Below, piece by piece: positions 1-41,474 of a stretch of DNA of 41,474 nucleotides. The notes beneath the pieces were generated by a model that made no database searches, was not told the DNA's origin, and worked only from the letters and a program-made list of their open reading frames with translations. The stretch covers positions 1 through 41,474 of the forward strand of contig JAYVKA010000121.1 in the NCBI GenBank assembly GCA_043768885.1, written 5' to 3'. Source of the DNA: Planctomycetota bacterium. Its GTDB lineage: Bacteria; Planctomycetota; Planctomycetia; Pirellulales; Pirellulaceae. Made by a program: the position numbers and the translations under genes. How positions within the stretch are numbered: position 1 is the stretch's first letter; the number at the start of each line of letters is the position of its first letter.

Positions 1-1908
1 GAGGGTGATCGCCGCGAAGGCGTGCTGCACCGGCAGAGCAAAGGCTGGTTCCAGGTCGCGGGGATGGGCCACGAACCGATGGCCGTGATCAGTTACCTGC
101 TCGAAAAAGACGACTACCTGTTTCCGTATTATCGTGACCGCGCGATGGTGCTGGCCAAAGGTGTACCGAATTCCGAGTTGGCCAAGGCGTACTTTGCCAA
201 GCGTGATACGGGCAGCGGCGGACGGCAAATGCCGGGTCATTACTCGTCGCGAAAACACAACATCTGGAGCGTACCGACTCCGACCGGAGCGAACGCGCTG
301 CCGGCTTGCGGAGTTGCCTGGTCGATGCAGATGGCAGACAAAGCCAATGTTGTAGTAGCAACGGTCGGTGACGCGGCAGCACGACAAGGCGAATTCTACG
401 AAGCGATTTCGTTCGCAGTCGAACGCCAATTGCCAATCGTGTTGATCGTCGAAGACAACCAGTATGGGATCAGCACGAACACCGAAAAATTCAATCCGTT
501 CAAGCTGGGCGTTTTTAACGAAGGCCTTGGAATCGTTCACGTCGATGCCCGTCATCCCGATCGTGTGTACGAGGCGGGTTCGGCAGCGATTCACCGGGCC
601 CGTAGCGGCGATGGTCCGACGGTATTGGTTTGCCAGCTGGATCGGCTGTGCAGCCACACCAGCAGCGACGACCATCGAGTTTATCGCCCTCAACACGAAA
701 TCGACGAGATGGCGGAACGCGATCCGATCCTCGTTCTTTCGACTGAGTTGATCGATGCCGGGGAACTGGACGCCGACGAGTGGGAGCAGATGAAGTCGGA
801 GATCGACGCCCGCGTTGATCGCGAATACATCGAAGCAGAAAAGCTGGAAGATCCTCGTGCCGAAGAGACGCTCGACCATTTGTTCGGCGAGTTGCCCGTT
901 CCGGAATCACCGCCGATCGAAGGTGGACGCAAGTGGCGAATGGTGGATGCCATGAATTCGGTGTTCCAAAAAGGTTTGGAGGCCGACGACAAATACGTTT
1001 TCTTTGGCGAAGACATCGAAGACCCCAAGGGTGGAGTGTTTGGCCTGACGTCGGGGTTGTCCGACGCCTTTCCGAAACGTGTCTTCAACGCACCATTGGC
1101 CGAAGCGACGATCATGGGCGTTGGGATTGGCATGGCCAGTTATGGAATGCGGCCCGTCTTCGAACTTCAATTTGTTGACTTCGTCGGTCCGGCCTGGAAC
1201 CAGATTTCGCAGAACATGGCAACGCTTCGATGGCGGACGTTTGGCGAATGGAAAGTTCCTATGGTGTTGTACGCTCCGTACGGCGCATATTTGCCGGGCG
1301 GTTCGTTGTGGCACAGCCAGGCAAACGAAGCGATGTTCGGACATATTCCTGGCCTGCGAGTTGTCGTGCCGAGCACGCCCGAAGATGCCGCGGCAATGAT
1401 CTGGACTGCGATGCATACCGAGGATCCGACGATCTTCCTGATCCCGAAACATCTTTTCCGTTTGCAAATGGATTGCCCCAAAGTAGTTCCTGCCGTCGGA
1501 TTTGGAAAGGCACGAATTCGTCGCGAGGGGCAGGACGTTACAGTCGTTGCCTGGGGAAATGGAATGGAGTTGGCTTTGGCTGCCGCCGATCGGATGGCTG
1601 ATCAAGCGGAAGTCGAAGTCATCGATTTGCGATCGATCATTCCATGGGATCGTGAGACTTTGGCCAGGAGCATCGAAAAGACCGGTCGCCTGGTCGTGGT
1701 TCAGGAAGACAACCGCTCGTGTAGCGTTGGCCAAATGATCATCTCGGAGCTGGTCAGCAACGAAGAGTCGTTCGGCAGTTTCCTGAGCGCACCGCAACTT
1801 GTGTCGCGGGAAGATGTTCATATTGGTTACAACCCAATTTACGAATACGCCGCGTTGCCCGATCTCGATCAGGTGGTTGCAGCCATTGAAAAAACTTTGG
1901 AGGAATAG
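1..1908 (+). CDS. TPP-dependent 2-oxoacid dehydrogenase E1 component with alpha and beta subunits fused in one polypeptide; the 5' end lies outside the window
   Basis: The frame is open from base 1 (EGDRREG precedes the listed GTG at 22), so the N-terminus is upstream of the window. The first half carries a TPP-binding GD..N pattern (VGDAAARQGEFYEAISFAVERQLPIVLIVEDNQYGIS). The second half reads as an E1-beta/transketolase-like domain (FGEDIEDPKGGVFGLTSGL, NAPLAEATIMGVGIGMA, RPVFELQFVDF, VVVPSTPEDA). An E2 gene follows 6 nt downstream. Confidence 0.85.
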   Translation, partial: EGDRREGVLHRQSKGWFQVAGMGHEPMAVISYLLEKDDYLFPYYRDRAMVLAKGVPNSELAKAYFAKRDTGSGGRQMPGHYSSRKHNIWSVPTPTGANALPACGVAWSMQMADKANVVVATVGDAAARQGEFYEAISFAVERQLPIVLIVEDNQYGISTNTEKFNPFKLGVFNEGLGIVHVDARHPDRVYEAGSAAIHRARSGDGPTVLVCQLDRLCSHTSSDDHRVYRPQHEIDEMAERDPILVLSTELIDAGELDADEWEQMKSEIDARVDREYIEAEKLEDPRAEETLDHLFGELPVPESPPIEGGRKWRMVDAMNSVFQKGLEADDKYVFFGEDIEDPKGGVFGLTSGLSDAFPKRVFNAPLAEATIMGVGIGMASYGMRPVFELQFVDFVGPAWNQISQNMATLRWRTFGEWKVPMVLYAPYGAYLPGGSLWHSQANEAMFGHIPGLRVVVPSTPEDAAAMIWTAMHTEDPTIFLIPKHLFRLQMDCPKVVPAVGFGKARIRREGQDVTVVAWGNGMELALAAADRMADQAEVEVIDLRSIIPWDRETLARSIEKTGRLVVVQEDNRSCSVGQMIISELVSNEESFGSFLSAPQLVSREDVHIGYNPIYEYAALPDLDQVVAAIEKTLEE

Positions 1909-1914
1909 CGTTCG

Positions 1915-3150
1915 ATGCCCATCATCTCAGTCAGGATTCCGCAACTCGGTGAGGGTCTGCAGGAAGCCCTGTTGGTTGAATTCCTCAAAAAGCCCGGCGA
2001 AAAAGTCAAACGCGATGATCCGATTTACGTGATGGAAACCGACAAGGCGACGACCGATGTCGAGTCGCCTTATGACGGAACACTGATCGAATGGCTGGTC
2101 GAGACCGGTTCAGTGCTGTCAATTGGAACCGAGATCGCCAAAATGGAAGTGGCCGAAGGCGTTCAGGAAATGGCGGCTGGTCACGGACCGGCTAGTAGCC
2201 ACGCTCCCGAAAAAATGCCGGCGAAGTCTTCGGACAAATCGTCGGGCGGGACGGCAACAGCGACCCGTATTCGTTCCGATGTTCAGATTCCGCCACGAAC
2301 GCGCCGGTATTTGAAAGAAAAGGGTTTATTGGACGTCGCGGCACAGATTCCGGCAGGCGGCAGCAAGTTGATGCCCGACGATGTCGATGCGTGGATCGCG
2401 GCAGGCGGATCGAACGGTTCGGCGGCTCCTGTGGCAAGTGGATCAGCTGCACCGAAAGCGGCACCTTTGGCCAGCAACGACGTTTACGAAGTCGTCTCAT
2501 TGCCGCAATCGCAAATCACACTCAATTATCGTTTGTCGCGAGGCACCCAGGCCACGGTTCCGGTGACGGTTGCAACTGATGTGGACTGGAGCAAGCTCGA
2601 AGCCGCCCGCGAAAAATCACGTGAGAGTGGCGGGCCAACTGCTTTCGCAGCCGCATGCTGGTGTGTCGTCCAGGCCATGAAAAAACACGACCGGTTCCGC
2701 AGCGGCATTTCCTCCGATGGCAGGTCGCTGAAAGTCTTTCGACGGATCAACATCGGCGTCGCTGTCGCTTTGCCAGGCGACGTGCTTGTGACCGCCGTCG
2801 TTCGGGACGCTTGCCAAATGGACCAAACCGGTTTTTATGCCGCCCTTGCGGCATCGATCGAACAGGCTCGCGACGGAAAAGACCAGGCGGACGAATCAAC
2901 AACGCTGACCGTTTCAAACATTGGCAAAGCAGGCATGCGCTGGGGCATTCCTGCGATTGTTACTCCGGCGATGGCGACTTTGGCCATCGGTCAGGCGTGG
3001 CCGAATCCGGTTCCCGATGTCAAATCGTTCAAGTTCCGTTCGACGGTCGTCGCCACGCTCAGCTTCGATCACCGCGTTGCCAACGGCGTCGGAGCGGCGA
3101 ATTTCCTGGACCAGGTCCGGCAGGAAATCGAAGGGTTCAAGTTGGCGTAG
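1915..3150 (+). CDS. Dihydrolipoamide acyltransferase (E2) of a 2-oxoacid dehydrogenase complex
   Basis: N-terminal lipoyl domain with the lipoyl-lysine box VMETDKATTDVESPYDG. An Ala/Pro/Ser-rich linker follows, then a subunit-binding-like segment (IPPRTRRYLKEKGL). The C-terminal catalytic domain ends in SFDHRVANG, a variant of the DHRxxDG active-site box. Confidence 0.85.
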   Translation: MPIISVRIPQLGEGLQEALLVEFLKKPGEKVKRDDPIYVMETDKATTDVESPYDGTLIEWLVETGSVLSIGTEIAKMEVAEGVQEMAAGHGPASSHAPEKMPAKSSDKSSGGTATATRIRSDVQIPPRTRRYLKEKGLLDVAAQIPAGGSKLMPDDVDAWIAAGGSNGSAAPVASGSAAPKAAPLASNDVYEVVSLPQSQITLNYRLSRGTQATVPVTVATDVDWSKLEAAREKSRESGGPTAFAAACWCVVQAMKKHDRFRSGISSDGRSLKVFRRINIGVAVALPGDVLVTAVVRDACQMDQTGFYAALAASIEQARDGKDQADESTTLTVSNIGKAGMRWGIPAIVTPAMATLAIGQAWPNPVPDVKSFKFRSTVVATLSFDHRVANGVGAANFLDQVRQEIEGFKLA

Positions 3151-3164
3151 AACTTCGCCAACAT

Positions 3165-3275
3165 TTGAAATTGGGATTCGCCGTAGTGGACGAGGCTACG
3201 AGTCCTCGTGAATTTGCGATGAAAAGGACTCGAAAACCAATGGACTCGTAGCCTCGCCCACTACCCCAAATTCAA
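3165..3275. terminator. Long imperfect palindrome after the E2 stop; probable transcript-end or regulatory stem-loop without a U-tract
   Basis: Arm 3183-3205 (gtagtggacgaggctacgagtcc) pairs with 3242-3264 at 22 of 23 positions. The outer extension 3165-3175 pairs with 3265-3275. The loop holds a second copy of ggactcg (3226-3232) that could pair with the same left-arm segment 3199-3205 instead. Confidence 0.4.
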
Positions 3276-3393
3276 TTCACCGAGCTACTTTTGACGACTG
3301 TGTCGATCATTCGATCGGAAAGGACAGGGGCTGGCCACCAAATTCTTCAGCTGCGTGATTGCCTGCGGACGCATCACAACTCATAATTGGGAC

Positions 3394-4374
3394 ATGAATG
3401 CTTTTCCCCAAAATCGGCTGAACCGTGCCGGCTTTACCCTGGTAGAGTTGTTGGTGGTGATAGCCATTATTGGGGTCCTGGTCAGTCTGCTCTTTCCCGC
3501 TGTCCAGGGTATTCGCGAAGCGGCCCGGCGCACGCAGTGTTTGAACAATCTCAAACAACTGGGACTGGCGTTGCACAATTTCGAGAGTGCCCATCGTGTG
3601 TTTCCGGCGTCCGGGTGGACGATGGTTGGACCGGGAAATCCGAATGGCAAGTACATGGGATGGCGACCGATCATTCTTCCGTTTCTGGAGCAGGGAGCTC
3701 TGGCCGACCTTTATGATCCGAAACTAAATTGGTGGGAGTCCACCAACGCGGTGTCCGCTGCTGTACCGGTTCCCGGATTTGAATGCCCCAGCGTGCCATC
3801 CCGAGAAGATGTATTGTCGGCAGTTGCAAAATCGCCCCGGCCTGCGATGACCTTCTCAAACCCGATTGCTCCGACAGACTACGAAGCGATCCAGGGCGTT
3901 CAGCCAGCCAGTATCAATCCGCATTTCCCCCGGCCGCTTTACAACTCCGAGAACCGCTTCGCCGTCATGCATCGAAATTCGCGAACCCGTTTTGGCGACA
4001 TCGGTGACGGAACGACTTACACAATGATGATTGTTGAAGCGGGTGGACGGCCAACAGTTTATCGTGCGAACGGTCGGCCCCGGTATGACCTTTCGAACGA
4101 CCAGGGAATTGGATGGGCGGACAGCGAAGGCCCGTTCAGTTTGGACGGTGCAAACTCCGACGGATCGATCGAGGGGGGCGGACCGGCGGCTGGTTGCGTG
4201 AACGTGATGAACAAAAAGAACGACAACGAGCCCTACAGTTTTCACCCTGGCGCTTCCAACGTGTTGTTCGCAGCTGGCAATACAGAGTTCATGTCCCAGT
4301 CGGTCAGCATTCAGGTCTTGGCCGCTCTCTGTACACGGGACGCCGGCGAGATCGTCGCAATTCCAAGTCCTTAA
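3394..4374 (+). CDS. DUF1559-family protein with a prepilin-type N-terminal cleavage/methylation signal (planctomycete pseudopilin-like paralogue family)
   Basis: MNAFPQNRLNRAG|FTLVELLVVIAIIGVLVSLL is a classic type IV pilin-like leader followed by a hydrophobic helix. The C-terminal box FHPGASNVLFAAGNTEF resembles the H-X9-DG motif, with A in place of D. I chose the ATG at 3394 over the listed start at 3355 because it gives a normal-length leader. Confidence 0.85.
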   Translation: MNAFPQNRLNRAGFTLVELLVVIAIIGVLVSLLFPAVQGIREAARRTQCLNNLKQLGLALHNFESAHRVFPASGWTMVGPGNPNGKYMGWRPIILPFLEQGALADLYDPKLNWWESTNAVSAAVPVPGFECPSVPSREDVLSAVAKSPRPAMTFSNPIAPTDYEAIQGVQPASINPHFPRPLYNSENRFAVMHRNSRTRFGDIGDGTTYTMMIVEAGGRPTVYRANGRPRYDLSNDQGIGWADSEGPFSLDGANSDGSIEGGGPAAGCVNVMNKKNDNEPYSFHPGASNVLFAAGNTEFMSQSVSIQVLAALCTRDAGEIVAIPSP

Positions 4375-4656
4375 TTCCGGGCAAGCCGGGTTCTCAGTAA
4401 TCGCCGTTTTTGTTCTGCTTTCAGCCAATACCATTGTCAATTGGCTTTTGATTGCGGAATAAAACTTGAGCGAGCATCTTTTCTATTACATTGCGACAGT
4501 GCCCGTTTTGGGTGTGCTGGCCCAGATGATTTTCTACTGGTTCTGGCCGTGCTGGTTTTCGGGCAGGTGATTCACGTCGGATCGGAACAGCCGGTATTGG
4601 CCGCCATTTGGCTGTTACTCTGAACCGCAGCACTTGGGATAGGTTTTTCCTGGATT

Positions 4657-5904
4657 TTGTCCTGCATGCTTGGTTTGTTGGTCAACCGGTTGCTGATTCC
4701 GGATTTTCTGCATGGCGTGGTGTTTCTGGCGGCGGCACTCGGCAGTGACGCCCTATCGAACTGGATCATCCCCGAATCGGGACTTGTGACGGTCACTGCA
4801 CTGGGTGTTTTTCTGGCCAACATGAAATCGATTTCGATTGGCCACGTGGTCGAGTTCAAGGAGAACCTCGGCATCCTGCTGATCTCGTGCCTGTTTATTG
4901 TGCTGGGTTCGCGACTTAATTTGGGACAACTGGCCAATCATGGGCCTGGAGCCATTTTGTTTGTGGTCGCGTTGATTGTCGTTGTCCGTCCGGCATCGAT
5001 CTTCATTTCGCTGGCTGGAACTGGAACTCCCTTCAAGGAGCAACTGTTTCTGGCGCTGGTCGCTCCCCGGGGAATCGTGGCCGCCGCAGTCGGCAGCGTT
5101 TTCGCCTTGAAAGTGTTGACGTTGGCCAGTCACGATGAGAATTTGGAATCATTGGTTGCCAGCACGCGTGAACTGGAATCAGTCATCTTTCTCGTGATTG
5201 TCAGCACGGTTGCGTTTTATGCTTTATTGGCCGCTCCATTGGCGCGGATGTTGGATTTGGCGGACACCAATCCCCAGGGCCTGTTGTTCGCGAGCACCAC
5301 GGACTGGGTTCGCGATTTGGCGACCGTTGTGCAAAAGGCCATGTTCCCGGTTATTTTGGCGGATACAAACTATTCGCATATTTCCAAAGCCCGCCAAGAG
5401 GGACTGACAGCCTATTGCGCGAGCATCCTTTCGGAAGAAGTCGAAGAACAGCTGGAATTGTCGGGCGTGGGCCGGTTGTTTGCCGTAACACGAAACGATG
5501 AAGTCAACGAATTGGCTGCCAACGATTATGCCCATTTGTTCGGAAAGAAGAACGTTTACCGGCTGGCACCAGGCGATTCGAAAAAAGGGACTCGATCGTC
5601 CCAGGAAGGAAATGTTGGCGGTAGGGTTTTGTTTGGGCCCGAACACGATGAAAATGCATTACGCACCCGATATCGCCAGGGGTGGAGATTCCGGGCAACC
5701 AAACTGAGTGAAGAGTTTGGGATCGACGATTTTCGCAAAATGCACGGGGAAAAGGCATTTATTGCGATGTATGTGGAATCCGGAAACCTGCACGTGATTA
5801 CGGCTGACACGCCATTGGAACCTGAGGCTGGCCAAACACTGATTGCCATGGTTCAGCCTGAATCATCCAGGCCAGAGCAGGCAAAACCCAATTCCGGGCA
5901 ATGA
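4657..5904 (+). CDS. Cation:proton antiporter (CPA1/NhaP-like) membrane core plus C-terminal RCK/TrkA-like soluble domains; the N-terminus appears interrupted (see findings)
   Basis: About 8 hydrophobic helices with antiporter-like boxes (FLAAALGSDAL, ESGLVTVTALGVF, LVAPRGIVAAAVGSVFAL). A roughly 200-aa soluble tail follows (LLFASTTDWVRDL...VILADTN; TrkA-C-like ...GQTLIAMV). The listed start is a TTG. The same frame continues as hydrophobic sequence upstream of an in-frame TGA at 4621. Confidence 0.6.
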   Translation: MSCMLGLLVNRLLIPDFLHGVVFLAAALGSDALSNWIIPESGLVTVTALGVFLANMKSISIGHVVEFKENLGILLISCLFIVLGSRLNLGQLANHGPGAILFVVALIVVVRPASIFISLAGTGTPFKEQLFLALVAPRGIVAAAVGSVFALKVLTLASHDENLESLVASTRELESVIFLVIVSTVAFYALLAAPLARMLDLADTNPQGLLFASTTDWVRDLATVVQKAMFPVILADTNYSHISKARQEGLTAYCASILSEEVEEQLELSGVGRLFAVTRNDEVNELAANDYAHLFGKKNVYRLAPGDSKKGTRSSQEGNVGGRVLFGPEHDENALRTRYRQGWRFRATKLSEEFGIDDFRKMHGEKAFIAMYVESGNLHVITADTPLEPEAGQTLIAMVQPESSRPEQAKPNSGQ

Positions 5905-5912
5905 CCAGGCGC

Positions 5913-5943
5913 AAAAAAAAGCCTCGGGAAGACTTCCCGAGGC
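5913..5943 (-). terminator. Rho-independent terminator for the PEP-CTERM gene, sitting between convergent genes
   Basis: gcctcgggaa (5921-5930) and ttcccgaggc (5934-5943) form a perfect 10-bp GC-rich stem with a 3-nt loop. The stem is preceded on the plus strand by A8 (5913-5920), which reads as a hairpin followed by U8 on the minus strand. It lies 48 nt past the stop at 5991. Confidence 0.65.
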
Positions 5944-5990
5944 GTCTGGATCTTATTGACCTAAAACCGCATAAAACCGCATCGATCGAA

Positions 5991-6662
5991 TTAGCTACGG
6001 CAGCGTACACCCGCAATACCGGCGACCATCAGCAAAACGAAACCGGCCGTAGCTGGTTCAGGAATCGGGCTGCCGGAAATGACAATGTTATCCACTCGCC
6101 CTGTTCCCGTGGTTGCAACGGTACCTCCATTTACTGAGGTGGTGTTCGTATTCAGAAGGCGGAATTGAACAGTCGAATTGTTGTTGAGGGACGTATTCGC
6201 CGAAAAATTGAAGGTCCTTGTACTTAGGGCGTTGTAGGTGGCGGAAGACCACGCTTCAAGAGTCAGACTGTACGACGTTGCAGTTACAAAACCCGAGCCA
6301 TCGTTGTATTGCAAGTCGAAGTCGCGAGGACCGGTATTGCTTCCAGTCTGGTCCCAGGAAATCATGATGTTCTGCAAGCCTACTGTGGAAACCGAGAAGT
6401 TGTAAAAATCGCCCACAGACCAAAAATTTGAGCTGAACGATTCAACTGATCCGTTCCCTGACGGATTGGAATAAACAGCCAAGCCGTTGGAGTGAAAGCC
6501 GGTTGCAGCTCCCAATCCAACTTCAGCAGCATGAGGGCCACTGGTTGTTGGGATGCTGACTTCAAAAGTCCATCCGGCGATGGTATCTGCTTTGGCAATG
6601 CCAGTCATTGACCAAACTGCGATGGCAAGGGTGGCAACAAATCGTGTTGCGGTGAATTTCAT
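5991..6662 (-). CDS. PEP-CTERM sorting-domain secreted protein
   Basis: Signal peptide MKFTATRFVATLAIAVWSMTGIAKA. The C-terminus PIPEPATAGFVLLMVAGIAGVRCRS has the PEP motif, a TM helix and a basic tail. The body is Ser/Thr/Asn-rich. The ATG at 6662 has a GGAGAA Shine-Dalgarno 8 nt upstream; the listed ORF start at 6695 is probably too long. Confidence 0.8.
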   Translation of the reverse strand: MKFTATRFVATLAIAVWSMTGIAKADTIAGWTFEVSIPTTSGPHAAEVGLGAATGFHSNGLAVYSNPSGNGSVESFSSNFWSVGDFYNFSVSTVGLQNIMISWDQTGSNTGPRDFDLQYNDGSGFVTATSYSLTLEAWSSATYNALSTRTFNFSANTSLNNNSTVQFRLLNTNTTSVNGGTVATTGTGRVDNIVISGSPIPEPATAGFVLLMVAGIAGVRCRS

Positions 6663-6896
6663 GGCGTATTTCTCCAGGTTCGATAAGCAGCCCAAGAAAA
6701 TGGGCGGGTGGGTTTTGGGTCAAATCCTGCCGTAAATCATAGCTTCTGCTAAAACCGTGTCTAGCTGATAATAGGCGCTGTTTGGGAAGTTTAACACGGT
6801 TTTAACAATTGGGAGTGTGGAAACGCCCGAATTCGATGTTTCGGGTTTGAATTGCCCGTTATCGCGATTTTGGCCCGCCGAAAATACCTGACTCAC

Positions 6897-6905
6897 GGGG
6901 GGGGG
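6897..6905. repeat. Homopolymeric G9 (C9 on the minus strand) tract in the intergenic region upstream of the PEP-CTERM gene
   Basis: Direct read: cacgggggggggacc. The tract lies about 235 nt upstream of the ATG at 6662. Confidence 0.9.
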
Positions 6906-7007
6906 ACCGGCAACTCCAAAAATGGACATCGATTCGGCAGATCTAATCACGTTTTGGTCCTTCCGCCGGTGATAGATCATCTGATACCACGATAGCCAAA
7001 TCGCGGA

Positions 7008-7556
7008 CTACTTCCCAACCTTCGGAGCAATCGTGCACAGAATCCGGCGCGACTGCTGGGATGGCGAACTTTCGACTTTGCCATGTGGTAGCAACAATTC
7101 CAGAATCTGCTGCATAACCTTGTGCCCCTCTTCAATGTGGGCCAATTCACGACCGCGGAAAAGGACTGTAACCTGCACTTTGTCCTTGTGCTCAAGAAAA
7201 CCAATCGCCTGTTTCACCTTGAACTCGATATCGTGCTCGCCAGTCTTGGGTCGAACGCGAATTTCCTTGAGCTTGATCGTGTGGGATTTGTTCTTGTGCG
7301 ACTTCTTGTTTTTCTCGTACTTGAATTTGCCGTAATCCATGATTCGGCAAACCGGCGGCTTGGACTCAGGAGCCACTTCCACCAGATCCAGGCCAATATC
7401 ACGGGCCCGGTTTAGTGCATCGCGGGTTGGAATAATTCCCAACTGCTCTCCGTTTTCATCAATCACCCGAATCGGTGAAATCCTGATCTGATCATTCAGT
7501 CTGGTCTGGTCCTTGCTTGCGTTCCGGTCACGGCTGTCGCGTTGATTGATTGCCAA
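7008..7556 (-). CDS. infC: Translation initiation factor IF-3
   Basis: [57 protein letters not shown] and the C-terminal domain [17 protein letters not shown]...VTVLFRGRE are typical of IF-3. The gene lies directly downstream of thrS. There is no ATG; the listed start is a TTG (7556-7554), and an ATC at 7550-7548 has better SD spacing. Confidence 0.9.
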
Positions 7557-7770
7557 ATCCTCTTCCTGTTTTCAAAACAATGGGCCGTTCCGATTCTGGC
7601 AGCGAGCCCGAATTCCAAAACCAACCCGAGACAAAATCCCCTTTGATTCAACTACGGAAGGGAACAACCCGTCAAAACATCATTTTCGCGGAACCGTTCC
7701 GCAATGCAACTATAGCGGAGCAGTAAAATCAGGTAAAGCAAGCATTATGGCGAAACGTCTGCCAGAATCA

Positions 7771-9843
7771 TCAATATTCGTTCCGGGCCTGGCCGCTGTC
7801 CATGGAAACAGTGTTCTGAAAAGTGTTTCGAACTTTCTTTTCCGCTACTTCCTTCAGCATGTACTGGATCAATTGATCGACGGCCATCGCTCCGAGGTCA
7901 CCTTTTTCACCCATAGCCCGATCCCGCACCGAAACGGTACCGGCCTCTGCATCCCGCGGCCCGACAATCAGGCTGTAGGGGATCAACTGCATCCCGGCAT
8001 CGCGAATTTTGGCACCCAGTTTTTCCGAGCGGAAGTCACCTTCGCACCGCAAACCGGCAGCAATCAACCGTTTTTGCACATCCTGACCGTACTCCTCGGA
8101 TTTTTCACTTACCGACAAAACCCGACACTGTTCTGGTGCCAACCACAAGGGAAAAGCACCAGCAAAATGCTCAATGAGTACGCCGATGAACCGCTCCATG
8201 GAACCAAACGGAGCCCGGTGAATCATGATTGGGCGATGGGGACGGTTGTCAGCCCCGATGTACTCCAGCCCAAACCTCTCGGGCAAATTGTAATCGACCT
8301 GCACAGTTCCCAATTGCCAACTTCGGCCAATACAGTCGCGAACGACAAAATCGATCTTCGGGCCATAAAAAGCCGCTTCGCCTTTTTCTTCGCTGTACTC
8401 GACTCCCAGGCTGGCCGCCGCTTTTCGACAAGCGTCCTCGGCCAGATCCCAATTTTCCGGATTGCCGACATACTTGTCACTCTCCGGATCGCGAAGTCCG
8501 ACCCGCACGCGATAGTCTTCCATGCCGATTGCCGCGAAGACAATTTTGACCAGTTCCAAACAGCCGGCCAGTTCCTCGGACAATTGATCCTGGGTAACGA
8601 ACAAGTGAGCGTCGTCCTGGGTGAATCCGCGAACACGAGTCAACCCGCCGATCTCACCGGACTGCTCCCAGCGATATACAGTTCCAAATTCTGCAAACCG
8701 AATTGGCAAATCGCGGTAGCTCCGTTGCTGTGAAGCATATATCCGAATGTGGTGCGGGCAATTCATCGGCTTCAACAAGTATCCGTCGATCTCGCCGGCA
8801 CTCATCCGGTTCGCTAACTCGCCGCAACTGCAGCCTTCCTTGGCCAATTGGTCCAGCTGTTCGCGCTGAACGAGTGGCGGGTATTGGCTTTCCTGATAGT
8901 ACGGATAGTGACCACTGGTTTTATAAAGTTCCAGCTTGCCAATATGCGGAGTGAAAACCTGGTCGTAGCCCTGACGACGCAGATGCCCGGAAATAAAATC
9001 CTGCAGCTGTTGCCGAACAAACGCACCCTTCGGACTCCAAAGCACCAGTCCCTGGCCGACCATGTCGTCGATGTGGAACAAGTGCAGCCGCTTTCCCAAC
9101 ACGCGGTGGTCACGCTTTTTTGCTTCTTCGACCTGAGCCAAATGCTCGTCCAGTTCCTGCTGGGTAAAGAACGCGGTCGCATACAACCGTTGAAGCTGCG
9201 GATTTCGCTCGTCCCCTTTCCAATACGCGCCGGCAATCGTCAACAACTTGAATGCACCGATTCGCCCCGCCGAAGGAACATGCGGTCCGCGACAAAGGTC
9301 AACGAATTCGCCCTGTTGATAAAACGAAACCGAATCCTGATCGGCCAGCCCTGTCTCGATATGTTCGACTTTGAAATCCTGGTGCAAGTCAGCGCAAACT
9401 TTGGCCGCATCGACGAGATTTCGCTCAACCCGCTCAAAAGGCTCATCCAGCTCGACGATTTTTTTCATCTCGGCTTCGATCGCAGGAAAATCGCTCTCCT
9501 GTAGCGGCTCCGGCATCATCATGTCGTAATAGAATCCGCCGTCGATGGTCGGGCCGAAAGCCAGTTTGACGCCCTTTTTCAGCCGCATTACCGCGCGGGC
9601 CATTACGTGTGCACAGCTGTGCCGCATCGTTGCCAGCGCTGCAGGGTCGTTCTTGGTGACAATTTTCAGTGCGACTTCGCTCCCCTCACGAATCGGGTGA
9701 TCGAGTGGAACCGGCTGTTGATCGACTTCACCCCACAAAGCGTCCTTGGCCAAACGCGAACCAATACTCTTGGCGACGTCCAGCAAAGTGACTGCTTTGT
9801 CATACGACCTCAACGAACCGTCAGGCAATCGAACCGAAACCAT
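7771..9843 (-). CDS. thrS: Threonine--tRNA ligase
   Basis: TGS domain at the N-terminus (MVSVRLPDGSLRSYD). Editing-domain box RHSCAHVMA. Class II catalytic core (RVRGFTQDDAHLF, TVQVDYNLPERF) and an anticodon-binding domain (FPLWLAPEQ). The ATG at 9843 gives the canonical N-terminus; an upstream in-frame ATG at 9921 would add 26 aa. Confidence 0.9.
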   Translation of the reverse strand: MVSVRLPDGSLRSYDKAVTLLDVAKSIGSRLAKDALWGEVDQQPVPLDHPIREGSEVALKIVTKNDPAALATMRHSCAHVMARAVMRLKKGVKLAFGPTIDGGFYYDMMMPEPLQESDFPAIEAEMKKIVELDEPFERVERNLVDAAKVCADLHQDFKVEHIETGLADQDSVSFYQQGEFVDLCRGPHVPSAGRIGAFKLLTIAGAYWKGDERNPQLQRLYATAFFTQQELDEHLAQVEEAKKRDHRVLGKRLHLFHIDDMVGQGLVLWSPKGAFVRQQLQDFISGHLRRQGYDQVFTPHIGKLELYKTSGHYPYYQESQYPPLVQREQLDQLAKEGCSCGELANRMSAGEIDGYLLKPMNCPHHIRIYASQQRSYRDLPIRFAEFGTVYRWEQSGEIGGLTRVRGFTQDDAHLFVTQDQLSEELAGCLELVKIVFAAIGMEDYRVRVGLRDPESDKYVGNPENWDLAEDACRKAAASLGVEYSEEKGEAAFYGPKIDFVVRDCIGRSWQLGTVQVDYNLPERFGLEYIGADNRPHRPIMIHRAPFGSMERFIGVLIEHFAGAFPLWLAPEQCRVLSVSEKSEEYGQDVQKRLIAAGLRCEGDFRSEKLGAKIRDAGMQLIPYSLIVGPRDAEAGTVSVRDRAMGEKGDLGAMAVDQLIQYMLKEVAEKKVRNTFQNTVSMDSGQARNEY

Positions 9844-10055
9844 GATTTTCTGTTTGTTGTAGATGGAAAAGCGATCATTGTCTTCCGGATTCGGCACCAG
9901 CAGAACTCGAACCCGGCTCATTCAGCAGTATAAGGCTGTTTCAACGGCTGGAAAACGTCGGTAGCCACAAATGACCGGATGTCCGACCCGAAGTTCGCGA
10001 CAACATCGCTGAACCGATTTGCATGACCTTGCTGGATGCCGACGCCCAGCATGTG

Positions 10056-11384
10056 CTAGGCTGCCTGAAGGCTTCGCTTGGGCAACAATTGGCCATAAAG
10101 TTCGCGATACCTTACCGTTTGTTGGGACAGTTCAAACTCGCGAGTAATAACCAATCGCGAACGATGCCCCAACCATGTCCGCAACTCCTGATCCCTGGCC
10201 AATTCCAAAATCGAGCTGGCCAAAGCCGCCGAATCACCAACCGGTGCAAGTTTGCCTGTTACTCCGTCACGAACAAATTCGGAGACTCCGCCCGTTTCGA
10301 ACGCGACGACCGGTGTACCACAAGCCATCGATTCGAGAGCCATCTGGGGCTGGTTGTCTTCGAGTGATGGGACAATCACCATGTCGCAAGCCGAATAAAA
10401 CTTCGCCTGCATTTTTTCGTCGGCCACGTAGCCCAGCTGTATTGTACGGCCAACGCCAGGCACCTGTTGATCCTTTTGATCGGGACTGAATGAACCCATC
10501 AACAATACGGTCAACTTCGGCCGATCAGGAATCGCGTCGATAATATTCAAAGCCGCCAGAAGCTGTGCAAACCCTTTTCGACGGTTACCAATCGATTCGG
10601 CACCGAAACCAATCACGATTTCGTCTGGCCCTATGCCGAATTCCTTTTTGCTGCTCTCCCGATCCAGAGGAGTAAACAAATCGACTGGCAAGCCGTACCG
10701 AATGACCGAAAACCCGGTTCCCCTGGGCCAGACCGGACTTTGCATCGCAAGTTCGGCCAGCCATTCGCTGGGAGATACCACATGCACCCGTTTTCCCTCC
10801 AGCGATTTTCGTTTTGCAACCATCGCGCGGCGCGAAACATCAAGGGGATTTGAGCCGACCAGTTGCGGGCAACTTCCGCAGCCGCTTTGGAACCGGCTGC
10901 ATCCTCCGCTGTAATGGCAGCCGCCAGAAAAGGGGTTCATGTCGTGCAGCGTCCATACGATGGGAACGCTGTCTGGAATTGCCGAAAAAAAAGTCGGCCA
11001 GTCCGCCATGAAGGCAATCCAGTGGAGCTGCACCACGTCCGCACGAATTTGGCTCCAGTCGGGAATTTCCGGCTTGAATTGTTCGGCCAGCGAAAAAACT
11101 TCCAGGGAACGGTCACGCGGCTCGACTTCATTCTGCCAGGCAAGTTGAATCGATCGCCGGCGCATAATTCGAAACGGCTTGGTCAACAGATTGAGAATCG
11201 CACTCTTCTTGCGGCGATCGATTGGAATTTCACACAGCCCGGATTGAGATGCCATTTCACGATTGGAATGCGACCAATACAAAGTACTCTGATCGCCCAG
11301 GCGGTTTAGCTCACTGCTCAACCGTCTTGCTGCTACCGCAGCACCGCCATGGGGATAAGTATTAAAATGGGCAATTCGGCTCAT
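10056..11384 (-). CDS. Glycosyltransferase, GT-B fold (GT4-like)
   Basis: N-terminal MSRIAHFNTYPHGGAAVAARRL and a C-terminal sugar-donor domain (VIVPSLEDNQPQMALESMACGTPVVAFETGGVSEFVRDGVTGKL). A Cys-rich insert TLHDMNPFSGGCHYSGGCSRFQSGCGSCPQL lies at nt 10869-10919. The ATG at 11384 is preferred over the listed 11411. Confidence 0.8.
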   Translation of the reverse strand: MSRIAHFNTYPHGGAAVAARRLSSELNRLGDQSTLYWSHSNREMASQSGLCEIPIDRRKKSAILNLLTKPFRIMRRRSIQLAWQNEVEPRDRSLEVFSLAEQFKPEIPDWSQIRADVVQLHWIAFMADWPTFFSAIPDSVPIVWTLHDMNPFSGGCHYSGGCSRFQSGCGSCPQLVGSNPLDVSRRAMVAKRKSLEGKRVHVVSPSEWLAELAMQSPVWPRGTGFSVIRYGLPVDLFTPLDRESSKKEFGIGPDEIVIGFGAESIGNRRKGFAQLLAALNIIDAIPDRPKLTVLLMGSFSPDQKDQQVPGVGRTIQLGYVADEKMQAKFYSACDMVIVPSLEDNQPQMALESMACGTPVVAFETGGVSEFVRDGVTGKLAPVGDSAALASSILELARDQELRTWLGHRSRLVITREFELSQQTVRYRELYGQLLPKRSLQAA

Positions 11385-11585
11385 AGATGCAAAGAATCCA
11401 ACACTGTCCATTCCGCGAGCATTTTCAATCAGGCAACCGGACCAGTTTTTCCAGTGATTTGTCTGGCCGATACTGTACCGGCGAAGGCGAAATCAAAGCC
11501 AGAGCGAAATGCCACGCGGCGATATTGAAAACAAACAGATTGAAGGCGTTTTTTCGATATTCATCCAGGAACGTGTTTCAATAAC

Positions 11586-11658
11586 GTGGTTTTGGCTTCC
11601 AACCAAAGCGCTTTTCTCCAGCACGCTTTTGAAAATTTCGGCTGGAAGCCAAAACCAC
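11586..11658 (-). terminator. Perfect 16-bp inverted repeat downstream of the 292-aa gene; possible terminator without a U-tract
   Basis: gtggttttggcttcca (11586-11601) is the exact reverse complement of tggaagccaaaaccac (11643-11658), with a 41-nt spacer. The repeat lies 28 nt past the TAG stop at 11687-11689. Confidence 0.4.
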
Positions 11659-11686
11659 CTCGAAATGCAAAATCCTCAATAGCCTG

Positions 11687-12565
11687 CTAACTGAAATCCG
11701 CAGGCAAGCGTCCGGTCGGACAATGTCTTTGGGCCAGCATCAGGTTTTCCAGCATCGCCTTGGGGCCCTTGCGGAAAAACAACGTTTTGATCTTCCGGCG
11801 AAGAATCGTCATCCAGGCCGGAATCCGGATCAGTGCCGTTGCCCGTTCCGAACTGGAAACCGGCCGCAATGCTTCTTCGATGAACCTGTCCTTGTCCTGC
11901 ATGAAACCATGCAGAACACACCGATTGCCAGCCCGAAGATCCCGCCGAACCGAGGCCGTCGTCGAGAAACCGATTTTGCCTGTGGCGATAACGGGACCGG
12001 CTTTTCTGGCAGGAGAATAAATCGCCATGTCAAACACGCCGTCGCGGGCCTTCTCCGGCATCCGTTTTGCAAAGTCGGTGGCGTAACACGCCCCCCCGTT
12101 GATATGCGGGTTGAGCATCAATTTTTTCTCTCGCAACCAGCGGAACTTGTAAACGTGCGGAACGTAACAGCCCATCATTACAGGCGTTTCAGGTTCCCGG
12201 TCCCATTCCTGGGCAAGTTGTTCCAGCCAATCACCGCTGGTCACGATCATGTCCGATTCAAACCAGAGGGCGAATCCGTTTCCTGAAAATTCCCTGGCAA
12301 CAAAGTCCATCGAGTCCCAAAACATGGCTGTTGGCCCCTGGGGATATCCAAAAACCTGGCTGGGACATTGGAACTGGATGCATGCTCCCAGTCGGGAAAA
12401 CGCTTCGTTCAATTCACTGCTATGCGTGGTTCTGGGACTGGCAGCCAACAGAAACGTGCAGTCCAGGGGTTTCCCGCAATGTTGATTCATCCAGCGCGCG
12501 ATCTGACAATAGCGGCGGACTTCTTCTTCGCAGTAATACGGCAAAATGACGACATGACGGGGCAT
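11687..12565 (-). CDS. Hypothetical protein; possibly a novel nucleotide-sugar transferase-like enzyme (weak)
   Basis: Clean 292-codon ORF with an ATG start, located between glycosyltransferase genes. I recognise no firm motif. FESDM could be a DxD-like acidic box and GYPQGPTAMFW looks like a conserved loop. Confidence 0.55.
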   Translation of the reverse strand: MPRHVVILPYYCEEEVRRYCQIARWMNQHCGKPLDCTFLLAASPRTTHSSELNEAFSRLGACIQFQCPSQVFGYPQGPTAMFWDSMDFVAREFSGNGFALWFESDMIVTSGDWLEQLAQEWDREPETPVMMGCYVPHVYKFRWLREKKLMLNPHINGGACYATDFAKRMPEKARDGVFDMAIYSPARKAGPVIATGKIGFSTTASVRRDLRAGNRCVLHGFMQDKDRFIEEALRPVSSSERATALIRIPAWMTILRRKIKTLFFRKGPKAMLENLMLAQRHCPTGRLPADFS

Positions 12566-12705
12566 GACGCGGCAATCCCTTTTGAGATTCGAGGCGGTTC
12601 GGCTTTGCCAATCCGGAATATGGCGGACGTTTTTTATGCATTTGAGACGTCAAAGGTCAATTCCAATCAACATGGCGGCGGCGATGCTGGCATTGCCGAT
12701 TTGCC

Positions 12706-12735
12706 TTGACCAGGTTTTGAACCCGCCGATATACT
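12706..12735 (+). promoter_or_regulatory. Sigma-70-like promoter candidate for the PPIase gene
   Basis: TTGACC (12706-11), an 18-nt spacer, then TATACT (12730-35), about 85 nt upstream of the ATG at 12820. That ATG is preceded by an AGGGAGGA Shine-Dalgarno. Confidence 0.35.
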
Positions 12736-12819
12736 CGGCCAACTTGCGGCACGAGCTGCCGCGGCACAAAGTGTGAATCTCTTGCAGAAATTCGGAATCC
12801 GGTTCAGGGAGGAACCCAA

Positions 12820-14655
12820 ATGTCGCTGCCCCGTTTCAGGACTCTGGTCGTTGCCATTTTGGTGAGCTTTGGATTCCAGCAGATACTATCGGCACAGGCC
12901 CAACCAAATCAGCCCCGAAACGCGAACGCCGCGCAGCAGGCCCCGGCCCCTGCACACCAAACGATGCAGATCTTGGCCGTGGTGAATGGCCAGCAGATAA
13001 CGCGCGAGAACATCTCGACGTCCTGTTTGTCGAGGTTTGGGGAAACTGTTCTGGAAAGCATCATCAACAAGCAGCTGGTTTTCAACGAATGCCGAAAACA
13101 GCAAATCATGATTTCCGAGAAGGATGTCAACGACGAAATCATTCGCAAGGCAGCTTCGTTTGGCATGACTGCCGAAAAATTCATAACCCTGATTTGCACG
13201 CAGCGCAAACTGACCGAAGAACGATACAAAAACGATATCGTCTGGCAGGAACTGGCGCTACGGAGATTGGCCCAGAATGAAATCAAAGTTGCTCCAGGAG
13301 AACTCCAGGAACAAATGGAGTTTGAATATGGTGCGAAAGTGCAAATTCGCGAGATCGTTACGGACAGCCGCGAAAAGGCCGACCAGTTGCTGCAAATGGT
13401 CAGTCAGAGCCCTGAGCGATTTGGCCAGGTCGCCAAGGAACACTCGCTCAATCCCAACAGCGCAGCCGTAAAAGGCCTGTTGCCGCCGCTGGCCCGTCAC
13501 ACCGCGTCGCCAGAAATGGAACAACTTGTTTTCGCGATGCAACCCGGCCAAATCAGCAATGTTGTCGAAGTCGCCGGGCAGTTTTTGATTATCAAATGCG
13601 AACGGATTTTTCCGGCAATGGAAATCAATCCGGCAGACCTGCCTGCCATTCACGAGCGACTACTCGACGCCATGTCCGAATCAAAATTAACCCAGGCCGC
13701 GACGGATCTGTTTCAGCGAATGCAGCAAACGGTGAAAATCGTCAACGTGTTCAATGACGCAGAATTGCGTGCTCAAATGCCGGGGATTGCGGCCACTGTG
13801 GATGGTTCCGAGATTACGCTGGACTATTTGGCGGAAGAATGCATCGCCCGATTCGGCTCACCTATGCTGACGGCCGAAATCAACCGCTTGCTGCTGAAAC
13901 AGAAAATGCAGGCCAACAACCTCCAGGTAACCGAAGACGACATCCGTGCCGAGGTAACCCGCGCCGCAGAAGCTGACGCCTATTTGAACAAAGATGGAAC
14001 AGTGAACATCGAAGCCTGGTTGTCATTCATGACAGGCGACGATCCGACGCAAACCGATTCCCTGATCGCCGACACCATTTGGCCGACTTGTGCTTTGAAG
14101 AAACTGGTTGCCAGTGAAGTCACCATCGCCGACGAAGATTTGAGAAAAGGCTTTGAGGCAAACTACGGGCCGCGCGTGGAAGCGTTGGCTATCGTTTTTG
14201 ATGATCAGCGGAAAGCCCTAAAAGTTTGGCAGATGGCCGCGGCCAACCCAACCGAAGAGTACTTTGGCCAGCTCGCAAGCCAGTATTCCGTGGACCCTAC
14301 CTCCCAGGCCAACTTCGGCGTGATTCCTCCAATCCAGCGTTTCGGCGGAAAACCTGAAATGGAAGAAGAAGCATTCAGTCTGCGAGCCGGTGAAATTTCG
14401 AAAGTCATTCAACACGGCGAGAAGTACCTGATTCTGCTATGCACCGGCCGAACGTCTCCGGTTGTGTCCAGTCTCGAAGACGTGCGAGCTCAATTGACCA
14501 GCTACATTCGCGACCAAAAAACCTACTTGGCGATGGCAGAAAAAGGCCGGTTGATTTTCGAAGAAGCCCAGATTGACAACTTCCTCGAAGGAACCAGCCA
14601 GGCCGGGAAATCAGATCGCACGGCGGCACAGGCTCCAAACACCCTCGGCCGGTAA
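12820..14655 (+). CDS. Secreted SurA/PpiD-like peptidyl-prolyl isomerase with two parvulin-type domains
   Basis: Signal peptide MSLPRFRTLVVAILVSFGFQQILSAQA. There are two parvulin-like modules: ...FGQVAKEHSLNPNSAAVKGLLPPLAR...PGQISNVVEVAGQFLIIKCERI and ...FGQLASQYSVDPTSQANFGVIPPIQRF...AGEISKVIQHGEKYLILLCTGR. Confidence 0.8.
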   Translation: MSLPRFRTLVVAILVSFGFQQILSAQAQPNQPRNANAAQQAPAPAHQTMQILAVVNGQQITRENISTSCLSRFGETVLESIINKQLVFNECRKQQIMISEKDVNDEIIRKAASFGMTAEKFITLICTQRKLTEERYKNDIVWQELALRRLAQNEIKVAPGELQEQMEFEYGAKVQIREIVTDSREKADQLLQMVSQSPERFGQVAKEHSLNPNSAAVKGLLPPLARHTASPEMEQLVFAMQPGQISNVVEVAGQFLIIKCERIFPAMEINPADLPAIHERLLDAMSESKLTQAATDLFQRMQQTVKIVNVFNDAELRAQMPGIAATVDGSEITLDYLAEECIARFGSPMLTAEINRLLLKQKMQANNLQVTEDDIRAEVTRAAEADAYLNKDGTVNIEAWLSFMTGDDPTQTDSLIADTIWPTCALKKLVASEVTIADEDLRKGFEANYGPRVEALAIVFDDQRKALKVWQMAAANPTEEYFGQLASQYSVDPTSQANFGVIPPIQRFGGKPEMEEEAFSLRAGEISKVIQHGEKYLILLCTGRTSPVVSSLEDVRAQLTSYIRDQKTYLAMAEKGRLIFEEAQIDNFLEGTSQAGKSDRTAAQAPNTLGR

Positions 14656-14661
14656 CCGAAA

Positions 14662-15753
14662 TTAGCGGGACAGAAACGACTCGATCAGCGATTGGTAGGC
14701 TTCGACCACCTGCGCTGTGAGTCGTTTCGGATCAAACATCTCTGCGGCATCGATTTGCCCTTTTTCAATTACTCGCGATCGTAATTGTTCGTCTCCATGC
14801 AGACGAATGACTGCGGCGGCAATTGCGCCGGGATCGCGCGGCGGGACCAGCAACCCGGATTCTTCATGCCGCACGATCTCTGGTAGTCCACCGACGTTGC
14901 TGGCAACCACCGGAACACCAACGGCCTGGGACTCGACGGCGACCAGCCCCAACGGCTCGACGATACTCGGCACAACGCAAACATTCATTGCCGAGAGATA
15001 GGCGTTGACGTTCTCACGGCGGCCCAGCCAGTGAATCCGGCGGTGCAGTTTGAGCGTTTTCTGAATGTGTCGCAGTGCGCGGGTACATTTCTCCTGCCTG
15101 TGAAACCGCCCAATCAGGATAATTCTTGCGTCCGGAATCTTCTCCAGAATTTGCGGCATCGCTTCGAACAGATACCGATGCCCCTTTCTCGCGATCACTT
15201 CTCCGATCACGCCAATCAGAAATCGCCCGTCCCGCGCGTGGAGCTCGCCGCGAATATAGGGAATCAGCTTTTTGCCAGTCGTCAGGAACCGATGCAAATC
15301 GGCAAAGCAGAAAACAGTCCGGATTTTTGCTGCTGACACAAGATTGTAACGTCGGTGAAAACGGGTCGTGGCACTGGAGTTGGCCAAAACCAGATCGTTG
15401 AACCGCCAATGCAGCTGGATGTATTGGGCATGCGCCGTCGCAACAACCGGGATCCGACAGAAGCGTTTCAACAACACACCGAAATTGTGGGCCCGGCTCA
15501 TATGGGTGTGAACCACATCCACTTTGTTTTCGGCAATCCACGCCGCGACTCGCCGGAGTTCCGTCGGCGGGAAGCGGTCCATGTCTGATTCCATGACCTG
15601 AATCCTTTCCATTGGCCGCGAGGCAATCCATGATCCGGTCCGGCAAAGGATGGTAACCGTGTGCCCGGCGCGAACCAGCTCTTCCGACAACAACTTGCAA
15701 TAGACAAGTGCGCCATTCACATCACGACCGGAAATGATTTGCAAAATGTTCAA
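14662..15753 (-). CDS. Glycosyltransferase family 4 (GT-B)
   Basis: MNILQIISGRDVNGALVYCKLLSEELVRAGHTV is a GT4 N-terminal domain. The E-x7-E box lies in VVPSIVEPLGLVAVESQAVGVPVVASNVGGLPEIV. The start is a TTG. The gene converges on the PPIase gene with only a 6-nt gap. Confidence 0.85.
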   Translation of the reverse strand: MNILQIISGRDVNGALVYCKLLSEELVRAGHTVTILCRTGSWIASRPMERIQVMESDMDRFPPTELRRVAAWIAENKVDVVHTHMSRAHNFGVLLKRFCRIPVVATAHAQYIQLHWRFNDLVLANSSATTRFHRRYNLVSAAKIRTVFCFADLHRFLTTGKKLIPYIRGELHARDGRFLIGVIGEVIARKGHRYLFEAMPQILEKIPDARIILIGRFHRQEKCTRALRHIQKTLKLHRRIHWLGRRENVNAYLSAMNVCVVPSIVEPLGLVAVESQAVGVPVVASNVGGLPEIVRHEESGLLVPPRDPGAIAAAVIRLHGDEQLRSRVIEKGQIDAAEMFDPKRLTAQVVEAYQSLIESFLSR

Positions 15754-15837
15754 GATCGTCGATGCGTCGTTCGGAAGAATGGGCGGATGGTCTAGTCGAA
15801 ACCATTTTGGAACCGGGCATTCTCACCGATTCCCGGA

Positions 15838-16419
15838 CTAGTTCAATCTGGGATCATGCCCCTCACCCATGGCCTTCAACAAACCGGGATTCAGCATGAT
15901 CTGGCGTCCTGCGTTTTCACAAACCATGTGCCAGAGTTGGCCTGGGTCGGAGTTGAAGACAACTTCCTTGCTCGTCGGGACAACCAGCCAGCCTCCCGCA
16001 GCGATTTCCGCTTCCAGCTGGCCCGCACCCCATCCGGAATATCCCGAGAAAACCCGAAACGGATGCCTTGACTGGGAGATCACCTTTTTTACGTTCTCCC
16101 TTGAAACGGAAAATTGCACGCCGCCCAGAATGGACGATTCGGAATGGGATAGGCTGCCATGCAGCGTCATCAATGGGCCTTGAACCGGTCCGCCCCAGAA
16201 AAGAAATCTGGATATCGAGTCTTCCGGAACTCCGGGTGCAAACTCCTCTTCCGGCAAATCATCGACGACCGACGTCAAACGCAAAGCGGTTTGGCGATTC
16301 AAAATCAAACCTGTCGCCGACTCCTGGTCGTGGCGAAACAACAGGACGACCGAACGAAAAAAATTCGGATCGACGAGGCCCGGGATGGATACGAGCAGAT
16401 TTCCGGAAAGTGAACCCAT
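15838..16419 (-). CDS. YqgE/AlgH-family (UPF0301) protein
   Basis: GNLLVSIPGLVDPNFFRSVVLLFRHDQESATGLILNR plus FSGYSGWGAGQLEAEIAAGGWLV are the signature stretches of this family. Confidence 0.85.
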   Translation of the reverse strand: MGSLSGNLLVSIPGLVDPNFFRSVVLLFRHDQESATGLILNRQTALRLTSVVDDLPEEEFAPGVPEDSISRFLFWGGPVQGPLMTLHGSLSHSESSILGGVQFSVSRENVKKVISQSRHPFRVFSGYSGWGAGQLEAEIAAGGWLVVPTSKEVVFNSDPGQLWHMVCENAGRQIMLNPGLLKAMGEGHDPRLN

Positions 16420-16846
16420 GGCTGCGAAATTTTGCTTGTGCGCGGCGCGAATGTTTGGCCACAGGATATCAGAACGGCGGCCAGGCTGCAGCTTTGGAAA
16501 ACGAAACCCCGGACGCCGTTGATCACCGACAGCTTTTGCCAGTCAAAAACCGTTGGGGATCGACCGGTTTTGCCGCTTCGGGCTGATTTTTTGGTTCTTC
16601 CTTCCCGTCCTTGAGCCAGAACAACCACGCATTGATTCGCCTGTATCGATTGTCCGGTCCAAGGTGTCAATTCGTTCCAGAAAATTGGAGCGGATCAGGT
16701 TGTCCCTGACGATTGGGGGCTATGTTTTTGCGAGCATTTTTCCGGTGGTCCGCGTTGTCGAAATCCGGCGGCGAGTTTTTCCCGGATGAAATGCGAAGAA
16801 GCCAGCCAGCAATCGTGTGACGAATCAACGAACGAGCGAGCCAGTC

Positions 16847-18157
16847 ATGAGCGGAACAACTTCACGTACTCCGGGCAAGTCCAACGACTACGACCTGTTA
16901 AAGCAACGGATTCACCAGAAGCTGATCGGAAAACTCGATCTGGGCCGAATTGGCGAGATTCAGGGCGACGTTTTGCGCCGCGAAATCCGCGTTGTCATCG
17001 AACACCTGTGTGATGGCGAAAGCAACCTGATGAGCCGCCTGGAGCGGGACCGTCTGGTTGAAGAAGTTCTCGACGAAACACTTGGCCTTGGCCCACTGGA
17101 GCTGTTGCTCAAAGACCCGACGATCAGCGATATCATGATCAATGGCCCCAAAGACATCTATGTGGAACGCAACGGCAAGGTCGAACGGACCAACGTCGAG
17201 TTCCGCAACAACGCTCATCTGCTGCAAATCATTGACCGGATCGTTTCCAAAGTCGGCCGCCGCGTTGACGAGACTTGCCCGATGGTGGACGCCCGCCTGG
17301 AAGACGGCTCGCGTGTGAACGCGATTATTCCGCCTCTGGCACTGGACGGAGCGGCGATGTCCATTCGGCGATTCGGTTCCAACCCATTGAAGCTGGAAGA
17401 CCTGCTGAACTACAAGGCTTTCACACCCGAAATGGTGATGTTGCTTGAAGGAGCGATGAAGGCCCGGCTGAACATCATTATTTCCGGCGGTACTGGTTCC
17501 GGAAAAACAACATTGCTCAACACGCTGTCCAGTTTTATACCGAACGGGGACCGCATCATTACGATCGAAGACGCCGCCGAATTGCAACTGCAACAAGAGC
17601 ACGTCGTTCGTCTGGAAACCCGCCCAGCCAATATCGAAGGCAAGGGACAGGTCACCGCGACTGACCTCGTTCGCAACTGTTTGCGTATGCGTCCGGAACG
17701 AATCATCATCGGCGAGTGTCGTGGTCCGGAAGCCCTCGACATGTTGCAGGCAATGAACACTGGCCACGAAGGGTCGATGACAACGACTCACGCCAATACT
17801 CCCCGCGACTGCATCGGCCGTATTGAAACCATGATCATGATGGCCGGGTTCGAAATGCCAATCAAAGCCATGCGTACCCAGATTGCCAGCGCCGTGAGCC
17901 TGATTGTCCAGGCCAACCGGTTGCAGGGCGGGGTTCGTAAAGTCACGCACATTACCGAGATTTGCGGAATGGAAAACGACACCATCGTGATGCAGGACAT
18001 CTTCAAATATGTCCAAAACGGTGTGGACGAGAACGGCCGTGCAGTCGGAAGTTTTGTCTGCACAGGTGTTCGGCCAAAATGCCTGGAAAAACTGGAAGGC
18101 AAAGGCATCCGCCTGCCTGCCAGCATCTTCCGCGAACGGGTCATGATGAATTGCTAA
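16847..18157 (+). CDS. cpaF: Tad/Flp pilus assembly ATPase CpaF/TadA (type II/IV secretion NTPase)
   Basis: Walker A GGTGSGKTTLLN, Walker B/Asp box RIITIEDAAEL, His box GHEGSMTTTHAN, and the N-terminal YDLLKQRIHQKLI typical of CpaF. The ATG at 16847 is preferred; the listed GTG at 16817 is possible. Confidence 0.9.
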   Translation: MSGTTSRTPGKSNDYDLLKQRIHQKLIGKLDLGRIGEIQGDVLRREIRVVIEHLCDGESNLMSRLERDRLVEEVLDETLGLGPLELLLKDPTISDIMINGPKDIYVERNGKVERTNVEFRNNAHLLQIIDRIVSKVGRRVDETCPMVDARLEDGSRVNAIIPPLALDGAAMSIRRFGSNPLKLEDLLNYKAFTPEMVMLLEGAMKARLNIIISGGTGSGKTTLLNTLSSFIPNGDRIITIEDAAELQLQQEHVVRLETRPANIEGKGQVTATDLVRNCLRMRPERIIIGECRGPEALDMLQAMNTGHEGSMTTTHANTPRDCIGRIETMIMMAGFEMPIKAMRTQIASAVSLIVQANRLQGGVRKVTHITEICGMENDTIVMQDIFKYVQNGVDENGRAVGSFVCTGVRPKCLEKLEGKGIRLPASIFRERVMMNC

Positions 18158-18298
18158 TTGCAATTCAGCGGACCGAATCGGCCGATTTACACCGGTCACC
18201 AGTCCAAACCCGCATCAAGAGATCACGACATTCAAGATTATGCCTGAACTGAACCAGCCAGTAATGCCGGACGACCAACGCCGGAGGAAATGCAGCCC

Positions 18299-19264
18299 AT
18301 GTCCATGACAATTATCATTCTCGTTTGCGTTCTGATATCTGTTGCCGGCGTACTTTTTGCCGTCATGCAGATGTTCGCCAAGGACAGTTCGGCCATCGAA
18401 GACCGGTTGGAAGCGCTGACGAAAAACCGTGGGCGCGGAGCACCGACGGCGGAGAAGCAGGCTTCCCTGCTAAAAAACTCACTCGACGATGGCCCAAGCC
18501 CGATCGAGCAATTCGTTTCGCAATTTCTGAATCTGAAAGCCTTTCTGTATCAGGCAGGCTGGAAGATGTCGCCTACCAAATTCATTGCCATTTGCGGCAT
18601 CACGGGCCTTGCCTCTGCGGTCGTTTACGTTGTTGCGAGCCCATTCAAAACAATAACACCGGCGATTTTGGTGGTCGGCTGTCTGATGCCGATACTGGTC
18701 CTTCTGTTCGCCAAGAAACGGCGAATGAGAAAGTTCGCTTCGCAGCTTCCCCAATCACTCGACTTGATTAGTCAGGCACTTCGCGCTGGTCAAAGTCTTT
18801 CGGCGGGATTGCAGTTGGTTGCCCAGCAAACATCCGATCCACTGGGACCCGAGTTTATGAACTGTTTTGAGCAACAAAACTTCGGTGTACCATTGGAACA
18901 GGCCCTGATTGAGATGACCGAACGGATTCCGAACATCGACTTGCAGTTCTTTGCGACCACTGTTGTCTTGCAACGCCAAACGGGCGGAGACCTGGCCGAG
19001 ATTCTCGACAAGATTTCCAAGCTGATTCGTGAACGCTTCACGATCTGGGGACAAATTCAGGCGCTGACTGGCGAAGGCCGATTGAGCGGTATCGTATTGT
19101 TGGCTCTGCCACCTGGTCTGTTCCTGGTCATGTTGAAACTCAACTACGAGTACATCATGAAGCTGTTCACTCATCCGCTGGGCCAAAAGATGCTGATATT
19201 TGCCATCGTCATGCAATTGCTCGGCGCTCTGGCGATCAAGAAAATCATCACGATCAAGGTGTAA
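18299..19264 (+). CDS. tadB: Tad pilus platform protein TadB (T2SS-F family)
   Basis: One N-terminal TM, a cytoplasmic T2SSF domain (LPQSLDLISQALRAGQSLSAGLQ...PLGPEF) and C-terminal TMs. The gene follows cpaF directly. The ATG at 18299 lies 10 nt after GGAGGA; the listed ATG at 18290 is only 1 nt after it. Confidence 0.8.
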   Translation: MSMTIIILVCVLISVAGVLFAVMQMFAKDSSAIEDRLEALTKNRGRGAPTAEKQASLLKNSLDDGPSPIEQFVSQFLNLKAFLYQAGWKMSPTKFIAICGITGLASAVVYVVASPFKTITPAILVVGCLMPILVLLFAKKRRMRKFASQLPQSLDLISQALRAGQSLSAGLQLVAQQTSDPLGPEFMNCFEQQNFGVPLEQALIEMTERIPNIDLQFFATTVVLQRQTGGDLAEILDKISKLIRERFTIWGQIQALTGEGRLSGIVLLALPPGLFLVMLKLNYEYIMKLFTHPLGQKMLIFAIVMQLLGALAIKKIITIKV

Positions 19265-19283
19265 CTTCACCGGAAGTAATCCA

Positions 19284-20243
19284 ATGTTTGACAATATCGA
19301 CTTCATAACCGTTCTTCCTTTTGCACTGTTCGTTGTTTGCGCACTCGTTGCGTGGATGTTGGCCGAGTTTTTTCTCGGCGACAAGAACAAGGCGGAATCG
19401 CGACTGGACCAGATTCGCCAACAGGCCTCCGGGGCCGGCGGAAAGGCAACCGGTGACCGGACTGCCGGGCTGAAACGCCTGTTGGATGCCGCCAGCCCAA
19501 GCCTGAGCGAACCGTTAAAGCCGAAATCCGAAAAAGAAGTCAATGCACTCAAGAACAAACTCAGCTCGGCCGGATTTCGACACGAGAGTGCTATCGCCGT
19601 GTTCTCAACGGTAAAAGCCTTGTCGGCCATCATTGGATTTACCCTTGCAGGGGGAATCTCGATTTTGGTCAAGGGATTCACCATGACGGCACTTTCCTAC
19701 ACGGTAGGTGCAGGGATGCTGTGCCTGTTTATTCCGGAAATTGTTTTGACGCTGATTGCCAAAGGCCGAAAACAGAAAATATTCCTCAGTCTGCCTGACG
19801 CACTGGACCTGATGGTGGTTTGCGTCGAAGCCGGATTGGGTTTGGACCAGGCAATGCGTAAAGTCGCCGAGGAAATGAAGCGGACCCATCCGTTAATCAG
19901 TTATGAATTCAAAGTCTGCAATCAGGCCCTCCAAATGGGCCGACCACGTCAGGACGTCTTGCAAGACCTTGGTATCAGAAATGGAGTCGACGACCTGAAA
20001 ACCCTCGCATCGATCATCATTCAGGTCGATAGATTTGGTACCAGCATCGGAACCGCGTTGCGAACCCAAAGCGAATGCATGCGAATCAAACGAAAGCAGA
20101 TTGCCGAGGAAAAGGCCGCCAAGACTGCCGTCAAACTGATTTTTCCACTCGTTTTATTCATCTTTCCCGGAATCTTCGTTGTACTCGTCGGACCTGCCGC
20201 AATCACGATGATCGAAGAATTGCTTCCTGCTTTCCAAAAATAG
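19284..20243 (+). CDS. tadC: Tad pilus platform protein TadC (T2SS-F family)
   Basis: T2SSF domain (LPDALDLMVVCVEAGLGLDQAMRKVAEEM...) flanked by TM helices. The ATG at 19284 lies 20 nt after the tadB stop. The listed start at 19200 would overlap tadB by 65 nt. Confidence 0.8.
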   Translation: MFDNIDFITVLPFALFVVCALVAWMLAEFFLGDKNKAESRLDQIRQQASGAGGKATGDRTAGLKRLLDAASPSLSEPLKPKSEKEVNALKNKLSSAGFRHESAIAVFSTVKALSAIIGFTLAGGISILVKGFTMTALSYTVGAGMLCLFIPEIVLTLIAKGRKQKIFLSLPDALDLMVVCVEAGLGLDQAMRKVAEEMKRTHPLISYEFKVCNQALQMGRPRQDVLQDLGIRNGVDDLKTLASIIIQVDRFGTSIGTALRTQSECMRIKRKQIAEEKAAKTAVKLIFPLVLFIFPGIFVVLVGPAAITMIEELLPAFQK

Positions 20244-20281
20244 GCCCTCAGCGGCCGGATTGGCAATTTCAACTGCAAATT

Positions 20282-20310
20282 CGGTTCGTCCGACCCGTGC
20301 GGACGAACCG
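20282..20310 (+). terminator. GC-rich hairpin after tadC, with no U-tract
   Basis: cggttcgtccg (20282-92), loop acccgtg, then cggacgaaccg (20300-10). This is a perfect 11-bp stem 39 nt after the tadC stop. Confidence 0.3.
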
Positions 20311-20481
20311 ATACAAAGCACATCGCACAGACCGGATCGCCATCAGGCCCGGTCCAGGCTGAATCCGTCATGAATGACAGTTCGGCCTTTGTTGCCAGAT
20401 CAGGGATGTCATTGGCAAGCGCGTCCGGACCAAATTTCGGACTCAATTTACCCGGATACAAGGATGTTGGAGAGCAAACTC

Positions 20482-21171
20482 ATGCAAAACAAAAAACGGA
20501 TTGCCGCGTTCATTCTTGGTGCCGTCGTCGCATTTGGCGGCAGCGTCGTAACCGCCCAATGCTCAAGCTGCCAAAACGGAAGTTTTTTTGGTGGTGCCTT
20601 CAGTGGACACTCGGGCAGCGGTCGAGTCGCCCAACACCGGGAAAACTTCCGAATCTGGCACGATGACTTCGCGGAGAAAGCCGCGATTATCGAGAAACGA
20701 AACTACGCCTGGCCAAAACCCTTCGCATGCCAGGACCGCGATACGTATTTCCAGACAATGGCAGCGACCTACGATGCGGGCTGGATCGCACAATGCACAT
20801 TGACTGACGTTCATTTTGACGAGAACGGCCAACTCAATCTGGCTGGCCAAAACAAAGTCCAGTCGATCATGGCCAACAACCCGCTGGATCGACGGAACGT
20901 TTACATTTTGCACAATTTGAATGTGCTCGAAACACAATCACGTCTGGAAAATGTCCAGTCTTCAGTTGGCAAGTGGTACGGAGCTGACCTCGCCAACAAC
21001 GTGGTCGCAACCGACCGTTTGCCACAGGAAGTTAGTGGCCAACGCATCGAGCGCATCAACAGCATGTACAGCGCAAAAATGCCGGTGCCAATGATTCAGA
21101 TTGATTCGGCTGGTGGCAGTGGTGGTGGCAGTTCCGGTGGCTCAAGCTCAGGCTCGGGTGCGACCAAGTAG
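20482..21171 (+). CDS. Secreted hypothetical protein with a Gly/Ser-rich C-terminal tail
   Basis: Signal peptide MQNKKRIAAFILGAVVAFGGSVVTAQ and the tail SAGGSGGGSSGGSSSGSGATK. GGAG lies 9 nt upstream of the ATG at 20482. The listed start at 20374 adds a non-signal-like extension. A strong terminator follows. I recognise no family. Confidence 0.6.
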   Translation: MQNKKRIAAFILGAVVAFGGSVVTAQCSSCQNGSFFGGAFSGHSGSGRVAQHRENFRIWHDDFAEKAAIIEKRNYAWPKPFACQDRDTYFQTMAATYDAGWIAQCTLTDVHFDENGQLNLAGQNKVQSIMANNPLDRRNVYILHNLNVLETQSRLENVQSSVGKWYGADLANNVVATDRLPQEVSGQRIERINSMYSAKMPVPMIQIDSAGGSGGGSSGGSSSGSGATK

Positions 21172-21198
21172 GTCGTCAGGATTTGCCCATAAAATTTC

Positions 21199-21233
21199 AA
21201 CGATCGGCTTCTCTGCGAAGCCGATCGTTTTTT
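21199..21233. terminator. Rho-independent terminator between convergent genes
   Basis: aacgatcggcttc (21199-211), loop tctgc, then gaagccgatcgtt (21217-229), followed by a T-run to 21233 on the plus strand. An A/T-rich stretch on the other side could serve the minus-strand argF transcript. Confidence 0.7.
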
Positions 21234-21276
21234 GTTAACCTCCGGCAAATCCGGTTCGTCGTCAGGAAACAGGTTG

Positions 21277-22203
21277 CTACGTGTCAAGCAACCAGGAAAC
21301 CAGCCCCTTCTGGGCATGAAGCCGGTTCTCAGCTTGCGGAAGTACAAGGCTATGTGGTCCATCGATCACCGACTCGGCAACTTCTTCACCGCGACGGGCC
21401 GGAAGGCAATGCAGGAATTTTGCGTCAGTTGCCGCATGTTTCATCAATTCCGCTGACACCTGAAACGACGACAATTCCTTTAGTCGTTGCTCGCGTTCAG
21501 CCTCCTGCCCCATGCTGGTCCAAACATCGGTGTAAACAAATGTGGCTCCATCAACAGCAGAAACCGGATCGTCAAATTGGCGAATCAGGCCGGATCCTGA
21601 GTTCGCATTCAATCCGTTAATGAAATCTTTCGGGAATTGGTAGTTGGCCGGAGCTCCGATCGATAATGGAATTCCAAGCTTGCTGCAAATGACCGCCAGG
21701 GACCAGGTCACATTGTTTGCGTCCCCGACATAGGCCAGTCGGACATGGTCCAGGCCACCTGCTGATTCCTGCATGGTCATCACATCGGCCAGGGCCTGGC
21801 AGGGATGGGAAACGTTTGTCAGCCCGTTGATTACGGGGCACCGACAGTATCGCGCCGCCTCTTCAACTTGTGCATGATCGTTCGCCCGAATCACCAGGAC
21901 GTCTAGATAGCTGGTCAGGATTGGGAAAAAGTCACGGGCTGGTTCCCGATCAGGCCAACCAACGTCGCTGCCCAGATACAAACTGCTGCCGCCGTGCTGG
22001 CTGATCAGGGATTCGAAACTGACTCGCGTTCTGAGCGAAGGTTTCTGAAACAGTAGACCCAGAACTTTTCCGGCAAAAAAAGGAGTCCGCACGCCGTCCT
22101 TGAGTTGCTTCTTCAGAAGTATGCCAAGGTCGAGAATCGCCCGGATTTCATCACCCGTGTAATCCATCAGCGAAATCAGGTTTCTCATGGAACAGATCGC
22201 CAT
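21277..22203 (-). CDS. argF: Ornithine carbamoyltransferase
   Basis: Carbamoyl-phosphate site KPSLRTRVSFE, HPCQALADVMTM, ornithine-binding VYTDVWTSMGQE and HCLPARRGEE. The start is the ATG at 22203 or 22188. The longer listed ORF would overlap argB. Confidence 0.85.
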   Translation of the reverse strand: MAICSMRNLISLMDYTGDEIRAILDLGILLKKQLKDGVRTPFFAGKVLGLLFQKPSLRTRVSFESLISQHGGSSLYLGSDVGWPDREPARDFFPILTSYLDVLVIRANDHAQVEEAARYCRCPVINGLTNVSHPCQALADVMTMQESAGGLDHVRLAYVGDANNVTWSLAVICSKLGIPLSIGAPANYQFPKDFINGLNANSGSGLIRQFDDPVSAVDGATFVYTDVWTSMGQEAEREQRLKELSSFQVSAELMKHAATDAKFLHCLPARRGEEVAESVIDGPHSLVLPQAENRLHAQKGLVSWLLDT

Positions 22204-22267
22204 TTGAGTGGGCGACTTTAAAAAGAGTTGAAATGAACGGGTACGGCCCAAGTTCAAAATCGGCTGG

Positions 22268-23143
22268 CTATTCACTGATAACGGTGCCGACCCCGCGACT
22301 GGTGTAGACTTCCAACAGCAACGAATGCCTGACTCGCCCATCCACGATGTGAATCTTGCGGACTCCCTGGTCCAGCGCATCCAAACAGGCTTCCACTTTC
22401 GGGATCATTCCCGAAGTAATTTTCCCCTCGGCAATCAGATGCTTTGCCTGGTTGCGATTGAGCGACGAAATCAGCGAAGCGGGATCGGCAGGATTGGCCA
22501 AAACGCCGGGAACATCGCTGATAAAGACGAGCTTCTCGGCGTTCACCTGGGCGGCCAGAGTAATGGCCGCTGTGTCCGCATTGACGTTCAATTTCTGGCC
22601 GTCGGCCCCCAGGCACATCGAGGGAATAAAGGGAACTTGTCCGGCATAACAAAGGTTGTCGATCACCAAACGGTCCACGCTGGTTACTTCACCAACCATC
22701 CCGAGATCAATGGAGTTGCCATTCTCGTCTTTCAATTCCAAACGCTGGCCGTACAAAACCGGAGTCGACTGGAAATTCAGCGTCATGGCGCGGCCGCCAA
22801 TTTTCTCGAACTCTGACGCGAGATATTCGTTCGTTTCGGTCGCCAGGACCTGCTCGACAATTTCCAGCGTCCGCTCATCGGTGTATCGCCGGCCCTGAAC
22901 AAATCGGGGAACGATGCCGGCCTCCTGCATCGCCGCGCTGATGCGTGCTCCGCCTCCGTGGATTACAACCGGGCGAACGCCCACGGTCTCCATGAACAAA
23001 ATATCCAGGAGGATATGATGCAACGACTCCTGATTGTCGAGGATGCTTCCACCCAGCTTGATGACTGTTGTTTTGTCCCGAAACTGCCGAATCCAGCCAA
23101 GGGCTTCGATCAAAATGTCAGCTTTGCCAATCGCGCTATGCAT
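22268..23143 (-). CDS. argB: Acetylglutamate kinase
   Basis: TTVIKLGGSIL, PVVIHGGGARI, NVNADTAAITLA and a DGR box, all typical of the amino-acid kinase family and ArgB. The ATG at 23143 (MHSAIGKADILIEAL) gives the normal length. Confidence 0.9.
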   Translation of the reverse strand: MHSAIGKADILIEALGWIRQFRDKTTVIKLGGSILDNQESLHHILLDILFMETVGVRPVVIHGGGARISAAMQEAGIVPRFVQGRRYTDERTLEIVEQVLATETNEYLASEFEKIGGRAMTLNFQSTPVLYGQRLELKDENGNSIDLGMVGEVTSVDRLVIDNLCYAGQVPFIPSMCLGADGQKLNVNADTAAITLAAQVNAEKLVFISDVPGVLANPADPASLISSLNRNQAKHLIAEGKITSGMIPKVEACLDALDQGVRKIHIVDGRVRHSLLLEVYTSRGVGTVISE

Positions 23144-23253
23144 TGGTGTCTCTTGAATTTTGGTTGGGCTGAGATCTTGTGAAATCGACAATTTGACCGG
23201 CTCGTGAAAAAGTTTGACTGTACGGTGGCTTGCAACCTCGTTGCAATTCGCGT

Positions 23254-26200
23254 TTAGACAAGAACCGGGCAAAGATCCGCCCATATCTGGCTGAGCACGT
23301 TGAGCGTCTCGCGAATTTGAGATTCGCTGTGAGACGAAGTGATAAAGAACCGGACACGTGCCTGGTCCTCGGCAACGGCCGGGTAAAGAATCGGCTGGGC
23401 ATTGATCCCGGCATTGAACAGCCGTTCCGACATTTGCAAGGCCGCCATTGAGTTGCCAGTGATCGCTGGAATGATCGGGCTGTCCTGGCTGGGGCCAGTG
23501 TTCAGGCCGGCTTTCCTCGCAAGGTCGAGAAACTGCTTGCTGTTCTTCCGCAACTTATCAACCCGTTCCGGTTCGGCTTGCAACATCCGAAGCGAGGCCA
23601 ATGCGGCTCCAACATTGCCTGGCGGAATTCCGGCGGCAAACACATAACCTGGCGTCGTGTATCGCAAATAATTTATCAGATTCCTGCTACCACCGATGAA
23701 TCCTCCGCAACTGCCAAAAGACTTGCTGAGTGTTCCCATCCAGCATTCGACATCCGTTCTCGCGATATTGAAGAGCTCTCCAATGCCGCGACCCGTTGCC
23801 CCCATTGTTCCAATCGAATGGGCTTCATCGACGAACATCCAGCACTGATGTTTCTTTTTGATATCAACAAATCGCGGCAAGTCCGGAATGTCGCCGTCCA
23901 TGCTGTACAGCCCTTCGATCGCGATCAGCACGCGGCGATAGTCCCGGCGAATTTCACCGAGAATCGAATCCAGCTGCTCCCAATTATTGTGTTCGAACGG
24001 GCGTCGGCGAGCTCCGGAAAGTTCTGCTCCCTGAATGATGCTGTTGTGGGCCAGCGAGTCGTGCAGAATCAAATCGCCTTTGCCTGCCAGGTGACCAATC
24101 ACAGATTCGTTGGTCGCATGACCACCTGGAAAAGTAATGACGTCTTCCACCCCAAGAAATTCTGAAAGTTCCTGCTCGAGCTCGCGATGGATTGATTTCT
24201 CTCCGGAAACCAGGCGGCTGGCGGAAACACTGGTTCCAAAGTTCTGAATCGCGTTGATCGCTCCCTGACTGACTTTGGGATGTCCCGACAGGCCCAAATA
24301 GTTGTACGACGAAAATGAAATCAGTTCGCGACCGTCGATTATCGTCGTGTCAGCGATTACCCCTTCGTGAACGCTGAAAAATGGATTCCGGATTCCCGAT
24401 TGCTCAATCTGTTCCTGCGCCCGTTGCAGCCGAAGAAACTCCGGCGTTTGTTCCAGAACATAATGCGACGCAGGTATCGGTTGATCTTCTGGAGTACGGT
24501 CCGGTGCCGAGACCGGCTTCAATCGGATCGCCGAACCGTTAACCTGCTTTGTGCCAATGTATTCCTGGACCGCCGCAGCAACTTCGCGAACAGTCTCGAC
24601 TTCCTGAAGTACCTCGTCCGGAATTCGCCCGCCAAACGAAGATTCGATTTCGCTGGCAATTCTCAATCGCTCCAGCGAATCCAGCCCCAGATCGACCACG
24701 ATATTGGAGTCAAGCGTCAGGTCGCGCGCCCGTTCACGGGCAATTTCCCGAACAAACCTCATCACAACATCAATTACGCCAGGATCAAGATCACCGTCAT
24801 CCTTGCAGACCCGTTCGAATTCGGAAACGTGTCCGTTCGAATGGACCGGGTCGGCGATATTCCAGCTATCCACGACCAGCAATTTGTTTTGCCGGTAGTT
24901 TTCGCGGCAGGCCCTGCGTTGGACTTTGCCGCTGGACGTTTTTGGAATGCTGTTGGCCCGAACCAATACAACTACGTCGACCGCGACTTCGTGTTCGGCA
25001 GCAACAGCCGACCGAACGATCTGGGTCAATCCATCCAGTTCCACATCGGGACCGCGTTCAACTTCACAAACAATCACCAGCTGTTCACGATCCCAATGAT
25101 CGATCGCAAAGGCTGCAGCTCCGCTGGTACGCAACCGCGGATCCGCCGATTCAACGGTTGATTCAATGTCCTGCGGATAACGGTTCACGCCCCGGACAAT
25201 AATCATGTCCTTCAAACGACCCGTCACAAACAATTCACCCTGGTCAACAAATCCCAGGTCACCAGTCCTCAACCAGGTTCGTGATGGATCGGCCGCTGTC
25301 CTGGCCCGAAAGGTTCGCTCGGATTCCTCGGGCTTGTCGAGGTATTCCCTTCCCACGCTCGGACTGGAAACCCAGATCTCGCCGATTTGTCCGTCGGGCA
25401 GAAGTTGAAGCGATTCCGGGTTTACGATGACTAGCTCTTCATCTTCGATGACATTTCCGCAGCCAACCAGTTCGTTTCCATCCGGATCGCCCGGTTCCAG
25501 TTCTCGAACCCGGTAACTGGCCAGCTCGTGCCGATCAAAAGTACGAAATGCCGGTGCCTCACTTTTCTTGCCACCCGTAATAATCAACGCGGCTTCGGCC
25601 ATTCCGTAACAGGGGTAGTGCGATTCATGCCGGAACCCATACGGCGAGAACTTCTCGCTGAATGATTTCAGAATCGCCGCCCGGACCGGTTCGGCTCCAT
25701 TGAACGCCAAACACCATGAAGACAAATCCAAATCGTCACATTGATCGTCTGATATTTTTTCGACACACAACGCGTAGCTGAAATTGGGTCCGCCGGAGAC
25801 CGTAATTTTGTGTTTGGAAATCGACTTGAGCCATCGGATGGGTCTGGTCAAAAATGAAACAGGACTCATCAACGTATTTGTGAAGCCGCCATACATCGGG
25901 TTGAGGACACCACCGATCAGGCCCATGTCATGATAGACCGGCAACCAGGTAAGTCCCTGACTGGCTGGCGTAAGTTCAAAACCCAACATGATCATCCGGG
26001 CATTGGCCATCAGATTTTGGTTGGTTAACACGACGCCCTTCGGCGAACCGGTTGAACCGGAAGTGTATTGAATCAAACCAATGTCGTTGCCAGAGACTCG
26101 CGGTTTGGTCCAGTCGCTACAAAGCTCGGTCGGGATTTCGTCTGTGCAAACCCACGGCACGGACTTCAAACTCAAAGCCTCGTCCATCAGTCCGTCTGAC

Positions 26201-26631
26201 CGTTCATAAACGTCACTGATTGTCAAAGCAACATTTGCATGGGCATCTTCGCTGATCGCATTGATCCGTCCCATATTCCGGTTTCGGCGCGGGGGATAGG
26301 CCGGGATCGGAACCACGTTGGCGTAGTAACATCCAAAAAGGGCTTCGACAAACTCCAGACCCGGGGGGTACATCATCAGGGCACGCTTGTTTTGCATGCC
26401 CATCGAAACGAGATGAGCCGCAATCGCCCGGGCCCGGGTATCCAGCTCGGCATACGTCAGCGTGACCTCGTCGTCTTCGCCATCGCGCAGGAATCGATAC
26501 GCCAGCTGTTCAGGCTGGGCAAGCGTCCAGTACCGCAGGCGGTCCAGAAAGTTGGTTTCTGGCGGAGAAAACGGGGCCAGCAATTCGTCAATTTTCACTC
26601 GGTTCAATGCTCCTCGGGTGTTACCAGCCAT
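23254..26631 (-). CDS. Tri-domain fusion: fatty acyl-AMP ligase (FAAL-like adenylation) - acyl carrier protein - PLP-dependent alpha-oxoamine synthase (Spt/BioF/Kbl family)
   Basis: Adenylation core YTSGSTGSPKG (aa 189-199), GDLGF..GRLKDMIIVRGVNRYPQDIE and SSGKVQRR. Carrier motif DLGLDSLERL (Ser652, nt 24676-24678). AOS boxes HDSLAHNS and VDEAHSIG, with the PLP lysine in GTLSKSFGSCGGF (Lys970, nt 23722-23724). The 1125-codon ORF is uninterrupted and starts with an ATG. Confidence 0.9.
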   Translation of the reverse strand: MAGNTRGALNRVKIDELLAPFSPPETNFLDRLRYWTLAQPEQLAYRFLRDGEDDEVTLTYAELDTRARAIAAHLVSMGMQNKRALMMYPPGLEFVEALFGCYYANVVPIPAYPPRRNRNMGRINAISEDAHANVALTISDVYERSDGLMDEALSLKSVPWVCTDEIPTELCSDWTKPRVSGNDIGLIQYTSGSTGSPKGVVLTNQNLMANARMIMLGFELTPASQGLTWLPVYHDMGLIGGVLNPMYGGFTNTLMSPVSFLTRPIRWLKSISKHKITVSGGPNFSYALCVEKISDDQCDDLDLSSWCLAFNGAEPVRAAILKSFSEKFSPYGFRHESHYPCYGMAEAALIITGGKKSEAPAFRTFDRHELASYRVRELEPGDPDGNELVGCGNVIEDEELVIVNPESLQLLPDGQIGEIWVSSPSVGREYLDKPEESERTFRARTAADPSRTWLRTGDLGFVDQGELFVTGRLKDMIIVRGVNRYPQDIESTVESADPRLRTSGAAAFAIDHWDREQLVIVCEVERGPDVELDGLTQIVRSAVAAEHEVAVDVVVLVRANSIPKTSSGKVQRRACRENYRQNKLLVVDSWNIADPVHSNGHVSEFERVCKDDGDLDPGVIDVVMRFVREIARERARDLTLDSNIVVDLGLDSLERLRIASEIESSFGGRIPDEVLQEVETVREVAAAVQEYIGTKQVNGSAIRLKPVSAPDRTPEDQPIPASHYVLEQTPEFLRLQRAQEQIEQSGIRNPFFSVHEGVIADTTIIDGRELISFSSYNYLGLSGHPKVSQGAINAIQNFGTSVSASRLVSGEKSIHRELEQELSEFLGVEDVITFPGGHATNESVIGHLAGKGDLILHDSLAHNSIIQGAELSGARRRPFEHNNWEQLDSILGEIRRDYRRVLIAIEGLYSMDGDIPDLPRFVDIKKKHQCWMFVDEAHSIGTMGATGRGIGELFNIARTDVECWMGTLSKSFGSCGGFIGGSRNLINYLRYTTPGYVFAAGIPPGNVGAALASLRMLQAEPERVDKLRKNSKQFLDLARKAGLNTGPSQDSPIIPAITGNSMAALQMSERLFNAGINAQPILYPAVAEDQARVRFFITSSHSESQIRETLNVLSQIWADLCPVLV

Positions 26632-26847
26632 TTTACGACAAATCCGCCCCCACTTGGAATGCCCGCGATTGTCTCATCCGGCGATTTCCAGCATGTAGTC
26701 TGCCACTCCATGGCAAACTTTGACACCAAAAACCGCCGGTTGAACAGACGAAAAGCCCCTTTTCCTGTCGGAATCAGACGATAACCTGTGAACATTCCAA
26801 TAGACACGACCGGTCAAACCGGCCCCAATTCACTCCCGGAATCCAAA

Positions 26848-27204
26848 ATGGAAACGTTCAAATTGGTCATGCCAGAAAACCTGAATCACTTTGGATACCT
26901 GTTTGGAGGCTACTTGCTCATGTGGGTCGACGAAATTGCCTGGATGGCGGCAACCCTGGAATTTCCCGAACACCGCTTTGTTACCATCGGCATGGACCGG
27001 GTCGAATTCAAACACGGTGTGCGGCAGGGGACAATCCTGAAATTCCAGACAACCCGGACCCGGACAGGAAAAACTTCGGCAGATTTCCTGGTGGATGTCC
27101 GGTCCGCCAATCAAAAAGGGATGCTGGAGTCGATTTTCTCGACAACAGTTACGTTGGTAAATGTCGATGAAAACGGGCAAAAATCGCCTTTGGCAACATG
27201 CTAA
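26848..27204 (+). CDS. Acyl-CoA/acyl-carrier thioesterase, hotdog fold (YciA-like)
   Basis: METFKLVMPENLNHFGYLFGGYLLMWVDEIAWMAA...FVTIGMDRVEFKHGV matches the acyl-CoA thioester hydrolase hotdog pattern. It is divergent from the FAAL-ACP-AOS gene, with a 216-nt spacer. The ATG at 26848 is preferred over the listed GTG at 26788. Confidence 0.8.
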   Translation: METFKLVMPENLNHFGYLFGGYLLMWVDEIAWMAATLEFPEHRFVTIGMDRVEFKHGVRQGTILKFQTTRTRTGKTSADFLVDVRSANQKGMLESIFSTTVTLVNVDENGQKSPLATC

Positions 27205-27496
27205 CCGCTGCCTCCGAGTTCAGTAAATTTCCGCGAATAATTGGACAGTTGGCCGATTCCGAATGTCGGGAATGAATGGGTTTTTCCAATCCCTTGTTGC
27301 AATAGGCAGCCAATTCCGCTTTTCTGCCGGTGAATATAGCCGAATTTCAACAGGAAAGTGGGGATTGCCGCCGTTTCGGAATAGACTGGATTGCTGCTGG
27401 CTTTCCAATTGGAATCCCAATGAATTTGCCTGGCACGGTCTCGGCGGGAATAATCCAGCCTCTTACCCATTTTGACGCCCCATCTTTCCCACATTT

Positions 27497-27727
27497 ATGC
27501 TGAAAAAGCTCGACAGCCAGAATACTGGAAGCGACGAAGTCGAAACTGGACTTCCGATTGGTAAAGCCAAAGTGCGCCATTGCCAACATTGTTGGCGTGA
27601 GGATGTTCATCACCCGGTTCGATGGTCTCCAGTGGTTATGGGTTTTCTAACTGTGGCCACGTTCGGATTGATTTTTGTTGCCCGACCATCCCGTTGCACT
27701 TGCTGTGGAAACCTAAGGGCATTATGA
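27497..27727 (+). CDS. Small hypothetical protein (76 aa): CxxC ... hydrophobic segment ... CxCC
   Basis: ATG-initiated ORF in an otherwise unassigned 670-nt gap. It reads HCQHC (aa 28-32), then WSPVVMGFLTVATFGLIFV, then RCTCCG. No clear SD is present. Coding status is uncertain. Confidence 0.3.
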   Translation: MLKKLDSQNTGSDEVETGLPIGKAKVRHCQHCWREDVHHPVRWSPVVMGFLTVATFGLIFVARPSRCTCCGNLRAL

Positions 27728-27874
27728 ATTCGGACTTGCGTTCCAATCTTGGTCTGCGGTTTTGGCCACAACCTGTTTCCGGTTCGGATTCGGGGAAACT
27801 ACAATTACCCCTCTCCCATCAATGTTTCAGATTCAATCGCTGAACATTCCCATGTGTAACCGAATCCAAGCTCA

Positions 27875-28858
27875 ATGTCCAATTCAGGTCCAGGCAAAAT
27901 TGTCGATCTCGACCAGGCCACTCGCCTTTTGAAATCAGGAGAGCTGGTCGCGTTTCCAACCGAAACCGTTTACGGCCTGGGTGCCGACGCACTCAACAAA
28001 TCTGCCGTTGCAAAAATCTTTTCCACAAAGGGTCGACCGGAAAACCATCCACTGATCGTTCACGTCGCGGACTTTCAGGTCGCAAGAACCTGGTCGGCCG
28101 GTTTCAGCGAATCAGCAGTTCGGCTTGCAAAAAAATTCTGGCCTGGGCCGCTTACATTGATCGTGAAACGCGCGGACTTCGTGCCGCCCCGGGTTACCGG
28201 CGGTCAGGACACGGTCGGACTGCGGGTTCCGGCTCATCCCGTCGCACAACAATTGTTGGTGCAATTTGGTGGCGGCATCGCCGGCCCCAGCGCAAACCGT
28301 TTCGGAAAAGTCAGTCCGACATCGGCACAGGATGTCGTGGAAGAATTTGCGGGAATTCCCCTTGCGGTTTTGGACGGCGGGAAAAGTACAGTTGGAATAG
28401 AATCCACAATCGTGGACTGTTCGGGAAACAGCCTCGCCATACTTCGCCCCGGCTTTGTCACCGCAGAACAGATTTTCGAATGCCTCGGGATTATGCCTCG
28501 CGGACGGGAGAACGATTCGCCCCGAACCGCAGGAACCCACAAGTCCCACTACGCCCCAAACGCCAAAGTCATCCTTCTGCCCGAGGACGAAGTCGATGCG
28601 TTTTTTCTGCAGACGACCCGGTCGGAATCAAACCGGTATTTGGCCTGTTTTTCAGGGCGTCCGCCCCAGGGGAAAAACATTGTCTGGCACCCGGTCCCTG
28701 ACGATCCTGCGGAACTTGCCAATCAGTTATATTCATTGTTCCGGCAGGCCGACGCGGAGAACTTCACGCACGTCGTGTTCGTTCAACCCGAACAAAAAGG
28801 GGTTGGCACGGCGGTTGCCGACCGGTTGAATCGCGCCGCGGCCCGGTTCAACGGTTAA
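27875..28858 (+). CDS. tsaC: L-threonylcarbamoyladenylate synthase (Sua5/YwlC-type TsaC with a C-terminal SUA5 domain)
   Basis: FPTETVYGLGADA, KGRPENHPLIVHV, FWPGPLTLI, TVGLRVPAHP and ANRFGKVSPT make up a YrdC domain. A roughly 120-aa Sua5 C-terminal extension follows. Confidence 0.9.
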   Translation: MSNSGPGKIVDLDQATRLLKSGELVAFPTETVYGLGADALNKSAVAKIFSTKGRPENHPLIVHVADFQVARTWSAGFSESAVRLAKKFWPGPLTLIVKRADFVPPRVTGGQDTVGLRVPAHPVAQQLLVQFGGGIAGPSANRFGKVSPTSAQDVVEEFAGIPLAVLDGGKSTVGIESTIVDCSGNSLAILRPGFVTAEQIFECLGIMPRGRENDSPRTAGTHKSHYAPNAKVILLPEDEVDAFFLQTTRSESNRYLACFSGRPPQGKNIVWHPVPDDPAELANQLYSLFRQADAENFTHVVFVQPEQKGVGTAVADRLNRAAARFNG

Positions 28859-28906
28859 CAGGCTGTCCATTTGCGAACAACGGCGTTCATTCACAGGAGA
28901 CTAACT

Positions 28907-29227
28907 TTGTCGCGACTGGAAAAACTTCAGGAAATGCTCGCGCTCGATCCGGGCGATACGTTTTTGCAATACGCCATTTCCATGGAACACAAAAGTGCCG
29001 GCAACATCGAAGAAGGCGAGGCCGGATTTCGCAAACTGATGCAAAACTCGCCTCCCTACGTCCCGGCCTTTTTCTTGCTCGGCCAGATGCTTGCCGGTGA
29101 AGACCGAATTGATGATGCCCGCACTGTCCTCCGCAATGGCATCGAACAGGCACGATCACAAGCCGACTGGCACGCAGCAGGAGAAATGAGCGAATTCCTC
29201 ACGTCACTCGGAGAGCTTGGCGAGTAA
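28907..29227 (+). CDS. Small TPR-like helical repeat protein
   Basis: Helical repeat pattern (LALDPGDTFLQYAISMEHKSAGNIEEGEAGFRKLMQNSPPYVPAFFLLGQMLAGEDRIDDA). The TTG at 28907 has AGGAG (28895-99) 7 nt upstream. The listed TTG at 28871 is less well supported. Confidence 0.55.
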   Translation: MSRLEKLQEMLALDPGDTFLQYAISMEHKSAGNIEEGEAGFRKLMQNSPPYVPAFFLLGQMLAGEDRIDDARTVLRNGIEQARSQADWHAAGEMSEFLTSLGELGE

Positions 29228-29279
29228 GTGTGGATGATTCAAGCCGTTTCACGGAATTCGAATCACAATCTTCTATCGA

Positions 29280-29630
29280 CTAACGGCCCTTATTGAGCCA
29301 TGCCGAGAACTCGCCTCGTGAGGGTGGGTTGGGCATCCAGGAAGTGTCTGGCAGCGGCGTTTTCATGGCCACATCGACCGTTAGCCAACCGCGCTTCAGA
29401 GGCATGTGACTGATGGTTCCCTTGCGGGTCGTCCAGGCGAAAGATTTTTTCTTCTCGGATTCCATGGCAACAGCCAGCGTCGTACGAACGGCCTGTGAAA
29501 CGTATTCGAACACGGTCTCGAAATCCCCTTCGGCCCAAAGCGAAGGCGCTTCGAATCCCTCGACACCGGCCATTTTCCCAGGCAAACCAAGTCCGGCAGC
29601 GGCGTTCTTGAGTGCCACGGGAAGCGTCAT
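29280..29630 (-). CDS. Hypothetical protein (116 aa)
   Basis: ATG at 29630 (MTLPVALKNAAAGLG...). The listed longer ORF, to 29807, would read through three stem-loops and into the upstream gene, so the short form is preferred. I recognise no family. Confidence 0.45.
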   Translation of the reverse strand: MTLPVALKNAAAGLGLPGKMAGVEGFEAPSLWAEGDFETVFEYVSQAVRTTLAVAMESEKKKSFAWTTRKGTISHMPLKRGWLTVDVAMKTPLPDTSWMPNPPSRGEFSAWLNKGR

Positions 29631-29656
29631 TGTTGGTGGCGAGCCAGTAGAATGTG

Positions 29657-29724
29657 GCCGTTTCTGCTGCCTTCCTTTTTCGATTCGCTGGCGCTCATCG
29701 AAAAAGGAAGGCAGCAGAAACCCC
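29657..29724. repeat. Perfect 20-bp inverted repeat (24 bp with extension) forming a long stem-loop
   Basis: tttctgctgccttccttttt (29661-80) is the exact reverse complement of aaaaaggaaggcagcagaaa (29701-20). The loop ends cgat/atcg add 4 more pairs, leaving a 12-nt loop. Confidence 0.85.
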
Positions 29725-29772
29725 TTGCAGGGGGCCCAGTGAATGAACCCGAATCGTAATAGTTCGGGTTCA

Positions 29773-30195
29773 CTAACTTCGTAAGACTTCGGGTTCAGGG
29801 ACAGCAACCAATATGCAAGCCAATCCCGCGCAGATCGCAGGCAAAACTGTACCGAAAGATGCCTGGTTTCCCAGCATCGCCGAAAACCCCAACCCTATTC
29901 CTCCGCCTAACGGGATGGCCATGAGCAAGCGAAGTGGTCGCCGGATGTTCTGCGGACGGCCAGTCTTTCGCGACTGTCCGAACGTTGCCAAATCCAGACC
30001 ATCCAGCAATTCAACAACTTCTTCCAGCCGGTTTCGCGGAACCAGAATTCTTGATTTCCTGGGCTCGTCTGCAATCACGTGATACTCAATTCCAAATGCT
30101 TCCAGCCGACCGATACTGCATCTGGCCTTTGATGAATCAGCAACAATCGCCGTACGCCATTGGCGATCTTCGGATTTATCAACGAGTAATGCCAT
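29773..30195 (-). CDS. Hypothetical membrane protein: small N-terminal soluble domain plus C-terminal TM helices
   Basis: MALLVDKSEDRQWRTAIVADSSKARCSIGRLEAFGIEYHVI... is followed by LLMAIPLGGGIGLGFSAML and VLPAICAGLACILVAV. The gene is on the same strand as the GT2 gene and 78 nt downstream of it. Confidence 0.5.
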   Translation of the reverse strand: MALLVDKSEDRQWRTAIVADSSKARCSIGRLEAFGIEYHVIADEPRKSRILVPRNRLEEVVELLDGLDLATFGQSRKTGRPQNIRRPLRLLMAIPLGGGIGLGFSAMLGNQASFGTVLPAICAGLACILVAVPEPEVLRS

Positions 30196-30279
30196 GGTCA
30201 ATCCCGGACAAGTGATTCAGCGTCCCTGTCCCATGATAACCAGGAACAACGAATGGCAAATACCAGACCGATTTGAGCT

Positions 30280-31197
30280 TCAAACCTGCTCCCGACGATC
30301 ACCAATTTGAAGTCGCTGTCCTCGGGCCAAACCTGCGCGGGCCAAGTGACCGAGCCAGACGGGTGAACCGGCGATGCCCCGTTTCAGCTGATACATCAAC
30401 CGGTTCCAGTATTCCTGAACCCACAGGCTGGTCCTGCTCTTCGTCCATGGATTTCCCTTCGCTGCGAGTATTTTTCCCTGACCAACGAAATAATCGTGGA
30501 CGTATTTTGACGACGCCCGTTCTGGCGGAATCAGGTGATCGACATGGGCATCGGGGACCCATCTTCCAGTCATTCCCTGGCTGCACAATCGCCGAAGCAG
30601 TTCCAATTCGTCTTCGCCGACACACGCGGTTCCGCGGCGCCCCAGCGATGTCGAAAAGAGATTCGCCCGCTGAATGTCCCCACGCACCGCAAAATTGGCC
30701 CCGTAGGGCAAGCGGGTCTCGTCAAGCTCAATCGGTTCCTCTCCCAGGTCCCGTTCTGCAAAACAGCCCCGTAGCGTATTCCAATTCGTGTCAATCCAGT
30801 CCGGTTGCCCATTCGTAAACAACGGACGAATCGCGCCGCCAAAGAATGCTGCTTCCGGAAACCGGTGCGCGACCCGGACGAAATTCCAAAGCCAATCCGG
30901 CGATACAACTACATCATCATCCGTCCAAAGGATCAGGTCGGCTACCGATTTTTGGACAGCCAGGTTCCTCGCATGAGTGTGTCCCTGTTTTGTCTCGACC
31001 GCCGTGACCAGGGGCAATCGGTCCCGAAACAAATCAAGGACTTCGCCAGTCGAGTCGTTCGAGTTATTGTCGATGACGATTGCCTGCCAGGGACAACCGT
31101 CGGGAACCCGGAGGCGACAAAGTGAATCGAGCGTTTGTCGCAGCAAATCGGCGCGGTTCCAGGTGCAAATCGCAATATCAACAGAACCGACAGTCAT
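30280..31197 (-). CDS. Glycosyltransferase family 2 (GT-A)
   Basis: VDIAICTWNRADLLRQTLDSL, VIDNNSNDSTGEVL, ARNLAVQKSVADLILWTDDDVVVSPDWL (DxD), and a GANFAVR-type acceptor loop. Confidence 0.85.
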   Translation of the reverse strand: MTVGSVDIAICTWNRADLLRQTLDSLCRLRVPDGCPWQAIVIDNNSNDSTGEVLDLFRDRLPLVTAVETKQGHTHARNLAVQKSVADLILWTDDDVVVSPDWLWNFVRVAHRFPEAAFFGGAIRPLFTNGQPDWIDTNWNTLRGCFAERDLGEEPIELDETRLPYGANFAVRGDIQRANLFSTSLGRRGTACVGEDELELLRRLCSQGMTGRWVPDAHVDHLIPPERASSKYVHDYFVGQGKILAAKGNPWTKSRTSLWVQEYWNRLMYQLKRGIAGSPVWLGHLARAGLARGQRLQIGDRREQV

Positions 31198-31247
31198 TTG
31201 GATTTCGATTTGCAGCGGAAATTGGAGCGATAAACAAGGAATCCATT

Positions 31248-32399
31248 CTAGCGTTTCGGTTCCAACAGTCGTTCCAGTCGCTTTGCAAACTCGGCAATCG
31301 GGTCCTTTGAATACCGCTCGCGGATTCGTTTACCTGCCAACTCGCCCATCTCCTGCCATCGATCACGACTGTTCCACGCCCGTTCGAGCGCCTGGTCCAG
31401 CAAATCAATCGTCGCGCCAGGAGCTATAAATCCCGACAATCCATCGTCAATTAATTCCCGGTTGCGGCCGGTATCCGTCGTAATCGCCATTCGATTGCTC
31501 AGCATCGCTTCGACAACGACCAGGGCCGCCCCTTCATATCGCGACGGCAACAACAGTCCGTGGCACTGCTCCCAAATCTTTGACACCATGTTCTCGAATC
31601 CGGCAATCTTCAGCTGTTTCTCCAAACCGTAACGCGCAATCAGGTCCTTGAGTTGTCGTCCATTTCCCTGGTCGTGGCCGTAAAAATGGACCTCGATGTT
31701 ACGGTCCTTCCAGTGTGGCCTTCGCAAAACGTCGACGATCAAATCCTGCCCCTTGGATTGAAAGTGCAATCGTCCAACACAGGCCAACCGAAGCGTCCCG
31801 TCCGGCTCCGGCCAACGGACCTTTGCATTGCGATCGACATTAAACGGGTTGTCCACAATCTCGGAATTCGGAAGCTCCATCGCGAGATTGGTTTCCACCT
31901 TGTGGCGGTTTTCTTCGGAGACAAAAAACACACGGGCCGCGTTGCGATACCATTTGCGGTATTGCTCGACACAATCTCCCGGTATGAAAAAGAAGTTGCT
32001 CGCGCTTTGCACATTGATCGCGTAGGGAACGTTTGCCGCCATACATTCATCAGCCACATGAACGCGATCGGGATGATAGCCCAGCGTCGCCAATACCAGG
32101 TCTGGTTTGGTGCGAACGATCCAGCTGTCAGCGTTCTTTCCGTTTTTTCGTTTGCCAATCGATCGCAGGCGTTTTCGCTGAATCTGCCAAAAACTGGCGG
32201 GTTGGTCGCGATAAAAGAGCTCTCCGCCGTTCTCTTCAATTTGCTTTAGATGCCAGGCTGCCTCGGGCCACCATTTGAAATTGACGCAGATCGAATGTCC
32301 CTGCTTCTGCAACAGGCGCGCAGTCCGCCACCACAGCTCTTCGCTGCCTCCCCAGGAGACGCCGCTCATACAGGAATAAAAACCAATTTTCACTGGCAA
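31248..32399 (-). CDS. Glycosyltransferase family 4 (GT-B)
   Basis: C-terminal domain with an E-x7-E box: LLLPSRYEGAALVVVEAMLSNRMAITTDTGRNRELIDDGLSGFI. The start is a TTG at 32399 or a GTG at 32393. Confidence 0.85.
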   Translation of the reverse strand: MPVKIGFYSCMSGVSWGGSEELWWRTARLLQKQGHSICVNFKWWPEAAWHLKQIEENGGELFYRDQPASFWQIQRKRLRSIGKRKNGKNADSWIVRTKPDLVLATLGYHPDRVHVADECMAANVPYAINVQSASNFFFIPGDCVEQYRKWYRNAARVFFVSEENRHKVETNLAMELPNSEIVDNPFNVDRNAKVRWPEPDGTLRLACVGRLHFQSKGQDLIVDVLRRPHWKDRNIEVHFYGHDQGNGRQLKDLIARYGLEKQLKIAGFENMVSKIWEQCHGLLLPSRYEGAALVVVEAMLSNRMAITTDTGRNRELIDDGLSGFIAPGATIDLLDQALERAWNSRDRWQEMGELAGKRIRERYSKDPIAEFAKRLERLLEPKR

Positions 32400-32434
32400 A
32401 CCAAGGCAGACTTGTCAATTGTCGTTGGAAGTGG

Positions 32435-33265
32435 TCACTCAGCTTCTGGTCCGGACGGCTGCGAAGTTGCATCCGAACCGGAGTCGGCGTTCAGCAAACG
32501 GATCTCCGAACGCGGGCTGTTTTTGTTATCGGCAGGCTCGACACTTTTCGGCGGATTCACTTGGCTCTCCGGGATCCGGTACGATTTGACCGCGAAATCG
32601 TAAATGGACTTGAGAAGAGGATAATCGTGGTAAAACTGGGCCCGAAGGTGTCCTGGGATGACTTCATCGTACTCCGAAACGTTCAATAGCGGCACTTCGA
32701 TTCGGGGCATCCCCAGTATTTTGGCAAGGTTACAAACCGAATTATCGAGGTCTTCGACAATACCGATATAGATGAACCTTTTTGCCAACCGCTCCTGGTA
32801 GTTATCCAGAGTAATGTCCTGGGGGAAATGGTGAAACAGCCAGTATGGGTAACTTCGCAAGTAATCATCTACGGACGGGAACAGGCTTGAAAAATCGACC
32901 TGTTTGCCCCGGAACCAGAATCGCCCGGCGGAACTTCGCCCCTTTGCGAAAAAGTACATCGATACCGTCAGATCGAATGGATCTCGAAGCACCGTGAAAT
33001 ACTGATCGACTTCGGGATAGTAATAGGGCAAACCATATCCGCGACCGTGATTGAAATGTCCGTGAATGCACCGGACATCCGGACGCCAATTCCCGTTTTC
33101 GTCGCGGGTATCGACCTTGGGAAGCAAAATGTCCCTGGTCTCGTCCTGATTCAACTTGTGATAGCCGGTGCCAAACCACTTTTTGAGAACCTGAACGAAA
33201 CTCGTTCCCGCGCATTTTGGCACATGCGTGAAAATAACCGGTCGTTCTGGATCGTATTTTTTCAT
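32435..33265 (-). CDS. Sulfotransferase, Sulfotransfer_2-like (carbohydrate sulfotransferase type)
   Basis: 5'-PSB loop FTHVPKCAGTSF (aa 13-24, nt 33197-33230 in listed-ORF numbering) and a 3'-PB-like VLRDPFDLTVSMYFF. These match the motif pattern of PAPS-dependent 2-O/6-O-type sulfotransferases. The ATG at 33265 is the second codon of the listed ORF. Confidence 0.8.
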   Translation of the reverse strand: MKKYDPERPVIFTHVPKCAGTSFVQVLKKWFGTGYHKLNQDETRDILLPKVDTRDENGNWRPDVRCIHGHFNHGRGYGLPYYYPEVDQYFTVLRDPFDLTVSMYFFAKGRSSAGRFWFRGKQVDFSSLFPSVDDYLRSYPYWLFHHFPQDITLDNYQERLAKRFIYIGIVEDLDNSVCNLAKILGMPRIEVPLLNVSEYDEVIPGHLRAQFYHDYPLLKSIYDFAVKSYRIPESQVNPPKSVEPADNKNSPRSEIRLLNADSGSDATSQPSGPEAE

Positions 33266-33376
33266 CAAGCAATAAAGAGCTGTTGTCGCCGTTCGGCGGT
33301 CTGTTTCGTGTAGATTCGCCTAAAACGATTAAGCCCTCGTCACTGAATTGCGAGAGTGTAGACGAATCGGCGAAGT

Positions 33377-34732
33377 TCATGTTTCCTGCTCGTCATCATC
33401 GCGATTGGCTTCGTCGCCAATATCGACGTCGTTTTTCCTGAGGTAAGTCTTGAGTCTTTTCAGTCGTTGGCGCATATCCAGATTGCGGGCCAATAACGCG
33501 TCATTCCGGGCCACCAAGCGATCACAATGTTCCGCATTTGCGTCCATCTGTTGCAGAAGCCGGTTGTTTTCCTCGGGCAGTCCCTCGAGCCGACTGACCG
33601 CGAGGTTCAGCTCCGAAACCAGCCTTGCCCGGTCCGCATCCCGAAAATAATGGTTTTCGGGGAAAAGTGCTGCAAGGTCAAAGTCCGGTTCCACCTTCGA
33701 AAATCCCCGACTCGTATCTTCCAGTATTCGATGCGGCAGTTTCAACGGACGCCCCCGCGATCTGGCGAGTTCCCCCGCGTCGATCATCCGGGCAATCAGT
33801 TCGACCATGCGTGGAGTTGCAGGCGATTGACATTCCAATTGGTCGTGAAGCACCGAATTCTGAAACAACATTTTCGGTGCCGGTGGGTTGGCCAATTCCT
33901 GAAGCGTTGAATTCAAATGCTTGGGAGCATTGATCATCCAGGCAGACGGAACAAAATGCGGCTTGTTATGAAAATCCAACAATGCCGTCGGTCGCCCCTT
34001 CAGGATACTTTCCAGGAATACAGTCGATGGCGTAACGATCACTGCATCGCTCGAATCAATCGCAACGGACAAGCCAGGTCGTTCGTCGGGGTTGGTTTCC
34101 GGCAGTCCCAGTTCCCGTTCCAATCCATCAGTCAGTCGCCATTCCACACGCGTCGGTCGGCCATCAATCAACGGATTTTGTTCGAACCGTTGTTGAATCA
34201 ACTGCAAGGACTCGATTACTGCCTGACGTTGCCGTTCTCCAAACGAAGGCGTACTGGCTGTCGCAATCAGCAGTCGAAACTCACCATCCGTGCGAAGGGG
34301 TGCCGGGGTTTGCGACAGTAGTCCATCCAGCCGCGGCAAACCCACCGATTCACATTTTCCAATATTCCCCCAGGATTCAATGGCTCGAACCTGTCCCCGG
34401 CCAAGGCACGCGAGTTTATGTCCCATTAACGGCTGAAAAACACTTCCATCTCCCAAATCGGGATGTTCGAAAATGTTTCGGTATTCGAGAATTCCATCTG
34501 CCAGAACAAGCACCGGAATGTTTCCCGCCTCCGTGACGCGTCGAAGTGCCTGGACGTCTTCCCACCGGTAATGCATATGGGAAATGACAATCGCAGCGTC
34601 GTCAGGCACTGGCCACGATGCCGGAAAATCACCGACGATTTCCACTGGAACGGGCAAACTGTCCAGCCACGGCAAATACAGCTGGCTCTTCCTGGCGAAT
34701 CGACAAAGTACGTAGGCCTTCCTACCACTCAT
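33377..34732 (-). CDS. Hypothetical protein: GT-B-like/capsule-biosynthesis-like body with a C-terminal coiled coil and an acidic tail
   Basis: ...SVGLPRLD..., FRLLIATASTPSF and AIDSSDAVIVTPSTVFLESILKGRPTALLD resemble the donor-binding half of GT-B enzymes. The last roughly 90 aa are heptad-like (LVSELNLAVSRLEGLPEENNRLLQQMDANAEHCDRLVARNDALLARNLDMRQRLKRLKTYL) and end in DDDEQET. The ATG at 34732 is preferred. Confidence 0.6.
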   Translation of the reverse strand: MSGRKAYVLCRFARKSQLYLPWLDSLPVPVEIVGDFPASWPVPDDAAIVISHMHYRWEDVQALRRVTEAGNIPVLVLADGILEYRNIFEHPDLGDGSVFQPLMGHKLACLGRGQVRAIESWGNIGKCESVGLPRLDGLLSQTPAPLRTDGEFRLLIATASTPSFGERQRQAVIESLQLIQQRFEQNPLIDGRPTRVEWRLTDGLERELGLPETNPDERPGLSVAIDSSDAVIVTPSTVFLESILKGRPTALLDFHNKPHFVPSAWMINAPKHLNSTLQELANPPAPKMLFQNSVLHDQLECQSPATPRMVELIARMIDAGELARSRGRPLKLPHRILEDTSRGFSKVEPDFDLAALFPENHYFRDADRARLVSELNLAVSRLEGLPEENNRLLQQMDANAEHCDRLVARNDALLARNLDMRQRLKRLKTYLRKNDVDIGDEANRDDDEQET

Positions 34733-34900
34733 ATTGAAAATCCGGGAAAGCGAACGATGTTCACACTTCGATGGCACAGCCTTCGCCAATACAGTCGTTC
34801 GCGAACGTGCATGATCTCCCTTTCACACTTCCAACTCAAATAAACCTTCAGCAGGGCGGGAACAACCTGCACCAAAAATGCCTTTTCAGCTGGTTTCGTA

Positions 34901-36649
34901 TCAGTCTTTTTTGTTCGGCGGAAGTTCCGACGGATCTTTCCTGTCTGGCATCTCGCCTTCCATCCTCTTTTTCTCTCCCTGTGGTTCAGAGGTGGCGTTC
35001 TCTTTTACAACTTTGGTTGGCAGGCCTTCGACATCCCCGGTCGCAGCCCGGTTGTCGATCAGGTCTTGCATGGGGAAATCTTCGGGCCATGGAATTCCCA
35101 AAAGCGTGGTCATTTGCCGAAATTCCCTGGCTGTGTCAATCATCGATTCACCGAGATCGCCCTGCGGCAGCATTGGGTACTTGTCAAACAACGCGTGATA
35201 CCTGGAAAAAACATCCAGCAAAGATGTAACGGCACCAGTCTTTGTCAGGACTTTCTTCTGGGTCGAGTAGTCAAATCTGTATTCGTCGTCGAAAATTGAC
35301 TTGCGGCGCATTTCGCTTGCGTCGTACCAGGCTTGTCGGGCCAACATGCCCTCTTCGGTTTGTTCCATCTTGCAACGGTCCACCCAATACAGGAAGTTCG
35401 CTGTCCCCTGGTATTTCTCCGTCATTTCAAGCTGGTTCGAAAGCGCATCGATTTCTGAAAGAATTCCCCTGGCCTCTGCAATATGCTCGGGAGGAAGTTG
35501 CTCAAAAATCATTTGATCAATTTTTCGCATTTCAAAATTGACCATCTCATTCAAGGCCCGGTATTTGGGCATTTCAAACTCGCCAATTGTCTCCATCGGA
35601 GAGCGTTGCATCTTGATTTGCTCAGCCGAAAACCCAAGATTTTCATAGATCGAGGGCATTTCATTTTCCCGGACATCGGGCAACATTTGGTCGAGTTTCT
35701 CCCTCAATCGGACCACGTCCTGAAACGCGCGAGACAATCCACTCAGCGTCACTTCATTGCCAATGGACGTAACGATCCGCTGATCACCGTACTCGTCCCA
35801 TTTGTCTTCGGCTTCGCGCCAAATGTCGCGGATATCGTCATCGGTGCGAAACTCGGTTTCCAGCGTGATCGCCTGGTGGCGAATTTGTGAGGGCTTTTTC
35901 ATATAGTAAACCAGGTCGTTTGTTCGCTTCGTCACGCCTTCGTTTTGGACCAGCTTTTGTGATTTGTCGTACCACCAATAGGCCATTCGCCAGTGGTCGT
36001 GCCCATAGACCGGGTGGCGAGTGTCGTAAAGATTGGGTGCGATGTACTGGGACATCCGGCTTTGGAAATCGGTGTCAGCCCGAAACATCCGGCGGTACTG
36101 GAATTTCTCGTCGGAATTCCCGATTTTCATCCCCGTAAAATCACCAAGTCCGTCCAGAATCTTGTGTTCACGCAGGTTGTACTGAATTCCGCTTGCCAAA
36201 AACTCGATTCCCTTCCGAACCCATGTGTAACGGTATTCGAAATCATCGAACTCAAGGGAGATGTTGTACGAAAGATTGTGGGCCTGAAATTCCCAGACTC
36301 GCACGAAGTTCGGCTGGATTTTGATCAGGGCGTTCAGGGTCGCCTCAAAGTTGTCCCATTCCTCCTTCTTCTTTTGTTCGTTGGCCTGTAACCACAGCAG
36401 GTTGACTGCCACGCCCCTCAGGCCCATTGTTGCCAGCTTCATTGTCTCGCTGGTCGGATCAATTTCGCTCAGCTGAGACTGCGATAGCCGGTACTCCATT
36501 CTCATTTCCGAGATGACACCGCCCGCGTCGCCACCAACGCCGGTGCCTGTCGTACTGGCTGGACGCGATATCAGCGAAACCGGTATCAACAATGCGCCAA
36601 CCAGAACAAGGTAGACGACTTTGCGAAGAAAAGGACTTAGCCGGTTCAT
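34901..36649 (-). CDS. Membrane-anchored hypothetical protein (582 aa), translationally coupled to the ABC permease
   Basis: N-terminal anchor MNRLSPFLRKVVYLVLVGALLIPVSLI, a large W/Y/F-rich helical body, and a Lys/Glu/Pro-rich tail. Its ATG (36649-47) overlaps the permease TGA (36648-46) as ATGA. I recognise no family. Confidence 0.7.
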   Translation of the reverse strand: MNRLSPFLRKVVYLVLVGALLIPVSLISRPASTTGTGVGGDAGGVISEMRMEYRLSQSQLSEIDPTSETMKLATMGLRGVAVNLLWLQANEQKKKEEWDNFEATLNALIKIQPNFVRVWEFQAHNLSYNISLEFDDFEYRYTWVRKGIEFLASGIQYNLREHKILDGLGDFTGMKIGNSDEKFQYRRMFRADTDFQSRMSQYIAPNLYDTRHPVYGHDHWRMAYWWYDKSQKLVQNEGVTKRTNDLVYYMKKPSQIRHQAITLETEFRTDDDIRDIWREAEDKWDEYGDQRIVTSIGNEVTLSGLSRAFQDVVRLREKLDQMLPDVRENEMPSIYENLGFSAEQIKMQRSPMETIGEFEMPKYRALNEMVNFEMRKIDQMIFEQLPPEHIAEARGILSEIDALSNQLEMTEKYQGTANFLYWVDRCKMEQTEEGMLARQAWYDASEMRRKSIFDDEYRFDYSTQKKVLTKTGAVTSLLDVFSRYHALFDKYPMLPQGDLGESMIDTAREFRQMTTLLGIPWPEDFPMQDLIDNRAATGDVEGLPTKVVKENATSEPQGEKKRMEGEMPDRKDPSELPPNKKD

Positions 36650-38655
36650 GTGTTACCTGCAATTTCACGGGTTTTCAATGTGAAGTAACCAATTAATGAA
36701 GACCCCGCAAAAAAGGCCAGGGCGATCAAAATGGCTACCATGATTCTGTCGTTGGATATGGAATACCCGTACGTCAAATATCTGGAAAAGTCGAGATCTG
36801 AAAAGCTTGGGGCGAGATACGTAAGCGAATTCAGCCCAACCAGAATCAACTCGTCCGTCTTGACGATCACCGTGTTGAACCAGTTGGTCTCAAGGGCCGA
36901 AACCATGTTCTCCTGTCGAATAATGCGCAAGAACGACTCAATCGGCCCACCCCCCTCCGGTCCAGTTCCTTCGGCCGTGGGAGCAAGCATTTTTCGAATA
37001 AATGGAGTGCAGAAACCGATCAGGAATATTACCAGCGAACCCAAAATGGTCACCGGCGTGCTGAGAAAAGTGCTAAGCGCGACACCGATCGATACGACCA
37101 CCATCATTTGGGCCCACAAACCCAAATAGCCTTTTACGAAGTTCCACCAGAACACGTCGTCCTGGCCCCGGAAATACAAGTCGGCACGCGCGACGCCAAT
37201 GTACTGGTTCAGGTCTTCGCAGCGCAGAATCACCTTCAGCCGATTTCCCTTGCCCCCGGCAAAATCCTCGAACAATCCATAAATCCCCGATTCCAAAATC
37301 GTTCCGTCAGGAGCGATTCGGCGGGCATTCATGCGGTCGCTGATCGGAATCGACTGGATCGTCATTTCGCGAGTCTCAAGGATCATCGGCTCGCTTTGCA
37401 ATTTGGGTTCCGTTTCCGGATCCTCCGGAATGCTTTCAAATTGCAAACTGGCAATCACCCGCTTTTGAATGTCACCCACAAACGTTCGAAAGATCGAAGG
37501 GGTCATTTCGATGACCAGTGACTCACCATCCGGAAACTGCTTCCTGGTCAGGTTTTCAAAATTGAACTCGGCACGGGACAGCGTCTCGGGAACGGCCGGA
37601 GTGCCGCCATCAATAAAGCTGCGATAATTCCATTCTTTGCCAATATTGGTTCCGCCCAGGGTTCCGGACGAGTCAAAGCAGTCCAGACCGGCGGAATAGA
37701 TTGGCCTTCGGGCGCGAAAATATCCTGCGGAATTCCCCAACTCAATGGTCGCAGATTCACCACTTCCGCTCACATTCGCCGAATGCGTGTGGCCAGACGA
37801 AGGCTGCACCATGACCCGGCGATAAACAACCTTTCCGTCAGCACGTGTGTAACTCTCAAGAATATTCTCGGAGTTCAGCGGGGGATGACTGGATGGATTG
37901 CGCACATCTTCAATCAACTCGATGTCATGTCGATGCCCGTCGTCAAATGTCGTCTCGCCCCACTGCACGGCGTTGTCTGACACGCGTCCGCCACGTGAAT
38001 TCAATCGCTGATCCGGATTGATCTCGCTCAAACTGGAAATCGCCTGCCGATCACCGGCAACCTGGTGCGTATGTGAAAGGCCCCGCCAAACGAAAATGTA
38101 ACTGACGATCCCCATCAACAACAAAAGGCCGGTCACCACGATCCCGAAGCCAAGAATTCTGCCGATCACAATTTCTGTCGCCCGTACCGGTTTCGTAACA
38201 ACGGTAAAAATCGTGTGGTTCTTGATGTCTTCGGGCAAACTGAAGGCACTAATCAACAACCCGACCAACAAGACCAGCAACTGGGTGCCAAACATCACAA
38301 AGTTGACGTAAACCCGCTCGGGATGTTCTACGTTGGTCAAAAACCATCCGCTGAACAACAGCATCGACGCAAAAATCAGAAAGGTCACAAGAATTACGCG
38401 GCGTCGCAGGGCTTCCTTTACAGCCAATCTGGAAATCGCCCAGGTGCGACGATACGACGTGCCAAGGAAATCGCCGGGTGCCGAAGCAAGGACCCCGGCA
38501 ACCGAATAAAAACCTTCAATCGGGCCGTGCCGAAAACTCGCGACCAGAAAACCGAAAATGATTCCCAAAACGCCGCCTGAAATCACCAGGGCGAGAAAGG
38601 TGAACAGGCCGCTGAACAGCCAATTCAATACGTTGGGAAAGCTCTCGACAACCAT
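36646..38655 (-). CDS. ABC-2/NosY-like transporter permease with a roughly 310-aa extracytoplasmic insertion
   Basis: The ABC-2-type start of the core is ISRLAVKEALRRRVILVTFLIF. There are 4-5 TMs before aa 190 and 4-5 after aa 500. The insert (aa ~191-500, nt ~37156-38085) carries three HxH motifs: LSHTHQV, DGHRHDI and SGHTHSA. Confidence 0.75.
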   Translation of the reverse strand: MVVESFPNVLNWLFSGLFTFLALVISGGVLGIIFGFLVASFRHGPIEGFYSVAGVLASAPGDFLGTSYRRTWAISRLAVKEALRRRVILVTFLIFASMLLFSGWFLTNVEHPERVYVNFVMFGTQLLVLLVGLLISAFSLPEDIKNHTIFTVVTKPVRATEIVIGRILGFGIVVTGLLLLMGIVSYIFVWRGLSHTHQVAGDRQAISSLSEINPDQRLNSRGGRVSDNAVQWGETTFDDGHRHDIELIEDVRNPSSHPPLNSENILESYTRADGKVVYRRVMVQPSSGHTHSANVSGSGESATIELGNSAGYFRARRPIYSAGLDCFDSSGTLGGTNIGKEWNYRSFIDGGTPAVPETLSRAEFNFENLTRKQFPDGESLVIEMTPSIFRTFVGDIQKRVIASLQFESIPEDPETEPKLQSEPMILETREMTIQSIPISDRMNARRIAPDGTILESGIYGLFEDFAGGKGNRLKVILRCEDLNQYIGVARADLYFRGQDDVFWWNFVKGYLGLWAQMMVVVSIGVALSTFLSTPVTILGSLVIFLIGFCTPFIRKMLAPTAEGTGPEGGGPIESFLRIIRQENMVSALETNWFNTVIVKTDELILVGLNSLTYLAPSFSDLDFSRYLTYGYSISNDRIMVAILIALAFFAGSSLIGYFTLKTREIAGNT

Positions 38656-38735
38656 TTCAAAATCCGGGTTTCTTGTTCGACAAAGTCTTTGAACCGGAGG
38701 CTTCTTGCCTCACAAACATCACAGCAACCACAACA

Positions 38736-39680
38736 CTATTTTCGGGCCCGTTCAGACCGGTGTCCCGGCCGTTGTTGGCTTTCCCGCACAATATCCAGGA
38801 ACAGTTCTTCCAGGGTTGTACGCGGGTTTTCAGTCGAAAGAAGCTCGCCACCATGCTTTTGGATCACATCCCGAATCTCTTTCATCGCTGCCTCAGGCAA
38901 GTTCTTTACGCGAACCTGAGTTTCATCAGTAACCTTCAGCAGCGAATCGACTCGTCCTAGTTCCTTTAGCTCACCCTGATATAAAATGGCAATCCGGTCA
39001 CAGACGTCCTGAACGTCAGCCAACAGGTGGCTGCACATGATGATCGTTTTACCCTGCTCCTTGAGTTCCAGGATCAGGTCCTTCATTTCGCGTGTACCCA
39101 GTGGGTCCAGACCGCTGGTCGGCTCGTCCAGCATGATCAGATCCGGATCGTTGATCAGGGCCTGGGCCAATCCGATCCGCCGAACCATCCCTTTCGAATA
39201 TTCACGCAGTTGTCGGCGGCGAGCGTGAGCCAACCCGACCTTTTCGATCAGTTGCCGCGATCGCTCCTTGCGAACTTTGGCCGGCATGTCAAACAGCCGC
39301 CCGTAAAAGTCCAAAGTCTCTTCCGCGTTCAGATATCTGTACAAGTATGATTCTTCGGGCAGGTAACCAATTCGTTCGTTCTTGGTGACTTCGGTCGTGT
39401 CCTTGCCAAAAACGAGCGCCCGACCGCTGGTTGGAAAAAGCAATCCCAGCAATAATTTGATCGTTGTGGATTTGCCCGAGCCGTTAGGTCCCAACAATCC
39501 AAAAATCTCGCCCTTACGCACATCCAGGTCCAGGGCGTTCAATGCACGTACTTTCTGCCGGCCCCAAAAATCGCGGTAAACCTTGGACAGGTTCTGAGTC
39601 TCGACAACCACATCCGGGTTGTAGTCCGGGTTGGTTTGCTCCAGTTTCTTGGCTTTGGACTCAGCAGTAGTTGACGCCAT
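38736..39680 (-). CDS. ABC transporter ATP-binding protein (ABC-2/DrrA-like subfamily)
   Basis: Walker [14 protein letters not shown], signature-region variant [15 protein letters not shown], Walker [13 protein letters not shown] and H-loop CSHLL. The ATG at 39680 has GAGGAG 10 nt upstream. The listed start at 39764 is probably too long. Confidence 0.9.
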
Positions 39681-39991
39681 TCCGTTTATGCTCCTCGCAA
39701 GTTGCGGGTGTTTCTGGGTTCCGACCGGTCCGGCAAGCACCCGCAGCGAACGGAAGAACCCCATTCAGCAACTACGAATCTCAAACACCGGTGGTTTTTT
39801 CCCGAAATCCCCATATTTTCGGGCTTCCGGAATAATGCCATGATAGAAGTACGACGAATTGCGTTCAAGTTCCCGTAGGCGGTTTGGCGACAGGATCACC
39901 GGCATTGGCCAATTTCAGTCCCATTCAATAATCGCCTGAGCCTTGCCAATCTGAATTCCCAACTGTGGTCGAGCGACGGATACCTCTCTTC

Positions 39992-41425
39992 ATGCAACGC
40001 AAATCCGGTTTGGGTCCAATCGAAAGACTGTTTGCCCGCGTCAATTACGAACGTCAACCCTGGCCATCGCGCGAAGGCCTGAAACTGGACATGATTCGCG
40101 AATTGGCCAATCGTTTGGGCGACCCCCAACTGTCTTACCCAGTTATCCACCTAGCCGGAACCAAAGGAAAAGGGACCACAACGCGATTGATTTCGGAGAT
40201 CTTCCAGGCATCGGGATTGCGGGTCGCCGCTTACACATCCCCACATCTTGAATCGTTCAATGAGCGTTTTTGTGTCGATGGAATTCCGGTCCCAATGTCC
40301 GAGGTTGAAAAAGTACTCGAGCTGATTTGGCCCCATGTCGAAGAGCTTGACCGGGATGCCCACGACAAGGAACGCCGAAGTCTGACGTTCTTCGATATTT
40401 CGACGGCTTTGGGTTTCATGATTTTCTCGCGATCGAAACCCGATCTTGTCGTCCTGGAAACAGGGCTTGGTGGACGCCTCGATTCCACGAATATTTGCCA
40501 ACCAGCCGTCACGGTTATCACATCGATCAGCCTCGACCACTGCCGTCAACTGGGAAACAACCTGACCGACATCGCATCCGAAAAGGCGGGAATCATCAAG
40601 GCTGGTGTGCCCGTCATCTGTGGAGTTCCGGAGAATACAGCCCCCGCCAACCGGATCGGAGAAATCGCTGAACAGCGAAATGCAACGCTCATTCAGATCG
40701 GACGAGATTTTGATTGCAACGCTATTTCGTTGGCTCAAAATTCAACCAGTTTTTCGACCAACGGAAAATCCTGTTTGGGGAAGACGTACCAATATCGCGA
40801 TCTGGAACTCAAACAATTTGGCGAACATTCCGCTGCGAACGCTGCGATTGCAATTGCCGCATCCCATGCCTTCCGTGATGTGTCTGGTCGTGATTTTTCG
40901 GCCTCGCAGGTTCGATTCGCCTGCTCTCGACCCGGCTTGCCTGGCCGCATCGAAGTCGTCTCGCAAAAGCCGTTGGTGATTTTGGACGTCGCTCACAATC
41001 CAGCATCGGCCGAAGCCCTGGTAACGACTTTGAATCAACAGCTGGAAGGATGGACGCAAGCCAAAATCCGGACTTTTCTCGTTTCCATCAGCCGTGACAA
41101 AGACCAACCGGAAATCATTCGGCGTTTGTTGCCATGTGCCGATCGAATCGTCTTCACCCAATTCCGGGATAATCCACGAGCGACCGATCCAGTCACATTG
41201 GCCGATCTGGCGTGCGACATTGCAACTGCTGAATTGTCGCCCGGTCAACCTGGTATCCGAATCGATATTGAGATGGATCCCGTTCAGGCGTGGATGCAGA
41301 TTGCGGCAGGGTGCCGGCCCGACCATGCCATTTGTGTGACGGGTTCCATTTTCCTGGTTGCAGAGCTTCGGCATTACGTACAAAAGGCATTTCAACAGAA
41401 TCAGAACCACTCCGTCCAGGGATGA
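39992..41425 (+). CDS. folC: Bifunctional folylpolyglutamate synthase / dihydrofolate synthase (Mur-ligase family)
   Basis: P-loop IHLAGTKGKGTT, TSPHL, ETGLGGRLDSTN, SISLDH and AGIIK, plus a C-terminal Mur-ligase domain (LDVAHNPASAEAL). The ATG at 39992 is preferred over the listed GTG at 39965. Confidence 0.85.
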   Translation: MQRKSGLGPIERLFARVNYERQPWPSREGLKLDMIRELANRLGDPQLSYPVIHLAGTKGKGTTTRLISEIFQASGLRVAAYTSPHLESFNERFCVDGIPVPMSEVEKVLELIWPHVEELDRDAHDKERRSLTFFDISTALGFMIFSRSKPDLVVLETGLGGRLDSTNICQPAVTVITSISLDHCRQLGNNLTDIASEKAGIIKAGVPVICGVPENTAPANRIGEIAEQRNATLIQIGRDFDCNAISLAQNSTSFSTNGKSCLGKTYQYRDLELKQFGEHSAANAAIAIAASHAFRDVSGRDFSASQVRFACSRPGLPGRIEVVSQKPLVILDVAHNPASAEALVTTLNQQLEGWTQAKIRTFLVSISRDKDQPEIIRRLLPCADRIVFTQFRDNPRATDPVTLADLACDIATAELSPGQPGIRIDIEMDPVQAWMQIAAGCRPDHAICVTGSIFLVAELRHYVQKAFQQNQNHSVQG

Positions 41426-41426
41426 C

Positions 41427-41474
41427 ATGGATCATTGCCTCGCAGAAATTATTTCGGTCGGCGACGAAATGACA
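41427..41474 (+). CDS. cinA: Start of a CinA-like/molybdopterin-binding-domain protein; the 3' end lies outside the window
   Basis: An ATG 1 nt after the folC stop opens MDHCLAEIISVGDEMT, which resembles the conserved CinA N-terminus (..AEIISVGxEll.G). Only 16 codons are visible. Confidence 0.4.
   Translation, partial: MDHCLAEIISVGDEMT

Follow-up and report, generated by a model that had tools for sequence, protein, structure and literature searches.

A predicted sulfotransferase-glycosyltransferase cassette and a separately inherited ABC module lie side by side in a planctomycete genome

The window, the whole 41,474-nt stretch of planctomycete DNA analysed here, carries a run of seven ORFs, all on the minus strand, in the order ABC ATPase, permease, 582-aa ORF, GT-B-like ORF (orf470), sulfotransferase, GT4 and GT2. 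The gaps recomputed from the coordinates are 80, -4 (an ATGA overlap), 168, 108, 35 and 50 nt, which reproduces every coordinate and gap of the first-pass annotation; its family assignments for the ATPase, sulfotransferase, GT4 and GT2 also stand, on Pfam evidence. It had seen no convincing terminator inside the run, and our scan agrees: 24 weak sites were found (18.8 +/- 4.8 in shuffled sequence), none of them in the run's intergenic gaps. Seven co-directional genes in a row are common in bacteria and are no proof of a single operon. We refer to the first three genes as module A and to the last four as module B; the 168-nt spacer between them (34733..34900) is the putative rearrangement junction. 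Module A is bordered upstream by folC (39965..41425, plus strand; TIGR01499, 326.9 bits against a cut-off of 162.65). Beyond GT2, two small ORFs of 142 and 175 aa (29280..30201, minus strand), each with no Pfam family above cut-off, had been listed as orphan genes continuing the strand; the ORFs are present, but no homologue of either turned up in the rest of the genome or in some 170 related loci, and their status as genes is therefore doubtful. They may not be genes, and they probably lie outside the system. Every genome compared is a metagenome bin, and that of the window (G000) is 83% complete.

Module A opens with an ABC ATPase of DrrA/GldA type (38736..39764, minus strand; PF00005, 104.6 bits). 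An inner ATG at 39680, where the first-pass annotation began the gene, is its likely start; homologue alignments begin at residues 15-43. In NCBIfam the ATPase comes nearest to drrA (225 bits) and GldA (191 bits), though below the cut-off in both cases, and to lantibiotic-protection types; TagH, KpsT and Wzt are absent from its best 25. The second gene (36646..38655, minus strand) encodes a divergent 669-aa ABC-2 permease and the third, which overlaps it by 4 nt (ATGA; 34901..36649, minus strand), the 582-aa protein. Searched with their own sequences, the window's permease, the 582-aa protein and the 470-aa product of orf470 match nothing in Pfam or NCBIfam. The permease family nevertheless reaches ABC2_membrane_2, which 6 of 19 homologues match (best E 1.6e-7); the window's member does not match PF01061, and a profile search found no sequence relative in the PDB. 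In an AlphaFold2 model of the 582-aa protein (mean pLDDT 79.1), a helix at 6-28 is followed by helices only, which suggests a membrane helix at the N terminus and, behind it, a TPR-like body; Foldseek found no match to this model in the PDB at E <= 0.001. The permease family is present in 40 of the 41 genomes of the order, as is the 582-aa homologue, always directly 3' of the permease gene, and the N-terminal conserved domain of the latter extends to 101 of 151 genomes of the phylum. Across the order the ATPase is 69-87% identical, gene order does not vary among the 29 loci retrieved, and folC is divergent from the ATPase gene in 9 related loci of the family. What follows the module, by contrast, changes: in 18 loci across the order these genes are unrelated and in many cases convergent; in one genome (G012) a convergent gene follows the 582-aa homologue. 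Module A is thus a three-gene core operon throughout the order, ending after the 582-aa gene. Neither those 18 loci nor 80 loci with orf470 reveal a conserved glycan-synthesis neighbourhood around it, and its ATPase and permease families do not fit the polysaccharide ABC exporters Wzm/Wzt, KpsMT and TagGH. Its DrrA/GldA-type ATPase and ABC-2 family permease liken it to NosY/NosF-type and other ABC-2 systems. From these it differs by an insert of about 300 aa in the permease, with three HxH motifs (H195/H197, H241/H243 and H289/H291) invariant in 19 sequences, by its obligatory TPR-like anchored partner, by the lack of any NosD or NosZ context around it, and by being kept across the order whatever its neighbours.

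Module B begins with orf470 (33377..34732, minus strand), which encodes a 451-aa protein of GT-B fold by AlphaFold2 and Foldseek. The ORF spans 33377-34789, but alignment makes the ATG at 34732 almost certainly the true start: there ten orthologues begin, with M-x-x-x-K-A-Y-I-L-C-R-F. In the model (mean pLDDT 81.5) a single helix, 366-433, follows the GT-B domain; this C-terminal helix of about 68 residues, a predicted coiled coil, is completed by an acidic tail. Foldseek relates the model to TagF (3l7l, E 1.9e-7), SenB, GlgM and UDP-GlcNAc 2-epimerases. The named homologues are all hypothetical proteins of Planctomycetota; weak matches to DUF6716, a putative glycosyltransferase, occur in 4 of 28 homologues, coiled-coil Pfam families are matched as well, and paralogues sit among GT genes. 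The second gene (32435..33268, minus strand) encodes a Sulfotransfer_2-family sulfotransferase, ST2, matching PF03567 at 24.7 bits (cut-off 22), with orthologues in loci L055 and L097 at 24.8 and 25.0 bits and 62-76% identity in all 13 genomes of the genus. ST2 aligns with heparan sulfate 2-O-sulfotransferase (3f5f/4ndz) over only about 100 residues, at E 0.074, yet VPKCAGTS, IHGH and RDPFDLTVS are all covered, and the 5'-PSB loop, catalytic histidine and 3'-PB segment are all present in the alignment. What it shares with that enzyme and with PF03567 is the VPKxxxTS loop, HGH at the catalytic-histidine position and the RDPxxxxVS 3'-phosphate segment; unlike that enzyme it is bacterial and cytoplasmic, with no Golgi anchor. 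We predict it to be a PAPS-dependent carbohydrate sulfotransferase. The GT4 glycosyltransferase (31248..32399, minus strand; PF00534, 76.6 bits; best NCBIfam EpsE, below cut-off) always follows ST2 in relatives, and the GT2 glycosyltransferase (30280..31197, minus strand; PF00535, 73.6 bits; best NCBIfam the cyanobacterial HpsE, at 124 bits against a cut-off of 300) closes the cassette there. The earlier proposal that the sulfotransferase and GT genes form a glycan-synthesis set is therefore upheld: they recur as a conserved cassette in relatives, and ST2 keeps its PAPS and catalytic motifs.

This cassette belongs to the window's genus and its Pirellulaceae/Mariniblastus-type relatives. It occurs in every one of the 13 genomes of the genus (g1) and, in part, in g8, and in none of the rest of the order surveyed. 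Synteny of the ABC module with the GT/sulfotransferase genes in related genomes was the test that had been set in advance for joining the two, and it came out essentially negative. Module A lies upstream of module B in 0 of the 39 other species in which the upstream side of B is visible; it is missing from 79 of the 80 orf470 loci and is absent beside B on three contigs from the closest relatives. In seven genomes (G002, G003, G004, G005, G007, G009 and G010) the two modules are on separate contigs. Even the closest orf470 relatives have other genes on that side: upstream of orf470 there is a cupin gene in L070 (77% identity in orf470), and a divergent gene of about 780 aa with a ketoacyl synthase in L055 (67%) and L056 (64%). 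Only one close relative, on contig C246 of G013, shares the junction with the window's genome, and no upstream motif in the spacer (34733-34900) is conserved with the orthologous cassettes. On its other side the cassette has kept its surroundings. A 118-aa ORF (28871..29227, plus strand) converges on module B. Its homologues are convergent as well: in L095 and L097 they adjoin GT2 on its downstream side, the L097 member weakly matching TPR_Slam, and in L113 and L116 they occupy the equivalent place, 1.7-1.8 kb beyond the homologue of orf470. Further on lies an 1125-aa gene (23254..26631, minus strand), the ancestral neighbour of the cassette on this side; its homologues, 58-62% identical, are found in L095, L097, L112 and L165 at 2-4 kb beyond module B, and also downstream of the orf470-only loci L113 and L116. 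In L097 the same two genes follow it as in the window. The downstream flank has thus remained unchanged in the window's lineage, while a second and equally common flank, in L115, L121, L143, L148 and L155, is without the 1125-aa gene. From these gene orders, the seven-gene run is to be read as two separately inherited gene sets brought side by side in the window's lineage.

If not module A, what is the usual neighbour of the cassette? Of the 80 species-level loci, the 39 with module B and its upstream side visible include 22 with Wzt or a second sulfotransferase, ST1, directly upstream; the order in these 22 is PDZ-KpsF-Wzm-Wzt(CBM), usually ST1, then module B. In the other 17 species module B is away from Wzt and the cassette is still intact, so the linkage is frequent, not obligatory. 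In a tree of orf470 the Wzt-linked state occurs to either side of the main clade of 50 rows (support 95/97), and the window falls in a derived six-row clade. The ancestral cluster, as most relatives show it, comprised the PDZ protein, KpsF, Wzm, Wzt, a Sulfotransfer_1/3 enzyme (ST1) and module B. Single genomes illustrate the theme and its variations: PDZ-KpsF-Wzm-Wzt(Wzt_C)-orf470-ST2-GT4-GT2 in G009; Wzt, then orf470, in G007; Wzt, then ST1, with no module B, in G004; and, in G002, a SulP sulfate permease gene convergent on Wzt. The last two show that sulfur-related genes recur around Wzt. In G010, like G007 and G009 a member of the window's genus, two contigs end within one ST1 gene, and an exact 18-nt overlap together with matching residue numbers joins Wzt-ST1 to module B. 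The window's own genome retains the partner elsewhere, for contig C201 (module B is on C121) carries intact KpsF (TIGR00393, 307 bits against a cut-off of 203.7), Wzm (C201:6148-7071; PF01061, 39.2 bits against 26.9) and Wzt (C201:4837-6132; PF00005 and PF14524, that is Wzt_C, at 40.2 bits against 30.4). The Wzt orthologue in L097 matches Wzt_C at 63.7 bits, and for the ATPase domain of Wzt the top scores are those of TagH and galactan Wzt. A search for ST1 turned up no orthologue in this 83%-complete genome. The first-pass annotation had tentatively linked the glycan genes to the adjacent ABC module as exporter, in an ABC-transporter-dependent kind of pathway. The kind of pathway is borne out by the Wzm/Wzt linkage in relatives; the choice of exporter is not, the conserved partner being Wzm and a CBM-bearing Wzt with KpsF, kept on C201, and the adjacent ATPase being of DrrA/GldA rather than TagH/Wzt/KpsT type.

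We consider it probable that the cytoplasmic product of module B is a sulfated glycan destined for a Wzm/Wzt ABC-dependent pathway and that module A is the cassette's neighbour by rearrangement. In the rearrangement the cluster would have been severed immediately ahead of module B, and module B fused to the 3' end of module A, leaving the cassette and Wzm/Wzt to cooperate, we infer, in trans. GT4 and GT2 would lengthen a lipid-linked glycan on the cytoplasmic membrane, at its inner face, ST2 would transfer sulfate from PAPS to it, and the coiled-coil GT-B protein may organise or terminate the chain; Wzm/Wzt would then export the finished sulfated glycan in trans, to be attached by a WaaL-like ligase or handed on by an OPX-type protein. 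Candidates for both of the latter are encoded in G000. For PAPS supply there is an APS kinase (C251:3717-4232, 207.5 bits) and, at a contig end, a CysD fragment (261 bits over half of the model); CysN and Sat were not found in the 83% of the genome at hand. Nor was a WecA/MraY-type initiating transferase (PF00953), probably an effect of the same incompleteness, since MraY is absent too.

Three other readings of the locus have to be weighed. Given the neighbouring 1125-aa gene, a putative FAAL-ACP-oxoamine synthase, module B could modify a membrane lipid, for instance as a sulfated glycolipid on the long-chain amino lipid of that enzyme, with no need of Wzm/Wzt. The recurrence of this gene downstream of B in the window and in four other loci, the 17 of 39 species in which B has no adjacent exporter, and the absence (by eye) of any obvious membrane segment in the four B proteins all agree with this. 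We regard it as unlikely, however, since several genes lie between the 1125-aa gene and B, in mixed orientation and varying from genome to genome, so that the proximity looks inherited and not operonic; since the flank without that gene is equally common; since the co-directional KpsF-Wzm-Wzt(CBM) linkage is much tighter and more frequent; and since three GT-type enzymes with a coiled-coil protein suit the assembly of a polymer. The reading that the run itself suggests, in which the seven genes are one operon and the ATPase, 669-aa permease and 582-aa protein export the sulfotransferase/GT product, draws on co-directional genes, short gaps and the lack of a convincing terminator. The junction recurs in the independent assembly G013, and is therefore real DNA that has persisted for some time. 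Against this, module A is order-wide and module B confined to the genus and its Pirellulaceae relatives, the two are adjacent neither in the 39 other species nor on the closest relatives' contigs, the gene downstream of module A varies freely, the ATPase is of DrrA/GldA and not of TagH/Wzt/KpsT type, and a dedicated Wzm/Wzt is still in the genome. We hold this reading to be quite improbable. There being no terminator between the modules, read-through from A into B is possible; any such transcription would, on the Wzm/Wzt reading that we prefer, be an accident of position. Least credible is that module B is here a stranded remnant, cut from Wzm/Wzt and ST1 and non-functional or being lost. In its favour are the missing ST1 orthologue in G000, the breaking up of the cluster in this lineage, and the evident character of the region as a rearrangement hot spot, to judge by the tree and by how much the flanks vary. 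Against it, the four ORFs are intact and full-length with catalytic motifs kept, the intact cassettes of the 17 Wzt-unlinked species argue for work in trans, and Wzm/Wzt and KpsF are intact on C201.

The closest known systems include the enterobacterial O antigens exported by Wzm/Wzt; their known caps are methyl, methylphosphate and Kdo. In the published systems whose Wzt bears a CBM, export is confined to chains with a terminal cap, and a coiled-coil protein, described as a characteristic marker of the strategy, is always part of the set (PMC11231755). With E. coli O9a and Klebsiella pneumoniae O3 (WbdA, WbdD, Wzm and a Wzt with CBM) the planctomycete cluster shares a Wzm ABC-2 permease, a Wzt with Wzt_C, cytoplasmic glycosyltransferases of GT4/GT2 type, a protein with a long predicted coiled coil and a small-group transferase that is a candidate source of the terminal cap. 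It differs in that the candidate modifiers are sulfotransferases, one or two per cluster, and not a kinase/methyltransferase, and in that the coiled-coil protein bears a GT-B-like domain outside the named families; moreover, the host is a planctomycete, and the assembly genes are apart from wzm/wzt in the window's genome. A tentative extension is that a sulfate ester from a cluster sulfotransferase is the chain-ending cap, read by the Wzt CBM as export signal, and that the coiled coil of the GT-B protein would set chain length; if true, sulfate would here play the part that methyl, methylphosphate and Kdo caps play in enterobacterial O antigens, in a phylum known mainly for the degradation of sulfated glycans.

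The Kdo-terminated systems bear on orf470 itself. O4 ORF7, which had no database annotation, consists of two Rossmann-like domains resembling GT-B, a helical bundle and a C-terminal coiled coil (PMC11231755). Both it (GT137) and WbbB of Klebsiella O12 (GT99) join a GT-like domain to a coiled coil, as orf470 is predicted to do, and, judged from that published description, the predicted parts of orf470 follow the order seen in O4 ORF7; neither GT99 nor GT137 is among the 50 best Foldseek PDB matches of orf470. A further point of comparison is that the ancestral cluster carries KpsF. This is the first enzyme of Kdo synthesis, though here it may simply be the housekeeping KdsD for LPS. The cyanobacterial synechan (xss) clusters differ in having export of Wzx/Wzy type, not Wzm/Wzt with a CBM, and, to our knowledge, no coiled-coil GT-B protein; what they have in common with the present locus is that sulfotransferases and glycosyltransferases are encoded together, in their case for an endogenous sulfated bacterial polysaccharide.

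The seven minus-strand ORFs that the first-pass annotation read as a single run lie where it placed them, and the families that it named are borne out by Pfam and NCBIfam: an ABC ATPase (38736-39764), a sulfotransferase, ST2 (32435-33268; Sulfotransfer_2, 24.7 bits against a cut-off of 22), a GT4 (31248-32399) and a GT2 (30280-31197). The window's own sequences of the other three, an ABC-2 permease (36646-38655), a 582-aa ORF (34901-36649) and a GT-B-like ORF, orf470 (33377 to an ATG at 34732), have no match in either collection, and an exact look-up of orf470 returned zero matches. Judged from sequence, the start of orf470 is most likely that ATG, since ten orthologues open there with M-x-x-x-K-A-Y-I-L-C-R-F; with it, the gaps along the run come to 80, -4, 168, 108, 35 and 50 nt, the same values as first claimed. 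The claim that no terminator interrupts the run also stands: terminator-like sites are no commoner overall than in shuffles, and none falls in any gap of the run. Promoter counts are likewise at shuffle level, and an alignment of 11 upstream regions contains no shared promoter motif 5′ of orf470.

The reading placed on this run, in which the adjacent ABC module exports a sulfated glycan made by the remaining genes, fared differently. For convenience, we call the ATPase, the permease and the 582-aa gene module A, and orf470, ST2, GT4 and GT2 the cassette. An orf470 homologue is present in each of the 80 species-level loci that we retrieved, which come exclusively from Pirellulaceae or Mariniblastus-type bins; the linkage count covers the 39 that contain the cassette and show 1 kb or more of its upstream side. 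Directly 5′ of the cassette lies a second sulfotransferase gene (ST1, of Sulfotransfer_1/3 type) in 21 of the 39, wzt in 1, and assorted other neighbors in 17; module A is there in none. Across the full 80, the 582-aa gene was matched once, on a contig of one relative, G013, and when synteny of the ABC module with the glycosyltransferase and sulfotransferase genes was checked among relatives, it was shared only with that bin. Elsewhere, the cassette and the ABC module sit on separate contigs (G002, G003, G004, G005, G007, G009 and G010). On contigs with the nearest relatives of the window's orf470, too, other genes lie upstream: a cupin in L070 (orf470 77% identical), and a divergent gene of ~780 aa with a ketoacyl synthase in L055 (67%) and L056 (64%). 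Moreover, the module A ATPase is of DrrA/GldA type, these two giving its best scores, while the best scores of the Wzt ATPase are to TagH and galactan Wzt. The link between exporter and pathway had been read from adjacency and strand in one bin, and some 120 related loci do not support it. A functional tie of the cassette to its neighboring ABC module is thus most likely wrong.

What the relatives support instead is an exporter different from the adjacent module, and of a known kind. In G009, a PDZ protein, KpsF, an ABC-2 permease (PF01061) and an ATPase carrying the Wzt C-terminal carbohydrate-binding domain (PF14524) precede the cassette on the same strand, and the junction of wzt with orf470 recurs in G007. 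In G010, the ST1 gene that comes after wzt is split between two contigs: its first half closes one, its second half opens the other and leads into the cassette, and 18 identical bases are shared by the two ends. The linked order, annotated gene by gene in the representative cluster L097, is PDZ-KpsF-Wzm-Wzt-ST1-orf470-ST2-GT4-GT2. In a maximum-likelihood tree of orf470, the Wzt-linked state flanks the main clade on both sides (support 95/97), and for this reason the linked cluster is most simply taken as ancestral; the window falls among rearranged loci, in a clade of six members with good support. All of the genomes compared are metagenome bins, and such linkage supports function without proving it. 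Sulfur-related genes recur beside wzt in other arrangements as well: in G004, an ST1 gene (L073, contig C6, 10641-11624) overlaps the end of wzt, with the four-gene cassette elsewhere, and in G002, the gene convergent on it (L072, contig C4, 7755-10136) encodes a fusion of a SulP sulfate permease with a carbonic anhydrase.

The window's own genome retains the PDZ-KpsF-Wzm-Wzt set on another contig, C201, where KpsF scores 307 bits with TIGR00393 (cut-off 203.7), Wzm is above the cut-off of PF01061, and Wzt_C scores 40.2 bits (cut-off 30.4). On this contig (L071, 101-4717), the genes that come after wzt, in its orientation, encode a 629-aa protein without a family match and a DUF1800/DUF1501 pair; relatives carry the sulfotransferase cassette at this site. 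No ST1 orthologue was found in this bin, which is 83% complete.

How, then, did module A and the cassette come to adjoin? An assembly chimera at the junction (34733-34900) is rejected because the independent bin G013 has, on its contig C246, the 3′ end of the 582-aa gene and then orf470. The junction is therefore real DNA and, being found only there besides the window, is confined to a small sub-clade. The G013 bin also holds a second, 94% identical copy of this 3′ end (L032, contig C129, 9127-9717, against L031, contig C246, 13812-14400); their sequences part ways about 30 nt past the stop codon and, a second time, near residue 400. The pair could reflect a partial duplication or the presence of two strains in this bin. 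On its other side, the window's cassette has kept the ancestral flank: it is lined by a 118-aa ORF (28871-29227, plus strand, convergent on GT2) and a 1125-aa FAAL-ACP-oxoamine synthase gene (23254-26631), both of which come after the cassette in L095, L097, L112 and L165 too. Since this side is unchanged, and module A and folC now adjoin the other, the breakpoint is placed immediately 5′ of orf470. A clean empty site could not be demonstrated in this genome: homologues of the flank that adjoins the cassette in L055 and L056 are on contig C604 and run into unrelated genes, and those of the other flank are scattered over small contigs. The 118-aa ORF is probably a real small gene; L095, L097, L113 and L116 have homologues at the corresponding site, and the L097 member has a weak TPR_Slam match. 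Between it and GT2, ORFs of 142 and 175 aa (29280-30201, minus strand) have no homologue among ~170 related loci or elsewhere in the genome, and they could be non-coding or represent an insertion specific to this lineage where the cassette ends.

Module A itself is a deeply conserved ABC-2 system, separate from the cassette; it has an insert resembling a metal site and a partner that is TPR-like. Of 40 relatives drawn from the window's genus, family and order, only one, a genome 72% complete, lacks the permease and the 582-aa protein, and the arrangement ATPase, permease, 582-aa gene is constant in all 29 loci retrieved. The gene 3′ of the 582-aa gene is different in each of 18 loci and often convergent, so the operon stops at that point. 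Across the phylum, 101 of 151 genomes have the N-terminal domain of the 582-aa protein; in the protein, a membrane helix is followed by an all-helical, TPR-like body, for which a fold search gave generic TPR matches only, with E above 0.007, and no specific structural relative. The permease family reaches ABC2_membrane_2 weakly, in some members, and its profile found nothing among solved structures. Its large insert contains three HxH pairs (H195/H197, H241/H243 and H289/H291) that do not vary among 19 sequences, which represent 17 families of the order, and that resemble a metal site. A PDZ domain is present in one permease homologue.

From these results, the cassette would assemble a sulfated, lipid-linked glycan that Wzm/Wzt would export, in this genome in trans. 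In the O antigens of Klebsiella and E. coli, a Wzt with a carbohydrate-binding module (CBM) exports only terminally capped chains, the CBM binding the cap, and a coiled-coil protein is a regular part of such systems (PMC11231755). The proposal rests on the presence in the planctomycete cluster of all the gene-level hallmarks of that system: a CBM-bearing Wzt, polymerizing glycosyltransferases, a coiled-coil protein and small-group transferases. Sulfate may be the terminal cap, and orf470 might add a terminal sugar such as Kdo, given KpsF in the cluster. The first-pass idea of an ABC-transporter-dependent sulfated glycan is thus supported for the kind of pathway, with Wzm/Wzt in place of the exporter that it named. 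As to sulfate donor (PAPS) synthesis, which it had proposed to locate, the genome has an APS kinase, and CysD is present as a fragment. It further encodes Wzy_C/O-antigen-ligase-type proteins (three genes) and Poly_export proteins (two genes); in this 83% complete bin, a WecA/MraY-type gene was looked for and not found. A sulfated glycosphingolipid made with the 1125-aa lipid synthase was considered for its conserved proximity: the gene lies 2-4 kb downstream of the cassette in several species, recurs in L113 and L116 as well, and in L097 leads into the two genes that also come after it in the window. We rank this reading low because the intervening genes differ in content and orientation; the arrangement looks like inherited proximity, not an operon.

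In a phylum whose study has centered on the consumption of sulfated polymers, the Wzm/Wzt-linked cluster is of wider interest. Many Pirellulaceae carry this conserved set of eight or nine genes (CBM-bearing Wzm/Wzt, KpsF, the family-less coiled-coil GT-B protein, GT4, GT2 and one or two sulfotransferases), which would put endogenous sulfated surface glycans on a concrete genetic footing and supplies a testable candidate for a novel type of cap that licenses export. In the literature searched, no paper ties sulfotransferases to Wzt or to planctomycete glycan synthesis, though a 2019 Glycobiology survey of terminator chemistry may list cases.

The sulfotransferase and the GT-B protein occur in 13 of 13 members of the window's genus and in part of one neighboring genus, and in no other of the 40 relatives from genus, family and order. 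ST2 looks catalytically competent because its phosphosulfate loop (VPKCAGTS), HGH motif and RDPxxxxVS segment align with heparan sulfate 2-O-sulfotransferase. The model of orf470 (mean pLDDT 81.5) is a two-domain GT-B-type enzyme followed by a single 68-residue helix; its best structural neighbors in a fold search are TagF, SenB, GlgM and UDP-GlcNAc 2-epimerases, its homologues are all unnamed planctomycete proteins, and a sequence comparison with solved structures found nothing. Assignment as KpsC/KpsS or a GT99-type Kdo transferase is unsupported among the 50 best fold matches. Paralogues at about 36-40% identity occupy other glycosyltransferase clusters, in the window's genome (L048, contig C310, 6224-13452) and in G040 (L046, contig C39, 7878-14031), with GT4, GT8, GT2/GT21 and a GT2-GT4 fusion around them, so the family may take part in planctomycete glycan assembly in general. 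In L108, L119, L120, L122 and L124, the sulfotransferase after orf470 is only 33-36% identical to that of the window and is followed by the same GT4, which suggests that in some species it has been swapped within the cassette.
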